Of a DNA stretch of 64,000 nucleotides, positions 1 through 64,000 are shown one piece after another (position 1 is the stretch's first letter; every line of letters begins with the position of its first letter). The translations under genes were made by a program, and so were the position numbers. The notes under the pieces are model-generated. The model made no database searches and was not told where the DNA came from. It saw only the letters and a list, made by a program, of their open reading frames with translations. Source of the DNA: Myxococcota bacterium (GTDB lineage Bacteria > Planctomycetota > UBA1135); assembly GCA_047638975.1 (NCBI GenBank), contig JBLINB010000004.1, forward strand, positions 1,161 through 65,160, read 5' to 3'.

Positions 1-15
1 GATAATTGACGGATA

Positions 16-1191
16 CTACCCATTTTTTCTTTTCAAAACTTTAAACACAAACAGTTCGAGGACATTGGTGGTATCGCGCCATCCTTCAATTTTTAAATGC
101 GTCTCGGCATCTAGAGCCGCCGCGTTGATGCGTGAAATATGTACCGCATCACATACCATCAGTCGCTTTTGCATTTTCGAGATCACAGGCTTACTAGGAC
201 GACTACCGCCCGCCTTTATCGCTTGCTCAAGATTCGGAGTATGCGCCATAAAATCGATGATAGCTGCCGTCTTCTTAACTTCGCCATTTACAGCCGACAT
301 TAATAAAGCGAAAGCGTCGCGCATAGAGACGCGCTTGCCACCCCATGAGCGCAAGCCTTGGCGCGACATCTTGGTCAACAAACGTAAAGCGCTAACCGAG
401 TCGCCGCTTAATACGGCATCAGAGAAATCAAACGCCGAGCCCTCGGCCGAATGCGATGCCACTTCACGCACATCTTCTTCGCTAACACTGCTGAGACCTA
501 ACAACGAAAAGTGATTTATCGCTTGCAACAAATCAGCTGGACGTGATCCGGCTAATGCGACTAAGCTGCCTGCCGCACCGCGCTGCATATTCATCTTTTG
601 CAAACGCGCTTCGTCCGCTACAAATTGTGCTGCCTCTGACGCATCCGGCTCAGGACGCCATGGTGGAGGGTCACTGTACAAAGCACGGAAGCGCAGTTTC
701 TTGGCGGCCTTAATACGCGTCGCCGTAAGTAGTTTTACACCTTTAGAAGCCGAGTCGCCAGTATGCACCAACATAAACTCGGGGCCGGCGCCACTGCTAG
801 CGACTTCCAGTAAACGCTCGGCAAGACGCGGATACTTAGTAATCGCCTTAGCCGCCCGCGTAAAAACCAATGCCTGGCGCGTAGAAAAAAGCGAAGGCGA
901 ATTCAAAAAACCGTCAAGAGTACCGGCGTCAAAATCTGGAGATCCACCGTCGATATCCAAAAAATCTATATCCGATTGAGTGGCAACATACGCACGCGTG
1001 GCCGCAGCTACTTGCTCGCCAAACCACGCCTCTTCGTCACCCTTCGGCGGCAAAATCAGCAACAATCTCGGCAATTCTCCGGCAGCGGCATGCGCACACC
1101 ACTGGCGATATTCAGTACCAGGGTCGAGTTGCTTAGGGCGAGCTGCTGCCATTGCTATAGAGTAAAATCGCCGCTTAACTAATGTCGGCAA
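16..1191 (-). CDS. holA: DNA polymerase III delta subunit-like protein (HolA family)
   Basis: 391-aa ORF. The N-terminal LLILPP..GDEE and FLNSPSLF patterns and a helical C-terminal half are typical of HolA. A later ATG (MAAARPK, coordinate 1152) would avoid the 17-nt overlap with the upstream gene. Confidence 0.5.
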   Translation of the reverse strand: MPTLVKRRFYSIAMAAARPKQLDPGTEYRQWCAHAAAGELPRLLLILPPKGDEEAWFGEQVAAATRAYVATQSDIDFLDIDGGSPDFDAGTLDGFLNSPSLFSTRQALVFTRAAKAITKYPRLAERLLEVASSGAGPEFMLVHTGDSASKGVKLLTATRIKAAKKLRFRALYSDPPPWRPEPDASEAAQFVADEARLQKMNMQRGAAGSLVALAGSRPADLLQAINHFSLLGLSSVSEEDVREVASHSAEGSAFDFSDAVLSGDSVSALRLLTKMSRQGLRSWGGKRVSMRDAFALLMSAVNGEVKKTAAIIDFMAHTPNLEQAIKAGGSRPSKPVISKMQKRLMVCDAVHISRINAAALDAETHLKIEGWRDTTNVLELFVFKVLKRKNG

Positions 1192-2032
1192 CTAAGCTAA
1201 CAAAATACACCATCGGCACCCAAGCATTCACTTTAAAGAAGGCCATCGGGATTTTCTCTTCGCCATAATAGTGCACCAGGCCCAACTCGATGGCGAGCAA
1301 GATGGCGATGATCCCTTCGCCGAGATAGGTGTACAATCCTGTGCCGAGCTGCGTGTTGCTGTAATGCCACAGCAGCAGCGCCGAGGCGAATAAGATCAAA
1401 GAGAGTAACTTAGTCGCGCCGATTCCGAACTTGGCTGGGAACGAGAAGGTGCCTTGCTGCAAGTCATGGCCAATATCTTGAATCGCATAGAGCAAATCAA
1501 AGCCGGCCACCCATAGGCTAACACCGGCGCCGATTAACAGTGGCAGCTGCCATTCGCCGTCAAAAGATTTATTAACCGCCAACCATGCACCTGCGGGCGC
1601 CAGTCCGAGGGCCACGCCTAATCCGAGGTGGCATAAATAAGAAAAGTCTTTGAGATGTGAGTAGCCCAGCAACACCACCAAACACGGCAGCGATAGCCAT
1701 CCACAAATGGGCGCTAGCAAAAAGGATACGCCGACAAAGGCAAGACTACACAGCAGCGTAAAGCGCACCGCATAGCGCACGCTGATTGCACCGCTTACCA
1801 ACTCGCGATCGGCAGTGCGCTCGTTAGAAGCGTCGTGGTGGCGGTCACGCACACGGTTATAGGCCATGGCAGCTGAACGCGCACAGACTGCCGCTATCAC
1901 CAACAGCAACAAGTCGTATAACGGTGGCACGCCCTCGGCGGCTATCCACGCCCCGGCAAGCGCAAATGGCAAGGCAAACACGCTATGCTCGAACTTAATC
2001 ATACGCATCGTCTTCGCAAGCTGGCTAGTCAT
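1175..2032 (-). CDS. UbiA-family aromatic prenyltransferase (4-hydroxybenzoate polyprenyltransferase / MqnP-like)
   Basis: Multi-TM ORF carrying both Asp-rich UbiA motifs (NRVRDRHHD and YAIQDIGHD). I moved the start from 2107 to ATG 2032, which overlaps the ubiX stop as ATGACTAG. Confidence 0.8.
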   Translation of the reverse strand: MTSQLAKTMRMIKFEHSVFALPFALAGAWIAAEGVPPLYDLLLLVIAAVCARSAAMAYNRVRDRHHDASNERTADRELVSGAISVRYAVRFTLLCSLAFVGVSFLLAPICGWLSLPCLVVLLGYSHLKDFSYLCHLGLGVALGLAPAGAWLAVNKSFDGEWQLPLLIGAGVSLWVAGFDLLYAIQDIGHDLQQGTFSFPAKFGIGATKLLSLILFASALLLWHYSNTQLGTGLYTYLGEGIIAILLAIELGLVHYYGEEKIPMAFFKVNAWVPMVYFVSLVADIS

Positions 2033-2645
2033 TAGTTGCGGACGGATTCCAGGGAGCCACGCTCGTTTGCGGCACACCACATACCGCCAAAATTTTGGCG
2101 CAAACATGATCGACTAATTCGGTAATGCTCTGCGGGCGGTGGTAAAAACCGGGGCTCGCAGGCAGAATTGTTGCTCCGGCCCATGCCAAACTTGACATGT
2201 GATCAAGGTGTGTGCGTGACAGTGGCGTCTCGCGCGGAACGATGATTAATTTACGTTGTTCTTTAAGAGCAACTTGTGCGCAACGTTCTATCAGATTAGC
2301 TGCGCTGCCATTACTAATGCCCGACAAGGTAGATAAAGAGCACGGCAGTACGATGACCGCCTCGCCGATGGCAGAGCCCGAAGCCGGAGCTGCGCCAATA
2401 TCATCATGCGCATGCACCGTGACTAAAGAGTGCGATTTAGGGTCGTCGAGCAACACTGACAAATCGCCGTCAAAGTTAATATCACATTCTTCGCGCAACA
2501 CCCGCAGTGCTGCTCGAGAGTAGATCAAATCAACTTGTACATTGGCTGCCGTGAGCATGCGTAAACAGCGCAAGGCATAAATAGCACCACTTGCTCCGCT
2601 AACGGCAAGAACAATGCGACGGTGTGGTGGTGTTGAGTCATTCAT
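2025..2645 (-). CDS. ubiX: Flavin prenyltransferase UbiX
   Basis: 206-aa ORF. The N-terminal RIVLAVSGASGAIYA flavoprotein motif and overall length match the UbiX/Pad1 family. Confidence 0.85.
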   Translation of the reverse strand: MNDSTPPHRRIVLAVSGASGAIYALRCLRMLTAANVQVDLIYSRAALRVLREECDINFDGDLSVLLDDPKSHSLVTVHAHDDIGAAPASGSAIGEAVIVLPCSLSTLSGISNGSAANLIERCAQVALKEQRKLIIVPRETPLSRTHLDHMSSLAWAGATILPASPGFYHRPQSITELVDHVCAKILAVCGVPQTSVAPWNPSATND

Positions 2646-3364
2646 TAGTTAAATTTCAGCAATAATATAGCATCATAGGCGGCATGGGCATATGCACAAA
2701 CGGCCAAACCGCGAAACCAATAGAGTAAACCAAAAACGATACCAGCCAAACTCCGGTAAATCAGTGGTCCGGCCTCTAAAGCGCTTTGATCGCCTGTTGC
2801 GCCGTGAGCCACGGCAAACAAAATGGACGAGATAAATAGCGCTATCACAAAACCCGCTTTGCGAGACACGTCATCACTAAAAAAGTTAATAAAAAGACCG
2901 CGCAGGATCATTGCGAGTCCGCCGAGAAGGATTACGCGGAATAAAAGTTCTTCGTACAAACCCGCGCCAGCTGCGATAGCGAATTTTGCATGCACACTAG
3001 CGGCACTCAGCGAACCGAGACTAAGTGGCAAGAGCTCGTTAGGGATTATATTTTTAAGCCAACTTAGTAATGGACCTAAAATTACCGCCCAGAATAAAGC
3101 TTCGGTAAAAATCAATACCGCGCCACCACGCCACGCCAGTTCTAACTGTCGAATGCGCCCGATGGCCCAAAATATTGAGACACATAAGGCCGCAACCAGA
3201 GCCCACAAAGCATAAGGTTGCCATTGCTCCAAATAGTATTCGACCATCGACACCGCCTCAAGCGGAGCCGCGTTGTGCCCACTGAGATGTAACAATGCCA
3301 ACGGCAGTAGCATCAAAAAACTAATCGCTGGATCGCGACGGTAGGGTTCGAGGAGACTATTCAC
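2645..3364 (-). CDS. CPBP-family intramembrane metalloprotease (CAAX protease-like)
   Basis: Polytopic membrane ORF with the three CPBP motifs: EELLFRVILLGG, FAVAHG and HAAYD. It shares 1-nt start/stop overlaps with both neighbours. Confidence 0.75.
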   Translation of the reverse strand: MNSLLEPYRRDPAISFLMLLPLALLHLSGHNAAPLEAVSMVEYYLEQWQPYALWALVAALCVSIFWAIGRIRQLELAWRGGAVLIFTEALFWAVILGPLLSWLKNIIPNELLPLSLGSLSAASVHAKFAIAAGAGLYEELLFRVILLGGLAMILRGLFINFFSDDVSRKAGFVIALFISSILFAVAHGATGDQSALEAGPLIYRSLAGIVFGLLYWFRGLAVCAYAHAAYDAILLLKFN

Positions 3365-4062
3365 TATTGTTTTTTTATAGCAACAAACAGGCGGGCTATG
3401 CCGCCACTCAATGCAGTATCACGATGCAATTGTAGTCCATTAGATGTCAACAACTTAGAAAAAGCATTAGCCGTGTAGAAATTATCTACGCTTTGCGGCA
3501 GGTAAGTATAAGCTCCAGTGCGTCCAGCGCGTACGATGCTCGCGATTACCGGTAAGATTCGCAAGAAATACAATCTAAACAAGAAGCGCCATACACGATT
3601 TTTAATTGGGAAAAACTCTAGGACAACCAGTCGTCCGTTTGGTTTAAGTACGCGCTGGCATTCTTGAATCGCTAATGCGACATCTTCGACATTACGAATA
3701 CCAAATGCGATGCTCACGATGTCAAAAGAGTGATCTGCAAACGGTAAATACTGGGCATCAGCTTGCACCCAATCAACACTTACTTTTTTCTTTAAGGCCT
3801 TGGCCGGAGCTATAGCCAGCATCTCAAAAGTAAAATCTGCGCCGACGGTATCGCATCCACGGCGCGCGAATTCAATCGCCAAATCGCCGGTGCCACAACA
3901 CAAATCTAAGACCTTGTCGTTAGCTTGGATATCACTCGCTTTAATAGCACACCGGCGCCACCAACGATCTATACCAAAGCTAAGAAAGCCGTTTAAGAAG
4001 TCGTAGCGCTCGGCAATCTCTCCGAACATAGATTGCACTTGCTTCCCAGGAGGAGCTGCCAT
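3364..4062 (-). CDS. ubiE: Demethylmenaquinone/ubiquinone C-methyltransferase (UbiE/MenG)
   Basis: MFGEIAERYDFLNGFLSFGIDRWWRR N-terminal signature and VLDLCCGTGDL SAM-binding motif. Confidence 0.85.
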   Translation of the reverse strand: MAAPPGKQVQSMFGEIAERYDFLNGFLSFGIDRWWRRCAIKASDIQANDKVLDLCCGTGDLAIEFARRGCDTVGADFTFEMLAIAPAKALKKKVSVDWVQADAQYLPFADHSFDIVSIAFGIRNVEDVALAIQECQRVLKPNGRLVVLEFFPIKNRVWRFLFRLYFLRILPVIASIVRAGRTGAYTYLPQSVDNFYTANAFSKLLTSNGLQLHRDTALSGGIARLFVAIKKQ

Positions 4063-4110
4063 TCAATGAAAGATTATGATTGCCGAGCGCTACGCGAGTC
4101 TCGTTTGTTT

Positions 4111-7100
4111 TTACTGACGCCAGTAGTGAGCCAATACTGACACACCTTCGGTACGGATAGGCGGTACAGCTACCGTGCCTGCTGTGATGTTTAGCACGTC
4201 AATGAAACCAGCCGATGAGGCAGCAAACAAGAAACGTGGGAGAGAAACTGCTGCGCCTGCTCTAGACAAAGCCTTCGAGCTGTGCGGGACCAAATTTGAT
4301 CCGCCGAAAACAGAGTAACTGGTGGTTATAGCGCCAAAGTTATTTAAATCATCGACAGCCATGTCACGGATGGATGATGACGAGAATACATCTTTGTATT
4401 GCTTGATCATTAACCATTCTTTACCACGGCGGCTAGGGTCGGCAACTACACCTGGAGACAAACGGATATTAACCGCACCTGTTGGCGATGAGTCTAGCCA
4501 GATATCATCGATAAAAGCACCGGATGGTGGCGCGTATGCGACAAACACTGAGTGCTTCGACGAACCAGGGTTGATTAAGATTGAACTTGGGTTTTCGAAA
4601 CCACTGCGACCATCTAGTAGTGGCTCGCCAATAAATTCATCAAAGCCAATGCCTTGCAAGCCGTCGGGACCTGATTCGAAAATCTTCATGTCGCCGTTTT
4701 GCAGTACAACGTATGCGTAGTAAAGGCCTGTGGTGTAGACTGAAGAGCTACGGTCTGTAACAGCCAACAACTTTGGATTGTTTACACCAGCGATGATTTT
4801 GCGGACAGCAAGACCATTGCCTGAGATGATTGCCATTGAATCTGAGCGGTCACAAATCACCAAGATGTCTTCACCCTGTCCTTGCCAAACTAACTGGGTT
4901 GGGCCTAAAGCACGGCGACCATTTTGATCGACTAAACTGACTACCTTAATGTTCTCAAGGAAAGTCGGCGAGAAGGGATCTGTATCGATGAACGTAACAG
5001 TCGATGCACTATTATTGGATACTGCAAGGATGTTAAGGTCTGGAGAAATGGCGAGGTCGCGTGGACTCACTACAGGCAACTTTTTAATCGTCGTCATGCG
5101 GTTTGAGTTTAGGACCACAATCTCGGAATTAGTTTCGTCAAGTACAAACAGGAAGTGACCGATTTGCTGACGTAACACGAATGTTGGACAACCGGTTTGC
5201 GCTGGAGCTGGCCCCCAGAAGCCGCCATAGTTCACGGATTCTGTAAGCAATCCTGAAGGGGCGAGACCTGATACTGAATTACCAAAAGAGTTACCCGGAC
5301 CTAGAAGACTTGCCAGACCCAGTTGAGTAGGCTCATCAGCCTGAATCAATGGTGAGTAGCAAGAAGGTGCCAATTGTAAACGCGGTGGGTTTGGGTGTGG
5401 AGCATTTGAAATGTTGTTACCACGTCCGCCTTGAGTGCTGAGTGGTATTGTTTGAAATGCCAGACTTGCACAATTATTTTGACCGCCAGCAATACATTCC
5501 CAGTTGTTGTAAGCCAAATCAAGTGGATGCCCTATCATGATATCGGAAATAGACCCCAGGTTTGATGACGCCGTTAGAGCTGTACTTAAAGAAGTATCTT
5601 GCGTGAGTGTAAAGACACCACGTGAACCCGCTGCTAAGGATGTAGTATCAGCAGTAAGCGGTGGGAAAAGACCCTGTAGCCCAAGGTTTGGGTTAAACGG
5701 GAACTTCGTTACGTCGCCGGATACTGGGTTGTTATCAGCATCATAAGCTACGTTATATTGAGTATTAATATAATCGTGAGTCGGATCGCCTGTACCCTGG
5801 CCAAAGCCATCAAGGTCGAGTACTTTCATACCTTCGTTGGAAGCAATGATAATTGCACCAGGCATAACCGGCGCGTTAACCAAGCCCGGGCAATCAGAAC
5901 CTACGACGAACGACACGACTTCTTTTTGGATAGAAGCACCCTCTTGATTACCGAACAAATCTTCAGCAGATTTATTCCAGTAAGTGATTGCTACAGTAGA
6001 TTGTGCACCGAATGGATCTTGCCCAGGGAAAGGCACCACTGGTGAGACGATGTACGTAGTCAAGTTAAATGGACTGACAGGAGCAACGGTATACGCTAAA
6101 GGTATTGTCGTACCTGGCAAGTTTTGCCCAGGAGCTACTGGCGGATAAAATTCAACAGTAAACTCGCTCGACAATGATGGCGGGAATGCGCCAGGAATTG
6201 GGCCGACAGTATGCGGCTGACATGCTTCATTAAATGACCAGAGGATTTCTTCGTCGCAAGGTACATCAATATCAGCGTCTCGTGGGCTGGTAACGATGCG
6301 TCCGCCAGGGCCGTCTAGTAACGTTATAGGTGCACCGCCATCGTCGCCGGCTACAGCAGAAGTAGCAATGCCGCCATTTTCTAGGTAAAAGCCACGTGTT
6401 GAACGAACACCACCTTCGACTTCGCCAAGCTCAGTACCTTTGATCACTACGCGGATTGTTTTGTTGGCTGGGAATGTATCGTAGGTTGTTAAATCATCAT
6501 CGTTATCAGCAACAAACATAAATGTGCTTTTCGCGATGTAATTACCGGCACTTGCAAAAGCGCCATTTGGGACGCCGCTAGCGGCATCGGAAGTACCAGG
6601 AAAACCAATACCCGGAGTAATATTTGTGCCGTTGCGACTAAAAGTCAATGCCTCTACTGCTGAAGAGCCACTACCCCTTACCCAACGCTCGCGAGCTGGC
6701 CCCGTACCGAAGTAAGTGTAGCCATTAATGAAAGCGCGACCGGGAATAGGTGTACTCTGGCCAGTTGCTCTGTCGTAAGCAACTACCGTAATAGCACCTG
6801 TTAAACCATTGTTGGACAGGCCTGATGCCGTAGGGTCAAGAACCGAAGCTTCATCGATATCACCCGTAAAACTAACAACCACAAAATGGTTACCGCTAGC
6901 ATTAGCTGGGTTGATAGCAGCTGTTGGCCATGCAACAGGTGGCAAAATTGGGTTCAAGTCAGTGGATGGATTATTGTATAAATCTTCCAGCTGACGTATT
7001 TCGATAAGCTGCGCTGTTGGACCACCTGTTATGGGATCTGCAACTGGAATTACATACGGCAGAAGTCGTCCGAAACCGTTGCTAACTTCAGTTAACGACA

Positions 7101-7209
7101 TGACAGGAGCACCGCTGCTGCCGAGTACAGATTCATCCTTACTAAGGCATGACGCAGCTGAGGCGACTACGACGACCGCCAAGGCTTTAGTGAGTTGACT
7201 TGAATTCAT
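4111..7209 (-). CDS. Large secreted lipoprotein of unknown function with a beta-propeller-like C-terminal part
   Basis: 1032-aa ORF. It has a signal peptide with a lipobox-like ASAASC. The sequence is Gly/Pro/Thr rich, and C-terminal segments such as ILAVSNNSASTVTFIDTD resemble YVTN-type propeller blades. Confidence 0.4.
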   Translation of the reverse strand: MNSSQLTKALAVVVVASAASCLSKDESVLGSSGAPVMSLTEVSNGFGRLLPYVIPVADPITGGPTAQLIEIRQLEDLYNNPSTDLNPILPPVAWPTAAINPANASGNHFVVVSFTGDIDEASVLDPTASGLSNNGLTGAITVVAYDRATGQSTPIPGRAFINGYTYFGTGPARERWVRGSGSSAVEALTFSRNGTNITPGIGFPGTSDAASGVPNGAFASAGNYIAKSTFMFVADNDDDLTTYDTFPANKTIRVVIKGTELGEVEGGVRSTRGFYLENGGIATSAVAGDDGGAPITLLDGPGGRIVTSPRDADIDVPCDEEILWSFNEACQPHTVGPIPGAFPPSLSSEFTVEFYPPVAPGQNLPGTTIPLAYTVAPVSPFNLTTYIVSPVVPFPGQDPFGAQSTVAITYWNKSAEDLFGNQEGASIQKEVVSFVVGSDCPGLVNAPVMPGAIIIASNEGMKVLDLDGFGQGTGDPTHDYINTQYNVAYDADNNPVSGDVTKFPFNPNLGLQGLFPPLTADTTSLAAGSRGVFTLTQDTSLSTALTASSNLGSISDIMIGHPLDLAYNNWECIAGGQNNCASLAFQTIPLSTQGGRGNNISNAPHPNPPRLQLAPSCYSPLIQADEPTQLGLASLLGPGNSFGNSVSGLAPSGLLTESVNYGGFWGPAPAQTGCPTFVLRQQIGHFLFVLDETNSEIVVLNSNRMTTIKKLPVVSPRDLAISPDLNILAVSNNSASTVTFIDTDPFSPTFLENIKVVSLVDQNGRRALGPTQLVWQGQGEDILVICDRSDSMAIISGNGLAVRKIIAGVNNPKLLAVTDRSSSVYTTGLYYAYVVLQNGDMKIFESGPDGLQGIGFDEFIGEPLLDGRSGFENPSSILINPGSSKHSVFVAYAPPSGAFIDDIWLDSSPTGAVNIRLSPGVVADPSRRGKEWLMIKQYKDVFSSSSIRDMAVDDLNNFGAITTSYSVFGGSNLVPHSSKALSRAGAAVSLPRFLFAASSAGFIDVLNITAGTVAVPPIRTEGVSVLAHYWRQ

Positions 7210-7364
7210 TATGTTAATTGTTTTGACTAAGGAGGGTTTAGCTACTTAGGGCAATTATCATGCCATGTTTTTATGCCCTTGACTAGTAATTTAAGCGACT
7301 AAACTGTTTTTTTTCGCACACTAGTGAGCGTTTTTGCACACTGCCGCTAGAAATTGGCTCTCGG

Positions 7365-8390
7365 ATGAGTCAGACTCTAGGAATGGCAGAAGAATCATCC
7401 TTCACTCTCGGAGTTGCAGCATCCACAGAAAGTGAATACGAACGCACGCTCAGCCCGAAAGATTTTAGCGATTTTCTAGGGCAGAAAGAGCTTTTAGCCC
7501 CCTTAAAGCTCATGATTAAGGCATGCCAGCAGCGGGACGAGGTTCTTGAGCACCTATTATTTACCGGGCAGCCTGGTCTAGGGAAGACTTCTTTGGCACT
7601 TGCCCTTGGCAGCGAGATGAAACGCCCTTTAAAAATAATTTCAGGCCCAGCACTGAATCGCGCCAAAGATTTAGTGGGTATTTTGAGTCAGCTTGAATTT
7701 GGGACAATCCTTTTCATCGATGAAATCCATCGTATGAACATCGAAATCGAAGAATATCTGTATGGAGCGATGGATCGCTTCCAGATTGAGTGGACTTTTG
7801 ATAGTGGCGAGCACGCTCGTTTGCTCAAGCTTGATATCAAACCTTTTACCCTAGTCGGCGCCACTACCCGCGAAGCTTTGCTGAGTGCGCCATTCCGTTC
7901 GCGTTTTGGACACCGCTTGGCGTTTAGTCCCTATGCACACGATGCCATTTGCCAAATACTGCTGCGTTCCTCCAAGCTACTCAATATCGAGTTAGAAGAT
8001 AACGCTGCACAAAGCTTGGCCAAATTTTCACGTGGCACACCACGCATCGCAAATCGTTTATTGCGCCGCGCCCGCGATCTAGCTCAAGTTAATTTTGCTG
8101 GCGTCATCAATCAACAATGCTGCGATCAAACTTTGGAGATGCTTGGCATCGACAGCAACGGGCTTGAAGACACCGACCGCAAAGTATTAGCAGCTCTGTA
8201 TAACTCAGAAGACGGAAGGCCTTTAGGTTTAAAAAACTTAAGCGTCGCAGCTAACGAAGCAGAAGACACTTTAGCCGAAGTTATCGAACCGTGGTTAATT
8301 CGCCAAGGTTTCATGCAGCGTACTCCTCAAGGACGCCTATTAACGACTGCCGGAAGAAATGCTTTAGGTGTGTCAGCTGCTGATGAATAA
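7365..8390 (+). CDS. ruvB: Holliday junction branch migration helicase RuvB
   Basis: Walker A GQPGLGKTS, FIDEIHR, TLVGATTR and GTPRIANRLLRR motifs. Confidence 0.95.
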   Translation: MSQTLGMAEESSFTLGVAASTESEYERTLSPKDFSDFLGQKELLAPLKLMIKACQQRDEVLEHLLFTGQPGLGKTSLALALGSEMKRPLKIISGPALNRAKDLVGILSQLEFGTILFIDEIHRMNIEIEEYLYGAMDRFQIEWTFDSGEHARLLKLDIKPFTLVGATTREALLSAPFRSRFGHRLAFSPYAHDAICQILLRSSKLLNIELEDNAAQSLAKFSRGTPRIANRLLRRARDLAQVNFAGVINQQCCDQTLEMLGIDSNGLEDTDRKVLAALYNSEDGRPLGLKNLSVAANEAEDTLAEVIEPWLIRQGFMQRTPQGRLLTTAGRNALGVSAADE

Positions 8391-9573
8391 AACGCTGGCT
8401 ATTCTTTTTGTCGGCATTTTCAGTGTACTGATTATGTTATTAGCTCAAGTTTTTTCCGTGTCCGCGCCTACCCCTGACGTCGTTAATCCAAAAGTCACTG
8501 TACGCCTGCAGTCGATTAAACTTGGCGAGTCTATACCTTTAGAGATAAGTGGCCGTTGGCAAATGGTTGACACTAGAAATGAGAATGTGTTAATCGAACG
8601 TGACAATTTCCAAGGAAACCTCGCATGCGACATCACTGGCCCGCAATTAGGCGCCTATGCTAGTAATCGCGACTATATTCATCTAAGCTTCGACAGCAAA
8701 TCATCATTAAGGTTGAATTATTTCAGTTACCCTGGCGATTTAATCATTGAGGTTGAGCGTGACAAAGACAATCAGCCGAAAGAAATGCAGCTATTTTTGG
8801 AACTAGATCTCGAAGACTATGTACTAGGTGTTATCTGCGGCGAGTTGCCCTCGCAGACACCGAATATCGGCGCTGCACTTGCAGCTCAAGCTGTTGCAGC
8901 ACGTACCTATGCTATTTACAAGATACAACAGGGCAAGCGCTTGCGCGGAGATTCTCGCGACCAAGTTTATATTGGTAGTGATTACTATACGCAACAAGCG
9001 CGTGATGCTGCGCACCTGACATCGGGCCTGGTCCTAAAAGAGAACGCTGCTGTTTTGCCAAGTTTTTTTCATCGTAGTTGCGGAGGTGGCACCACTGACG
9101 CAAAACTAGCTGATTTTAGCAAACAGTACCTTCAAGGGCTTAGCGGAAATCCAGATTCAGAGTGCGCCGATGTATATCAACGTTGGGCGCGCACGATTGA
9201 TGTAAACAGACTCGACAAGCTAAGCACCGATCTTAATTTAGGCGATAGTTTATTAGCATTGAATACTGTGACTAAAGATAAATATCAGCGCCGCTTAATG
9301 ATGCGCCTACAAGGCAAAAAAGGCCACCGCGATGTTACCGGAGAGTTTGTACGTGCGCGCCTCGGATTGCCTTCAATGATTTGGCATGCTCTAATCATCA
9401 ACCCTGACGGTTCCATTACAATAACCGGTTCTGGACACGGTCATGGTATTGGCCTGTGCCAAGAAGGAGCAATGCGGCGTGCCACTCAAGGCGCAGATTA
9501 TGCCTCCATTTTACAGCACTATTACCCTAGTGCCGAAGTTGCAGTATTAACAGCAAAACTATTTAACCAATGA
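8383..9573 (+). CDS. SpoIID/LytB-domain protein (peptidoglycan lytic transglycosylase-like)
   Basis: N-terminal TM segment, AQAVAARTYA and SCGGGT SpoIID motifs, GHGHGIGLCQEGA. ATG 8383 overlaps the ruvB stop (ATGAATAA). Confidence 0.8.
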   Translation: MNKTLAILFVGIFSVLIMLLAQVFSVSAPTPDVVNPKVTVRLQSIKLGESIPLEISGRWQMVDTRNENVLIERDNFQGNLACDITGPQLGAYASNRDYIHLSFDSKSSLRLNYFSYPGDLIIEVERDKDNQPKEMQLFLELDLEDYVLGVICGELPSQTPNIGAALAAQAVAARTYAIYKIQQGKRLRGDSRDQVYIGSDYYTQQARDAAHLTSGLVLKENAAVLPSFFHRSCGGGTTDAKLADFSKQYLQGLSGNPDSECADVYQRWARTIDVNRLDKLSTDLNLGDSLLALNTVTKDKYQRRLMMRLQGKKGHRDVTGEFVRARLGLPSMIWHALIINPDGSITITGSGHGHGIGLCQEGAMRRATQGADYASILQHYYPSAEVAVLTAKLFNQ

Positions 9574-10697
9574 GTTTGAATTTTCGTTTACATCACGGCG
9601 AGTCCTCTACGCCACGCCTCGGAACTTTGCACACACCACACGGTGATGTCGCAACACCGCAATTTATGCCAGTTGCCACCCGCGGTATTATGCGCGGTCC
9701 GTGGCCGCAAACTTTAAAGCCGATGGGCGTTGAAATGATGTTGGCGAATAGCTTCCATTTATTCGCACGGCCTGGCACCGAAATCATCACTCAACTTGGT
9801 GGCCTGCATAAGGCTATGGCATGGGACGGCCCGATACTCACCGACTCTGGCGGTTTTCAAGCGTTTTCGTTAGAGACGTCAAAGATTAACGACAAAGGCG
9901 TCATGATGCGCCACCCTGTAAATGGTGCGCACGTCAGTTGGACGCCAGAATTCGCCTTCAATGTGCAGCGCGACTTGGGCCCAGATGTGGCAATGCTACT
10001 TGATGAGTGCCCCGCTGATCCACGTGATCGCGACTCGGTGGCAACGGCAATTCGCCGAACTATTGATTGGGCCAAGCGGCAACGTAACTTACACGAACAG
10101 CGCGGTGGCGTCGACAGCGGGCAGGCGCAGTTCGGCATCGTGCAAGGCGGAGTCTTTCAAGATTTGCGCGAAGAATGCGCCAGTAAGTTAATAGAATTAG
10201 ATTTCGATGGCTATGCTGTCGGCGGTGTCTCGGTCGGTGAAGGTCATCAAGCAATGATGGACGGCGTGCGTTTTTCTACCGGGTTATTGCCGCGCGATAA
10301 AGTGCGCTATTTAATGGGAGTCGGAACTCCACTCGATTTAGTTGAATCGGTTGCACGTGGTATCGATATTTTTGATTGCGTTTACCCGACTCGCAGTGGA
10401 CGTTATGGTTCGTTCATGACTGACGAAGGCATGCAACATCTACATAACGCGCGCTTCGCGACAGATACTCGTCCACTAATGGAAGGTTGCGAATGTGACG
10501 CCTGTTTAACCAAAATGCCGCGCGGCATGCTGCGTGCTACTTTGAAAGAACGCGAAATCGTTGCAGCATCGATGTTAGCCCACCACAATTTGCATTACCT
10601 GATTAAACTAATGGCGCGCATTCGTATCGCAATTGCTGACGGTAGTTTTGAACAATTGCGCGCACAAATCGTCGCCGCTTATCCTGTTAAAGGCTAG
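9570..10697 (+). CDS. tgt: Queuine tRNA-ribosyltransferase (tRNA-guanine transglycosylase)
   Basis: TPHG..TPQFMPV, DSGGFQ, GIVQGG and the CxCxxC zinc site (CECDAC). The start overlaps the upstream stop (ATGA). Confidence 0.95.
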   Translation: MSLNFRLHHGESSTPRLGTLHTPHGDVATPQFMPVATRGIMRGPWPQTLKPMGVEMMLANSFHLFARPGTEIITQLGGLHKAMAWDGPILTDSGGFQAFSLETSKINDKGVMMRHPVNGAHVSWTPEFAFNVQRDLGPDVAMLLDECPADPRDRDSVATAIRRTIDWAKRQRNLHEQRGGVDSGQAQFGIVQGGVFQDLREECASKLIELDFDGYAVGGVSVGEGHQAMMDGVRFSTGLLPRDKVRYLMGVGTPLDLVESVARGIDIFDCVYPTRSGRYGSFMTDEGMQHLHNARFATDTRPLMEGCECDACLTKMPRGMLRATLKEREIVAASMLAHHNLHYLIKLMARIRIAIADGSFEQLRAQIVAAYPVKG

Positions 10698-11913
10698 CAG
10701 CTTTCGGCATTAAGCGTAGCTCGCTAATCTCAAAGACTGGACGGCTGTCGTTACCGGGTGTCACCTGCCAAGAGCCACGTACAATTACCTGGCGGTTAGC
10801 AAAGTCGCGCAACTTATAATGAGAATCAGGCGACTCTAGTAAATAGTTACTTTTACCGCGCACGATCTCGAATGGATAATTCGACTGCCCACGTGGACGG
10901 AATTCGATCCAGCCAACTACGATGTCGTTGGTGCCAAGGGTCGTGTCTCTTGAGAACGATGCACGATCGCGCAATTTTCTAAGCGCAGGATTAAGATTGC
11001 CTTTACGTGCTAAAGGAGTGTCAATTATTTCGTTATCAATGCGCGATAAATAGTAACTGCGCATGCCGTCGATTTTAGCAAATGCTGCTCGTGCCGTTTT
11101 CACATGCCCAGGATTGCTTGCATGCCATAGCACGTATGCGAGCTGGGCTTCGAGAGTCGAAATAAAATCGAAATCGTAGGTGTGGTAATCTTTAACGACC
11201 TTACGGCCGAGTTGTTCTAGCGCAGGGATTGCGAATTTAAAAAAAGCTTCGGGATTAACAGCGATTGCGCCTTCGTCGAAACTACTTAACGTTGGTGGTG
11301 CAAGGACTACCGTAGCTGAAGCTGTGGCGGCAGTAACTTTATCATTGTCGGTAACGATTGCTTCTTCAATCATTTCTTCGACGACTTCTTCAGCCGGCAC
11401 TTCAACCTCAACTACTGAGATTGCTAAACGCTGTGCCAAGTGCTCTTGCCATGCCGCATCTAAGTTATCTTTACTTCTAATAATCGACGCTGAAAGAACC
11501 CACGCTGCCATTGATTCAGGAGCGCGAACTTTTATCCATTCTTCCTCGATAACTAATGGCACCAAATCGCAATCCCAAGGAAATAAACCCAACGGGTGCG
11601 AAGCTGTAGCCGTCGACGGCAGTGGACGTGCGCGAATGCGTGAACCCGTTACGTGATAGATGCCCTGCTCCGCATCTAATTCGGTTAGGCTTTTGTAAAC
11701 CCACAGATCATATCCACCAGGTATTTGTACCTTTGACCACGGATACATCTCGGCAACAACCTTTAAAGGTGTATCTTTTGCCGCTGTAAAGACCACAGCC
11801 GATTTCGAGTCGTAAAAGGCGTGTATTTTTGCACTATCCGCACTAATGGTCGCATAAGCGAAATCGGTGCTAGATTGCATGGCGCACAAGCTAAGTAGTA
11901 ATCCGGCTAACAT
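10687..11913 (-). CDS. Secreted protein with SH3b-like N-terminal repeats, function unknown
   Basis: 408-aa ORF with a signal peptide and two SH3b-like segments (PLKVV..WSKVQ and WIKVRAPE). The C-terminal domain has no recognisable motif. Confidence 0.35.
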   Translation of the reverse strand: MLAGLLLSLCAMQSSTDFAYATISADSAKIHAFYDSKSAVVFTAAKDTPLKVVAEMYPWSKVQIPGGYDLWVYKSLTELDAEQGIYHVTGSRIRARPLPSTATASHPLGLFPWDCDLVPLVIEEEWIKVRAPESMAAWVLSASIIRSKDNLDAAWQEHLAQRLAISVVEVEVPAEEVVEEMIEEAIVTDNDKVTAATASATVVLAPPTLSSFDEGAIAVNPEAFFKFAIPALEQLGRKVVKDYHTYDFDFISTLEAQLAYVLWHASNPGHVKTARAAFAKIDGMRSYYLSRIDNEIIDTPLARKGNLNPALRKLRDRASFSRDTTLGTNDIVVGWIEFRPRGQSNYPFEIVRGKSNYLLESPDSHYKLRDFANRQVIVRGSWQVTPGNDSRPVFEISELRLMPKAASL

Positions 11914-11951
11914 GCCTACAGTTTCGCGCTGCGCAGCTTAATTATCAATTA

Positions 11952-13253
11952 CTATTGCTTTGACTTTAGCTGCGAAGCCCGCAGAGTATAAGTTAAGCCA
12001 AGTTTGTTGCCATGCTGGCCCATAGCGCTGTAGCTCATGCTTGGATCGTCGCCACTGAAATCGAAATCTAGCATAGAAAAATGCTCAGCGGTGATCTCGC
12101 TGCCAGGTACGCGCCGAATAGCAATACTGTCGGCGGTACTACCGCCTACTCCGGCGGCTAAGGGTGATGAAGTGAATTCGACTAATGGATAATCTAGGAC
12201 CTTTTCATCGCGCAGGATCTCTCCGGTATGACGGTCGCCACTCAATAGCACCACCCCATTTATATGTTGCTCATTCAAGAAATCTAGCAAGCGTTGTCGC
12301 TCGCTGGGAAACATCTTCCAGGTTTCATATGGATGGTAATCAGCGATTACCTGCATTCCCGAGACGATTAGTTTAAAGTCGGCTGTACTAGCTAACAGTT
12401 CGTTTTGCAACCACCGCCATTGCCCCTCACCGAGCAGCTGTTTATTTTCGATATCTAATTTATTAGGCTGACGGTGATAACGTGTATCAAGCATAAAAAC
12501 ATCTACGCCATTAAGGTGCAGCACATGGTAGACGCCATCGTTAGTGCTGCCGAAGGATGGATTCGGCCAGTAGCTTTTATATAAAGCATAGGATTCTTCA
12601 CGCAAAAAATAAGTCTTGTCAGAGTCATTCGGCCCATAATCGTGATCGTCCCAAATCGCAGCATGCGCGGTCGAGCTAAGCAGTTCTTGCAAATGCGGCA
12701 ACGACCTCTGAATGGCCCAGCGTTTGCGCATCAGATTGATGTCATTCCATTCTTGAGTAATGCGGCTGTAATAAATATTGTCTCCCATCCATAGAAACCA
12801 TTGTGGATGTTGTGCGGCAATAGTTTTAAATATAGATTGTGAAGGGTCCGGCCCCCAATCGCCTGCACATGAGCCAAAGGCTACTTTGAATTTATCGGCG
12901 CCGCTAGTTGTGAATTTTTGTGGACTCAATGCCGTTAATGCTCCATCGCTAGCAAGCAAACGGTATTCATATTCGGTGCTTGGCAGTAATCCGGTGAGTT
13001 GCACGCGCCCCCTTGGGTTTTCGCTATCTGACAACACCAACATCGGATCATTCGGTGCCAACTGCCATTCACCATCAGCGGCCTTCAATTCGATTTGAAA
13101 GCGCAAAGGGATATCTGCTGAGGCCCAAATACGCACGCTGGTCGCGGTGAGGTCACCGAGCATTGGCCCGGCATTCAACTCTGTCGACGATTGCTTGCTC
13201 GAGTGCGCGCAAGCAGCAATTGAGAGGAGTACAGCTACTAGAATCTGTTTCAC
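11952..13253 (-). CDS. PhoD-like alkaline phosphatase/phosphodiesterase (lipoprotein)
   Basis: Lipobox SIAACA. Metallophosphatase motifs GSCAGD, WMGDNIYY, WDDHDYGPND and LSGDRH. GTG start. Confidence 0.8.
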   Translation of the reverse strand: MKQILVAVLLSIAACAHSSKQSSTELNAGPMLGDLTATSVRIWASADIPLRFQIELKAADGEWQLAPNDPMLVLSDSENPRGRVQLTGLLPSTEYEYRLLASDGALTALSPQKFTTSGADKFKVAFGSCAGDWGPDPSQSIFKTIAAQHPQWFLWMGDNIYYSRITQEWNDINLMRKRWAIQRSLPHLQELLSSTAHAAIWDDHDYGPNDSDKTYFLREESYALYKSYWPNPSFGSTNDGVYHVLHLNGVDVFMLDTRYHRQPNKLDIENKQLLGEGQWRWLQNELLASTADFKLIVSGMQVIADYHPYETWKMFPSERQRLLDFLNEQHINGVVLLSGDRHTGEILRDEKVLDYPLVEFTSSPLAAGVGGSTADSIAIRRVPGSEITAEHFSMLDFDFSGDDPSMSYSAMGQHGNKLGLTYTLRASQLKSKQ

Positions 13254-13258
13254 AATAT

Positions 13259-13267
13259 TGATATTAT
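13259..13267 (+). promoter_or_regulatory. Candidate extended -10 promoter element (TGATATTAT) for rmuC
   Basis: TGnTATTAT ends 7 nt before the A of the rmuC ATG (13274). That would give a leaderless transcript. No good -35 is present. Confidence 0.3.
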
Positions 13268-13273
13268 GACAGC

Positions 13274-14413
13274 ATGGATGTTATTTTTCTAATCATTGGT
13301 GTAGCAATCGGCGCTGTAGGTACATTTGTAATCATGCGCAATAAGGCTAGCGCGATCAATACAGCTACCGCTACAGCAACAGCGGCGGCAGAAAGTAGTA
13401 CCGCTGAGAAGCTCAGAGAAGAAATCAGCAATAGTTTTAAAGCTATGGCTGCTGATGCACTTAACGCCAACTCAAAGCAGTTTAGCGACAAGACCGAATT
13501 GCAGCTGAAGCCGCTGCAAGATCAGCTCGACAAACTTGCCAAAGAAACGCGCACTCTAGAAGATGTGCGTCAACAATCGCGTGGTCAGTTGGCTGAACAA
13601 TTGACAAAACTACAAGTGGCGACCACTGATTTGCAGCTAAAGTCAGAATCGTTATCGACGGCATTGCGCGGCAGTTCTCAAGCACGCGGCCAATGGGGAG
13701 AAACGGTACTCGAACGTATTCTTGAATTGGCTGGCATGACTAAAGACATCCACTATGAAGTTCAAAGCACTACTAGTGATGGCCAGCGTCCTGACTTTCA
13801 AATCATTCTACCCGGCGGCGATGTCATACCCGTTGATTCAAAAGTGCCGATGGCAGCTTTCCTAGATGCGCAGAAAGAAGATGATGCACAGCTACGCAGC
13901 AAACTATTAAAGCAGCATACTGCGGATGTGATGCAGCATGTAAAAACGCTTGCCAAGAAAGACTATGCCAAAAGCGTACAAGGCGATATTGACTTTACAG
14001 TGATGTTCTTGCCTGGCGATCATTTGTTGCAAGCGACTTTCGAGCATGACCCTCACCTACAAGAAAAAGCTATGCAGCAACGGGTGCTGATCGCTACTCC
14101 AGTAACGATGATGGCGCTATTGCGCACCGTTGATTTATATTGGCAGCAAGAGAAGGTCGCCAAGAATGCCGTTGAGATTGCTAATACTGCTAAAGAGTAT
14201 CACGAACGCATGAAATCGTTCATGGAGCACTTTAACAAAATCGGCAAGAGTCTGAAAACCGGCGTTGAGTCTTACAACAAAGCCGCTGGCAGCTATAGCC
14301 GCAAAGTACTGCCGCAAGGCAAGCGTGTTGAAGAACTAAGCGCGGCGACCAGTGTCAAGCAACTCGAAGAGCCGCCGACGATACAGGTAACACCGCGCGA
14401 AGATATTGATTAA
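13274..14413 (+). CDS. rmuC: DNA recombination protein RmuC
   Basis: N-terminal TM helix, long coiled-coil, and C-terminal RmuC nuclease-like domain (RPDFQIILPGG..PVDSK). Confidence 0.85.
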   Translation: MDVIFLIIGVAIGAVGTFVIMRNKASAINTATATATAAAESSTAEKLREEISNSFKAMAADALNANSKQFSDKTELQLKPLQDQLDKLAKETRTLEDVRQQSRGQLAEQLTKLQVATTDLQLKSESLSTALRGSSQARGQWGETVLERILELAGMTKDIHYEVQSTTSDGQRPDFQIILPGGDVIPVDSKVPMAAFLDAQKEDDAQLRSKLLKQHTADVMQHVKTLAKKDYAKSVQGDIDFTVMFLPGDHLLQATFEHDPHLQEKAMQQRVLIATPVTMMALLRTVDLYWQQEKVAKNAVEIANTAKEYHERMKSFMEHFNKIGKSLKTGVESYNKAAGSYSRKVLPQGKRVEELSAATSVKQLEEPPTIQVTPREDID

Positions 14414-14435
14414 CGCGTTAGAGGCTATTAAGTCT

Positions 14436-15677
14436 TTACGCGCGTGGGTTCCATTTACCCTGTGCGACTAACGGAATAAAATCAATGAGATCGTCATCGA
14501 ATGGGTCAACAGCACGTTCGAGTTGCGCTGACTTATAAGCAGCCATCAAAATGCGCACGACTTGCTCGCCATCTTCAAAAGTGAGATCAGGAGTACGTCC
14601 TTCTAAAAAGCAATTAACCATGTGGCGGTTTTCTGCAGCGTAACCATAGGCCGATGCTTCTTCTGGCACGATTGGCATCACACCTTGCTCGGCATTTTGT
14701 TTTTCGATCAAGTCTTCACCCTCAGAGCCACTTACTTTGCGCGAGAAGAATGCTTCAAGGCCCGTTTCGAGACTGTTGGAACGCATCGAATATTCTGGGC
14801 CTAACAGCTCAAAACTTAAACGCAAACCAGCGCCGACGAATGCCCACGAAGTTGTGGCTTCAGCAATCAGAGTGTTGCCATCTTCATCGCGATAAGTCAC
14901 TGTACAGCGCGCAAAATCTTCTGAAGGTTTCTTAGAGTAATCGACTTCTTCGCCGTGAGTATCTTTCAGCTGCTGAACATATTCAGGACGCGTCCACTTA
15001 AGTGAAGCGATTTGCGCATTCACTGAAATTGGCGTAATAGATTTGCGATCAGCGCCAGGTGCCGTCAACAGAAAACGTGCAGTTTCGACGCTATGACACA
15101 TCATGTCATTCATCACTCCGCCACCCTGCTGCTCACCTTTCCAGAACCAAGGACTGTGTGGTCCGCAATGTTCTTCAGCCGCACGTGCTAAATAAGGACG
15201 CCCTGTTGTCGCTGCTGCACGACTCCAGATGATGTCTTTGCCGCGCACTACTGTTGGAGTGAACACCTGATTTTCTAGATAGCCAGTTGGGATACCCGCT
15301 TCTTCGATGATCTCAACAACACGACGTGCCTCTTGCATATTACGTGCTAGTGGCTTTTCACAGGCGATACCGAGTAATGGTGTTGCGCGCCTGGCATTGC
15401 CGGCGGCGATCGCTTCCATTACTGCAATCCGTGAATCGTTGGGTGAGTTAACCCAAATGGCTTCGATGCTAGGATCGGCGGCCATTTCTTCGAGTGACTC
15501 GAACGCGACAGCTGGACCAAGATCGAGATCATTGGCGTTTGCTGCGGCTTGTTCGGCCGACGGCATGGTGCGACTGGTGACACCTGCCACGTGGCAGTTG
15601 CGTACTTCTACTAGAGACTGGATGTGAAAGTTGGTATTGAAGCCTGCGCCAACAAATCCGATTGCCAAGGATTTCAT
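14436..15677 (-). CDS. Gfo/Idh/MocA-family NAD(P)-dependent oxidoreductase
   Basis: N-terminal Rossmann GFVGAGFNTNFH, an EKP motif (ACEKPLA), and a length typical of the family. Confidence 0.85.
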   Translation of the reverse strand: MKSLAIGFVGAGFNTNFHIQSLVEVRNCHVAGVTSRTMPSAEQAAANANDLDLGPAVAFESLEEMAADPSIEAIWVNSPNDSRIAVMEAIAAGNARRATPLLGIACEKPLARNMQEARRVVEIIEEAGIPTGYLENQVFTPTVVRGKDIIWSRAAATTGRPYLARAAEEHCGPHSPWFWKGEQQGGGVMNDMMCHSVETARFLLTAPGADRKSITPISVNAQIASLKWTRPEYVQQLKDTHGEEVDYSKKPSEDFARCTVTYRDEDGNTLIAEATTSWAFVGAGLRLSFELLGPEYSMRSNSLETGLEAFFSRKVSGSEGEDLIEKQNAEQGVMPIVPEEASAYGYAAENRHMVNCFLEGRTPDLTFEDGEQVVRILMAAYKSAQLERAVDPFDDDLIDFIPLVAQGKWNPRA

Positions 15678-16924
15678 TATGAAAGTTTAGTTTTTGATTT
15701 AGGGTAAAAGATTACAAGAGCTACCAAACATGCGAGCGAGGCCCACATGGGATAGCTAAATAGCTGGTTGTATGATTTCTGGCCATTCGCGTCAGTCGAC
15801 CAAGTTGCAGCTGAGGTGGCAATTTTAGAGCCAACAATTGTGCCGACACCAATAATCACTAAGTTAAACAGTGATTGTGCCGAAGCCCGCACGTCGATAG
15901 AAGTATTTTCGTCTACCACCATAAAAGCCACGAATATAAAACATCCAAACGCCAAACCGTGCATAGCAACACCTAGCATTACGCCGCCAATGCCTACTGC
16001 TTCATAGTTGGCGAACAAAGCCATACGCGCAGCATATGCCAATAAGCCAATCGCTAACAATTGCTTACGGCTAAGCTTCGTTGCCAACAATGGCATGCTT
16101 GCCAGAACTAATATTTCCGACATCTGTCCGATGGTCATCAATCCGCCACCGCCGACTCCGACTATTTTATTTACAACTTCGATAAAGCCGCTAGCCTGCT
16201 CTTGTATGTTGCCCAAGAAGCCCGCGGTGTGCACAAAATAAAATTGGTGAATGCAACTAACCGGAACAGCTAATAAAAACAGTGTGAGCAAGGGTTGGCG
16301 TTTAATCTCGCGCAAGGCACGTCTAGTAGCGTTTTGCGCAATAGTTTTGGTTGGCGGAGTATGCGGTAAGAACAAACAGTAGACCCCCATGATAATACCT
16401 AAACCACCAGAGAGTCGGAAGGCATCAGCCATTCCGGCAGTGGTGTTGTCGACATGCATATGCAGTAGCCATTGGCCGATTGCTATGCCAACCACAATCC
16501 AACCTACAGTACCCCAAACGCGGACGCGTCCGAAATCTTTGTCGAGGTCATCTAAGTGGTGAAACGCTAGTGAATTAGTGAGCGGCAGGGTCGGCGAATA
16601 GACTAGTGAGTACACTAAAGAGAATACTAAAAAGCTACTATAGCTTTCAATGCTCGCAAGCTGCCACACCAGTACACCACCAAGAATATGCGATATCGCA
16701 AGAAATTTTTCAGTGGCAAACCAACGATCGGCGATCTGACCAGCAATAAAAGGAGCGACTATTGCACCTAATGCTCCGATTGCAAACATGTTTCCGACTT
16801 GCTCTGGCGACATGCCGCGGAACTCAGTAAGAAATGGCCACAATAACGGCAACCATGCGCCCCAAATGGCATACTGCAAGAACATCATCACCGACAAACG
16901 TTTCAACGGAGGGGACGCTTGCAT
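15677..16924 (-). CDS. MFS transporter of the nucleoside:H+ symporter (NupG/XapB-like) family
   Basis: 12-TM ORF. LSVMMFLQYAIWGAWLPLL and GQIADRWF resemble the E. coli NupG N-terminal signatures. Confidence 0.7.
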   Translation of the reverse strand: MQASPPLKRLSVMMFLQYAIWGAWLPLLWPFLTEFRGMSPEQVGNMFAIGALGAIVAPFIAGQIADRWFATEKFLAISHILGGVLVWQLASIESYSSFLVFSLVYSLVYSPTLPLTNSLAFHHLDDLDKDFGRVRVWGTVGWIVVGIAIGQWLLHMHVDNTTAGMADAFRLSGGLGIIMGVYCLFLPHTPPTKTIAQNATRRALREIKRQPLLTLFLLAVPVSCIHQFYFVHTAGFLGNIQEQASGFIEVVNKIVGVGGGGLMTIGQMSEILVLASMPLLATKLSRKQLLAIGLLAYAARMALFANYEAVGIGGVMLGVAMHGLAFGCFIFVAFMVVDENTSIDVRASAQSLFNLVIIGVGTIVGSKIATSAATWSTDANGQKSYNQLFSYPMWASLACLVALVIFYPKSKTKLS

Positions 16925-16925
16925 T

Positions 16926-17531
16926 TTAGACCTCGGTTACTCGGATATTGCGGTAACGTACCGGAGAGGCGTTGTCATGATTTTGCAAACCGATGTATCC
17001 TTGAGTGCTGCGGTCGCCGGTGTAATTATTTACTAATTCGCCGTTAACAAAAAGACTGTATGCTTGGCCTACTACACGAATGCGATAGCTATTCCATTCG
17101 CCCACTGCTTTAGTAGGAATATGCGTTGCCGCTTGAAAGGAATACACCGAACCCGTGTCATGCTTTGCGCCACCTGTATCGCAAACTTGTAGTTCGTAAC
17201 CCTCGTTCACTGCCACCCATGGATCAAGGCCCGGGTTAGGGAAACGCACAAACACACCAGAATTATTTGATTCTGCAGTTACTTTCCATTCTAATTCTAA
17301 TTCGAAATCAACAAATTCTTTGGCTGTATACCAGTAAAGTCCCATGCCGCCTTGCGCGTAAATAGTGTCGCCATCATGCACGAATTCTCCGGGGCCGGCC
17401 ATGCTCCAGTTTGCAAGTTGTGCGGCATCTCCGCTGAACAGTACATGCGATTTCGCTGCGATAGTAGTAGAACACGACATCGAGCAACATGCCACGGCCA
17501 AGGTTAAGGATAAGGTCAGGAGGAGTTTCAT
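16926..17531 (-). CDS. DUF1080 (3-keto-disaccharide hydrolase-like) secreted protein
   Basis: Signal peptide/lipobox (LAVACC). DFELELEWKV, NSGVFVRF, YELQVCD and GLQNH..RYRNIRV are characteristic DUF1080 strands. The start was moved to ATG 17531. Confidence 0.8.
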   Translation of the reverse strand: MKLLLTLSLTLAVACCSMSCSTTIAAKSHVLFSGDAAQLANWSMAGPGEFVHDGDTIYAQGGMGLYWYTAKEFVDFELELEWKVTAESNNSGVFVRFPNPGLDPWVAVNEGYELQVCDTGGAKHDTGSVYSFQAATHIPTKAVGEWNSYRIRVVGQAYSLFVNGELVNNYTGDRSTQGYIGLQNHDNASPVRYRNIRVTEV

Positions 17532-17559
17532 TGTCACTAAAGTAGAGGACGCCATGAAT

Positions 17560-19593
17560 TCAATCAAGGGGCTTTAGACGCACATCCGCAATTGCTACCG
17601 TTCCGGCAGTTGCTTGAAAGAACATTGGCGCCGACGCGACTTCTTGCTGCGATACTGCGCCACCAGTGACTTCGGAGCACTCTGCAGCGCCAAGAATGGT
17701 CACGGAATCAATACTTATGTTTTCGAAGCGTGCATTACGGGTTTTCTTGCCATCAGCATCAAAACGTGGCGCCAAGAAAGTGCCGCGCATGATATGCCAG
17801 ATACCAGCACCATTGTATGCCTGTACACGAGGGTTTTTTGAACCTATCACCGCGCCGCAAGTGCTGTCGTCGCGCAACTGCAATTCGTAACGTGACATCA
17901 TGTACAAACCAGAGTCACCGCCTTCGGGCAACATGAAACTAAACCTAAATTCTACGTCACCATAAGAGTCGTTCGAAACAAAATCGCTAGCGCCAGGGCC
18001 GACGTTAACCAGAGCACTGTTGCCAACATTTATTTCAAATTGCTGCGGATTACTTTCATTGTAGGTCGCAGAACATAACTTCCAACCATCCGCGCTCCAA
18101 TTATCAAAAGGATCGCCCCATGTCGTGGTTAGCCATCCGCCACCTTCTTCTTCGACCGTACGTTGCTCCGGAGCTTGTACCGTCTTAGCCACGCTCGAAC
18201 TTGACAGCTCGCCGAAAGGGAGCTGATTGATGGTGTATGAAAATTCATCGTGCAGCAAACCTATCCCCGCCAATTGCAGGCGTACGCAACGACCCGCCTT
18301 TAAATCCATGCCCGATAAGGTCAAGCGCATGCCGTCATCGCTTAGAACTATGGACGGCACTTTGAGGTCTTTATCGCGCATCTCGGGAGAACCGTAATCC
18401 CACCAATAGTTATAGTCGTAACTACGCGCAGTGATTTTAGGGACTTCGTTTATTGCTTTAGTGAGGTCGATGATGAAGCCGTCTTGACGCAAACGTATGT
18501 TCTGCATTTCGAGTGGCAAATCATCTGTGTAACGTATACGCGCTATTCCTGAGCCTGGTGCTTGACCACCCCATCCGCGGTTAGTTAATCCGGTAAACAA
18601 AGAGCCATCGGGTGCAAAGCGCACACGAATGGCACTGCCGACTCCGCTACGAAATGGCACCACTGCTCCCTGTGTTACCCCCTGAACATCTTCAAGCATG
18701 ACGCGCAGTATGTTTCCTAGAGTTAATTCTGCGACGAATAGCTGGTCTTTAAAGGGACCAAACTTTCCGGCTGTAGTGTCGTGCACTAAGTTGCCAGTCG
18801 AGCGCGACCAATCGTAAGGTATCCACACGGCTGCGGATTTAGGCTGGCGTTTAGGCGCTTCGGTAGTGCTTGGATCAAGCTCTCCAAACTCGTAATCAGC
18901 CGTCCAGCGTAAGGAAGCGGGATGCCCGAAAAAGTCGTCTTGCTTGACATCGAAAATACCGCATACTGGCATCCAATCGCCTTGATTGTCGGTGTAGAGC
19001 AAACGCTGCTGGCTATCAATACCTAAACCACAGGGGCTGCGCACTCCGGATGCATACCAAGTGGTGTCGCCATTAGGCGTAACCTGCATAATCGTGCCAC
19101 GGCGTGGCGCTTTCGCTTTACCGTGCCACCATTCGGGGCTCCAGAATCCGACGTTGGTGCTGATGTAAAAGTTACCTTGTTCATCAACGGGTAGACCAAA
19201 AGCAAATTCATGGTAATTGCCGGTCATCCCCCAGTCTTGCGATACCGATTCGATGCGGTCGCATACTTGATCGCCATCTAAATCGATGAGGCGCGACAAC
19301 TCGCCACGCTGCATGACATAAATTTTATCGTCGACGACTTCGAGCCCGAGGCCTTCGTGTAAACCTTCGGCAAAGATGTGAAATTTGACTAAAGAGATGT
19401 CGTCAGACAGAGCGTTATCGACCCACCACACGCGTCCGCGTCTAGTGCTTAACAACATGGTGCCGTCGGACAGAAAGTCGACACCACCTACTTCTATCGT
19501 TTCGCCATCAGGTGTTGGCAAAAACTCTAAAGCGTAATGATTTTCTTCTGCGACTTGCAGCGTACATAAAATAAAGGCACAGAGATTAATCAT
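17560..19593 (-). CDS. Beta-propeller dehydrogenase-like protein with C-terminal DUF1080 domain
   Basis: The N-terminal part resembles soluble glucose/sorbosone dehydrogenase-like propellers, of the kind annotated in Pirellula/Verrucomicrobium as membrane-bound dehydrogenase domains. The C-terminal GDVEFRFSFMLPEGGDSGLYMMSRYELQLRD is DUF1080-like. ATG 19593 lies 4 nt after the upstream stop. Confidence 0.5.
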   Translation of the reverse strand: MINLCAFILCTLQVAEENHYALEFLPTPDGETIEVGGVDFLSDGTMLLSTRRGRVWWVDNALSDDISLVKFHIFAEGLHEGLGLEVVDDKIYVMQRGELSRLIDLDGDQVCDRIESVSQDWGMTGNYHEFAFGLPVDEQGNFYISTNVGFWSPEWWHGKAKAPRRGTIMQVTPNGDTTWYASGVRSPCGLGIDSQQRLLYTDNQGDWMPVCGIFDVKQDDFFGHPASLRWTADYEFGELDPSTTEAPKRQPKSAAVWIPYDWSRSTGNLVHDTTAGKFGPFKDQLFVAELTLGNILRVMLEDVQGVTQGAVVPFRSGVGSAIRVRFAPDGSLFTGLTNRGWGGQAPGSGIARIRYTDDLPLEMQNIRLRQDGFIIDLTKAINEVPKITARSYDYNYWWDYGSPEMRDKDLKVPSIVLSDDGMRLTLSGMDLKAGRCVRLQLAGIGLLHDEFSYTINQLPFGELSSSSVAKTVQAPEQRTVEEEGGGWLTTTWGDPFDNWSADGWKLCSATYNESNPQQFEINVGNSALVNVGPGASDFVSNDSYGDVEFRFSFMLPEGGDSGLYMMSRYELQLRDDSTCGAVIGSKNPRVQAYNGAGIWHIMRGTFLAPRFDADGKKTRNARFENISIDSVTILGAAECSEVTGGAVSQQEVASAPMFFQATAGTVAIADVRLKPLD

Positions 19594-20614
19594 GGTTGTG
19601 TTCCTCGCTAGCGTCTTCGTTAACAGTTTCTTCGGTAACAGTCTCTTCATTCAACATCACATATTCGTAGATAAAAGAATACGGGGTTTTTATTTCAGCA
19701 GGATCTAAGCGTAATCCGCGACCCACGCGTACTTGGGCAGGAGCCTGATAACTGGCGCCATAAAACAATGACGCTTCACACTCGACCAGCCATTCGATAC
19801 TAATGTGCTGCACGATTACCGATTCTATTTGCGGATCAGCATAGCGTATTTTTGCGAGATCAAAATATTCAGTTACCTCTGCGACTTCAAGATTATTTTC
19901 TGCATCAATAATACGGTATATCACTTTAGCCTGGCCATCACTAACCTCGGTTGCAACAAACCTTAATTGCGTCTCACCACTGCCACTTGCCGAGAAAAGA
20001 CCCCAGCCATTTTCGTTGTCGTCATTGAGCATAAGCAACTCGCCCAACGGTTTAAGCATTGCGCCACCGCGGTCACCCCAGTCGTCACGCTGCACGAAAT
20101 CGCCTTTTCTAAAAGCAAGGATACCCATAGTCTCCAGATTTATTTCGACGCTTAAACCATCAAGGCCACCTAAGATGACGACACGTGGCAGTACTTTTGA
20201 ATCATCGTGATAATCTTTTAGACCTCCACGAATAATTTGCGGACGGTTTGTTACAGTCATTATCGCCGCTAAGGTGTCTGTTTTTTTCTCTGGCGGTGCA
20301 AACAATAAAACACTTGCTGCCACAGCCTCGATTTCTTCTTTGCTGAGTACCATTTCAAATGCTGGCATCGGAGTGCCACCAATGCCTTTGCTAATAGTAT
20401 TGAATAGCGCAGTTGGCGTGTTGCCAAACGAGAAACCACCGTCTATGAAACTACGCGCCGGTTTGTCGAACTTGACCAGGCCGTCGCCATCGCCTTTCGC
20501 ACCATGGCAGGTGGCGCAATTTTGTAGGTAAAGCGCTTTACCATCAGGAGGAGCTGTGGGTTGTTGGCTAGCTGCCGACAACAAGACAACACCAAATGCT
20601 GTTAGAAAAATCAT
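19586..20614 (-). CDS. Cytochrome c domain protein
   Basis: Signal peptide, then CATCHG (CxxCH) with downstream GGTPMPAF (Met ligand). The C-terminal ~220 aa are of unknown function. Confidence 0.6.
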   Translation of the reverse strand: MIFLTAFGVVLLSAASQQPTAPPDGKALYLQNCATCHGAKGDGDGLVKFDKPARSFIDGGFSFGNTPTALFNTISKGIGGTPMPAFEMVLSKEEIEAVAASVLLFAPPEKKTDTLAAIMTVTNRPQIIRGGLKDYHDDSKVLPRVVILGGLDGLSVEINLETMGILAFRKGDFVQRDDWGDRGGAMLKPLGELLMLNDDNENGWGLFSASGSGETQLRFVATEVSDGQAKVIYRIIDAENNLEVAEVTEYFDLAKIRYADPQIESVIVQHISIEWLVECEASLFYGASYQAPAQVRVGRGLRLDPAEIKTPYSFIYEYVMLNEETVTEETVNEDASEEHNHD

Positions 20615-20622
20615 GCACTAGT

Positions 20623-21684
20623 CTAGCAGATAGCTATGAGCTTGTCATGCTCCGCCTGCACCGCGCGCTTATATTCAGATGCCTCAGCCGAGCTTCCTGG
20701 AAAGAACATTGCTGCAAATCCGTTTCGAGCGATTTTCGCTAATTGCTGATGCGATAATTGAGCACTAACCGCGGCTAATTGATACTCCTTGCAAATAGTC
20801 GTATGTGAAACCAAACGATTATCGGTAGCTAATGTAAAGGGGATGTCTAGTTCGATGAACTTTACAAAAGGATGCTCCGATAAATCTTTTAAATGCGGCA
20901 TCGTTTGCATATTAGATGTTAAGCAAACCTCTAATAGAATATCTCGATCTCGTACTAGCATCACTAAATCTGAGTCTTGCAGCAAATGCGTTCCGTGTCC
21001 GATTCGCTGAGCATGGCAACTAGTAATGGCGTCGGCAATCGATGCCGCACCATCTGCTTCGCCGGCATGCACTGTGCGGGACAATCCAGCCTCAAGAGCT
21101 ATGGCGTAGGCGCGACTATGCGCTTGCGCAGGATTACCGAACTCGGCACCAGCAAGATCAAATGCGACTACCGGTAAATTAAGCTCATCGCGTGCTGCTA
21201 TCGCAGTATTCACAGCCTCTATAGATTTATTTGCAAACTGTTCTGGGAAACGCATTGCACAAACGATTAGTGCTCCACGGTATAGATCAACAGTCGCACT
21301 ATTCTTGTCATTAAATTCGGCTTCTGCTTGTTTAATGCCATCACTAGCAGCCATTAATATTTGCAAACTATTTAAGGCATCGTGCTCTAACAATTGCGGA
21401 GCAAAACGAATTTCTTGATAGTACACCCCTTCGCTGAAGGCATCTATGCATAATTCATAGGTGATGCGCGCAATCGATGCTTCATCGCGCATGACCGCGC
21501 AAGTGTATTTGAAACCGTTTAAATATTCTTCGAGCGATTTGTAAGTTTCTCGAAACACCCCTTCTGGCACCTCACACTCGAATTGATCGGCTAATTCGAG
21601 TAGAGTACTGTGACGCAGCGAGCCGTCAAGATGAACATGTAAATCCGTCTTGGGCAGCCTAGTGATGAATTCTTGAGTGTTCAT
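20623..21684 (-). CDS. add: Adenosine deaminase
   Basis: LPKTDLHVHLDGSL, HAGE and ATDN(R) metal/catalytic motifs of the adenosine/AMP deaminase family. Confidence 0.85.
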   Translation of the reverse strand: MNTQEFITRLPKTDLHVHLDGSLRHSTLLELADQFECEVPEGVFRETYKSLEEYLNGFKYTCAVMRDEASIARITYELCIDAFSEGVYYQEIRFAPQLLEHDALNSLQILMAASDGIKQAEAEFNDKNSATVDLYRGALIVCAMRFPEQFANKSIEAVNTAIAARDELNLPVVAFDLAGAEFGNPAQAHSRAYAIALEAGLSRTVHAGEADGAASIADAITSCHAQRIGHGTHLLQDSDLVMLVRDRDILLEVCLTSNMQTMPHLKDLSEHPFVKFIELDIPFTLATDNRLVSHTTICKEYQLAAVSAQLSHQQLAKIARNGFAAMFFPGSSAEASEYKRAVQAEHDKLIAIC

Positions 21685-22884
21685 TTACAAGACTAGCTCT
21701 AGCATGAACGAACAAATCAGTGCCGCAAAAGTACCGAGCACGTAACCACCGACTGCCAACAAAACTCCGACTGGCGCTAAGGCGGGATGGAATGCACTGG
21801 CAACAATCGGCGCGGATGCTGCACCGCCGATATTCGCTTTTGAGCCGACTGCCACAAAAAAGATTGGGGCCTTTAGCCAGCGACGCATTGCCAATAAGAC
21901 TACGGCATGTAATAGCATCCAGACTAGGCCGACTACCACAAAGCCAATGTTTTCTGGGCGCGCGATCTCAGAGAACTCTGCCTTGGCACCAATTGTTGTT
22001 ACAAGTAGGTAAAGAAATAACGATCCGACATGACTTGCGCCGGCGCCTTCTAACTTCTTCAATGGCGTAAAGGACATTGCCAGACCAAAGAGAGAAACCA
22101 AGATTACCACCCAAGTAAAGCCCTTGATGAAGTCGCCAATCGGCGGCAAGACCTCTGCTAAAGACGTCGCTACAACTGCGCCACCTATTCCGAGTGCACA
22201 GATTACGAGTAAAGAGCTAAGGTCGGTAGGTCGCTTAACTTTCTCGGCATAGGACGCCACTTTTTCTCGCAAAACATCGAGACTTTTACGGTCCGCGTTG
22301 ATGCTAGCGTCCATTGCTTTTTCGCGACCGGCAAACCATAGCAGGATTGCCATCCACAGATTAGCAACAGCTACGTCGACGACAACGATTACTGACATCA
22401 TAGAATCGGAAGCGCCAGAGTGTTCTTGCATGGCCAGCATGTTGGCACCACCACCGATCCATGAACCCGCCAGCGCTGACAATCCGCGCCATGCTTGATC
22501 GTGCAATTCGAGAGGGATTAGTGACGAACAAGCCCACAAAGCAATCGGGCCAGAAATAACGATTGCCGCAGTTGCTGTGAGAAACAGGATTACCGCATTG
22601 CGGCCGAGCCCAATAATTCCTTTAACATCAACCGAGAGCGTTAACAGCAACAGCGAAGCTGGTAATAGCCATTTTTTAACGAAGCCATACAACTCGCTGT
22701 CCAATGGAATTATCCCGGTATTCGACAGGATGGTAGGCACGAAATAGGCAAACACCAACAGTGGTGCATACCTAAATATTTTTTGTCCTGCGGCTTGTTG
22801 GTTTAGCCAAAACAATCCACCAAGAAATGTTAGTAATACGGCCAACACCGCCACCGGCTGACTAATTAAAGCTAAGTCGTCCAT
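21685..22884 (-). CDS. DUF819-like polytopic membrane protein (putative transporter)
   Basis: 399-aa ORF with about 12 hydrophobic segments. The family assignment is from memory only. It directly abuts add. Confidence 0.4.
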   Translation of the reverse strand: MDDLALISQPVAVLAVLLTFLGGLFWLNQQAAGQKIFRYAPLLVFAYFVPTILSNTGIIPLDSELYGFVKKWLLPASLLLLTLSVDVKGIIGLGRNAVILFLTATAAIVISGPIALWACSSLIPLELHDQAWRGLSALAGSWIGGGANMLAMQEHSGASDSMMSVIVVVDVAVANLWMAILLWFAGREKAMDASINADRKSLDVLREKVASYAEKVKRPTDLSSLLVICALGIGGAVVATSLAEVLPPIGDFIKGFTWVVILVSLFGLAMSFTPLKKLEGAGASHVGSLFLYLLVTTIGAKAEFSEIARPENIGFVVVGLVWMLLHAVVLLAMRRWLKAPIFFVAVGSKANIGGAASAPIVASAFHPALAPVGVLLAVGGYVLGTFAALICSFMLELVL

Positions 22885-23336
22885 TAGTTAGAAAAGCTGC
22901 CCGGTGCCGACGGCATACCTTCGATATCTGGCCCATTAGTGGGCGCTTGTATCTGCGAATGCACTAGCTGATGACATGGCCATTCAATTGGCGCGCCATC
23001 AAGTATCAAGCGAAAAGTGTAGCTACCGAACTCTTCGAATGGCATACCATTCAAACGAATCACAGCACGCGCCTTAGCGTTTCGATCTGCCAAAGCCACC
23101 TTAGGTAATTGCATGTTAATCGCCTTACCACTAGGTGCAGTAACTTGCAGGCCAATCTCGTAATCGCCGACGCCATCACTTAGGCCTATCGCGACCGACA
23201 GCATCGGAAGGCGTCCGGGTAGCTGTTGTGAAGCTAGAGTATCGAATAATCCGATTAAACAAAGCTTGCCTTGTTCGTCGCGAAAAGCGTGGTCGCAAAC
23301 GTGCAACCAATCTACTGTGGGTAATGGGTTTGTCAT
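22884..23336 (-). CDS. Hypothetical protein
   Basis: 150-aa ORF, co-directional, with a 1-nt overlap with the downstream gene. No recognisable motif. Confidence 0.3.
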   Translation of the reverse strand: MTNPLPTVDWLHVCDHAFRDEQGKLCLIGLFDTLASQQLPGRLPMLSVAIGLSDGVGDYEIGLQVTAPSGKAINMQLPKVALADRNAKARAVIRLNGMPFEEFGSYTFRLILDGAPIEWPCHQLVHSQIQAPTNGPDIEGMPSAPGSFSN

Positions 23337-23342
23337 TTTTTA

Positions 23343-24107
23343 TTATGAGTCGCGTCTAACGACTGTCGCTGCTGCTTGATCTGTTGGCAAGAGTAATACT
23401 TCAGCAATGTTTACATGTTGCGGCGTGGACGCCATCCATAAAACGGTCTCTGCCACGTCGACTGCCGATAAAGGAGTCATGCCGTTGTAGGTTGAATCTG
23501 CGCGTTGTTGATCGCCATGAAAACGCACATTACTAAATTCGGTATTTACTAAACCTGGGTCTACCGTTGAAACTTTAACCCGATGCTTGCATAAATCCAT
23601 GCGCATACCGGTAGTAATAGCATCGACGGCATGCTTACTCGCGCAGTAAACCGCGCCATTAGGATAGACTTCATGTCCGGCAATGGAGCCGACATTGATG
23701 ACGTGCCCACTTTGGCGCTTAACCATTAAAGGTGTAACCGCACGCGAAACATAAAGTAAACCTTTCACGTTCGTGTCAAGCATTTCATCCCAATCACTGA
23801 TGAGACCGTCGTTGAAGGCTACTAAGCCACGCGACAATCCGGCGTTATTAACCAGTACATCTATTTTCTTCCATGGCGTTGTTAATGCTGCAATGCTCGA
23901 CTCGACAGCCGACTGATCGCGCACGTCTAACTCAATTTTGACAACCTTGATCGCATGCTGCTCTTCGAGCAAGCGGCCAAGTTCGTCAATGCGCGACTTG
24001 CGACGTGCAGCTATGATCAAATCATAACCCGCAGCGGCAAAGGCATGCGCACAAGCCTGACCTATGCCTGATGAGGCGCCAGTGATTAATGCGATTTTAG
24101 ATGCCAT
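23343..24107 (-). CDS. Short-chain dehydrogenase/reductase (YdfG-like NADP-dependent)
   Basis: TGASSGIG cofactor motif, NNAG, and the catalytic YCASK. Confidence 0.9.
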   Translation of the reverse strand: MASKIALITGASSGIGQACAHAFAAAGYDLIIAARRKSRIDELGRLLEEQHAIKVVKIELDVRDQSAVESSIAALTTPWKKIDVLVNNAGLSRGLVAFNDGLISDWDEMLDTNVKGLLYVSRAVTPLMVKRQSGHVINVGSIAGHEVYPNGAVYCASKHAVDAITTGMRMDLCKHRVKVSTVDPGLVNTEFSNVRFHGDQQRADSTYNGMTPLSAVDVAETVLWMASTPQHVNIAEVLLLPTDQAAATVVRRDS

Positions 24108-24109
24108 AT

Positions 24110-25891
24110 TTATGCGTCACTATCACCAAAGGCGTAGTCGAGTGATTTTGATGAGCGCTTCTCTTCGAGTGCAGCGATGAATGCATCGACACTTAAAGTT
24201 TGTTGCTGCTTTACACCATGAATGCGCACATTAACCTGATCGTTGTCCACCTCGCGCTCGCCGATAACAAGCATGTAAGGTATTTTATTAACTTCAGAAT
24301 CGCGAATGCGCTTACGCAACGGGCCATCATGAGATAATTCAACATTAAAACCGCGCGCCATTAATTTAGCACGCAAGCCTTTGGCTGCCTCAAGCTGATC
24401 GTCGGTAATCGGTAACACTGCAACCGGAGTTGGGCATAACCAAACAGGGAACCACGCCGCAAAATGTTCGATCAAACCGCCAACAAAACGTTCTAGCGAA
24501 CCGAATATTGCACGGTGCACCATCACTGGGCGTTTCAATTCATTGTCAGCAGCGTTGTACTGAAGATCAAAACGCTCAGGCAAGTTAAAGTCAACTTGCA
24601 CTGTTGGACCCTGCCATTCACGGCCGAGTGCGTCTTTAATCTTGAAGTCGATTTTCGGGCCGTAAAAGACACCGCCACCAGGATCGTCTTCGAGCTTTAA
24701 TTCTTGCCGTTCGGCAGCAGCAACCAATGCTTCAATAGCATGCGCCCACACCTCGTCGGTACCCAAATACTTTTCTGGACGCGTTGCCAGATAAGCAGTG
24801 TATGAGTAACCAAATGTGCCGAGAATCGTATGCACCAATTTCAGCACGTCTACGATTTCGTCAGCCAGCTGTTCTGGCGTACAAAAAATATGTGCATCAT
24901 CTTGAGTAAAACCACGCACGCGCAACATGCCGTGCAAAGTGCCGCTTGGTTCGTAACGATAAACAGAGCCCAATTCGGCCATACGTACCGGCAAATCGCG
25001 ATAAGAGTGACGCTTTGAATTGAAAATAGTAACGTGACCAGGGCAATTCATTGGTTTAATACGATGCGGACGGCCATCGACATCCATCGGTGCCCAAATC
25101 ATGTCTGCATAGTTTTCAAGGTGACCGGATTGCATGAAAATCTTTTCACTTGCAATATGCGGAGTGTAAACCGGCCAGTACTCGCGCTGGTGGTGTAAAT
25201 CCCACCACCACTGCTCGAGTTGGCGGCGTACATAACCTAACTTTTGGTGCCAAAAGACTAAACCTGCACCGTAATCAGCATGCAAACTAAATAGATCTAG
25301 CTCGCGTCCTAATTTACGATGGTCGCGTTGCTGTACCTCTTCGAGATAGGCCTCGTATTTCTTAAGATCTTTTTTATGCCACCATGCAGTGCCGTAAACG
25401 CGGGTCAACATTTTATTGTCTGAATCACCTCGCCAATAAGCACCGGCTACTGACATCAACTTAAATGCGTCATAACGAATCTGCTTAGTGGACTCGACAT
25501 GTGGACCTTCGCATAAATCTGACCAACTACCGTGGTCGTAAAAAGAAATCTCTTCGCCATCTGGTATGTCGTCAAGCAATTCAACTTTATAGGGTTGATC
25601 ACTTGCCGCGATGCGCTTAGCAGCTTCTTCGCGCGTCATTGTTTGGCGCGTAAAATCTTCGCCAGCGCCTAAAATCTTACGCATCTCTGCTTCAATCAAG
25701 GGCAGATCGTCGTCAGTGAGTGCGCGCGGCAACTCGAAGTCATAATAAAAGCCATGCTCAATCGGCGGACCGATAGCGACTTTAGCTTCTGGGAATAACC
25801 TCAGCACAGCATCAGCCATAATGTGACTAACACTATGACGCAACGCATGCAGCGAGGTTGGGCCTGATTGTGGGTCGAAGGACAAACTCAT
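24110..25891 (-). CDS. thrS: Threonine--tRNA ligase (short form without N-terminal TGS domain)
   Basis: HSVSH editing/SAD motif near the N-terminus, class II motifs (FRYE-like YRYEPSG, GFTQDDAHIF), and a C-terminal anticodon-binding domain. At 593 aa it starts directly at the second N-terminal domain. Confidence 0.95.
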   Translation of the reverse strand: MSLSFDPQSGPTSLHALRHSVSHIMADAVLRLFPEAKVAIGPPIEHGFYYDFELPRALTDDDLPLIEAEMRKILGAGEDFTRQTMTREEAAKRIAASDQPYKVELLDDIPDGEEISFYDHGSWSDLCEGPHVESTKQIRYDAFKLMSVAGAYWRGDSDNKMLTRVYGTAWWHKKDLKKYEAYLEEVQQRDHRKLGRELDLFSLHADYGAGLVFWHQKLGYVRRQLEQWWWDLHHQREYWPVYTPHIASEKIFMQSGHLENYADMIWAPMDVDGRPHRIKPMNCPGHVTIFNSKRHSYRDLPVRMAELGSVYRYEPSGTLHGMLRVRGFTQDDAHIFCTPEQLADEIVDVLKLVHTILGTFGYSYTAYLATRPEKYLGTDEVWAHAIEALVAAAERQELKLEDDPGGGVFYGPKIDFKIKDALGREWQGPTVQVDFNLPERFDLQYNAADNELKRPVMVHRAIFGSLERFVGGLIEHFAAWFPVWLCPTPVAVLPITDDQLEAAKGLRAKLMARGFNVELSHDGPLRKRIRDSEVNKIPYMLVIGEREVDNDQVNVRIHGVKQQQTLSVDAFIAALEEKRSSKSLDYAFGDSDA

Positions 25892-25905
25892 GTTGGATTT
25901 TTCGT

Positions 25906-25926
25906 CACGCTCGTACCTGGAGCGTG
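25906..25926 (-). promoter_or_regulatory. thrS 5' leader hairpin with tRNA-Thr anticodon-loop-like loop
   Basis: Minus-strand RNA reads CACGCUC-CAGGUAC-GAGCGUG, a 7-bp stem with a 7-nt loop. GGU-A sits at the positions equivalent to 34-37. The hairpin ends 14 nt upstream of the thrS AUG. Confidence 0.35.
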
Positions 25927-26056
25927 CGAAAGGAAGATTTTAGCGTAATAACCTAGTGTTTTCATGACATATCGTGAAAAATGAAGTGTTTGCCAAACAA
26001 AGTCCCTCGAGCCGTGATAACCTTGACTCGTACCACCAGTTGAAACAAACCGCAAA

Positions 26057-28714
26057 ATGGCGATCCTCACCGCACTACTCCTGCTATTTACCGTAAATGC
26101 CAATGAAACGCTGCATGCTCCGCATGATTCTAGCTATGGCATAGCTAGTGCCCTATTAGCTAACGGCGATGTAGTAACAGCGATTGTAGGCTCTGAGCAG
26201 CAAGTTATGGTTACTCGCGATGGCGGTTACAGCTGGCACATCATCGCTGGCGAAGCATTACAGCTGGCTAATGCTACTTCTATTACTTATCACCCGGGTC
26301 TTGATTCAAGCAATGGCCTTGGTGCTTTCGTCATAGGAACCGACCAAGGCGTATGGACTTTTGAGCCCGACAACTATTTTGCCGTTAAAACGAGTTTTGG
26401 TTTGCACAGCGCTGACCGATCCATTCTATCGATAGATAGTCCAAGCCACGGCACGGATGGTCCAGCTGTTGCTGTAACAAAACTTGGCTCTGTTTATGCA
26501 CTAGACACAAATACTTTATCCTGGTCTCCAGTTTACCAAGTAACTACCTCCGTACACTTTGCCACAAAAATAGCGATCGCACCCCATGCAAGCCTTAACA
26601 ATAGCGTTAACGGTGATCAAGATATCTTCCTAGCTGCTTTTGGGCTATTGCATGTTAGTCACGATCTCGGCTTAAGCTGGTCGATTGCACCGGATTTCTC
26701 AAACCCGGCACTCGGTGTCTTCAACTGGAGCATAACTTCAATCGATGTGTCAGATGATTACGCAAATGACAACACCTTAATGCTTGGCCGCGGACGCCTG
26801 CATCCCAGTGGCCGCTGGGACGAAGGCGATATCTGGTGTTCAAATGACAATGCCACAACCTTTAGCCGTATTTACCAGCTAGACACAGCCGTATCAGCTC
26901 TGCTGTCAACGCCTCAAGATTCAAATGGGAAAAGGTATTGGCTGGCCGCCGGACGCCAATATCCTAATCATAACAATTATTTTGGTACAGGCATTTTGCG
27001 CTCCGAAGACGGCGGTTATAACTGGAGTGATCATTCTTCGGCACAAGACTTTCTTCTAGAGGACGGGCCGGGCAAGAAAAGCGGCGCAGAAGATATGTTC
27101 AACATTTCGCAGCTACAAGTCTCGGCCGACTTCTCACAGAATGACGAGCTAATGTACGCCCGTCAAGAAGGATTATTCATCAGCCGTAATAGTGGTAGTC
27201 ACTGGCAACAGCAAGCCACGCGTTTTGCCAATCGCCTCCGTGATGTCGAAGCGACTATAGACGCTAATGGCCACGACCTCGTCTTCGGTGCCGGATACGG
27301 AACTGGCACAGTAATGTATAATGCCACCTCGGATAACAGCGAAATTGTACCTTCTCGTTCACCGATGGTTTATCAGCGCCGCATTTCGATATCACCAAAT
27401 TTCGATTTAGACGGACGCCTACTCGTGGCAGGAAACGTGTATCTGTATGAATGGCAATCGGCTGATGTTGCCCCCAGCAACCCCACTCTGTCCACATACT
27501 GGTTTGAACCTCAAGTTAATAACGTTTTAGCCAATGGCAAAGATGCAGGCTATCCACGCGGTGTACAATATTCTCCAAACTTTGACCCTACTGGCACTAC
27601 TGCCACGGCTGACGAAACCTTTTTTTGGTTTTCAGCTCAAGGGCAAATGCGCCGTACTAGCGACAACGGGTTAACATCCGAGCGCTTATTTGAAGACACT
27701 CTAGGCGCGCCTACCGACCGAATGCAGTGCGTCGCAATTGCTCCGACCTACGACGCTAGTGGTAGCCGCACCGATGTCTACGCCGGAACCATCGGTGGCA
27801 TCGTCTACCGATTACTAGACACGCAATGGCTAGAGCTATTTGATTTCGATAACCAAATTATAAAACTAGTTGTCGATCCAAGTTATAGAAGGCCATCAAA
27901 TCCAACGCTATTTGCGCTATCCAATAAGGCACCTTACGTTTATAAAATCACTGATTCCTTAGTAGCGCCTTTGGCGCAACCCCTCAAATATAATCTCAGC
28001 GGTGTTTTGCCCACAGGGATTGCTTTGAACCCAAATTTCAAAGAAGAGCCCATAATCTATATCGCAACGAAAGCGTGTGGTGCTTTCCAGTTACACCTCT
28101 CGGAAACAAATCCACAATGGGTTCCATTCGGTAGCAACAGACCATTATCAGCTGTTGATGATATTTGCTTGTCAAAAAGTTTTGCTACAGATGGCAAGGC
28201 GTACTTGGCCACAACTAATGGCATGATGCAGTTAGATTCAAATAATCTCTGGCAAGACATCAACGGAATATTTCGACTAGATGATACCGACGAATCTATA
28301 AGTACTTACTCACCGAACAACCCCAATGTCATTGAGCCTAGCCATATATGGCCGTGGGCTAAAGCAGCTCGCTGGAATTTACCGCCTAGACTAGAAGGAA
28401 CTGGCGACGAAATCATAGTTGCTAATTATGACGACGACTACCTCACATGCCCCGTGCGCGGCACTTCGGTGAGCGTACTGACCTTCCAGGGGCCAGGACT
28501 TGGCGAAGTTTTACTAGAGCTTATTGACCCTGACACTACGGCAATAATAGCGTCTCAAAACTACGATCTATCAGAAAGTGCTGCTAATGCCTCTGAGTTA
28601 ATTGTCGGCTTGAGCATTCCAGACCCATCAAAGATTTATACCTTTAAGGTAACGGCACAGCTCGGTCAATCCGAGAGAATTGTTATCGACGGTATTGAAG
28701 TAACACTAAACTAA
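26057..28714 (+). CDS. Secreted BNR/Asp-box repeat protein (sialidase/Ycf48-like propeller fold)
   Basis: Signal peptide plus several SxDxGxSW-type Asp-boxes (TRDGGYSW, SHDLGLSW, SEDGGYNW, SRNSGSHW). Confidence 0.6.
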   Translation: MAILTALLLLFTVNANETLHAPHDSSYGIASALLANGDVVTAIVGSEQQVMVTRDGGYSWHIIAGEALQLANATSITYHPGLDSSNGLGAFVIGTDQGVWTFEPDNYFAVKTSFGLHSADRSILSIDSPSHGTDGPAVAVTKLGSVYALDTNTLSWSPVYQVTTSVHFATKIAIAPHASLNNSVNGDQDIFLAAFGLLHVSHDLGLSWSIAPDFSNPALGVFNWSITSIDVSDDYANDNTLMLGRGRLHPSGRWDEGDIWCSNDNATTFSRIYQLDTAVSALLSTPQDSNGKRYWLAAGRQYPNHNNYFGTGILRSEDGGYNWSDHSSAQDFLLEDGPGKKSGAEDMFNISQLQVSADFSQNDELMYARQEGLFISRNSGSHWQQQATRFANRLRDVEATIDANGHDLVFGAGYGTGTVMYNATSDNSEIVPSRSPMVYQRRISISPNFDLDGRLLVAGNVYLYEWQSADVAPSNPTLSTYWFEPQVNNVLANGKDAGYPRGVQYSPNFDPTGTTATADETFFWFSAQGQMRRTSDNGLTSERLFEDTLGAPTDRMQCVAIAPTYDASGSRTDVYAGTIGGIVYRLLDTQWLELFDFDNQIIKLVVDPSYRRPSNPTLFALSNKAPYVYKITDSLVAPLAQPLKYNLSGVLPTGIALNPNFKEEPIIYIATKACGAFQLHLSETNPQWVPFGSNRPLSAVDDICLSKSFATDGKAYLATTNGMMQLDSNNLWQDINGIFRLDDTDESISTYSPNNPNVIEPSHIWPWAKAARWNLPPRLEGTGDEIIVANYDDDYLTCPVRGTSVSVLTFQGPGLGEVLLELIDPDTTAIIASQNYDLSESAANASELIVGLSIPDPSKIYTFKVTAQLGQSERIVIDGIEVTLN

Positions 28715-28716
28715 AC

Positions 28717-29610
28717 TTAATTCCAAACGACTAGTTCACGCACTAAGTCTACTTTAGTTTCTGCCAAAACTTTGGCATGCATTTTCTCTAACAGCTCGAC
28801 TATATCGGCAGCTGTTGCGCCGCCAGTGTTGATAATAAAGTTCGCGTGTTTCGGCGACACTTCTGCACTGCCTACGCGTAATCCTTTTAAGCCACAACTG
28901 TCTAACAAACGTCCGGCGGAATCGCCTGGAGGGTTTTTAAATGCACAGCCGGCACTTGGCACCGTCACGGGTTGGCTAGCATTCTTTGCGCGCAACAACT
29001 GCTCTTGAGCATGCTTAATTGCCGGTTTAGAAGACTTCTCTAGGTTGAGTAAGGCTTCAAGAACAACCGCGCCCTTCAAGTTGCCGTCGCGATATTTTGG
29101 AGAAATACTCTCGCGAGTGTGCTCTTCTATTTTTAGATGATCGCCCACTCCTGGCACCCATAGCGTAACATTTTCGACTAAATCCCAGATACCCCAATCG
29201 GAGCTGCCGGCATTCATTGCCAGCGCGCCACCCAGTTGTCCGGGAACACCGATTAATTTCTCGAAGCCTGACAATTTCAATTCATATGCCGCACGGATTA
29301 ACGACGGCAACGTAGCTCCTGACCATATACGAAAACCATTACCATCTTGAAAAATACGTCGCATACTACCGGTGTGAATAACTGCACCATCAAAACCACT
29401 ATCACACGGCACTGAATTAGCGCCGGCTCCGATCATTCGCCATGCAATGCCATCTATTTCTAGTTGAGTAAGTAGCTCGGCTAAATGCTCTGGCTTTTGC
29501 GGCTCAAAAAACATGGATGCCATACCACCTACGCGCAGTGTAGTGTATTCACTCAAACACACATCACGGCGCAACGGGCCAAACTTAGAGTACTTTTCTG
29601 ATGTATCCAT
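28717..29610 (-). CDS. murB: UDP-N-acetylenolpyruvoylglucosamine reductase
   Basis: YTTLRVGG FAD-binding N-terminus, GAGANS, and SAGCAFKNP. Confidence 0.9.
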   Translation of the reverse strand: MDTSEKYSKFGPLRRDVCLSEYTTLRVGGMASMFFEPQKPEHLAELLTQLEIDGIAWRMIGAGANSVPCDSGFDGAVIHTGSMRRIFQDGNGFRIWSGATLPSLIRAAYELKLSGFEKLIGVPGQLGGALAMNAGSSDWGIWDLVENVTLWVPGVGDHLKIEEHTRESISPKYRDGNLKGAVVLEALLNLEKSSKPAIKHAQEQLLRAKNASQPVTVPSAGCAFKNPPGDSAGRLLDSCGLKGLRVGSAEVSPKHANFIINTGGATAADIVELLEKMHAKVLAETKVDLVRELVVWN

Positions 29611-30910
29611 CTATATCTCCTGCACCGAGGCATAATACCACTGAACCGGCCGTCGCATGCGACAGCGACCATTGTAAACCATCTAGCATCTGCTCGCAAA
29701 ACATGTGCGAACGCTGCGGATGCCGCACCTCGAGGTCGGGCAATAAGTCTTTAGAGTCGGCCTTGCATGACTCTACATCACGTGCCCTGAAAATAGGTAG
29801 CAATACCACCGACGATGCCGCGTCTAAGCACTCGGCGTACAAATCACGATAATCTTGAAAGCGCTGTGCTTGGTGCGGTTGAAAAACCACATTGATTGCC
29901 GCGGATGGCCAGCGTTGTTGCGCAGCATTAAGCGTCGCTGCCACTTCGGTTGGATGATGCGCATAGTCACTAACCAATTTGACACTACCGCCATCAACAT
30001 CTATTTCACGGAGTAATTCTAAACGGCGCGCTGCACCAGAAAAGCTTGATAAGGCGTGGCTGACTTGCTCATCGCTCAAATTGAAGTCGCGCAATACTGC
30101 GGCAACTAAGGATGCATTACGACGATTATGATCACCGAATAATCCGAGCGGTACATTTTCGTCTAGCAAATCACAATCTTGCCAAGCAGCCTCAGTGCTG
30201 TGCCTTAAATCCTGCGGAGCTTCTGGACCAGCAAACACTTTGCCAGTAGTCGAAGTGTTTCGGAGAAATTTTTCGAAAGACTCGCTTACTTCAGGCAGAC
30301 CACCGGGATAAGTATCAGGATGCTCTGCAGCAACATTTATCAATGCTACCTGCGTTGGATGCAGGTGATGAAATGAGCGCGCGTATTCGCATGACTCGAC
30401 AATCAATGGTAAAGCCGGGTTGCCCCATGCTGAAGACGATTTGAGCTGTGGAACTTCGGCGCCAACTAAGTAACCCACTTCTACGCCAGCTTCACGTAAC
30501 CCATATGCAATCCATGCGGTACAAGTAGTTTTACCGTGAGTTCCGGCGACCGCTAACAGCGGACGTATTTTCGATATCTCTCCGAGAAATTCTGCGTACA
30601 AACATGGACGCGCCGTGTGCTCAACGCACTGTTCAAACACCGGGTCACTTGCAGGCACTGCGGCGGAGCGCACCACCCATGATGCTCGCGGTGCTGTTGC
30701 AAGCTCGCACCATTCAAGCCCCAGTTCGAACAACTTGTCATCGGCGGCTAAAGCCTTGGCGTCGCAACCGTAAACCTGCCATCCAGCTTGCAAAAAGAAC
30801 ACGGCTAGACCACGCATGCCGCAACCAGCAACTCCGACAAAAACTACACTCTTACCGTTTGCCAAAGCAAGTTGGTCGATAGAGGTAGAATTTAGGGTTG
30901 GGGCGTGCAT
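29585..30910 (-). CDS. murC: UDP-N-acetylmuramate--L-alanine ligase
   Basis: FVGVAGCGMRGLA and GTHGKTT P-loop. Position in the dcw cluster. Confidence 0.9.
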   Translation of the reverse strand: MHAPTLNSTSIDQLALANGKSVVFVGVAGCGMRGLAVFFLQAGWQVYGCDAKALAADDKLFELGLEWCELATAPRASWVVRSAAVPASDPVFEQCVEHTARPCLYAEFLGEISKIRPLLAVAGTHGKTTCTAWIAYGLREAGVEVGYLVGAEVPQLKSSSAWGNPALPLIVESCEYARSFHHLHPTQVALINVAAEHPDTYPGGLPEVSESFEKFLRNTSTTGKVFAGPEAPQDLRHSTEAAWQDCDLLDENVPLGLFGDHNRRNASLVAAVLRDFNLSDEQVSHALSSFSGAARRLELLREIDVDGGSVKLVSDYAHHPTEVAATLNAAQQRWPSAAINVVFQPHQAQRFQDYRDLYAECLDAASSVVLLPIFRARDVESCKADSKDLLPDLEVRHPQRSHMFCEQMLDGLQWSLSHATAGSVVLCLGAGDIDGYIRKVL

Positions 30911-30919
30911 ATTTATAGT

Positions 30920-31948
30920 TTATGGTTTTCTTTGACCGATTTCTTCTAGGTAATCGCAAGCAATTTGCTGGCCATTGCTTGTATATGAGGCCATCAATGC
31001 CTCACGCATCGCAGCACGCTCAGACGGGTTCGCTAAAATTTCAAATAGTTGATACTGACTTGCTTGGCTGCCGTCAAATATTCGGACTCCGGGAGACAAC
31101 TGCTCGGCATTTAACTGCTGTTGACGATCTTTATGCATATACGGCATGACCATCGTCGGCAAATGGTGCGTCCAAACTTCGGCAAGGGTCGAAGCTCCAC
31201 CGCGACTTAGCATAAAATCTGCACAGGCATAAGCGCTACCCATATCAGAACAATGTTCAAGCACTACGCCGTTGATACCACAAGCATCGACAGCTTCTTG
31301 AACGGCCTGTTTTTTACTCGCACCCGTCAAACACAACAACTGCCATTCTGCGGCATGCAATTGCGGCAGCATGCTCGCAACGTGTTGATTCAAGCTAGCT
31401 GCACCTTGCGAGCCACCCATTGTTAGCAGCACTGGACGCTGCATGTCAAAGCCAAACTTTTGGCAAGCCTGTTCGCGAGATGGCAAGGCGATTGACTTGC
31501 GCGATATGGGGCCGACCACGGTTGCACGCGGCAACTCTAGCGCGGTCTTTTCAAACATCACTAACACCCGTTCGGCAAAACGACTGACTAACTTTACTGA
31601 TTTACCAGCGACGACATTGCCTTCTAGACAAACAATAGGACGTCGCGGAGAAGCTAATGCCGTTGCACCACCATAGCCGCCAAGGCTTACTAATACCTGT
31701 GGATCGAATTCGCGACAGTATCGACGCACTGCCCCAAAGGCCTTCACTACTGCCAAAGGTCGCGGTAAACGCGAGCCGTCAATTGCTAAGCTACGGTGCG
31801 GGATTTCATCGCCAATATAATTCGCTTCGACTTTACGTCCGCTTAACCAAAACTCTACTTGATGTCCACGCGCCAACAATTCTTCGGCAATGCCAATTGC
31901 TGGGGTTAGATGACCTCCGGTTCCTCCGCCTATAAAAGCAACGCGCAT
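30920..31948 (-). CDS. murG: Lipid II glycosyltransferase MurG
   Basis: GGTGGHLTPA N-terminal motif and GGSQGA in the C-terminal domain. Confidence 0.9.
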   Translation of the reverse strand: MRVAFIGGGTGGHLTPAIGIAEELLARGHQVEFWLSGRKVEANYIGDEIPHRSLAIDGSRLPRPLAVVKAFGAVRRYCREFDPQVLVSLGGYGGATALASPRRPIVCLEGNVVAGKSVKLVSRFAERVLVMFEKTALELPRATVVGPISRKSIALPSREQACQKFGFDMQRPVLLTMGGSQGAASLNQHVASMLPQLHAAEWQLLCLTGASKKQAVQEAVDACGINGVVLEHCSDMGSAYACADFMLSRGGASTLAEVWTHHLPTMVMPYMHKDRQQQLNAEQLSPGVRIFDGSQASQYQLFEILANPSERAAMREALMASYTSNGQQIACDYLEEIGQRKP

Positions 31949-32568
31949 TACTGAGGCGGAATGATGAGCGATTGCCCCACGCGAATGCTGTTGGCATCCT
32001 TTAAATTATTTGCCTTTATGATCAAGTCCACTTTCTTGCTCGTGCCATAGAAGCGGTCTGAGATAACACCAAGGACATCTCCGGATTGCACGACATAAGT
32101 TTGCGCATCTGTTTTGACAGGCACCTCTTGCAATCTTATTTGCAACTGCATGCCAATCGTTATCGCACGTTCGTTAGTGATGTTATTCCAGTCCATAATA
32201 TCACGGTAACGGTTTGAGTCGCCAAGTTCGCGTTTCGCTATCGCTCCGAGAGTATCTCCTTGACGCACTACCACAATGCGCAAGTCGTCAGAGAAGGGTT
32301 CAGGTGTCGGCATTGGTGGATCGATTCCGACGGGCCGCGGTACAGGGTCAGACCCAGTGCCTGGTGTAAAATCAGATGGAGTAATGTACTGTACACGTTG
32401 CGATTTAGGCAATAAGCGCACGGAGTCCAAGTCGGTAGGCTGAATAATCACTGAGGCTGGCTCTGCATCGGCAGGATTAGCCTGGTCAGAACCAAAATAT
32501 AAACCTAGAAGTGCAATTACAAATAGAGCAACAAACCCGAGGACTGCGTTTTTTGTGAAGTTATTCAT
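31948..32568 (-). CDS. Membrane-anchored protein with two C-terminal LysM domains
   Basis: N-terminal TM helix, a Pro-rich linker, then two LysM repeats (VVRQGDTLGAIA...IGMQLQI and VVQSGDVLGVIS...VGQSLIIP). It has 1-nt and 4-nt overlaps with murG and ftsW. Confidence 0.75.
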   Translation of the reverse strand: MNNFTKNAVLGFVALFVIALLGLYFGSDQANPADAEPASVIIQPTDLDSVRLLPKSQRVQYITPSDFTPGTGSDPVPRPVGIDPPMPTPEPFSDDLRIVVVRQGDTLGAIAKRELGDSNRYRDIMDWNNITNERAITIGMQLQIRLQEVPVKTDAQTYVVQSGDVLGVISDRFYGTSKKVDLIIKANNLKDANSIRVGQSLIIPPQ

Positions 32569-33659
32569 TGAAGACCAAATGTTGAAGTTTTATGGCGCAT
32601 ATTAGTACGCGTAGCATTAATAGCAATGCCTAGCAATAGCGACAGCGCTATCAAGGATGAACCGCCGCGGCTAACGAAAGGTAGCGGCAGGCCTTTCACT
32701 GGCAAGGCACCTACTACCATTGCCATGTTGTAAGCCGCCTGAAAAGAGATTACTACGGTAGTTGCTCCCATTAATAATATACCGTAACGATGGCTTGATT
32801 GCCGAGCCACGCGCAACCCTAAAAAAGTAAATGCCATGAACAGCGCCCAGACTAGCAGCGTACCCACCATACCCCATTCTTCAGCAATTAATGCAAGCAC
32901 AAAGTCGGTAGTGCTCTCGGGGATATATCCAAATTTAAGCACACCATTACCAGGGCCGGCACCAAACCAGCCGCCGTGACGAAAGGCGTCGTGAGCATGT
33001 AACACTTGTTCTGGGACGCCCCCTGACCAACTGTCGAGACGTGCGGAAAAGTGCGGGAAGATGAATAGGATTAATGCCCCTATCAAAAGCAGTACCGGCA
33101 CAGAAAACAGCAACACTCGCGCAGGTAAGCCCGCGAACAACATCACTGAGCCAGACACTACCAGCAAAATAGCTACCGATCCGACATCGGGTTGAAAAAG
33201 TACCGGTATCATCAATAACATAAAAACACCGAGCATTTTAAGAATAGGTTTTACCGACTTAACCCGCAATGGGTCTTTCGCTATCCATGATGAAAGCAAA
33301 ATAGGCCACAAAACTTGCAAGAACAATGATGGTTGCAAAGACAACGGCCCCACTTTAATCCAGCGAGTGGCTGCATTAGCGGTGTAGCCAATGCCGGTAA
33401 AGAGCATCGAACTTAGCAGTAGCCATAAAGCAATACTGACGTGCAAACTGTAGTTTCTAACAGTATTGGGGTCGAGCTTCATTCCGACTGCAAAGGCGCA
33501 AGCAGCCACAGCTAAAAAAGAGCCGTGACGCATCAACACCGACCCTGACTCTCCGGGAGGAGCTGCCGACACCGCCACCAATAACCCCATTGCCGCTAGT
33601 GCCGCCACGCATCCTAAAAAAAGGATGGTTGCTGGACGGAATTTAGAGGCACTTGTCAT
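32565..33659 (-). CDS. ftsW: SEDS-family peptidoglycan polymerase FtsW/RodA
   Basis: 10-TM ORF with SLQPS, TDFV and LPFVSRGGSS motifs. dcw position. Confidence 0.85.
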   Translation of the reverse strand: MTSASKFRPATILFLGCVAALAAMGLLVAVSAAPPGESGSVLMRHGSFLAVAACAFAVGMKLDPNTVRNYSLHVSIALWLLLSSMLFTGIGYTANAATRWIKVGPLSLQPSLFLQVLWPILLSSWIAKDPLRVKSVKPILKMLGVFMLLMIPVLFQPDVGSVAILLVVSGSVMLFAGLPARVLLFSVPVLLLIGALILFIFPHFSARLDSWSGGVPEQVLHAHDAFRHGGWFGAGPGNGVLKFGYIPESTTDFVLALIAEEWGMVGTLLVWALFMAFTFLGLRVARQSSHRYGILLMGATTVVISFQAAYNMAMVVGALPVKGLPLPFVSRGGSSLIALSLLLGIAINATRTNMRHKTSTFGLQ

Positions 33660-33664
33660 TGGTT

Positions 33665-34801
33665 TTAACGCAATTTAATGAGCAGCAATCCTAAGCTAGC
33701 GAACAACGCTGACATCACCCAGAAGCGCAAGACGATTCGCGATTCTGGCATTTTCTCTAACTGCCAAATATGATGTATGGGCGCAATTTTGAACAATCGT
33801 TTCTTAGATATTTTATACCAGCCAATCTGGAGAAAGCTACTCGCGAATTCGACGGTAAAGACACCTGCGATTAAAACTAGAAGCACTTCTTGCTTCGACA
33901 CTAATGCGAAATAAGCCATTGCGGCCCCTAAAGGTAATGACCCACTATCTCCCATGAATATTAATGCTGGGCTAGCGTTGAACCATAAAAAGCCTAGACT
34001 GGCGCCAAGGGTTGCAGCTACCAAGACAGTCACTTCGCCAGCACCTGGTATAAAAGGCAAATGTAGATATGCGGCGTAGCCCTCATGGCCTACGAAGTAA
34101 GTGCTTAAGCCTAGAGCTGCTAGCACTGGTACCGCAGAGCCTACGGCAAGGCCATCAAGTCCGTCGGTAATGTTGGCCGCATGGCTAAACCCCAGTATGC
34201 ACAACATCTGCACGGAAAAGAAAATAGCCGCTAGCACATATATATTCAAGCCGGGTCCAATAACCCAGTCTTTAAAAACTGGCAAAAATATATGACGCAA
34301 TTGCGGATAACTGCTCGTCTCACTTCCGAGTTGCCATAGCAGGCCAACGACTAAGGCCACCAACAACATGGTGGACAGCATCTTGCTGGTACGCGACAAG
34401 CCATCACGAGGATCATCATCGCATGCTTTTATTTGATCATCAAAGAAACCGATGGTCCCCATGCCGACCATTAAGACCATACCGATTAAAACCAGTGGCT
34501 CGTCAATGCGTCCGAAGAACATGGTGCTAATCAAAACGGCAGCTAGCCAAAAAACACCGCCCATTGTTGGCGTGCCAGCCTTGTTGGCCGCGCGGTATGC
34601 ATCACCGACTGCTTTACTATCCGATTCATCTGCGCGCTCAACAACTGCTGACTCGCGCAAGCGCGCTATCAATGGATTACCAATTAGGATTGCTATTACA
34701 AACGAAAATATGAATGCCATTCCAGCACGCACACCGATGTAATTGAAGGCGGCGAAAGGTCCGAAAGCTTCGGACAAATAAGGTGTTAGCCAGTGAATCA
34801 T
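33665..34801 (-). CDS. mraY: Phospho-N-acetylmuramoyl-pentapeptide transferase
   Basis: TPTMGG, NITDGLDGLA and FMGDSGS motifs. Confidence 0.95.
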   Translation of the reverse strand: MIHWLTPYLSEAFGPFAAFNYIGVRAGMAFIFSFVIAILIGNPLIARLRESAVVERADESDSKAVGDAYRAANKAGTPTMGGVFWLAAVLISTMFFGRIDEPLVLIGMVLMVGMGTIGFFDDQIKACDDDPRDGLSRTSKMLSTMLLVALVVGLLWQLGSETSSYPQLRHIFLPVFKDWVIGPGLNIYVLAAIFFSVQMLCILGFSHAANITDGLDGLAVGSAVPVLAALGLSTYFVGHEGYAAYLHLPFIPGAGEVTVLVAATLGASLGFLWFNASPALIFMGDSGSLPLGAAMAYFALVSKQEVLLVLIAGVFTVEFASSFLQIGWYKISKKRLFKIAPIHHIWQLEKMPESRIVLRFWVMSALFASLGLLLIKLR

Positions 34802-36162
34802 GTGATGGGGTTACAAGAAAGTTTTTTGAAATCGACTAAAATATTCTCTAGTTGTTCACCGCGTGAAGCTTTAAGCAAGACCAAATCACCCGCCTTGCAA
34901 GCCGTTTCTAGATATTGCGCTGCTGCTTGGCAATCAGCAACGCAATGAGTCTCAACTGTCGACGGCGCAGACTTGGCGATCTCTGTCGCCAAGTCGCCTA
35001 TACAGACAACGCTATCGATCTTTAGCCCTTCTAGCGAAGAGCCCATGTCTGCATGCAATTGTTGCTCTCGCACGCCCAGTTCGAGCATAGAGCCCAGCAC
35101 GGCAATGCGTCTGCCCGTGCAAGGCAATTCGGTCAAAGCACGTAAAGCGGCGAGCATAGAAAGTGGATTAGCGTTGTATGCGTCATCAATAAAGGCTATG
35201 CCTGCAACACACGAGCGCTGCATGCGCCCTTTTGGCTTTTGTAATTGCGGCAAAACTTCCTGGATATGTTGTTTAGAAACTTTACAGCTAATCGCGATCT
35301 CAGTCATTAGCATTGCGGTTCGCAATTCATATTCTGCGATACAAGCTACCTGCAACGCGCCTAATAGTGGATGCTCGACTAAGTACTTCTCGCCATCAAA
35401 AGTGTAGCTATAACTAGCGTGGTCATATACCTGAACATCTGCCGCCCAATCTTGCTGCTGTATGTCAATTAAAGATTTGCAATGTTCATCCAACCACACC
35501 TTACCGGATTCAGGAACTGCTTGTAATAATTTATTCTTTTCGTAAGCAATCGTTTGGACGTCATCAAGTCCTTCGAGGTGAGCGGCGCCGATTGCGATAA
35601 GGGCTGCTAAGTCAGGTTTGACAATATCTAGCAGATATTGCATTTCGTGCGGCTTGTTAATGCCATATTCGAGCACTATAAAATCAGCGTGGCGTGGCGC
35701 CCCCAACATTGCCAAAGGCAAACCAATTTCTGAATTATAAGACTTAGGTGCAGCGTAAGCGAAGTACGGGCTAGCGTCTAGCAACTGCAGCAAAAAATCT
35801 TTTGCTGTTGTTTTACCGACAGAGCCGGTAATGCCAATAATAGTGCCTTTGCAACGTGCGCGATGACAATTAGCTAACTTGCCAAGAGCCTTCAAGCAAT
35901 CCGCAACCACCAACACCGGCACGTCTAGCTTCGCAGCGGGTTCGCGTTCAACGATCAGCAACTGCGCACCATTTGCTATAGCTTTATCTAAAAAGTCATG
36001 TCCGTCAGTGTTGGCGCCAGGCAACGCAACAAAGACGCTACCTGCTGTGACTTGCCGCGAATCAATTTCGAAGCCAGTGATTTCTTGGTCAGCTAAACCG
36101 CTTGGCAATGTAACGTCAACACCAGCATCCGCATATATTTGCTGTAGACTTATGCCAGGCAT
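34798..36162 (-). CDS. murF: UDP-N-acetylmuramoyl-tripeptide--D-alanyl-D-alanine ligase
   Basis: GITGSVGKTT P-loop, DAYNANP, and position after murE. Confidence 0.9.
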   Translation of the reverse strand: MPGISLQQIYADAGVDVTLPSGLADQEITGFEIDSRQVTAGSVFVALPGANTDGHDFLDKAIANGAQLLIVEREPAAKLDVPVLVVADCLKALGKLANCHRARCKGTIIGITGSVGKTTAKDFLLQLLDASPYFAYAAPKSYNSEIGLPLAMLGAPRHADFIVLEYGINKPHEMQYLLDIVKPDLAALIAIGAAHLEGLDDVQTIAYEKNKLLQAVPESGKVWLDEHCKSLIDIQQQDWAADVQVYDHASYSYTFDGEKYLVEHPLLGALQVACIAEYELRTAMLMTEIAISCKVSKQHIQEVLPQLQKPKGRMQRSCVAGIAFIDDAYNANPLSMLAALRALTELPCTGRRIAVLGSMLELGVREQQLHADMGSSLEGLKIDSVVCIGDLATEIAKSAPSTVETHCVADCQAAAQYLETACKAGDLVLLKASRGEQLENILVDFKKLSCNPIT

Positions 36163-37628
36163 TGCACCGCCTCTATTATTTGCAACCTATCGTCAAAAAA
36201 GTTTCGGACACCATCAATCTCTTGATAGGTCTCATGCCCTTTACCGGCGATAACTAAGACGTCATTATCTTTAAGAGATTCTACAGCGGAACGGATCGCA
36301 GCTGCACGTTCAACGATGCAGTGAAATTCTATTTGCTCTTGGTCAACGCCAAGTTTGACTTGTTCGACAATCGCTGACGCCGATTCGGTACGCGGATTAT
36401 CAGAAGTCAGTACACACCAATCGGCATGCTCACTTACGGCTGCACCCATTAGCGCACGCTTTGATGGATCACGATCTCCGCCAGCTCCGAATACTACTTT
36501 AAGTTGCGCATCTGGGTAGCTAACGCGCAAAGCCACCAACACTTTTTCAATAGCATCTGGAGTGTGCGCGTAATCAACGAAAGCACGTCCGCGATGTACG
36601 GATACCTGTTGCATGCGACCGTCGGCAGAATCTTGCACCGACAATGATTGACAAACAGCTTCTAAAGCTAGCCCTTTGGACAATAGCATCAGTGCTGCCA
36701 AAAATAGATTCTCACCATTAAAATAACCACACAACTCGCTGTCAATAACGCCCATGCCATCATCCCATTCGAATGCGACGCGCACGCCACGGTCGGTAGT
36801 CTCTATATTGCAGAAATAGTCTGCATTCGAATCGTGACTAGACCAGCTATGCACTTGCGCCAACGCAGCGCTAGACAACTCAAGCAATGCTTTATCGTAA
36901 GGAATAAAAGCAACTGCTGTTGCTGGCAACTGATTTACAAGTTGCATTTTTGCATGCGCATAATTTTCTAAGGTATGATGATAATCTAAGTGCTCTTGAC
37001 TTAAATTCGTAAAACCTACGCAGTCGAAATCGATCGCCGCCACCCGCTGCTGCACAATGCCATGCGAACTGGCTTCAATGATTAACGCTTCACAACCATC
37101 TGCAACTAGCGAAGCCATCCAGCTTTGAATGATATCGGCGCTCGGAGTGGTATTAAGATTAGGAAGGACAACGTCATTGCTTATCAAACCCAAGGTGCCG
37201 CAAGATGCCGACGCCATCTTCAAGTGTTGCATAGCGCCGCGCAACAGGTGCGCAATGGTCGTCTTACCATTGGTGCCGGTAATAGCCGCACACCACATTT
37301 TAGAGCTCGGCTGCCCTGCCAGAATATCGGCGCAATGCGCTGCCACTAACGGCGCATCAGCAGCAATAACTAGTTGCGGGAAATCTAACTGCGGCTGATG
37401 CGCCTTTAGCAATAACATGCTCGCACCCGCGTCGATTGCCGCTTGCAAAAAATCGTTACCCTGCTGCTGACTGCCATCAAGCGCACAAAACAAATCACCT
37501 TTGCTCACGCGCCGCGAATCGAAACAAGCTTGTGCAATCTCAAGCTCCAATAGCTGAGGCTGTGCAGGCCATATATTGAGCGAGAATTTACGCTGTCTAA
37601 GTTGGCTGAGGAGGTCGGCGGCAAGCAT
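36150..37628 (-). CDS. murE: UDP-N-acetylmuramoyl-L-alanyl-D-glutamate--2,6-diaminopimelate ligase
   Basis: ITGTNGKTT P-loop. DYAHTPDA and a GAGGDRD-type motif with DNPR, consistent with the meso-DAP type. Confidence 0.9.
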   Translation of the reverse strand: MLAADLLSQLRQRKFSLNIWPAQPQLLELEIAQACFDSRRVSKGDLFCALDGSQQQGNDFLQAAIDAGASMLLLKAHQPQLDFPQLVIAADAPLVAAHCADILAGQPSSKMWCAAITGTNGKTTIAHLLRGAMQHLKMASASCGTLGLISNDVVLPNLNTTPSADIIQSWMASLVADGCEALIIEASSHGIVQQRVAAIDFDCVGFTNLSQEHLDYHHTLENYAHAKMQLVNQLPATAVAFIPYDKALLELSSAALAQVHSWSSHDSNADYFCNIETTDRGVRVAFEWDDGMGVIDSELCGYFNGENLFLAALMLLSKGLALEAVCQSLSVQDSADGRMQQVSVHRGRAFVDYAHTPDAIEKVLVALRVSYPDAQLKVVFGAGGDRDPSKRALMGAAVSEHADWCVLTSDNPRTESASAIVEQVKLGVDQEQIEFHCIVERAAAIRSAVESLKDNDVLVIAGKGHETYQEIDGVRNFFDDRLQIIEAVQCLA

Positions 37629-37630
37629 CT

Positions 37631-39469
37631 TTAATGCTCAAGATTAGCCTTACTCTCACCCGATTCCAAGCCTGAAGATGGTAATGTTCCGCGCGACTCT
37701 AATGCGTAATGCAGAATGTTTGCTGCAGCTGGTCCACAGACTTGTGAGCCGTAATAATGCTGCTTAGTTCCGTGTGTGCCGAAGGCTACGACCAGGACTA
37801 AAACATCCGGTTTTTCGAGTGGTCCGTATGCTACAAATAGCGAAGTGTATTTCCCCTTGGCAGGGCCCGCTCGATGCTCAGATGTGCCCGATTTACCACA
37901 GTAATTAAAGTCATCACGGTGTGGTAACCACTTGCGATTGCTGTACATAACCATCTCGTGCATGGCATCACGCACTAGCTTAGCCGAATTGGCACTTAGT
38001 ACTTCTGCGACTACCTCGGGGAGCTGATTATAGTTTAGATTGGGGCGCATCAACTTGCCGCCATTAGCTATGGACGCCAACGCGATGGCATGATCAATGA
38101 CGGGCACTTCTATTTCGCGACCGAACGACAATGATGGGATTGTAAAGACCATTCCATCCGGACCTTTCTTACGCATGAAGCTTTCACGCTTTGGGTAGAC
38201 ACCATTCTGAAAGATTAATCCGGAACCCGGCAGAGCATCAGCTTTTGCATCGTATCCAAAGTGCGGCAAAAATTCGGCCATCTTTTCACGACCAAGTTCA
38301 CGCCCAATCTGCGACATCACAATATTTGATGAGTGAACCACCGCCGCTGAAAAGTTCATATCTTCATTGTGCGAGTTTGACGAGTTGTGAATCACTCTGC
38401 CTGGCAAGCGGTAAGCCCCGCCCTTGTTGCTAAATATTTGCTGCGGTTGAATGGCATTATTCTCTAAAGCCCAGGCCGCAACCAACGGCTTCAATGTTGA
38501 ACCAGGGCTAATGCGCCAACGCCCGGGAAAAGTCCATCCTAAATACTCTGATTTGCCCGTTTCCGCATCGACTACGGACTGCATACTTTCCAATGGCTGG
38601 TTCGGATTATAATCCGGAAGACCTTGTGCACTCAATATCGCGCCCGTATTTACGTCAAGAACAATAGCGACACAGTGCATGGGATCATGTTCATCCATTA
38701 TGCTTCGCAACTGCTCATGCGCATAGCCAGAAATTCCGAGATCAAGCGTAGTGCGAATGGAAGAGCCTGGCAACTGATTCATCTTAGCCAATGCCGGGTT
38801 CGCGCCATGATCACTTCCGACTCGAATAGCATAACTTGCACCATCCGTGCCAAACAGGTGCTCCTCAAAGCCGACCTCCAATCCTGAGCTGCCATGGCGC
38901 TCGTCACGACCCGCCTCTTCGTTGTATTCTGTACGCAGCAAGCCAGTCAAATGACTTAAAACAGGGCCATTGGGGTAAATCCGCTTAAAGGTTTGCACTA
39001 AACTCAAGCCACTATACGGCAGCGCTTTCAAGGAGCGTGAAATTCTTTCGCGCTCAATAGGTGATAAGTTACTTAAAACTAATTGCCCCGCCGACTCGTT
39101 AATCATCAATGATTCATATAATTCGTCAACTGTTAACTGCGTTGCCTGAGAAACTATTTCAAGACGCCTACGGATTTCTTCAACATCCCAAATTCCGTTC
39201 TTAAGATTACTAATCACCGAACGGTCCTTTGGTAAATAATTAACCACTAAATCCCAGGTTCCGCGGTCTTCCGCCAAGACTAAACCTTGGCGGTCTAATA
39301 TCTGACCACGCTCGGCAGGAATAACACGTTTGCCGCGCACTAGGCTCAAACTTGTGTCATCGACCCCTTCGTCGACTAACTTAAAAAAGTTAAATACACT
39401 AAAAGAATAAAATAAAGCCAAGATGGCGAATGGCCATAAGGGCTTAAAGACTACCTCTTGTTTAATCAC
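37631..39469 (-). CDS. ftsI: Class B penicillin-binding protein (FtsI/PBP3-like transpeptidase)
   Basis: N-terminal TM helix. SxxK (GSTLKP), SxN (HSSN) and KSGT (GKSGTS) motifs. Confidence 0.9.
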   Translation of the reverse strand: MIKQEVVFKPLWPFAILALFYSFSVFNFFKLVDEGVDDTSLSLVRGKRVIPAERGQILDRQGLVLAEDRGTWDLVVNYLPKDRSVISNLKNGIWDVEEIRRRLEIVSQATQLTVDELYESLMINESAGQLVLSNLSPIERERISRSLKALPYSGLSLVQTFKRIYPNGPVLSHLTGLLRTEYNEEAGRDERHGSSGLEVGFEEHLFGTDGASYAIRVGSDHGANPALAKMNQLPGSSIRTTLDLGISGYAHEQLRSIMDEHDPMHCVAIVLDVNTGAILSAQGLPDYNPNQPLESMQSVVDAETGKSEYLGWTFPGRWRISPGSTLKPLVAAWALENNAIQPQQIFSNKGGAYRLPGRVIHNSSNSHNEDMNFSAAVVHSSNIVMSQIGRELGREKMAEFLPHFGYDAKADALPGSGLIFQNGVYPKRESFMRKKGPDGMVFTIPSLSFGREIEVPVIDHAIALASIANGGKLMRPNLNYNQLPEVVAEVLSANSAKLVRDAMHEMVMYSNRKWLPHRDDFNYCGKSGTSEHRAGPAKGKYTSLFVAYGPLEKPDVLVLVVAFGTHGTKQHYYGSQVCGPAAANILHYALESRGTLPSSGLESGESKANLEH

Positions 39470-39711
39470 GAGCGGTTATTATCAAGATCAGCATTATGCT
39501 GCTCTTCTATCAGACGTTGAAGATTACTTGGCGAGGTTATTTGATTAAACAGACTGTCGTTATAGTCGACACGCTGTTCGCAACGCTCAACGCAGCGACG
39601 ACTCACTTCAATCCGTCCGCGCGCGGCCATAGACTCATTTTCTAATCCTAAGCCGATTAGCATTTCAGTCAAGAGCGCCATTATCAAAAAGAAGGATGTC
39701 TCGCTCATCAT
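39466..39711 (-). CDS. FtsL-like small bitopic cell division protein
   Basis: 81 aa with a single TM helix followed by a helical segment. It occupies the ftsL slot between rsmH and ftsI with overlapping stops and starts. Confidence 0.55.
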   Translation of the reverse strand: MMSETSFFLIMALLTEMLIGLGLENESMAARGRIEVSRRCVERCEQRVDYNDSLFNQITSPSNLQRLIEEQHNADLDNNRS

Positions 39712-40601
39712 TAAATGGTTTCACGCGAAAGCACTCGCAAGCGTGCACTACGTGAACGAGAGTTCGAGCGTACTTCTACAGCGCTAGGCAAAATGCCTTT
39801 CTTATACACGTTGGCGAAGTCGACACTGCGCGCTTCGTTGCGGAAAGAGTTTTTAACCAGGCGATCTTCAAGAGAATGAAAACTAATTACTGCCAAGCGT
39901 CCACCATCTGCCAACAAACGTGGCGCGCACTCGAGCAACATAGAAGCTTCGTCTAGTTCGCGATTAACAGCGATCCGGATGGCTTGAAAGGTACGCGTGG
40001 CTGGGTGAAGCCCGCCCATGCCGCGACTCACCGTGCGCTCAACCAAGTCGGCAAGCTGGGTGGTACGTAGTAATTGGCCAAAGCGGCGCTGTGCGACTAT
40101 GGCATGCGCAATCTTACGCGCGAAGCGCTCTTCGCCGTATTCGCGCAACCAATGCTCTATCTCATCTTCACTAGCCTCGGCAAGTAATGAGGCCGCCGAC
40201 GCTTTCTGTGTCGTCGCATCCATACGCATATCAAGTGGCCCATCTTGCATGAAAGAGAAACCGCGATCACGATCTTCGATTTGATCGGACGAAACGCCCA
40301 AGTCAGCCAGAATGCCATCAACACGGCCCTTTGCGTGTTCATTTACAACAGACTCTATTGAAGAGAAAGGCGCATGAACATAAATCACTCGCTCGCCGTA
40401 TTTTGCCAAGCGTTTTTTTGTACGCTCAATAGCTTGTGCATCACGGTCGATTCCGATGACTATGTTTTTCGGATTGGCTTCTAAGATTTTCTCAGTGTGA
40501 CCACCGCCGCCAAGAGTTGCATCAACGAAAACCCCGCCACGCTCAGCGTGCAAGGCCTTAACGGATTCATTTAACAAGACTGGAAGATGGCGAGTTGACA
40601 T
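39711..40601 (-). CDS. rsmH: 16S rRNA (cytosine1402-N4)-methyltransferase RsmH
   Basis: HLPVLLNE, DATLGGGGH, DLGVSS and SFHSLEDR motifs. I prefer ATG 40601 over the GTG at 40646. Confidence 0.93.
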   Translation of the reverse strand: MSTRHLPVLLNESVKALHAERGGVFVDATLGGGGHTEKILEANPKNIVIGIDRDAQAIERTKKRLAKYGERVIYVHAPFSSIESVVNEHAKGRVDGILADLGVSSDQIEDRDRGFSFMQDGPLDMRMDATTQKASAASLLAEASEDEIEHWLREYGEERFARKIAHAIVAQRRFGQLLRTTQLADLVERTVSRGMGGLHPATRTFQAIRIAVNRELDEASMLLECAPRLLADGGRLAVISFHSLEDRLVKNSFRNEARSVDFANVYKKGILPSAVEVRSNSRSRSARLRVLSRETI

Positions 40602-40642
40602 TAATTCACTTAGTGGTTTACGGTATTGACGGCATAAAAGGA

Positions 40643-41119
40643 TCACGAGTTATTCTCCGGTGGTTGATAATCAGGACTGGTCATATCACCAGTCGCCAGG
40701 TTGAAGTATTCATCAGCATCGATGAGGCCGCTCTCGTACTTACTACGGTCCCATATTTCGAAATAGCTCAACGCGCCGACGATCATCGCTTCACCACTGA
40801 GACTAATTCGTGCGCGTAATTCTTCTGGCAGCAAAATACGCCCTTGGGCGTCTACTTTTAATTTGCGAGAATTAGCTCCTATCGAACGCCGCAATTTCTT
40901 TGCTTGCAAGGCGTTTTTTTCATTGCGCAAAGTGGCTTCTATCTGCTTAGAAAACTCGCTACTGGTATAGATTTCAAGGCAACCATCGATTGAATTAATA
41001 ACACATTCAAAAGACTCGCGCTCGTGAAGGTCTTTAATCGCATCCATGAACCCACGCGGCACGAACACACGACCTTTTTGGTCTATTTTGTGCGCGAATT
41101 CTCCGTTGAAGTAGGTCAT
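40643..41119 (-). CDS. mraZ: Transcriptional regulator MraZ
   Basis: Duplicated DxxxR-type SpoVT/AbrB-like halves (IDQKGRVFVP and VDAQGRILLP). It is the first gene of the dcw cluster. Confidence 0.93.
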   Translation of the reverse strand: MTYFNGEFAHKIDQKGRVFVPRGFMDAIKDLHERESFECVINSIDGCLEIYTSSEFSKQIEATLRNEKNALQAKKLRRSIGANSRKLKVDAQGRILLPEELRARISLSGEAMIVGALSYFEIWDRSKYESGLIDADEYFNLATGDMTSPDYQPPENNS

Positions 41120-41163
41120 TTGTTATTAAAAAAAGTTGTTGAAACTGAGCATGGATGTTTCCA

Positions 41164-41209
41164 CCACTTACATGTTCTTTCTCACCACACGACTATACTA
41201 CAGCCCCAC
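41164..41209 (-). promoter_or_regulatory. Candidate MraZ operator: three GTGG boxes with exact 21-nt spacing
   Basis: Minus-strand GTGG occurs at 41209-41206, 41188-41185 and 41167-41164 (contexts GGTGGGG, GTGTGGTG, AGTGGTGG). The boxes overlap the candidate promoter. Confidence 0.35.
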
Positions 41210-41222
41210 CAATAATATGCAA
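41195..41222 (-). promoter_or_regulatory. Candidate sigma70-type promoter of the dcw operon
   Basis: Minus strand: TTGCAT (41222-41217), 16-nt spacer, TAGTAT (41200-41195). It lies about 75 nt upstream of the mraZ ATG. Confidence 0.25.
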
Positions 41223-41224
41223 AT

Positions 41225-41259
41225 AAAAAAACCAGGAAAATACCTGGTTTTATTTTTTT
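41225..41259 (-). terminator. Rho-independent terminator (bidirectional architecture)
   Basis: ACCAGG-aaaata-CCTGGT hairpin flanked by an A-run and a T-run. It sits 16 nt after the stop of the 41275-41781 gene. Confidence 0.7.
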
Positions 41260-41274
41260 GCTCTTTAAGGGGGT

Positions 41275-41781
41275 TTAGTGGAGTAAATCGCCCTCTTTTG
41301 TAGGGTCTACTAGTTCAGTAAGCTGCTGACTAAGCTCTGTTCGGCGCTCCTCTGTCATCTCGCGCGATTCAACTGAAAAAGTCTTCTTGGTGCGCGTTTT
41401 ACGCAACAACATGACTTCCTGCTGTCCGCGCATTTGCACACGCTCAAGCCGCAATTTTCGGTGCCGCACCAACAATAAGGACAACAAGTAGCATAAATCT
41501 TTGCGATCATCTCGCTCGTCGCTTAATAATTTGTCAAGCAATGCCAGCAACATGTCAAAATCAAGACGCAGAGCTTGGCGCTTTTCGTGCTGCGAAGTAC
41601 GCCAATAAACGACATCGGTTGATTCGTCACGCGCATTAAAGCAGGCACGACACAAATCAGCACGCTGTAAATCAGAATCTAACATCCGCAACATTGAAAA
41701 CACATCTTCGCCATCAGCAAAAGTATGTTCGCAATCACTACACTGCTGGTTGCGTTTAGAGAATTGCCAATCGTTAACCAT
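41275..41781 (-). CDS. Hypothetical zinc-ribbon protein
   Basis: 168 aa. N-terminal CSDC...CRAC four-Cys pattern followed by a charged helical region. Confidence 0.3.
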   Translation of the reverse strand: MVNDWQFSKRNQQCSDCEHTFADGEDVFSMLRMLDSDLQRADLCRACFNARDESTDVVYWRTSQHEKRQALRLDFDMLLALLDKLLSDERDDRKDLCYLLSLLLVRHRKLRLERVQMRGQQEVMLLRKTRTKKTFSVESREMTEERRTELSQQLTELVDPTKEGDLLH

Positions 41782-42237
41782 TTAACTATCTCGCAAATAA
41801 AGTTGCGAACGCAAAAACTGTAGCAATGTTCGAGAATGCTGAATGTCGTCGCCGAGGTCTTCCCATTCGGCAGCGCTAGAGTCGAGCGTATCGTCTGTTT
41901 CGACATTGCGTTCGACGACTACTCGCGCACGCACCATAACCTGCTCGCCAGCTTCGAACACGCGGAAGATACCTTTGTAGCGACGTCCTTGGTTGCGGAA
42001 GGGTTGCAAGTTTACTTTCCAATCAGAAAATACTGAGCCGCGTTGCGCATCGGTTTTGCCTTGCGGATACCCAGCACGCACGATGGCATACTCGCATGCC
42101 AACAGCAAGTCGCGACGTGGCGGAGCATCTTCTATCACGAATTCTTCCCAACGCCCTGCTTCGTCAATCGGCAGCGCAGTGCTACAAGACATCATTGAAA
42201 GTGCCGCCACCAATATCATTAATACTTTGCTACTCAT
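41782..42237 (-). CDS. Small lipoprotein of unknown function
   Basis: 151 aa with a signal peptide and lipobox-like SMMSC. It directly abuts the downstream gene. Confidence 0.35.
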   Translation of the reverse strand: MSSKVLMILVAALSMMSCSTALPIDEAGRWEEFVIEDAPPRRDLLLACEYAIVRAGYPQGKTDAQRGSVFSDWKVNLQPFRNQGRRYKGIFRVFEAGEQVMVRARVVVERNVETDDTLDSSAAEWEDLGDDIQHSRTLLQFLRSQLYLRDS

Positions 42238-42242
42238 TATTT

Positions 42243-43586
42243 TTACCCACTTTTAGAAGCCGAACGCTTACGCTCACGCAATACGAAGCGCACCGGCACT
42301 TTTGTTATTTTAAGGCGCCGCCTAAATTCGTTCTGCAAGGCTCGCATTAACTCTTTAGAGAATAAACTATTTTTATTAACAAACAACAAAAACGTTGGCG
42401 GCAAAGTACCTAGTTGCGTCGCATAATAAAAACGAGGACGCTCTCCGCGTCCGCGGATGCGCATGTGTTCGAAGACGGTCTGCATCTCACGGTTCAAGAC
42501 GCCGGTACCTAACTGCAGCTGCCCTTCTTCATGTACTGACAAGATATCGCGCATGACACGGTCGATACCTTTCTTTGTCACATTTGAGAGCATCGCGATG
42601 GGCGCGCCACGTAAGTGCGGTAATTTATGCTCGACCAGATCTCTGAATTCGTCGATTGTAAAATCTGGCACCAAGTCGTGCTTCGTGCCAACAATAATAA
42701 CTGCCTTATAACGGTCTTTAATGGTACGCGCTAATTCTTTATCCATGCGCGCAACGGTTTCGTTCATGTCCAAGAACAATAGCGCAATATCAGAGCGCTG
42801 AATAGCCTGGTCACTACGCGTTAAAGAGAAAAACTCGATAGGAGTATTAACCTTACCTTTGCGGTGCACACCAGCCGTATCAACCAAGGTGATTGCTGTA
42901 CCTTTATAGTCGACACTAATGTCTACAGCATCACGAGTGGTGCCCGCAACATCTGAAACGATTACTCTGTTTTCTCCGGTTAGTGCATTCACGAACGAAG
43001 ATTTTCCGGTGTTACGCCTTCCGATGATCGCAACATTCACAGACTCTTTCTCTTCTATCAATTGCTCGGCGGGTAAAACCTCGGCCAAGCGCTTATACAA
43101 ATCAGAAAAGCCCTGTCCCTCTTGTGCCGATAACGGCGTAGGCTCGCCAAAACCCAAAGCCGTAAAATCGTTTACGGATGCCTGTGCAGTGCGCGTCTCG
43201 CATTTGTTAGCGACCATCATTACTGGCACATCGCTCTTACGCAGGTAAGCGGCAACTTCTTCATCAAGCAAAGCAATGCCTTCGCGAGCATCTACCACAA
43301 ACAGCACTAAGTCAGATGCAGCGATTCCGGTAATAATCTGGTACTCAACAGAATCTTCCAGATTATGATTGTCAACAATACCGATACCACCGGTATCCAT
43401 AATGTCGAAGCCTAGATTGAAATCAGGGACACGCGCTGGCAAGATGAAACGGTCGCGCGTCACGCCTGCAGTAGCATCGACAATTGCGCGGCGCTCGCCA
43501 ACGATTCTGTTAAATATCGATGACTTGCCAACATTTGGACGGCCAACGATAGCAACTAATACTTTTTTATTCTTAGGAGTAATCAT
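42243..43586 (-). CDS. der: Ribosome-associated GTPase EngA/Der
   Basis: Two tandem G domains (GRPNVGKSS, GRRNTGKSS; DTGG, DTAG; NKCE, TKHD) plus a KH-like C-terminus. Confidence 0.95.
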   Translation of the reverse strand: MITPKNKKVLVAIVGRPNVGKSSIFNRIVGERRAIVDATAGVTRDRFILPARVPDFNLGFDIMDTGGIGIVDNHNLEDSVEYQIITGIAASDLVLFVVDAREGIALLDEEVAAYLRKSDVPVMMVANKCETRTAQASVNDFTALGFGEPTPLSAQEGQGFSDLYKRLAEVLPAEQLIEEKESVNVAIIGRRNTGKSSFVNALTGENRVIVSDVAGTTRDAVDISVDYKGTAITLVDTAGVHRKGKVNTPIEFFSLTRSDQAIQRSDIALLFLDMNETVARMDKELARTIKDRYKAVIIVGTKHDLVPDFTIDEFRDLVEHKLPHLRGAPIAMLSNVTKKGIDRVMRDILSVHEEGQLQLGTGVLNREMQTVFEHMRIRGRGERPRFYYATQLGTLPPTFLLFVNKNSLFSKELMRALQNEFRRRLKITKVPVRFVLRERKRSASKSG

Positions 43587-44339
43587 TTATCTTAACTGTA
43601 GTAACGGGTGCACTTGCGGAACAACTCGCACGTCAAGCTGACGCGACACCCCTGCCGTTAACCATTTTAGCATCTGCGCACTAGTTGGCGGCAAAGGTGA
43701 TTTTGGCATCGGGGTTAATGGCTGTAAAAAAATGGGCACTGAGGGGCAGTGCTCGCTGACAAAGCGGTACATGTCGTCCACTTCTTCGGCGGTAGTCTCG
43801 ACGCTCAAAACCATCTTCAATTGGGCATTGAGCTTCTTTTCGGCTATATAAGACAAACACTGCTTATGCTCCGAGTAGAGTTCTTGGGCCATCAGCGACG
43901 GTGTTTTCCAGTCTAGCGACACGATATCGAATTTGTCGGCAACACGCGCGAAGGCCTCGGCATCGTTACCAGAAGTTTCGAGCAAAACCTTAGCTGGCCA
44001 CAATTCAGCGATTTGCGCAGCGAAGTCAGCTTGCTCTAGAACCTCGCCGCCAGTCAAAGACAAACATACTTGATCGGCATTCAACTCGCATTCGGCCAAC
44101 AGCTCCGTTAAATGAGTCACAACTGCATCTGCGGCAATCGGGTTTGGCTTAAGCTCTGTGCCAGAAGCAGTATGGATTTCAAACTGTTTGCGCTGCTTCC
44201 AAGATCGCGGAGTATCGCAATACACACAACGCAAAGGACAGCCACCCAATCGGCAAAAGACGTGCGGACGTCCTAATTCGCCACCCTCGCCTTGAATGCT
44301 AAAAAAAATTTCGTCGAGATGACCGTTTAAGATGTTCAT
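43587..44339 (-). CDS. queE: 7-carboxy-7-deazaguanine synthase (radical SAM)
   Basis: [10 protein letters not shown] and a CxxxCxxC cluster ([10 protein letters not shown]). I prefer ATG 44339 over 44396. Confidence 0.85.
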
Positions 44340-44382
44340 CTCGACGCTATTAGATTTTGGAAAGTTCGAAAAAGCCGAAAGC

Positions 44383-44652
44383 TTAGACGAATTCATCAGC
44401 AGCGGCTGCAGCGGCTGCTACGCCTTCTGCTGCTTCTGCTGCTTCTGCTGCGCGGGCTATCTTAGCCGCTTCTTTCAGCTGCTTTTTAGAGACAGACTTG
44501 AAGTTTGTGCGCACCTTACGAAGACCCAATGGGTTTTCGCCTTCTACGTAATCGCCGGACTCTTCTAGAATATCTAGGCGCTCACGACGAGTGTACACAG
44601 AGCGAGAGGTTGACAAACCGCTACCGAGATTTAGTGACTTATGAATGGACAT
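44383..44652 (-). CDS. Small basic protein (MSIHKSL... type, Ala/Glu-rich tail)
   Basis: 89 aa. The Lys/Arg-rich N-terminal two thirds resemble the small basic protein family I recall as restricted to Chlamydiae, Verrucomicrobia and Planctomycetes. The C-terminus is AAEAAEAAE-Ala-rich. Confidence 0.4.
44424..44450. repeat. Perfect 3 x 9-nt tandem repeat (CTTCTGCTG) inside the small basic protein gene
   Basis: Three identical copies at 44424-44432, 44433-44441 and 44442-44450. They are in frame and encode (AAE)3 on the minus strand. Confidence 0.9.
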
Positions 44653-44657
44653 CTTTT

Positions 44658-45173
44658 TTAATTCTTTGGGAATGGACTAATTTGAGCATCAGCGAAAGGC
44701 CTGACGCCTCCAAGACCATTAAGGGTCAGTGTTTGCAGCCGAACAAGCGATTCGTTAAGAGACTCTTGCGACGTTGACGCGTCGACGTAGAGCTCGAAAA
44801 CAACCCCTGCTGAGGAGACTTTTCTCCGTGCAAGTTCAACAGTATAGCCAAGTTCAACCAGTTTTGTACCCAACTTTTGCACAAGCTCGAGATTTTCTGC
44901 ATCGGCACTGCGCGCCAGGATGCTATAAACCACTGGCTCGGCTACCTTGTCGTTTTCTCCTCCAACGAATTTGAAAGAAAGATAAAACACGGCAAGAGCT
45001 AAAATCACAAAGCCAACGACTTTAAAGTTAATTCTTGGCTTAAAAGTGTTTACATACGACACATCATCTTTATCACGCGACTGCTCCTCGCGTAAAAGAT
45101 CGAGCAATTGTCTTTTTCCTGGTGTCATTTGATTATTAACAGAGATAGTAACGCGATTAAGGTACAATCGCAA
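44658..45173 (-). CDS. Bitopic membrane protein with SPOR-like C-terminal domain
   Basis: A single TM helix (VVGFVILALAVFYLSF) is followed by a beta-alpha-beta-beta-alpha-beta-like segment (YSILARSADAENLELVQKLGTKLVELGY..VFELYV). An alternative start lies at 45128. Confidence 0.3.
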   Translation of the reverse strand: MRLYLNRVTISVNNQMTPGKRQLLDLLREEQSRDKDDVSYVNTFKPRINFKVVGFVILALAVFYLSFKFVGGENDKVAEPVVYSILARSADAENLELVQKLGTKLVELGYTVELARRKVSSAGVVFELYVDASTSQESLNESLVRLQTLTLNGLGGVRPFADAQISPFPKN

Positions 45174-45178
45174 GAACT

Positions 45179-45688
45179 ATGACAGAATCCGTTCCCAACT
45201 CTTTGGCTAATGCCGCTGCACACTGCCTACTCGGCGATCTCAGCGAAGCCGGACTAGAGTTTATCCCGCAGCATAAGACAAATAGCGGCTACCGCCAGGA
45301 CATTAAGGATGTAAGAGTACTATTTCTAGGCGCTGAGAATGACCAGAGCGCTAATAGCTTGTTAATTGCCATAGCGAGTAAGGGGCTTGGCATAGATAAA
45401 GACTTTGCTCATATGAACTTACTGAAGAATGACTCGCAAACAATTGAGTCCGCAGTTTCTAACTATAACGCCGAGATAATCATCGTTCTAGGTGCTGAAA
45501 ACGCCATCTCGCTTTTCCCAGGCCACGATTCGCCAACTTCTTTACAGCGTGGATGCCTTCTACAGTCGAGTTATAGCACTACCCCCATCTTGATAACCGA
45601 ATCGCTTAACGCTATGCTCTCCAATCCCGAATTAAAGAAATCATGCTGGGAAGACCTACAGGTAGTCAAAGTAATTCTAAATAATTAG
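45179..45688 (+). CDS. Hypothetical protein (weak uracil-DNA-glycosylase-fold resemblance)
   Basis: 169-aa ORF. VLFLGAEND...IIVLGAENA is only loosely reminiscent of UDG-superfamily strands. No catalytic motif is seen. Confidence 0.2.
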   Translation: MTESVPNSLANAAAHCLLGDLSEAGLEFIPQHKTNSGYRQDIKDVRVLFLGAENDQSANSLLIAIASKGLGIDKDFAHMNLLKNDSQTIESAVSNYNAEIIIVLGAENAISLFPGHDSPTSLQRGCLLQSSYSTTPILITESLNAMLSNPELKKSCWEDLQVVKVILNN

Positions 45689-45708
45689 AATTACTACACA
45701 TCTTTCCT

Positions 45709-45736
45709 TTGACGCATTGCGTCGCGTCGGCATAAT
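45709..45736 (+). promoter_or_regulatory. Candidate sigma70-type promoter upstream of secretin 1
   Basis: TTGACG (45709-45714), 16-nt spacer, CATAAT (45731-45736). It lies about 60 nt upstream of ATG 45796. Confidence 0.4.
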
Positions 45737-45795
45737 CTTTAGACCTTAGCGGCCGGCGTAACCGTCGCCATTCCATAAACTTGCAAATCATCCCG

Positions 45796-48366
45796 ATGCC
45801 TTACAGTAGAAACTGTCTGTTACTAACATTGTTGACCCTGGGCGCGTGCTCAAGTTCGGAGCCTACATACGACAATGATTCCTTTGTTGCTAATGGCGAC
45901 AGCACACCTTTACTACCTTCTGAAGAGCTACAAGCTCAAGAAGCTAGTGAAGCGGCCACCGTTCGTTCCCAGCGTAATGCCTTGATGGCAGAGGCCTACG
46001 TTGACCTCGGAAATGACGCTTTCGAGCGTGGTGACTACAAGGGTTCAGCCGCTCAATACGCGAAGGCTTCTCTGCTAGATCCAAGCAATGTCATGGCGCG
46101 CGACGGCTCACGTCGTTCACAATCTGCTATGGCTGGTGGCTCTTACGACATCGATTCTTCAGAAAATGTTTTGCAAACTGCCCAAGCACGCGCAACGGCA
46201 AACCGCATTCGAATCGAAGGTCTTGTGCGTGATGGCGATCAAGCTATGTCCCAGGGGCAATATGCAAAGGCCGTTGATTACTACCAAATCGCCAAGCAAG
46301 CTGTCGATTACAACCCTAACTTAGCTGTTGGTGCCCTCGACGGAACTTTAGTGCATTCAAAGTTTGAGCAAGCTGTTAGCGCACGCAACGATCTTGAATC
46401 GAGCCAGCGTAGCAACATGGCTGCCGCAGCAGCTTCAGAGGCTGCTGAGTTGCAAACCGAACGCGTTAACTACCGTAACAACTTAATCTCGACTCACCTT
46501 TCAGAAGCCAACGAGCATTTCCTAAGTGGTTTCCCGTCAAAGTCTGTTTCAACACTTGACACGCTCTTGCGCATCGATCCGGGTAATACCGACGCACTTG
46601 CTCTGCGCGCCGTAGCCTTAGAAACTGCGCATCAGCAACGCGCCGCCAAGACATCTTCTGATTTCCGCGAACAGTGGCAGCGTACTTTCGAAGACTTGCG
46701 CCACAGTGCAATGCCTGCAGCATCACACTTTGCATTCGACGAAGACTACTACAATGCCGTGGTCTCCAAGCGTACTTCTCTAGACTCCGCTGGTGATGTC
46801 AAAGAGCTTGATGCTACAACTGTAAAGATTAACTCTCAGTTAGACAGCACTATGATTACACCAAGTTTCGACAATTCTCTAGAAGAGATTGTTCCTAACT
46901 TGAGCGCATTCGCTGGCGTAAACTTCTTCATTACACGCGCCGTACAAGACGACGTCGATGAAGACTTGAAAATGATTCGCATTAATTTCAAGAACCCCCT
47001 CCCTATTAGTCGCGTGTTGCGCATCATGGAAGACGTCATGGGTGGCGAAGTTAAATTCGTAGTTCGCAATGGCGCGGTGTATGTAGTAACTGCCGAAGAA
47101 GCAGATACTGAATCGGTTACACGTCAATACGAAGTTCGTGACATTGTTAACTCAATCAAAGACTTCCCTCTTCCTGACTATAACCTTGCTCCTTCTGGTG
47201 GCATCGAGCCTAGCGAAGAAGAATTGCCAGAATCAGAAGCGACAGTTCTTACTGCCGACGATCTGCAAACAACTATTGAAGAAAGTATCGAGCCTGACTC
47301 ATGGGATGGCGAGCTACATTCTCTTAGTATCGAAAATGGCACACTGATTGTGCACCACCGTCCTGAAGTCCTTGACGAAATCGCGCAAATGCTTGAAGAC
47401 TTGCGCGCGCCCGCCAACATTATGGTCTACATCAAAGTTCGTTTCTTGCTTGTAGAAGATTCGTTCCTCGAAGACGTAGGCGTTGACTTCCGTGGATTGG
47501 GCAACGATGCGACATCTGGTGTCCCTGGTGACGTCGGAAGCATTAACACCGTTTTCAATGACTTTGGTGACTCTACTAATTACGGTTCACCTGGCGCACC
47601 GGGCGTACTTGGCACAGGCCAAGATGTTGGTGCAGCGTTTGCTGAAGCAGGCGAAGATATTCTCATCATCGGTCGTACCGAGCAGCTATACGATAGCCAA
47701 CTCGGTGACTCTGACTTCGAAGCATCTGGTGGATTAGCAATGCAGTATGCATGGCTAGACGACACCGAGCTACAAATGATTTTGCGCGCAGTCAAGAAAT
47801 CAAAGCGTTCGGAAACAGTCATCGAGCCAAGCTTGATGGTACATAACACCGCACGTGCTAACCTAGTTGTAGCCAACCAAGTGTCATACATCTCTGACTT
47901 CGACGTAGAGATCGCATCTTCTGCATCTATCGCCGACCCTATCGTGTCAGTAGCTAACGACGGCGTCTTCCTAGATGTGCGCCCAGTAGTTACAGCCGAC
48001 CGTCGTTTCGTATGGATTGACGTTCGTCCGACAGTTGCAAACCTTAAGCGCCCTATTGCTACTCTACAGACATCACTAGGTACTGGTTCTCCAGTTAACT
48101 TAATGTTGCCTGAACTAGAGCTGCAAAAAGTACGCACCCGCGCACTAGTCCCAGACGGAGGCACCCTGTTGCTTGGTGGTATGAAAACCGTCAAGGAAAA
48201 GACGCTTGAATCCGGAGTTCCTTTCCTAAGTGATATTCCAATTCTTTCCTTCTTCTTCTCGCGCAAAGGCTCTTACGAGACTTACCAGAAGTTGTTAATT
48301 CTACTCACAGCCAACATTATTCTACCAGAAGAGTACGAGCCAACTGTACTGCCAAGCAATCTGTAG
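45796..48366 (+). CDS. Secretin-family outer-membrane channel protein with lipoprotein signal and N-terminal TPR-like extension (secretin 1)
   Basis: Start MPYSRNCLLLTLLTLGAC (lipobox). There are about 300 aa of TPR-like helices. A secretin N-domain follows (TLIVHHRPEVLDEIAQMLEDLR..MVYIKVRFLLV). The C-terminal secretin core is GGTLLLGGM...GVPFLSDIPILSFFF. Confidence 0.85.
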   Translation: MPYSRNCLLLTLLTLGACSSSEPTYDNDSFVANGDSTPLLPSEELQAQEASEAATVRSQRNALMAEAYVDLGNDAFERGDYKGSAAQYAKASLLDPSNVMARDGSRRSQSAMAGGSYDIDSSENVLQTAQARATANRIRIEGLVRDGDQAMSQGQYAKAVDYYQIAKQAVDYNPNLAVGALDGTLVHSKFEQAVSARNDLESSQRSNMAAAAASEAAELQTERVNYRNNLISTHLSEANEHFLSGFPSKSVSTLDTLLRIDPGNTDALALRAVALETAHQQRAAKTSSDFREQWQRTFEDLRHSAMPAASHFAFDEDYYNAVVSKRTSLDSAGDVKELDATTVKINSQLDSTMITPSFDNSLEEIVPNLSAFAGVNFFITRAVQDDVDEDLKMIRINFKNPLPISRVLRIMEDVMGGEVKFVVRNGAVYVVTAEEADTESVTRQYEVRDIVNSIKDFPLPDYNLAPSGGIEPSEEELPESEATVLTADDLQTTIEESIEPDSWDGELHSLSIENGTLIVHHRPEVLDEIAQMLEDLRAPANIMVYIKVRFLLVEDSFLEDVGVDFRGLGNDATSGVPGDVGSINTVFNDFGDSTNYGSPGAPGVLGTGQDVGAAFAEAGEDILIIGRTEQLYDSQLGDSDFEASGGLAMQYAWLDDTELQMILRAVKKSKRSETVIEPSLMVHNTARANLVVANQVSYISDFDVEIASSASIADPIVSVANDGVFLDVRPVVTADRRFVWIDVRPTVANLKRPIATLQTSLGTGSPVNLMLPELELQKVRTRALVPDGGTLLLGGMKTVKEKTLESGVPFLSDIPILSFFFSRKGSYETYQKLLILLTANIILPEEYEPTVLPSNL

Positions 48367-48385
48367 AAAAAGATGAAACTGTGCC

Positions 48386-48416
48386 GCCGGAGACGTCTAT
48401 ACGTCTCCGGCTTTTT
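48386..48416 (+). terminator. Rho-independent terminator between secretin 1 and the TPR genes
   Basis: 11-bp perfect stem GCCGGAGACGT / ACGTCTCCGGC, 4-nt loop, then TTTTT. It sits 20 nt after the secretin 1 stop. Confidence 0.75.
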
Positions 48417-48446
48417 CAAAGTCCCCCCGCACACTAATTCGGCCTA

Positions 48447-51263
48447 ATGATCACTGGAATTACCTTTTGTTTAATGTTTGCCTTGCCTCAACAGGCTGGC
48501 TCCGATCTTCTTGCATCAAAGAATGCAGATGCCGCACGCGCAATCACTGCCGAATTTGGTCTTGATTACTGGTCAGAAAAGCTAGTTGAACGTTCGCTAG
48601 CGACTGCAACCTCAGCCGACGGCAAGTCCGACTTATTACTGGCACGTTGCGATGTGTTACGTATGGTTGCTGGCCGTAAGCTTGATGATCTCGAACGACT
48701 TTTTGCTCTTGGCGAAGCTGGTACTGCATACACCGAGTACCTAGAGAGTAATCCAAGTTCTTCGCGCGCGACTAAAGCACAATCAAATCTGGGCATCTTG
48801 GCATTTATTTATGGCCAAACATTAGTGCAGTTGATAAATGGCGGCAGCATCACTGCCGAAGATGTTGCCAAAGCCAGTGAAGAAGCCGACGTCATTTTCA
48901 AGGCTGCCTTAAAAGGGATGAACTCTGTTATCTCATGGTGGGAAAACCTCGGAGACGATGATCCAGAGAAGGCTAGTTCTGAATACACCGACTACCTCCC
49001 TTCTGTGTACAACCGCGCGCTAGTCTATCGCTATTGGGCAGAGTTGTTTGACGAAGGAAGTATTGACAGAGAACAAAAAGCTGAAAAAGCTATTGATTTA
49101 CTCTCTGAATTTGCGCTTGGTGCACCCTTCTTACCGCAGCAACGCGCTTACTCTGCTTTAGCCGACTGCTATGCCGTAATCGGAGAATACGAAGATGCTA
49201 CCGACTACTACCTATATGTTAGTCAACGTGTAAATGACTTAATCGAGCAAGAAGGCAGCACTCTGGGCCTCAATTACATTGCGCTGCTGCAAGACGCTAG
49301 CCAAGAGGCTGTCCTTGGGTTAGTGAAAATGTTCCAGCGCAATGGCGATGCCGCTATGTTCTGGGAGACCTTCAATCAATTCGAAGCATGGGTTACCGAA
49401 AATGACGTAACCGTTAGCCGTACGGGATCTCAGGTGCGCCTTGCTGCTGCTGAGCAAATGATTAATGAAGGTCGCTCCGCCGAAGCTATTGATCTTGCTG
49501 CTGCTGTAGCCGCCGCTAACGAGCGTAACCTTTTGCGCCTACAAGCTAATTCAATCATGGGGCGTGCCATTTCGCTCGCACCTGCTGATGCAAAAATATC
49601 GCTAGACATTCTATACAGCGCTGCAGAAGGTGCTTATTTCCAGAAACGCTTTGACGACGCTATTGACGGTTTCCGTTTGCTAGCTCCCCGCCTAGATTCA
49701 GACGACGAGCAATATGGCGCTAAAACATACTACTACTTAGGTCTGTCTTGGGCAAAACTTGACGAAGCTTTATTAGCAATGGTAAGTCATCAAGTGGGTT
49801 ACCAAACCTACCCTAACGACGAAGAGTATGCTCTAAAGAATGCAGAGAAATGGCAAAAAGCTGCCGAGTCTCTCTCACTAGCTAATCCTGGTGACGAAAT
49901 ACTTCGCGAGTTCAACGGTGAAGCTACCCAGGCAGTAAAAATCCTTGGCGGCGGCGGCGACAACCTCGAGTGGAATCAAGCGAAACAACTTCTTGATTTA
50001 GCAAAGGCTTCGGCACGCGTTGCCAAAGGCAAGGAAGTCACGAGTAGCGAATTCAAAAAAGCGGCTGCGGCATACCAACGTGCCATCGACGCATTGTCTA
50101 GCATCCCAGTCGATAACGATTTTTACGAATACGCGATGGTGACTATAGGTGTAGCCGAATACAACGCCAGCGACTTCGATGCGACTGCGTCCAAACGTTC
50201 TGTCGACAAGCTCAACGAGTACCTCAACGACTACATCACTGACGCGAACAATGATCCGCAAGATCCTCTGCAGCGTAAAGTGCGTAAAGACAAAGAGCCT
50301 GAAGCCGTTTTCTACCTTGGTTTAGCGCAGCGCAAAGACAATAACCACTTAGCAGTTTTAACTAGTTTTGAAGGTTTCTCCGAGCGTTACCCTGATCAGG
50401 CGTCATTGGCTCACGCCACAATGACCTACCGCATTGAAGCCTACATTGCGCTCGACGACGTCGACTCTGCTATTGCCGAATACGAATCAATGCATGCTAA
50501 CAGTGCTAGCGATTCTCGGTTATCCATCGGCGCTTACTACATCTACCTGCACTACCGGGTGCAAACTGAAGCCGCAATCGGAGAAGATCGCTTGGCCTCT
50601 TTGGAGCTGCAAGCCAAATACATCCACGACTTCAATAAGTATGCCGCTGACCCACGCTGGCAAAACCTTCTCGGAGAAGCAGACTTGTTGACATCACTTA
50701 GTGAATTCAAAGACGCTGGTAAGTTGTACGAGTTAATTCTGACTAAGCATGCTAAGTCGAGTGACTTTAGTGACTCTTTTAAATTCAAGACTCAGATTGG
50801 CTTTGTTGAATCTTTATTAGCACAACGCCAGATTGGAAAAGCTGTGCCGCTAATCAATGCCATGCTCGAATCGCGTCCTAGCAATCTACGCGTTAAAACG
50901 GCTGCTGTAAAAGTGAAAGCCGGTTTCTTGCTTTACATCAATAACCGTATTGTTGAAGTCCCTGGCGAAGGTACTGAAGAGGCCTTGACTACTGCTTCAG
51001 GCCTATCTACCGAGATCATTCGGTTAGCTGCTTATCAAGCGGACAACGAAACACCTTCGATTAACAAGTTCTTCTACCCTGATTGGTGGGAAGCACAGGT
51101 TACTCATGGCTATGTGTTGTACCAACGCAACCTTACCTCACCTGCTGATCTCGGCGCGCATAAAAAATTCGTCGAAGGCTTAATGCGTCAAGCACCAGAG
51201 CTTGGTGAAGATGTAGTCGGGCCTAGAGTTTCTGAATCACTTAAGTGGATACTAAACCGTTAA
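48447..51263 (+). CDS. Large periplasmic TPR/all-helical repeat protein
   Basis: 938 aa with a signal peptide. There are many TPR-like Ala/Tyr/Leu-patterned helical pairs throughout and no enzymatic motif. Confidence 0.6.
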   Translation: MITGITFCLMFALPQQAGSDLLASKNADAARAITAEFGLDYWSEKLVERSLATATSADGKSDLLLARCDVLRMVAGRKLDDLERLFALGEAGTAYTEYLESNPSSSRATKAQSNLGILAFIYGQTLVQLINGGSITAEDVAKASEEADVIFKAALKGMNSVISWWENLGDDDPEKASSEYTDYLPSVYNRALVYRYWAELFDEGSIDREQKAEKAIDLLSEFALGAPFLPQQRAYSALADCYAVIGEYEDATDYYLYVSQRVNDLIEQEGSTLGLNYIALLQDASQEAVLGLVKMFQRNGDAAMFWETFNQFEAWVTENDVTVSRTGSQVRLAAAEQMINEGRSAEAIDLAAAVAAANERNLLRLQANSIMGRAISLAPADAKISLDILYSAAEGAYFQKRFDDAIDGFRLLAPRLDSDDEQYGAKTYYYLGLSWAKLDEALLAMVSHQVGYQTYPNDEEYALKNAEKWQKAAESLSLANPGDEILREFNGEATQAVKILGGGGDNLEWNQAKQLLDLAKASARVAKGKEVTSSEFKKAAAAYQRAIDALSSIPVDNDFYEYAMVTIGVAEYNASDFDATASKRSVDKLNEYLNDYITDANNDPQDPLQRKVRKDKEPEAVFYLGLAQRKDNNHLAVLTSFEGFSERYPDQASLAHATMTYRIEAYIALDDVDSAIAEYESMHANSASDSRLSIGAYYIYLHYRVQTEAAIGEDRLASLELQAKYIHDFNKYAADPRWQNLLGEADLLTSLSEFKDAGKLYELILTKHAKSSDFSDSFKFKTQIGFVESLLAQRQIGKAVPLINAMLESRPSNLRVKTAAVKVKAGFLLYINNRIVEVPGEGTEEALTTASGLSTEIIRLAAYQADNETPSINKFFYPDWWEAQVTHGYVLYQRNLTSPADLGAHKKFVEGLMRQAPELGEDVVGPRVSESLKWILNR

Positions 51264-51267
51264 TAAT

Positions 51268-52329
51268 ATGATCCTTAGCACAATCTCATTAGTACTCTTT
51301 GCTGCGCAAGCACGTGTTGACTTGCTTGACGGTTCGAAAGTATTCGGAAACATTTCAAGCATCGACCTTAATAGTGTCGTCCTTGTTGATGGCGAAGATA
51401 ACGAAACTACGCTTACTACCGATAACGTCCTTGATGTGACTCCTGCGACTAACGCAGTGTTCCGCCAGGCAGAAATCGCAGCCAGCAACCTCGACTTCAT
51501 GAATGCTAGTAATGCTTTCGCCGAAGTCGCGTCTAAATCCGAAGACCCTGCCCTGCAATCCTTTGCTGAGCTACGTAGCGCCGAAGTATTAATCGCTTGG
51601 GCGAAAACCGACAACTCGCAATATTCTGCGGCTATCACATTACTAAACACCTGGACGAGCGATAACAGCGAGTCCTTCTGGTTGCCACGTGCGCAGATGG
51701 CTTTGGCCCAAGCGCTAGCGAACACTGGTGATATTGATGGCGCAACCTCTTTGATGTCAGCGCTATCCGACATGGCCTTCGAAAAGAATTTGGCGCGCCA
51801 CATCGAATTGCAGGCCAACATCATTCGCTGCGAAGCGTTCTTGATTGGCCAACAGGCACAGGTCGCCCAAAGTCGCCTCAAAAGTCTTAACGACAAAATA
51901 GGGTCGATGATACGCGATTCAGAGACTCCTGTAGCATTAATGACTACAGCACGCGGACTGTACTCAAAAGTACAGATCCTGTCTGGGCAAGCCATTCAAG
52001 CTACAGACGGAATATCCGCAGCGCAATCCTACTGGCAGGCCCTTGCTGACGATTCTGCGACATCACCGGTTGTGCGCTCTGCCGCATGGCTTGGTCTAGC
52101 CGAGGCCGCTATAGAATCCGGAGAGCTACGTTCTGCGCAGCTACAACTAGCGAAAATTGTCGCGACTATGCCGTCCTCGCCCGATGTAACCCCTCAAGCT
52201 CTTTACCAGCTTGCGTCTGTCAGTAACTCACTGCTAGACACCAAGGCCTCACGCTCAGCAGCTAACCGTCTGAGTACTTATTACCCGAATTCATCTTGGG
52301 CAATAAAAGCGACTTCTCAGGGCCTATAA
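51268..52329 (+). CDS. TPR-like repeat protein
   Basis: 353 aa with an N-terminal hydrophobic segment, a short beta-rich region, then TPR-like helices. It starts 4 nt after the preceding stop. Confidence 0.55.
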   Translation: MILSTISLVLFAAQARVDLLDGSKVFGNISSIDLNSVVLVDGEDNETTLTTDNVLDVTPATNAVFRQAEIAASNLDFMNASNAFAEVASKSEDPALQSFAELRSAEVLIAWAKTDNSQYSAAITLLNTWTSDNSESFWLPRAQMALAQALANTGDIDGATSLMSALSDMAFEKNLARHIELQANIIRCEAFLIGQQAQVAQSRLKSLNDKIGSMIRDSETPVALMTTARGLYSKVQILSGQAIQATDGISAAQSYWQALADDSATSPVVRSAAWLGLAEAAIESGELRSAQLQLAKIVATMPSSPDVTPQALYQLASVSNSLLDTKASRSAANRLSTYYPNSSWAIKATSQGL

Positions 52330-52398
52330 TCTCCTTGGGATTGCTAGAATCGACACCTCATTCAGCGGCAACTCTACCGCAATAAACAACTAACAATC

Positions 52399-53100
52399 AT
52401 GTCAACAGTTCGTAACTTCATCCCAGTATTAGCTGGTGTTCTACTTACCGCTCCTCAGCTGCTTGCAGCCGACGAAGGTGGCGCATCTATCATCGATGGC
52501 ATTAAGAATGCTGGTGCGATTGGTGCTTTCATTATTCTCATGTCTGTGATCGCAATGGCTCTAGTCATCGAGCACTTCATGACTATTAAGCGCGAAAAAC
52601 TTGCTCCGCCAGAAGTAATTGACGAGATTGAAGAATTGTTCAATGACAAGAACTACCAAGAAGCTCTTGAAGTATGCGAGGCACAGCCATGCTACTTCAG
52701 TAATGTAGTACTTGAAGGTATCCGCAAGATCGGTCATCCTTTTGGAACTATTGAAAAGCACCTTGAAGAGAAGAACGAAGAAGAGAACCTGAAGCTACAA
52801 CAGAAAATCGGTTGGCTCAGCCTCATTGCGGGTCTGGGTCCTATGATGGGTCTGTTCGGCACAGTATGGGGAATGGTTGGCGCTTTCGCTAAGATTAGTT
52901 CTGCTGGTGCCGGTGGTGTAAACCCTGCCGACTTCGCGGGTACGATTTCTTTGGCGCTAATGACAACCGTACTTGGTCTCGTTGTTGCGATACCGACTAC
53001 TGCTTTCTACGCTTTGTTCCGCAACAGGGTTCAAATGATGGGTCTAGAAATTGGCACCATCGTTGAAGATCTATTCGAACGCTTTCGCATAGCTAACTAA
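52399..53100 (+). CDS. exbB: MotA/TolQ/ExbB-family proton channel protein
   Basis: Signal-like N-terminus, three TM helices, and the conserved LGLFGTVWGMVGAF motif. Confidence 0.9.
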   Translation: MSTVRNFIPVLAGVLLTAPQLLAADEGGASIIDGIKNAGAIGAFIILMSVIAMALVIEHFMTIKREKLAPPEVIDEIEELFNDKNYQEALEVCEAQPCYFSNVVLEGIRKIGHPFGTIEKHLEEKNEEENLKLQQKIGWLSLIAGLGPMMGLFGTVWGMVGAFAKISSAGAGGVNPADFAGTISLALMTTVLGLVVAIPTTAFYALFRNRVQMMGLEIGTIVEDLFERFRIAN

Positions 53101-53126
53101 GCTGTTCTCTTTAACAGCTAATAACT

Positions 53127-53753
53127 ATGTCAACGAAAAGAAAAGAAGTAGAAGAGATCGAGATCGACATGACGCCGATGATCGACATGACATTCCTGTT
53201 GATCATCTTCTTCATCTTGGTTAATGACATGTCAAAGAAGGACCTCGAACAGCTCAAGCTTCCCATTGCAATGGAAGCCGGGCATGACGAGCCTCCTGAA
53301 CGACGTCAGATCTTGAATATTCGCTGGTTCCCTGCCGGCGGCGTGCCTGATAGTATTGTTACTCAATACCAGCAAATGGGCATCGCAATTCCAGGAGACC
53401 TAGAGTGGTCCGACATCGTGTGGCGTGGTCAAATTCTTTACTACCCTAACATCGATACTGGTGGTCGTACCGACCCTATCCGTAAGGGGCGCGAAGACCA
53501 CTACTGGAAGCTTGCACAAACAATGGAAAACGAATGGGTTCCTTTCTTTGAGCGCAAGATGGATGAGACTTTGGGTATCGAATTACCAGACGATCCCATT
53601 CTATTGCGTGCCGACCGCAACACTCCTTTCAAGTATCTACAGAAGATCATGGAGGTTTGCACACGCGACGGCATCCAAATCTGGAAAGTACAACTTGCCG
53701 CTTCTGAAGATCCAGAAGTTGTTAAGGCTCGTGAAGCAGCTAGAGGTAACTAA
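53127..53753 (+). CDS. exbD: ExbD/TolR-family protein, long form (208 aa)
   Basis: MTPMIDMTFLLIIFFIL TM helix with the conserved Asp. The periplasmic domain ends LLRADRNTPFKYLQKIMEVC. An insertion of about 60 aa is present relative to typical ExbD. Confidence 0.85.
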   Translation: MSTKRKEVEEIEIDMTPMIDMTFLLIIFFILVNDMSKKDLEQLKLPIAMEAGHDEPPERRQILNIRWFPAGGVPDSIVTQYQQMGIAIPGDLEWSDIVWRGQILYYPNIDTGGRTDPIRKGREDHYWKLAQTMENEWVPFFERKMDETLGIELPDDPILLRADRNTPFKYLQKIMEVCTRDGIQIWKVQLAASEDPEVVKAREAARGN

Positions 53754-53755
53754 CA

Positions 53756-54271
53756 ATGGCTAGAAAAAAGAAAAAGTTCAAAGAGATAAAGACTGACATG
53801 ACGCCAATGATTGACGTTACGTTTTTGCTCCTTATTTTCTTCATTGTAACGCTGAAGTTCAAGATTCTCGAGGGGCGCCTAGATGCTGCCCTGCCGAAGG
53901 ATCGCGGTACTTCTGCAAGCGAGGCTATTGAAATCGATAAGATTGATATCTTGCTTAAGGTTGCTGAGCCTGGTGAATTAGTAGAAGACCCCGGTAATCC
54001 GTCCTTGGTGCAATACGAAGGACGTCGTATTCGCGTCGAAATTGGTTCTTTCCAGTACTACTACGACCCGTTTAACATAGATGATCCAGAGAATCCGTTA
54101 CCTGACTTAACGACGTTCTTAAAAGACCCCGCGTACGACAAGGAAGAGACTCCTGTCTCTCTAGATGCCCGAAAAGGCGTCGTCTATGGCGACATTGTGG
54201 TTCTCCTCGATGTCATCATACGCGAAAAGTTCCAAAAGGTGTCCTTTGCTGGCACTCACGAGCAAGACTAA
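53756..54271 (+). CDS. exbD: ExbD/TolR-family protein (171 aa)
   Basis: MTPMIDVTFLLLIFFIV TM helix with the conserved Asp, and a C-terminal VSLDARKGVVYGDIVVLLDV. It starts 2 nt after the preceding stop. Confidence 0.85.
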   Translation: MARKKKKFKEIKTDMTPMIDVTFLLLIFFIVTLKFKILEGRLDAALPKDRGTSASEAIEIDKIDILLKVAEPGELVEDPGNPSLVQYEGRRIRVEIGSFQYYYDPFNIDDPENPLPDLTTFLKDPAYDKEETPVSLDARKGVVYGDIVVLLDVIIREKFQKVSFAGTHEQD

Positions 54272-54408
54272 ACTCTTTAATTTAGCTCATTTAGACACTT
54301 TTTGGCATGGCGAACCCCGTCGAGAATTGCTAATCTGTGCCTTCCTATTCCTCAATAGGACTACCCTGAATCCCCTGCGTTCTTTAGTGTCGTTTCACGC
54401 GATAAAAA

Positions 54409-57030
54409 ATGAAAACATTTCTCAATTCCGCCGCTTACACCATCCCACTTGTACTACTTTTTAGTGCCTGTGCTTCTTCCGAGTCTGACATGGAAACCAC
54501 AACAGACTTTGCTGAAGGGGGAGTTTCTTCGCAGCAACAAAGCGATCCTAATCTCATTCAAGATGCGCAAGCTGCAAGCTCTTTGCGTGATCAGCAAATT
54601 GCAATGTTGGTTCGCGAGCACGTAACCCGTGCCCGTCAAGCATATGCAGATGCACGTCTGATTGAAGCAGAGAACGAACTTCTGGCAGCACTTCAGCTGA
54701 ATGCCGCAGCGGCTGACGCCACTACCCTACTTGAACAAGTACAGGTAGCTTTAGGGCGCGCTAACACCGACATTACTGGCTCTAGCGATGATGTTTTACT
54801 ACGCGCTAAAGCACGTGGCGAACGTTTGCAAGCAGATGCGCGCGCCAACCTCGAAGCGGCTAAGAATCTACGCGCTGAAGGTAACTATGATGCAGCACTC
54901 GGCAAGTTAAACCTTGCAAGTAGTATCGTAAACGGTAGCGACTTAAACCTTAATTGGGGTTCTTTAGATATAGAGATATCTAATCTACTCGAATCTGTTA
55001 CAGACGAGCGCGACGCCGCTATGTCTAACCAACGCGAGATGGCAACACGTGATTCTTTCACTGCTCTGCAGCAGCAACGCCAACTCGAGCTTGAGCGCTT
55101 AAACTTGCGCCGCGATGGCATCCTCGAAGACGCTATTGATAGCTACTCTGCTGGCAAGTTTGATGTAGCCATTGAATTGTGTACTGGCCTAATCGTCGAA
55201 GACCCGCATAACATGCGCGCACAAGAGCTACTTGATACGGCTCAAAAGTCTCGACACCTTAACCTCGAAGATACTTGGGTAAAAGTACGCGCCGATCGTT
55301 TCCGCACGTGGCACGAAGATATCGAAGAGGCACGTGTGATTAATAACGAAATCGTTACCCTGCCTAATGCCGAGCACTGGCGCAAAATCAATGACTTGCG
55401 TAAGAAGTACCGCATCCTTCCAGATAGCGACGAAAACTCTGCAGAAAACAGTCTTTTGAAGAAAGAGATCGTTTCTCAGCGCATACCAAGTTTGGTTTTC
55501 GAAGGTGAAACATCCCTTGAAACTGTAATTGATCAACTACGTACCTTTACTAGCATCCCATTTGTTGTAACACCAGATGCGATTGATGCTGTTGATGCCG
55601 AAGGTATCGAATTCAACCTTAGCATGACACACGAACTTAGTGTCGAGCATGCTCTAAACATCATTACTGATGCGGCTGGCCCTGAAGTGATTTATAGCTT
55701 CCGTCATGGTGTTGTTTACATTACCTCGCTATCGAACGCCTACAATAACTTGGTGTTGCGCCCACACGACATTCGCGACCTTACAGCAATGATTGTTGAC
55801 CAAGCTGCTCCACAAATCGACAAGATTCAGTTACCTGATTCTAGTTTCTCTATGGATGAAGAGGCGCCACAGTTTGGTGGCCCGGTTGGTGAACCAGTAC
55901 CTATCATGGATCCTGACAACATCGCAACCTTAGTGCAGCAAAGTATCGCTACAGGCACATGGGATTCGATCGAGGGTGTTTCCATTCAAGCTCAAAACGG
56001 CCAACTATTCGTACGCCACACTCCTGAAGTGCACCGCGAAATCGAAGAGTTCCTTGAGGGCTTCCGTCGCTACACATCTTCAATGGTTAACATTGAAGCT
56101 AAGTTCCTAGTGATCACGAAAGATTACCTCCAAGAGATTGGCGTTGATTGGCGCGGTGCTCGTACTGCAGCTGCTGCTGGCGGCCAACTGATCCCACTTG
56201 ACGATATCACTTCCGGATTTGACGATAATGCGTCTGCCGCTTTTGATGACAACGGTCTTGGATTGCCTTCTGGCTCAGGCTCTAACCCTACTGCTGGCGC
56301 TTACTACAGTGAAGGTGCTGACGGTTCTATCCGTGCACGTACCGAGGGCATCCTTGGCGACTACGGTTCTCGCCTCGGAGTAGCTGGTGGCCTAGCAATG
56401 CAATTGTCATTTATTGACGATTTACAGTACAGCTTAATCATGAACGCTGTTCGTAAAGACGAGCGTGCACAAGAATTGACTTCTGTGATTCTTTCAACGC
56501 AAAACACTGAGCGCGCATATGCGGCAATGCTTAACCAAATAACTTACATTCAAGATTTTGATGTAGAAGTTGCTTTGGCATCGTTTATCGCTGACCCTGT
56601 TGTTGGCGTAATCTCTGATGGTATCGTGCTTGATGTACGTCCAACCATTGCTCAAAATCGTAAGACTGTTAGCCTAGAGCTACGTCCAACGATTGCTACT
56701 ATCCAGCGCCCTATCGCCGAGTTCACCTCGTCTTTAGCTGGTCTTACAACACCTATTACTATTCAGCTTCCTGAGCTACAAGTAGCATCGGTAAACACGA
56801 CAGTGGTTGTTCCAGATGGTGGTACCGTTGTAATTGGCGGTCTAAAGAAGTTGTTCAACATCGATCAACGCGCTGAGATCCCTTTCCTGTCAGACATCCC
56901 TATACTTAGCCTACTCTTCAAGAAAGAAGGCGAGGCTTCAGAGAATCGTGACGTAATCCTAATGATTACTGCGACCATCATTGATGCTAACGAGTTAAAG
57001 GATCGCCTTGATGCGCAACTTGGCAACTAA
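54409..57030 (+). CDS. Secretin-family outer-membrane channel protein with lipoprotein-like signal and N-terminal TPR-like extension (secretin 2)
   Basis: LVLLFSAC signal. TPR/coiled-coil N-terminal third. N-domain (QLFVRHTPEVHREIEEFLEGFR..MVNIEAKFLVI). Secretin core GGTVVIGGL...EIPFLSDIPILSLLF. It is a paralog of secretin 1 over its whole length. Confidence 0.85.
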   Translation: MKTFLNSAAYTIPLVLLFSACASSESDMETTTDFAEGGVSSQQQSDPNLIQDAQAASSLRDQQIAMLVREHVTRARQAYADARLIEAENELLAALQLNAAAADATTLLEQVQVALGRANTDITGSSDDVLLRAKARGERLQADARANLEAAKNLRAEGNYDAALGKLNLASSIVNGSDLNLNWGSLDIEISNLLESVTDERDAAMSNQREMATRDSFTALQQQRQLELERLNLRRDGILEDAIDSYSAGKFDVAIELCTGLIVEDPHNMRAQELLDTAQKSRHLNLEDTWVKVRADRFRTWHEDIEEARVINNEIVTLPNAEHWRKINDLRKKYRILPDSDENSAENSLLKKEIVSQRIPSLVFEGETSLETVIDQLRTFTSIPFVVTPDAIDAVDAEGIEFNLSMTHELSVEHALNIITDAAGPEVIYSFRHGVVYITSLSNAYNNLVLRPHDIRDLTAMIVDQAAPQIDKIQLPDSSFSMDEEAPQFGGPVGEPVPIMDPDNIATLVQQSIATGTWDSIEGVSIQAQNGQLFVRHTPEVHREIEEFLEGFRRYTSSMVNIEAKFLVITKDYLQEIGVDWRGARTAAAAGGQLIPLDDITSGFDDNASAAFDDNGLGLPSGSGSNPTAGAYYSEGADGSIRARTEGILGDYGSRLGVAGGLAMQLSFIDDLQYSLIMNAVRKDERAQELTSVILSTQNTERAYAAMLNQITYIQDFDVEVALASFIADPVVGVISDGIVLDVRPTIAQNRKTVSLELRPTIATIQRPIAEFTSSLAGLTTPITIQLPELQVASVNTTVVVPDGGTVVIGGLKKLFNIDQRAEIPFLSDIPILSLLFKKEGEASENRDVILMITATIIDANELKDRLDAQLGN

Positions 57031-57052
57031 TCTATCTGATTAGTCTATCTAC

Positions 57053-57089
57053 AAAAAAAACCTCGCTCTATCTGAGCGAGGTTTTTTTT
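57053..57089. terminator. Bidirectional rho-independent terminator
   Basis: A8 run, CCTCGCTC-tatct-GAGCGAGG hairpin, T8 run. It serves convergent secretin 2 (+) and the HAD gene (-), whose stop overlaps the T-run. Confidence 0.8.
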
Positions 57090-57819
57090 ATATTTTCAGA
57101 CTGTAATGGTCAACTAATATTTGCCGCAAGTCTGAGAAGCGTTTAATCGTAAACGCTGGCGCAGTCATTGGGTTATTGACGCTGTGCTTGCCCCCACCGT
57201 TTACCCATACCGTTATCATTCCTGCAGCATTTGCAGTGTCTATATCATGAAAGGGATGATCGCCAACGTGCATGATATTTTCTGCTTGGCAGCCGGTTTG
57301 TTCAATCGCAGATTTATACAACTTCACATTTGACTTGGCGATGCCTACCGCATGCGTAATGAAGATAAGTTGTGGGTCGGTGTATTTATCTATTTCGAGG
57401 CGCAATATTTTTTCGGCCTGCTTGCGTACTAAACCAGAGGTAATAATTCCCAAGCGCACTCCGGATTGGTCAATGTCGGCCAATAGTTGGCGGTCGGCTT
57501 CACTAATATGCAGGTGCTTCCACTTAGCATTATGGTAGGCAATGGTGCCAGCAACGACAATCAAATCGATGTTAACATTTTTAAGCGCCTCGGCTGGCAA
57601 GCGCTTAAGCAAAAAATCATAGTGGTGATCATGGTTAGAGCCAAATTCTTGCACCACTAGCTCGAGCTCTTGCAGCAAATGATCTAGACTAGCATTTAGG
57701 CCTCGGTCAATCATTGCCTGTAAGGCATCGCGGCGAGCTATAGAGACAAAGTCCGTTGTAGCAAATAGAGTATCGTCAATATCTAAAAAGATTACGTCGA
57801 GCCGCGGAGATTTCGCCAT
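57088..57819 (-). CDS. HAD-superfamily hydrolase
   Basis: FLDIDDTLF motif I, ITSG motif II, and GDHPFHDI motif IV. Confidence 0.8.
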   Translation of the reverse strand: MAKSPRLDVIFLDIDDTLFATTDFVSIARRDALQAMIDRGLNASLDHLLQELELVVQEFGSNHDHHYDFLLKRLPAEALKNVNIDLIVVAGTIAYHNAKWKHLHISEADRQLLADIDQSGVRLGIITSGLVRKQAEKILRLEIDKYTDPQLIFITHAVGIAKSNVKLYKSAIEQTGCQAENIMHVGDHPFHDIDTANAAGMITVWVNGGGKHSVNNPMTAPAFTIKRFSDLRQILVDHYSLKI

Positions 57820-57846
57820 ATCCTAAGTTTAACCTGAAACCTATCC

Positions 57847-59427
57847 TTATAGCAATTTATTGAGCGACAAAATGTCGTGCGCTATTCTTTCGACCAACTC
57901 TGGGTCGTGGCTTATGAATAAATAGCTCAAGAGACGGCGCTGCTGCAGCTGTAGCAGCAAGTCAATAATCTCATTCTGCGCGGTTAAATCTAAAGAGGAT
58001 ATCGCCTCGTCGCAAACGACTACCTCAGGATTAAGCGCTAAAGCTCGTGCAATCGCCACCCGCTGACACTGGCCACCGCTTAGCTGCGATGGCAAGCGCT
58101 CTGACAACAGCGCTGCGTCTAGGCCTACCTCGCTCAACAACTCAAGTGCGCGCTGCTTACGCGTCGCCGCATCGGATTGAGAGTGCACCAGCAAGGGCTC
58201 GGCGACCGACTTCCAAATGGGCATCAGTGGATTTAGGGAGCTAGTTGGGTCTTGAAAAATCATACTGACATGACGACGAAAAGGACGCAATGCTGCTTGG
58301 TCCTTTTGGTGCAATGCGATGACATCGTTTTCAATATGCAAATTTAGCTCGCCTTTTATTTCATGTGCCAAACCACAAACAGCGCGCGCAATAGTCGACT
58401 TACCCGAGCCCGACTTTCCGACGATTGCCAAAGTTTGACCGCGCAGCAGCTTGAAGGAGATATCACTGACGATTTCTGACAAACGCGCGCGGCCGAAGAT
58501 GCGTGGTACGCGATAAGAAATGGTTAATCGCTTGGCTTCAAGCACGACCTCTTGGCTCTTGGTCTCGATTTGCACAGCACGTTGCTTTTCTGCAGCAGCC
58601 AGTAGACGCTTGGTTACTGGATGCTGCGGAGATGTAAATATATGACCCGTGCTATTACATTCGACCACCGTAGATGCATGCATCACCACGATATTGTCGG
58701 CGATTTGTTTAGCTAAAGAAATATCGTGTGTGATGAAAACGATTGCAAGTTCACGCTTGGCGCATAGCTCTGTAAGCAACCCAATGATCATCTCTTGAGT
58801 TTCAGGATCGAGCGCCGTGGTGATCTCATCCGCTATTAAAACTTGCGGGTCAGCAGCCAGAGACAATGCTAGCAATAAGCGCTGCCGTTGTCCGCCGCTT
58901 AATTGGTGCGAGTAGTTACTGCGTATATCTTGCAGCTCACCCAGACCTACTTCGGCTAATAGCTGGCGCGAACGGCGTTGACGTTCGGCGCTTGGCATAC
59001 TCTGAAAATGCGCTAACAAGACTTCGTCCAACTGCGTGTGAATGCTCAATACGGGATTAAGGCATGAACTTGGATCTTGAAAGACGTAGGCAATCTGCTT
59101 GCCACGTAAAGCGCGCAAACGGCTCTCTGGCAATTCGGAGATATCACTGCCGTCAAGCTTGATGATGCCGGAAGTCCTTTTAAGGCCATTCGGTAGCAAC
59201 TGCATCATCGCCAGGCATGCTAAAGATTTGCCAGAGCCAGACTCGCCGACGATTGCCGTTATTTTCGCAGCATCAAGCTGCAACTCGAAGTCTTTGACCA
59301 CTGTTGCAGAAGAATCGCAAACGGTGACCGTTAGCTGGCTCACACAGAGAATAGGCGCATCACTCACCTCATGATTGTAGGCGATTGCATACTCGATTTC
59401 TTTATTACTATCTTTTATCCTGTACAT
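57847..59427 (-). CDS. Fused tandem ABC ATPase of a peptide/nickel-type importer (DppD-DppF-like)
   Basis: Two Walker A sites (GESGSGKS, GKSGSGKS) and two signature motifs (LSGGQRQR, LSGGQCQR). I prefer ATG 59427. A GTG at 59475 would overlap the divergent gene. Confidence 0.85.
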   Translation of the reverse strand: MYRIKDSNKEIEYAIAYNHEVSDAPILCVSQLTVTVCDSSATVVKDFELQLDAAKITAIVGESGSGKSLACLAMMQLLPNGLKRTSGIIKLDGSDISELPESRLRALRGKQIAYVFQDPSSCLNPVLSIHTQLDEVLLAHFQSMPSAERQRRSRQLLAEVGLGELQDIRSNYSHQLSGGQRQRLLLALSLAADPQVLIADEITTALDPETQEMIIGLLTELCAKRELAIVFITHDISLAKQIADNIVVMHASTVVECNSTGHIFTSPQHPVTKRLLAAAEKQRAVQIETKSQEVVLEAKRLTISYRVPRIFGRARLSEIVSDISFKLLRGQTLAIVGKSGSGKSTIARAVCGLAHEIKGELNLHIENDVIALHQKDQAALRPFRRHVSMIFQDPTSSLNPLMPIWKSVAEPLLVHSQSDAATRKQRALELLSEVGLDAALLSERLPSQLSGGQCQRVAIARALALNPEVVVCDEAISSLDLTAQNEIIDLLLQLQQRRLLSYLFISHDPELVERIAHDILSLNKLL

Positions 59428-59429
59428 AA

Positions 59430-60926
59430 TTGAAAACCCTCTCTCTGCTGGCTTTACTCTGCTGCTGTTCACCACAGCCAGCCGAGTTAGTCGTAGTCAA
59501 TGGCTCCGAGTTAGATTCCTTTGACCCGCAACTGGCGACCAGTGCCGCAAGTGCCCGCCTGCTAAGCGCGGTCTTTGACTGCCTTACCGCAATCGATCCT
59601 GCGACCGGAGATTTGCGCGCAGAATTAGCTACAAGCTGGACGGCTAGCGACAGCAATCGCCAGTGGCGCTTTAGGCTACGCTCTGACGCACGTTGGTCGG
59701 ACGGCTCGGCGTTGACGCTGATTGATGTGCGCGACAGCTGGAAGCGATTACAGCGGCCGTCCACGGCTGCACCCTATGCGGATTGGCTTGCCGGAGCAAA
59801 AATAGAGATTGTTGATGGCGCTTTGCAGGTAAACTTTGGCACCCCGCAGCCTTTGTTTGCTATTTATTGTGCCTATCACGCCCTGGCTCCGATCCCCGAG
59901 CAGTTGCGTGACTCGGCACCCGGAGTTTTGCCAGACAGCATGGTTTATTCGGGGCACTATACGATTGCCGAAAGACACATTCGTGACTTTAGCCGACTCG
60001 AGATTAATCCGCAGCATCCTGATTTTTCGGAGCGCTCTTTTAAGACTATCGATTTCTTAAGTGTTGATTCGCAATGGACGGCGCTTAATCTTTACCTTGA
60101 TGAACAGGTCGATTTTATTCCTGCAGTCCCGCAATTGGCCGTTGCAAAATTGCAGCAGCAATATCCGCAATCGCTGGATGTGTCACCGAGCTTCGCTAGT
60201 TACTTTATTCGACTGCAGCAACAAGATGGTAGCCTCTTAAGCAATAAGAATCTGCGCAAGGCCTTGGCGCACTCTATAGACCGAGAACAATTGGTCGCTT
60301 TAATCGGTGGCGAGCGCCAAGCGGCATATGCGTTTATCCCGACCTTGCTAGACCGTTATACCTCGCGCATTGCTATTAAGTATGATGCCGTTGAAGCGCG
60401 TCAGGCATTAGCTATTGCCAAAACAGAGCTAAATCTCGATGCGATAAGTATTGATTATTTATACCCAGCGTCTGAGATGAATCGAGTCATCGCTGAATTT
60501 CTACAACAGCAATGGCATAGCGTTTTGGGTATTAAGGTTAGCCTCAATCAGCTTGAGGCCAAATCCTTCTTCCCGCTGCAAAGCGCAGGCGACTATCAAG
60601 CCTCGCATTCGACATGGATCGGAGATTATTACGACCCCTATACTTTTTTAGAATTATTTAGAAGCGAGCACCGTAATAACCGTAGTTTCTTTAGCAATGC
60701 GAACTACGACAAATTATTGGACGACGCGCAGCACTGCGTTGACCAGCAATTGCGGCTAGAAATCTTGTCCGCTGCCGAAGAACTGCTGCTTAGCGAGTAT
60801 GCCCTGATACCCTTGTGTTTCGATTCGAATATGCAACTGTTGCGCCCAAGTATCAGCGGTCACACTGCAAATAAGTTTGGGATTATTGAATGGCATAATC
60901 TAAGTCGCGAGCCGCAGCATGATTAA
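59430..60926 (+). CDS. ABC transporter substrate-binding protein, family 5 (peptide/oligosaccharide type)
   Basis: TTG start, signal/lipobox-like LLALLCCCS, then the typical SBP_bac_5 N-terminus (LDSFDPQLATSA...ELATSWTASDSNRQWRFRLR). Confidence 0.8.
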   Translation: MKTLSLLALLCCCSPQPAELVVVNGSELDSFDPQLATSAASARLLSAVFDCLTAIDPATGDLRAELATSWTASDSNRQWRFRLRSDARWSDGSALTLIDVRDSWKRLQRPSTAAPYADWLAGAKIEIVDGALQVNFGTPQPLFAIYCAYHALAPIPEQLRDSAPGVLPDSMVYSGHYTIAERHIRDFSRLEINPQHPDFSERSFKTIDFLSVDSQWTALNLYLDEQVDFIPAVPQLAVAKLQQQYPQSLDVSPSFASYFIRLQQQDGSLLSNKNLRKALAHSIDREQLVALIGGERQAAYAFIPTLLDRYTSRIAIKYDAVEARQALAIAKTELNLDAISIDYLYPASEMNRVIAEFLQQQWHSVLGIKVSLNQLEAKSFFPLQSAGDYQASHSTWIGDYYDPYTFLELFRSEHRNNRSFFSNANYDKLLDDAQHCVDQQLRLEILSAAEELLLSEYALIPLCFDSNMQLLRPSISGHTANKFGIIEWHNLSREPQHD

Positions 60927-61833
60927 CCTTCTACGCCGCCTAGGATTTGCTGTGATGAGTGTGTTATTGGTGCACGCACTGGCCTTTTTCATGTTGCACG
61001 GCACGCGTGGTGGCCCCTTCGATAGCAATCAGTCCTTCGCGGCAGAGACGCTCGCTGCACTTGAAGCACGTTATCAGTTGAATGAACCTCTAGCGACTCA
61101 GTATCTAAATTCATTGCGCGGTTTGGCGACTTTGGATTTCGGGCCATCCTTGCAATACCAAGGCACAGCAGTCAAAGAGTTGTTGAATGCCGCTATTCCG
61201 GTTTCATTGATTCTTGGCCTTGGCGCATTGTTTATCGCCGTTTTCGTTGGGCTTAGTGCCGGACTATATTGTGCGACTTCAAACTCTAAATGGCGCATCT
61301 GGTTAATCAAAGTCAGTGGTTCGACATTACTTGCCACCCCAAACTTTGTAATCGCCGGCATTTTGATTAGCATCTTTGCTTTCGGCCTCGGCATCTTGCC
61401 GGTAGCCGGACAGAGAAGTATTACTTCATGGATATTGCCGTGTTGTGCGCTTGGCCTACCCTTGGCGGCACAGCTTTTTGTACTGGTCCAACATCATGCG
61501 ACGGCAGCGCGTAACAGTAACGCCTATCGCAGCGCTTTATCCAGAGGTTTGCACAAACGTAAGCTGCAAATAAATTACATCCTGCGTCCGAGTCTAACAC
61601 CGGTGCTAGCTTTTCTAGGGCCAGCAGCGGCTGGCATCCTCACTGGCTCGTTGGTCATCGAACAAATATTTTCTCTACCGGGGCTCGGCACCTTTTTCGT
61701 GCAAGCTGCCTTAGCACGCGACTACACTTTGGCCTTGGGTGTAACCGTGGTTTATACAGCAGCACTTGCCAGCTGCACTTTTATCGCAGACATCTTGATC
61801 ATGAAATTTGATCCGCGTAATGAGTCTATTTAG
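60919..61833 (+). CDS. ABC transporter permease (DppB/OppB-like)
   Basis: 6-TM BPD_transp_1-type permease. It overlaps the SBP stop by 8 nt. Confidence 0.85.
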   Translation: MINLLRRLGFAVMSVLLVHALAFFMLHGTRGGPFDSNQSFAAETLAALEARYQLNEPLATQYLNSLRGLATLDFGPSLQYQGTAVKELLNAAIPVSLILGLGALFIAVFVGLSAGLYCATSNSKWRIWLIKVSGSTLLATPNFVIAGILISIFAFGLGILPVAGQRSITSWILPCCALGLPLAAQLFVLVQHHATAARNSNAYRSALSRGLHKRKLQINYILRPSLTPVLAFLGPAAAGILTGSLVIEQIFSLPGLGTFFVQAALARDYTLALGVTVVYTAALASCTFIADILIMKFDPRNESI

Positions 61834-61835
61834 CG

Positions 61836-62687
61836 ATGCATAGTAATCCATTTCCGCGTTGGCAAGCAGCAGTGTTGTTACTGATTTGCATTATTGCGAT
61901 ATTGGCACCCCAGCTACCGTTAGCCGACTATAGCGCGATGGATACCGAGCAACTTTTAGTAGCGCCGCAGTTGACCTCAGCCCCCTACCTGGGCACGGAT
62001 GCACAAGGACGCGACATGCTAGCGCGTTTAGTCAGCGGATCCCGAATTTCCCTCAGCGTTGGCCTATTCGGAACCATCGTGGCGTTACTGATTGGCGTTC
62101 CTTTTGGCGCATTCGCCGGCCTTGGATCGCGACGGCGTGACAGTTTATTAATGCGCTTTGCCGATGCACTTGAATCGATTCCGATGGTCGTGTTTATTTT
62201 ATTCATGCTATCGATATTGCAAGAGTATCGCATTGAATTAGCCGGCATCGGCTTCGGTAGATTACAGTTATTCTTCGTAGCTATCGGCGTATTATTTTGG
62301 CTGCCTACAGCGCGTGTAGTACGCGCCGAATGCCGCCGCATAAATAGTTTGCCATTTGTTGACGCCGCGCGCAGTCAGGGCATGCGCCAGTCGCGTATTT
62401 TCAAAAATCACATTTTACCGCAACTGTGGCCCGCCATTGGCAGCATGTTAATAATCACCTTGCCGCGCGTCATCCTAATGGAAGCCTTCCTTAGCTTTCT
62501 CGGTCTTGGCGTAGAATCACCCACCGTTTCATGGGGACGCCTTGCCAGCGATGGCATGGCTACTTTAAATCCTTTAGTCGATGCCGGCTGGCTCATATAC
62601 CTGCCTAGCATTGCATTAGTCGGATGCCTGTTGCTGTTCCAGCGCCTAGCTAGATGGGCGCGCGATTACGTCAATCTCGATTCTTAG
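61836..62687 (+). CDS. ABC transporter permease (DppC/OppC-like)
   Basis: An N-terminal TM helix is followed by LGTDAQGRDMLARL. An EAA-like loop (FVDAARSQGM) is present. Confidence 0.85.
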   Translation: MHSNPFPRWQAAVLLLICIIAILAPQLPLADYSAMDTEQLLVAPQLTSAPYLGTDAQGRDMLARLVSGSRISLSVGLFGTIVALLIGVPFGAFAGLGSRRRDSLLMRFADALESIPMVVFILFMLSILQEYRIELAGIGFGRLQLFFVAIGVLFWLPTARVVRAECRRINSLPFVDAARSQGMRQSRIFKNHILPQLWPAIGSMLIITLPRVILMEAFLSFLGLGVESPTVSWGRLASDGMATLNPLVDAGWLIYLPSIALVGCLLLFQRLARWARDYVNLDS

Positions 62688-63023
62688 ATCACGCGGCAGA
62701 CGTTGCACTTCGACGCACGAGCGCGCCGGTTGGTGGCCGTCTAGATGTTCGCTATAGATGGCATTCATTGCAGCGAATTCGTCCATGTCGGCGAGATAAA
62801 CAGTCGCCTTCACGATGTCTTGCAAACTGCAGCCGGCGGCCGACAAGATTTCTTTTAGATTAGAAAATACTTGTTGCGTTTGACTTTCAATATCGTCACC
62901 GACGATTGAATTATCTGCGCACATACCGACGACTCCGGAAGTGTACACCCAACCGTCAACACGAATGGCTTGACTGTAAGGACCGATTGCTTGTGAAGAT
63001 TTATTCGTGTGAATGATTTCCAT
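62646..63023 (-). CDS. ridA: RidA/YjgF-family reactive intermediate deaminase
   Basis: APQAIGPYSQA-like N-terminus (SSQAIGPYSQAI), PARSCVEV..LPRD..IEIDVIA C-terminus, 125 aa. Confidence 0.9.
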   Translation of the reverse strand: MEIIHTNKSSQAIGPYSQAIRVDGWVYTSGVVGMCADNSIVGDDIESQTQQVFSNLKEILSAAGCSLQDIVKATVYLADMDEFAAMNAIYSEHLDGHQPARSCVEVQRLPRDLRIEIDVIARPSS

Positions 63024-63506
63024 TTATACTTTGCTAGTTAATTGTTGATGAACATGATCGCTGAGAAATTGTGGCAAAACACCGCCGTTGATATAGACCT
63101 CTTGAATCAAGCTCGAAGAGACGTAAGAGAACTTTGGATTTGGCATGACAAATACGCTTTCGATAGTGGCATCGAGTTGACGGTTGGTTAAAGCCATCGG
63201 ATATTCATATTCGAAATCCGTTACGCTACGCATGCCACGCAGCAAAATCTTGACGTCATGACTTTGCGCATATTCGACCAATAGCCCAGAGCAAGAATCG
63301 ATGACTACCGGCAAATCTGCTAAGTCGTGGCGCAGTAGTTCGAGGCGCTCTTCGAGGCTAAAAAGCCCTTTTTTATTTATGTTTTCAGCGATGACGATAC
63401 GCAATGATCCGAACAATGCAACACCCCGTTTAATCAAATCGTAGTGACCAAGTGTTGGGGGGTCGAAGCTACCCGCAAATAATGCGTGTGGATGTAATTC
63501 TGCCAT
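63024..63506 (-). CDS. coaD: Phosphopantetheine adenylyltransferase
   Basis: FAGSFDPPTLGH nucleotidyltransferase motif and SSSLIQE near the C-terminus. I prefer the start at MAELHPH (63506) over 63554. Confidence 0.9.
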   Translation of the reverse strand: MAELHPHALFAGSFDPPTLGHYDLIKRGVALFGSLRIVIAENINKKGLFSLEERLELLRHDLADLPVVIDSCSGLLVEYAQSHDVKILLRGMRSVTDFEYEYPMALTNRQLDATIESVFVMPNPKFSYVSSSLIQEVYINGGVLPQFLSDHVHQQLTSKV

Positions 63507-63552
63507 GTAAATATTGTAGTGTACTATTCGCCTGTGGACGTCTACTTTATGC

Positions 63553-64000
63553 ATGAACTCTTGGCGTCACTCTAAGTTGCTGCAACTAGCCTTTTGCAGC
63601 TACTTGTTGGCAGCGCTATTGCTATACATGCTGCCATGGCATCGAGATTATGCCGACACACTGGCTTTATATTTAAGTGGCGTATGCTGCTTATTGGCGA
63701 TTGCTAGTTACTGGTTGTTCATCAATACCCGCATCATGCTCATCTTAGCGATGGCCTGTTTGGCATATTTGCATCAGCCCCCACAGTTGTTGCTTCAAAA
63801 GGCGCGGTTGCATCCGGTAACTCTTCACGCCACGGTATCCGCCATCACCGTGCATAGCGACTATGTCAAAATAATGCTGCGAGATATCAGCAGTGACGAC
63901 AACGCAGAGTTGAATACTCTTAAAGAACTACGTGCCATCAATAGTAATAATTATTGCAATTTAGAGATAGGCGAACGCATCGCGGCGCAGGGCATCCTCG
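63553..64000 (+). CDS. Partial (5' end) polytopic membrane protein, ComEC/Rec2-like N-terminus
   Basis: The frame is open from ATG 63553 to the window end and is absent from the ORF track because no stop is reached. Two or three TM helices are followed by a soluble segment (VTLHATVSAITVHSDYVKIML), as in the ComEC N-terminal domain. Confidence 0.3.
   Translation, partial: MNSWRHSKLLQLAFCSYLLAALLLYMLPWHRDYADTLALYLSGVCCLLAIASYWLFINTRIMLILAMACLAYLHQPPQLLLQKARLHPVTLHATVSAITVHSDYVKIMLRDISSDDNAELNTLKELRAINSNNYCNLEIGERIAAQGIL

What the first reader, a model, noticed from the sequence alone, without database searches (positions are those of the whole stretch)
45709..57089. Two lipoprotein secretins bracketing TPR-TPR-ExbB-ExbD-ExbD: a candidate proton-motive-force-coupled secretin machine
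Seen in sequence:
- Seven co-directional genes are delimited by a promoter-like element (45709-45736) and a strong bidirectional terminator (57053-57089).
- The order is secretin 1, a 938-aa TPR protein, a 353-aa TPR protein, ExbB, ExbD (208 aa), ExbD (171 aa), secretin 2.

Established knowledge:
- Secretins normally occur with T2SS, T4P, T3SS or filamentous-phage partners. These are a GspE/PilB-type ATPase, a GspF/PilC platform, (pseudo)pilins and PilMNOP or GspC.
- ExbB/ExbD normally occur with TonB, and TolQ/TolR with TolA, TolB and Pal.
- None of those partners is recognisable anywhere in this 64-kb window.

Inference:
- The locus may couple a 5:2-type ion-driven stator (ExbB with an ExbD1/ExbD2 heterodimer) to large gated outer-membrane pores. 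The TPR proteins would bridge the periplasm.
- This would be a new combination, functionally analogous to GldLM-SprA in the type IX secretion system.
- If the host is a planctomycete-like organism, it is also a speculative candidate for energised macromolecule uptake or export across the outer membrane.
Basis: partly seen in the sequence, partly recalled or inferred. Interest (0 to 1): 0.88.

Follow-up and report, generated by a model that had tools for sequence, protein, structure and literature searches.

The report
Secretin–TPR–ExbBD envelope cluster of Planctomycetota
A gene cluster found in many uncultured Planctomycetota places two outer-membrane pore proteins (secretins) next to a proton-driven ExbB/ExbD motor and two large scaffold proteins, with no TonB, secretion ATPase or pilin nearby. 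This suggests, but does not prove, an undescribed proton-powered outer-membrane machine.

Summary
Seven co-directional genes at 45781-57030 encode a liposecretin, a 938-aa TPR-like superhelix, a 353-aa TPR protein, ExbB, two ExbD paralogs and a second liposecretin. A conserved promoter precedes them and a bidirectional terminator follows.

Two corrections apply:
- A strong hairpin terminator or attenuator directly follows secretin 1. Its stem covaries in relatives.
- In many relatives an unrelated gene separates ExbD2 from secretin 2.

The host is an uncultured marine Planctomycetota lineage. The gene order held in every related locus examined that spans it, including loci where the TPR protein is only about 20-35% identical.

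More distant metagenomic loci carry PilM-like–x–x–secretin(s)–giant TPR–TPR–ExbB–ExbD–ExbD. Of 11 distant secretin loci with both flanks covered, 7 carry ExbBD. None of the 79 scanned loci (725 kb) has a GspE/PilB-type ATPase signature or a pilin signal, and no TonB or TolA was detected.

The window therefore holds a reduced form, lacking the PilM module, of a wider undescribed cluster. That cluster is related to the Akkermansia Amuc_1098–1101 "pilus-like" system. Functional linkage between secretin and ExbBD is well supported by genomics. Proton-motive-force coupling, transport direction and substrate remain inference.

The parts
45709..45736 (+). Sigma-70-type promoter-like site (TTGACG, 16 nt, CATAAT) upstream of secretin 1
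   Evidence: It is the best-scoring site in the region at 10/12. Both hexamers are invariant and the spacer is variable in L004, L005 and L011. Function is inferred.
45781..48366 (+). Secretin 1, a lipoprotein. It has an N-terminal TPR/helical region, an N-domain and a C-terminal secretin domain. The likely true start is the ATG at 45796.
   Evidence: Pfam Secretin E 3e-25 and TPR_2 E 4.6e-8. NCBIfam Amuc_1098_fam 1.4e-28, and MshL and PilQ about 1e-23, all below the family cut-offs. The lipobox LGAC is conserved in orthologs.
48386..48416 (+). GC-rich hairpin (11 bp, 8 GC pairs) followed by a T-run. It is an internal intrinsic terminator or attenuator after secretin 1.
   Evidence: Found by the terminator scan and read in the sequence. 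A hairpin at the same position is kept in relatives through different stem sequences, mostly followed by T-rich tracts.
48447..51263 (+). 938-aa periplasmic all-alpha TPR-like superhelix (scaffold) with a short signal-peptide-like N-terminus
   Evidence: AlphaFold2 pLDDT 87.8, with 40+ helices and residues 1-17 disordered. Foldseek matches only giant TPR scaffolds at TM about 0.2. There is no PDB relative by sequence. The family has 288 clusters at 50% identity, nearly all full-length members (fragments aside) 920-1020 aa.
51268..52329 (+). 353-aa periplasmic protein: signal peptide, a conserved ~50-residue N-terminal segment (fold not modelled), then TPR repeats
   Evidence: Pfam TPR_19 and TPR_21 at about 1e-7. 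The weak match to YbgF/CpoB (2.7e-10, 41 bits against a cut-off of 90) is sub-threshold. Alignment of 10 orthologs.
52399..53100 (+). ExbB/TolQ-family proton-channel subunit with an N-terminal signal-like segment
   Evidence: Pfam MotA_ExbB 3e-26. The best NCBIfam match is TolQ at 1e-19, below its cut-off. The channel motifs PMMGLFGTV.GM and ALxTTxLGL are conserved.
53127..53753 (+). ExbD paralog 1 (208 aa, long periplasmic part)
   Evidence: Pfam ExbD 5e-14. The transmembrane motif MTPMIDMTF carries the conserved aspartate. It forms its own ortholog group across the clade.
53756..54271 (+). ExbD paralog 2 (171 aa)
   Evidence: Pfam ExbD 1e-14. It resembles ExbD1 only in the transmembrane segment. 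It belongs to a separate ancient ortholog group.
54409..57030 (+). Secretin 2, a lipoprotein and a full-length paralog of secretin 1 (29% identity)
   Evidence: Pfam Secretin 6e-23. BLASTP against secretin 1 gives 1e-97 over the whole length. The lipobox cysteine is conserved. The AlphaFold2 monomer shows a helical region at 48-335, an alpha/beta domain at 345-445 and an N3-like domain at 500-557; the barrel is poorly modelled. PDB sequence matches are M. xanthus PilQ, f1 pIV and GspD, over the last ~70 residues only.
57053..57089 (.). Bidirectional intrinsic terminator between secretin 2 (+) and the HAD hydrolase gene (-)
   Evidence: A 16-bp stem with A8 and T8 arms.

Best explanation
The locus encodes one conserved cell-envelope apparatus of uncultured Planctomycetota.

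Components:
- Two lipid-anchored secretins with long TPR/helical N-termini form outer-membrane channel(s).
- Two secreted TPR proteins (938 and 353 aa) act as periplasmic scaffolds or adaptors.
- ExbB with two non-redundant ExbD paralogs forms an inner-membrane proton-driven motor.

No TonB or TolA is present, and the phylum largely lacks TonB and TonB-dependent receptors. I therefore infer that the motor's work is passed through the ExbD periplasmic domains and the TPR adaptors to the secretins. It could open or cycle the gate, or drive a fibre or macromolecule through it.

The window shows a reduced form of a wider cluster: PilM-like–x–x–secretin(s)–giant TPR–TPR–ExbB–ExbD–ExbD. That cluster is related to the Akkermansia Amuc_1098–1101 'pilus-like' system. 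In the window's lineage the PilM module is missing from the locus.

Shown: gene content, domain families, lipoboxes, conserved synteny and the absence of ATPase, pilin and TonB genes nearby. Inferred: physical assembly, energy coupling, transport direction and substrate.
For: -
- The gene order held in every related locus examined that spans it. This includes members whose 938-aa homolog matches only at E 1e-24 to 1e-38.
- The link recurs with different flanks: L020 has PilM–x–x–secretin–ExbB–ExbD–ExbD. L052, L054, L056 and L106 have PilM–x–x–secretin(s)–TPR–TPR–ExbB–ExbD–ExbD.
- Of 11 distant secretin loci with both flanks covered, 7 carry ExbB and ExbD.
- No secretion-ATPase Walker-A signature or pilin signal was found in 725 kb of related loci.
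- No TonB, TolA, TolB or Pal hit was found in the window.
- ExbD1 and ExbD2 are ancient, position-conserved paralogs, and both keep the transmembrane aspartate.
- The 938-aa family is specific. It has 288 clusters, nearly all full-length members (fragments aside) are 920-1020 aa long, and the named members are all Planctomycetota MAGs.
[quoted passage not shown] 2012 (PMC3422733).
Against: - All evidence is genomic. There are no expression, interaction or phenotype data.
- A conserved terminator-like hairpin separates secretin 1 from the TPR–ExbBD core.
- Unrelated genes are often inserted before secretin 2.
- The flanking UDG and HAD genes are conserved as well. Part of the synteny may therefore reflect slow rearrangement rather than selection.
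- About half of the distant PVC-type secretin loci have no ExbBD within 10 kb.
- PilM-like genes in relatives suggest a pilus-type machine, whose ATPase could be encoded elsewhere in the genome.
- The rest of the genome could not be searched for TonB, PilB, PilC or pilins.
Confidence: 0.5

Rival explanations
1. Biogenesis helper. The ExbBD–TPR module does not power transport. It helps assemble, insert or anchor the large secretin multimers through the peptidoglycan and outer membrane. In this reading the TPR proteins act like pilotins or assembly factors (PilF/PilW/Tgl, BamD-like), and the module works like GspA/GspB (ExeA/ExeB).
For: - TPR lipoproteins are the usual secretin assembly factors (established knowledge).
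- The 353-aa protein has weak BamD/YfiO and YbgF-like TPR matches.
- The secretins themselves carry TPR N-termini and lipid anchors.
- The tight core operon is TPR–TPR–ExbB–ExbD–ExbD, with the secretins set apart on either side.
Against: - Lipidated secretins are usually self-piloting (established knowledge, e.g. HxcQ).
- A dedicated ion-driven motor with two conserved ExbD paralogs is a costly device for assembly alone.
- No peptidoglycan-binding or ATPase (GspA-like) component was found.
Confidence: 0.2
2. Tol-Pal-like envelope system. ExbB and ExbD are the TolQ and TolR of an organism without canonical TolA/TolB/Pal. The TPR proteins replace TolA and CpoB. The system tethers or constricts the outer membrane, and the secretins are neighbours that merely share envelope-related regulation.
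For: - The best NCBIfam matches of ExbB and ExbD are TolQ and TolR, all sub-threshold. The 353-aa protein matches YbgF/CpoB at 2.7e-10.
- One ortholog of the 938-aa protein is annotated 'TolA-binding protein' by JGI.
- In the window and its close relatives the locus lies a few genes from the dcw cell-wall and division cluster.
Against: - No TolA, TolB or Pal was found.
- Proximity to the dcw cluster is not kept in the more distant loci L023-L028.
- The linkage to secretins and PilM-like genes recurs in unrelated genomic contexts.
Confidence: 0.15
3. Unrelated neighbours. The secretins serve a type IV pilus or type II secretion system encoded elsewhere, the ExbBD–TPR genes do something else, and the arrangement persists by phylogenetic inertia.
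For: - An internal terminator follows secretin 1.
- Relatives carry insertions before secretin 2.
- The functionally unrelated UDG and HAD flanks are conserved too.
- Planctomycetes do encode PilB/PilC/PilT and pilins elsewhere in their genomes (PMC7397252).
Against: - The association recurs in distant loci with different flanks and different layouts.
- A rate of 7 in 11 is far above what a handful of exbB genes per genome would give by chance within 10 kb (the chance estimate is my own reasoning).
Confidence: 0.1

Closest known systems
Akkermansia muciniphila Amuc_1098–Amuc_1102 'pili-like' cluster (PVC-type TPR-secretin 'PilQ' plus PilM-like Amuc_1101)
   Same: - The secretin has the same architecture: an N-terminal TPR/BamD-like region and a C-terminal secretin domain (PMC4960237).
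- Secretin 1 matches the Amuc_1098 family model over its N-terminal and middle part at 1.4e-28.
- Distant relatives of the locus carry an Amuc_1101-family PilM at 3e-65, followed by two unknown genes and the secretin.
- No canonical pilin or ATPase lies in either cluster.
   Different: - The window lacks the PilM-like gene and shows no detectable Amuc_1099, 1100 or 1102 homologs.
- Scores are far below the family cut-off (99 bits against 750).
- The TPR–TPR–ExbB–ExbD–ExbD module and the second secretin are not reported in the Akkermansia papers I read. The Akkermansia genome itself could not be checked.
Ton system (ExbB–ExbD–TonB with TonB-dependent transporters)
   Same: - An ExbB/ExbD proton-driven motor with conserved channel residues and the ExbD transmembrane aspartate.
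- Tandem exbD genes are common in Ton operons (my own knowledge).
- It energises an outer-membrane protein across the periplasm.
   Different: - No TonB and no TonB-dependent receptor was found in the window or in related loci.
- The outer-membrane partner would be a multimeric secretin rather than a 22-strand barrel with a plug.
Myxococcus Agl–Glt gliding machinery (TolQR-like motor, TPR periplasmic proteins, outer-membrane proteins)
   Same: It combines a TolQ/R-ExbB/D-type motor with several TPR proteins and outer-membrane components in one trans-envelope complex. PMC3169522 was among the hits; the composition is stated from my own knowledge.
   Different: - Glt uses TonB-like GltG/GltJ and OmpA-like or beta-barrel outer-membrane proteins, not secretins.
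- No homology beyond the motor and generic TPR was shown here.
Type IX secretion system, GldLM/PorLM–SprA with PorW/SprE
   Same: - The concept is the same: an ion-driven inner-membrane motor linked through the periplasm to a large gated outer-membrane translocon, with a TPR lipoprotein (SprE) attached.
- SprE appears among the Foldseek hits of the 938-aa model (8gl8_I, TM about 0.2).
   Different: - There is no sequence homology of the motor, the translocon or the adaptors.
- The match of the 353-aa protein to PorW/SprE is 20 bits against a cut-off of 250.
- The resemblance is an analogy only.
Type II secretion GspA/GspB (ExeA/ExeB) and TonB-dependent type IV pilus phenotypes
   Same: Older observations link TonB-like proteins or TonB paralogs with secretin assembly or type IV pilus function. 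An A. baumannii study involving TonB2 in natural transformation surfaced (PMC8811193). The ExeB and P. aeruginosa TonB3 cases come from my own knowledge.
   Different: - Those systems have canonical ATPases, pilins and TonB-like proteins.
- None has a dedicated ExbBD–TPR module encoded beside the secretin.

Membership tests
Secretin superfamily (PF00263) | C-terminal secretin domain scoring above the Pfam gathering cut-off | tested here: met
   Scores are 89.2 and 81.7 bits against a cut-off of 27.5. PDB profile hits include PilQ, pIV, GspD and RcpA.
Type IV pilus secretin PilQ / MshL (TIGR02515, TIGR02519) | Score above the NCBIfam cut-off | tested here: not met
   Scores are 73-106 bits against cut-offs of 250-284.
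Type IV pilus / type II secretion machinery | A GspE/PilB-type ATPase, a GspF/PilC platform protein and (pseudo)pilins encoded with the secretin | tested here: not met
   The window has no such Pfam hit. No Walker-A signature of this ATPase family and no class-III signal peptide was found in the window or in 79 related loci. The platform protein was checked by Pfam in the window only. Presence elsewhere in the genome cannot be tested with these tools.
Type IV pilus alignment subcomplex (PilM/N/O/P) | A PilM actin-like protein adjacent to the secretin | tested here: not met
   It is absent from the window. It is present in relatives: the first of the three extra upstream genes in L026 aligns to PilM_2 of L020 at E 2e-7, and the L020 protein matches Pfam PilM_2 at 3.5e-38 and Amuc_1101_fam at 3e-65.
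Ton system | ExbB and ExbD | tested here: met
   PF01618 scores 92 bits and PF02472 scores 53 and 55 bits, all above the cut-offs. NCBIfam equivalog cut-offs for ExbB, ExbD, TolQ and TolR are not reached.
Ton system | TonB (N-terminal anchor, proline-rich spacer, TonB_C domain) and a TonB-dependent receptor | tested here: not met
   No TonB_C or receptor hit was found in any window ORF of 150 aa or more. The rest of the genome was not available.
Tol-Pal system | TolA, TolB and Pal alongside TolQ/TolR; CpoB (YbgF) | tested here: not met
   No TolA, TolB or Pal hit was found. The YbgF model scores 40.9 bits against a cut-off of 90.1 on the 353-aa protein.
Amuc_1098 family (PVC type IV pilus outer-membrane protein, NF042912) | Score above the equivalog cut-off of 750 bits | tested here: not met
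   Scores are 99.4 bits for secretin 1 and 75.1 bits for secretin 2. They are distant relatives that share the architecture, not members.
Liposecretins (self-piloting lipidated secretins, e.g. HxcQ) | An N-terminal lipobox with an invariant cysteine | tested here: met
   LGAC and FSAC in the window. The cysteine is conserved in the orthologs of both secretins. Lipidation itself cannot be tested with these tools.
Type IX secretion (GldL/M, SprA, PorW/SprE) | Homologs of GldL/GldM, SprA or PorW scoring above the cut-offs | tested here: not met
   The only hit is a 20-bit TPR-level match to PorW/SprE, against a cut-off of 250.

The most novel reading that the evidence does not exclude
A TonB-independent, proton-motive-force-driven secretin translocon. 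An ExbB pentamer holding an ExbD1/ExbD2 heterodimer would act through the two TPR adaptors on the N-domains of the liposecretins. This would open the pore and drive macromolecules (polysaccharide, protein or DNA) or a non-canonical fibre across the outer membrane. It would be the molecular basis of the CCCP-sensitive macromolecule uptake into the planctomycetal periplasm, whose players are still unknown (PMC5394234; PMC12673574).
Probability: 0.2. Interest if true: 0.92.

Novelty: new variant of a known kind. Interest (0 to 1): 0.72.

Why it matters
Secretins are known only as passive, gated exits of ATP-driven machines: type II secretion, type IV pili, type III secretion and filamentous phage. 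ExbBD/TolQR motors are known to act through TonB, TolA or Glt proteins.

A conserved cluster that links the two without TonB, ATPase or pilin would point to a new way of energising a large outer-membrane pore. This is notable in a phylum that mostly lacks TonB-dependent transport.

It would also give concrete candidate genes for two open questions:
- What the PVC 'PilM–TPR-secretin' clusters, such as Akkermansia Amuc_1098–1102, actually do.
- How Planctomycetes take macromolecules into their periplasm in an energy-dependent way.

If the link proves to be only assembly help or neighbourhood, the finding is still a useful annotation of a widespread, unnamed Planctomycetota gene cluster.

Tried and rejected
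1. Literature. Nine full-text searches combined secretin, ExbB/ExbD, TPR, Planctomycetes, crateriform structures, PilM, Amuc and outer-membrane terms. None found a paper describing this cluster. The MotAB evolution paper and the CAZyme paper were not relevant.

2. Three extra upstream genes in relatives.
- Pfam and NCBIfam gave no hits.
- PDB profile searches gave nothing.
- BLASTP of the short L001 form against PilM was negative.
- Only the 507-aa L026 form aligned to PilM.
- The second and third of these genes remain unassigned. My idea that they are PilN/O/P or GspM/C analogs is untested.

3. The 938-aa protein. The PDB sequence search gave only marginal TPR hits. Foldseek gave only generic TPR scaffolds at TM about 0.2. 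I do not read the hits to the Campylobacter flagellar scaffold or to SprE as homology.

4. The secretin monomer model has low confidence in the barrel (pLDDT 59.8), so I did not run a fold search on it.

5. STN/N0 domain. No Pfam STN hit was found. Secretin_N hits on the N3-like region were only sub-threshold.

6. The first metagenome scan used an alignment too diverse to give a search pattern. It succeeded with fewer sequences.

7. A TonB- or TolA-like role for the 938- and 353-aa proteins through an uncleaved N-terminal anchor is unlikely. Their N-termini are short, poorly conserved and signal-peptide-like, with no SHLS-type motif.

8. Host taxonomy below the phylum could not be resolved with the available tools.


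Full report
**1. What is in the window**

Between 45781 and 57030 there are seven co-directional + strand ORFs of 861, 938, 353, 233, 208, 171 and 873 aa.

- Pfam assigns a Secretin domain to the first (E 3e-25) and the last (6e-23), MotA_ExbB to the fourth (3e-26) and ExbD to the fifth and sixth (5e-14, 1e-14).
- It assigns TPR families to the third protein and to the N-terminus of the first.
- NCBIfam places both secretins nearest to type IV pilus-type secretins (MshL, PilQ) and to the Akkermansia Amuc_1098 family. All scores are far below the family cut-offs.
- ExbB and ExbD match TolQ and TolR best, again below the cut-offs.
- The two secretins are full-length paralogs with 29% identity (E 1e-97).
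- The two ExbD proteins resemble each other only in the transmembrane segment.
- Both secretins start with a signal peptide ending in a lipobox (LGAC, FSAC). The cysteine is kept in the orthologs of both.

**2. The two unknown proteins**

- The 938-aa protein has only a sub-threshold TPR hit and no PDB relative by sequence.
- Its AlphaFold2 model, built on 28 homologs, is confident (pLDDT 87.8). It shows an uninterrupted stack of about 40 helices after a disordered 17-residue N-terminus.
- Foldseek finds only giant TPR scaffolds (Ski3, IFT-A, Ctr9) at TM-scores near 0.2. Two bacterial periplasmic scaffolds also appear: one chain of the Campylobacter flagellar scaffold and the type IX secretion protein SprE. 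I read this as 'large TPR-like superhelix', not as homology to any of them.
- The 353-aa protein has a signal peptide, a conserved ~50-residue N-terminal segment (its fold was not modelled) and TPR repeats. Its YbgF/CpoB match is sub-threshold.
- The N-termini of both proteins are short and poorly conserved. I therefore take them as secreted proteins, not TonB- or TolA-like anchored transducers.

**3. Transcription signals**

- The terminator at 57053-57089 is a textbook bidirectional one.
- The promoter-like site at 45709-45736 is the best in the region. The count of such sites is no more than chance. Its hexamers are invariant and its spacer variable in four relatives.
- A hairpin at the same place is kept in relatives through different stem sequences, usually followed by a T-rich tract. 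It is therefore a conserved terminator or attenuator.
- The tight core operon is TPR938–TPR353–ExbB–ExbD1–ExbD2, with gaps of 4, 69, 26 and 2 nt. Secretin 2 follows after 137 nt.

**4. The rest of the window**

The flanks are housekeeping genes:

- Upstream lie a short UDG-like ORF, a radical-SAM protein, the Der GTPase and the dcw cluster from mraZ to murB.
- Downstream lie a HAD hydrolase and an oligopeptide ABC transporter.
- No ORF of 150 aa or more hits a secretion ATPase, platform protein, PilM/N/O/P, GspC/L/M, TonB, TolA, TolB or Pal.
- No class-III pilin signal is present.

**5. Host and conservation**

- Homologs of the 938-aa protein and of secretin 2 come from uncultured, mostly marine 'Planctomycetota bacterium' MAGs.
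- An exhaustive profile search found 288 clusters (at 50% identity) of the 938-aa family. Nearly all full-length members (fragments aside) are 920-1020 aa long, so this is a specific family, not generic TPR.
- The gene order secretin–TPR950–TPR360–ExbB–ExbD–ExbD–secretin held in every locus examined that spans it. These were the loci L001-L018 from GTDB genomes and metagenomes and nine loci reached through distant ExbB, secretin or TPR homologs.
- The UDG gene on one side and the HAD gene on the other are conserved too. Part of this synteny may therefore be inertia.
- The junction before secretin 2 is plastic: nothing (window), a PLP decarboxylase, a sulfatase, a third ExbD or small ORFs.
- ExbD1 and ExbD2 form two ancient, position-conserved ortholog groups. 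Both keep the transmembrane aspartate.

**6. The wider family**

- Several relatives (L001, L018, L022, L025, L026, L027) carry three extra genes between UDG and secretin 1.
- The first of these has a cytoplasmic domain, one transmembrane helix and a periplasmic coiled coil.
- Its 507-aa form in L026 aligns over about 320 residues with a bona fide PilM (E 2e-7).
- That PilM belongs to a distant locus, L020. There an Amuc_1101-family PilM (3e-65; Pfam PilM_2 3.5e-38) is followed by two unknown genes, a TPR-secretin, ExbB, ExbD, ExbD and a 365-aa protein. The last has a proline-rich linker and an ExbD-like C-terminal domain.

A metagenome scan with the secretin motif VPDGGT[VL][LV][ILV]G returned 79 loci. 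I annotated them with HMMs built from the loci in hand.

- Four distant loci (L052, L054, L056, L106) read PilM-like–x–x–secretin(–secretin)–giant TPR–TPR360–ExbB–ExbD–ExbD. Others read secretin–TPR–ExbBDD–secretin, or ExbBDD…secretin–secretin.
- Of 11 distant loci (41% identity or less in the secretin C-terminus) with both flanks covered, 7 carry ExbB and ExbD, 5 carry a PilM-like gene and 4 carry both.
- No GspE/PilB/PilT/CpaF-type Walker-A signature and no pilin signal occurs in the 725 kb.
- Named members of these ExbB clusters are again all Planctomycetota MAGs.

**7. Interpretation**

The secretin–ExbBD link is old and recurs in different layouts and contexts. It is therefore most likely functional. 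The window holds a reduced version, without the PilM module, in which the second secretin sits after the motor genes.

The closest described system is the Akkermansia Amuc_1098–1102 cluster.

- Its mechanism is unknown (PMC5332112).
- The papers I read do not mention an ExbBD extension.

Most Planctomycetes surveyed lack TonB and TonB-dependent receptors (PMC3422733). An ExbBD motor in this phylum therefore needs another client. The neighbouring TPR proteins and secretins are the obvious candidates.

My best explanation, at confidence 0.5, is a single trans-envelope apparatus. In it the proton-driven ExbB–ExbD1/ExbD2 motor acts through the TPR adaptors on the liposecretins.

Three rivals remain open:

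- A role of the module in secretin assembly only.
- A Tol-Pal-like envelope function.
- Mere neighbourhood.

The internal terminator, the insertions before secretin 2 and the conserved unrelated flanks argue for caution.

**8. The speculative part**

Energy-dependent (CCCP-sensitive) uptake of dextran and GFP into the planctomycetal periplasm is documented, along with fibres arising from crateriform structures (PMC5394234). A 2025 review still calls the players unknown (PMC12673574).

Nothing here ties this cluster to that process. The organisms are uncultured, and I could not show that the cluster occurs in the model species. I give this reading a probability of 0.2.

**9. Verdict**

The combination is real, conserved and apparently undescribed. 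However, it derives from a PVC PilM–secretin system, and its energetics are inferred.
- Novelty: a new variant of known kinds, namely a secretin system and an ExbBD/TolQR-type motor system.
- Interest: 0.72.

Noticed in passing
window 48386-48416; same position in L001, L003-L006, L008, L009, L011-L013, L015, L016, L025: A GC-rich hairpin with a T-run directly follows the secretin 1 stop codon. It is kept in relatives through different stem sequences (covariation), which suggests a conserved terminator or attenuator that sets the secretin-to-motor expression ratio.
   Followed up: partly
L001 4638-7190; L025 479-2975; L026 3847-7234; L027 3523-6964; L022 1-1230: Three extra genes lie between UDG and secretin 1 in many relatives. 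The first is a PilM-like protein with a transmembrane helix and a coiled coil. It is 507 aa in L026 and L027 but shortened to 320-358 aa in L001 and L025, and absent in the window lineage. This looks like stepwise loss of the PilM module. The second and third genes have no detectable family.
   Followed up: partly
between ExbD2 and secretin 2: window 54272-54408; L003 16022-17554; L025 11822-13294; L026 15751-17898; L027 16108-18063; L023 12160-12672: This junction is an insertion hot spot. Depending on the lineage it holds a PLP-dependent decarboxylase, a sulfatase, a third ExbD, small ORFs or nothing.
   Followed up: partly
L020 15085-16182: A 365-aa protein lies downstream of ExbD2 in the distant locus. 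It has an N-terminal hydrophobic segment, a PDPNPNP-type proline-rich linker and a weak ExbD-like C-terminal domain. This is a TonB-like architecture without a TonB_C domain.
   Followed up: no
window 26057-41119: The dcw cluster (mraZ, mraW, ftsI-like PBP, murE, murF, mraY, ftsW, a LysM protein, murG, murC, murB) is not followed by ftsQ/ftsA/ftsZ. Instead an 885-aa ORF without a Pfam family lies on the opposite strand (26057-28714). This fits an FtsZ-less planctomycete that makes peptidoglycan.
   Followed up: no
window 45179-45688: The ORF upstream of secretin 1 is the positional counterpart of a uracil-DNA-glycosylase-family gene in relatives (185-297 aa, with a PF03167 hit). Here it is only 169 aa and has no detectable UDG hit, so it may be decaying.
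   Followed up: partly
L023 1-1578; L024 1-1086; L027 1-1415; L028 2093-4885 (all minus strand): In more distant members another TPR protein of 914-967 aa is encoded divergently just upstream of the UDG gene. The window has no counterpart at that position.
   Followed up: no
window 4111-7209 (minus strand) and 16-1191 (minus strand): Large ORFs of 1032 aa and 391 aa have no Pfam family. The 1032-aa ORF has only a marginal beta-propeller hit.
   Followed up: no
L019 6470-12664: A Planctomycetales MAG (GCA_025997475.1) has two TPR-secretins in tandem, with no ExbBD or PilM-like gene among the Pfam-annotated genes of its 18-kb contig. The secretin pair can therefore occur without the motor nearby.
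   Followed up: no
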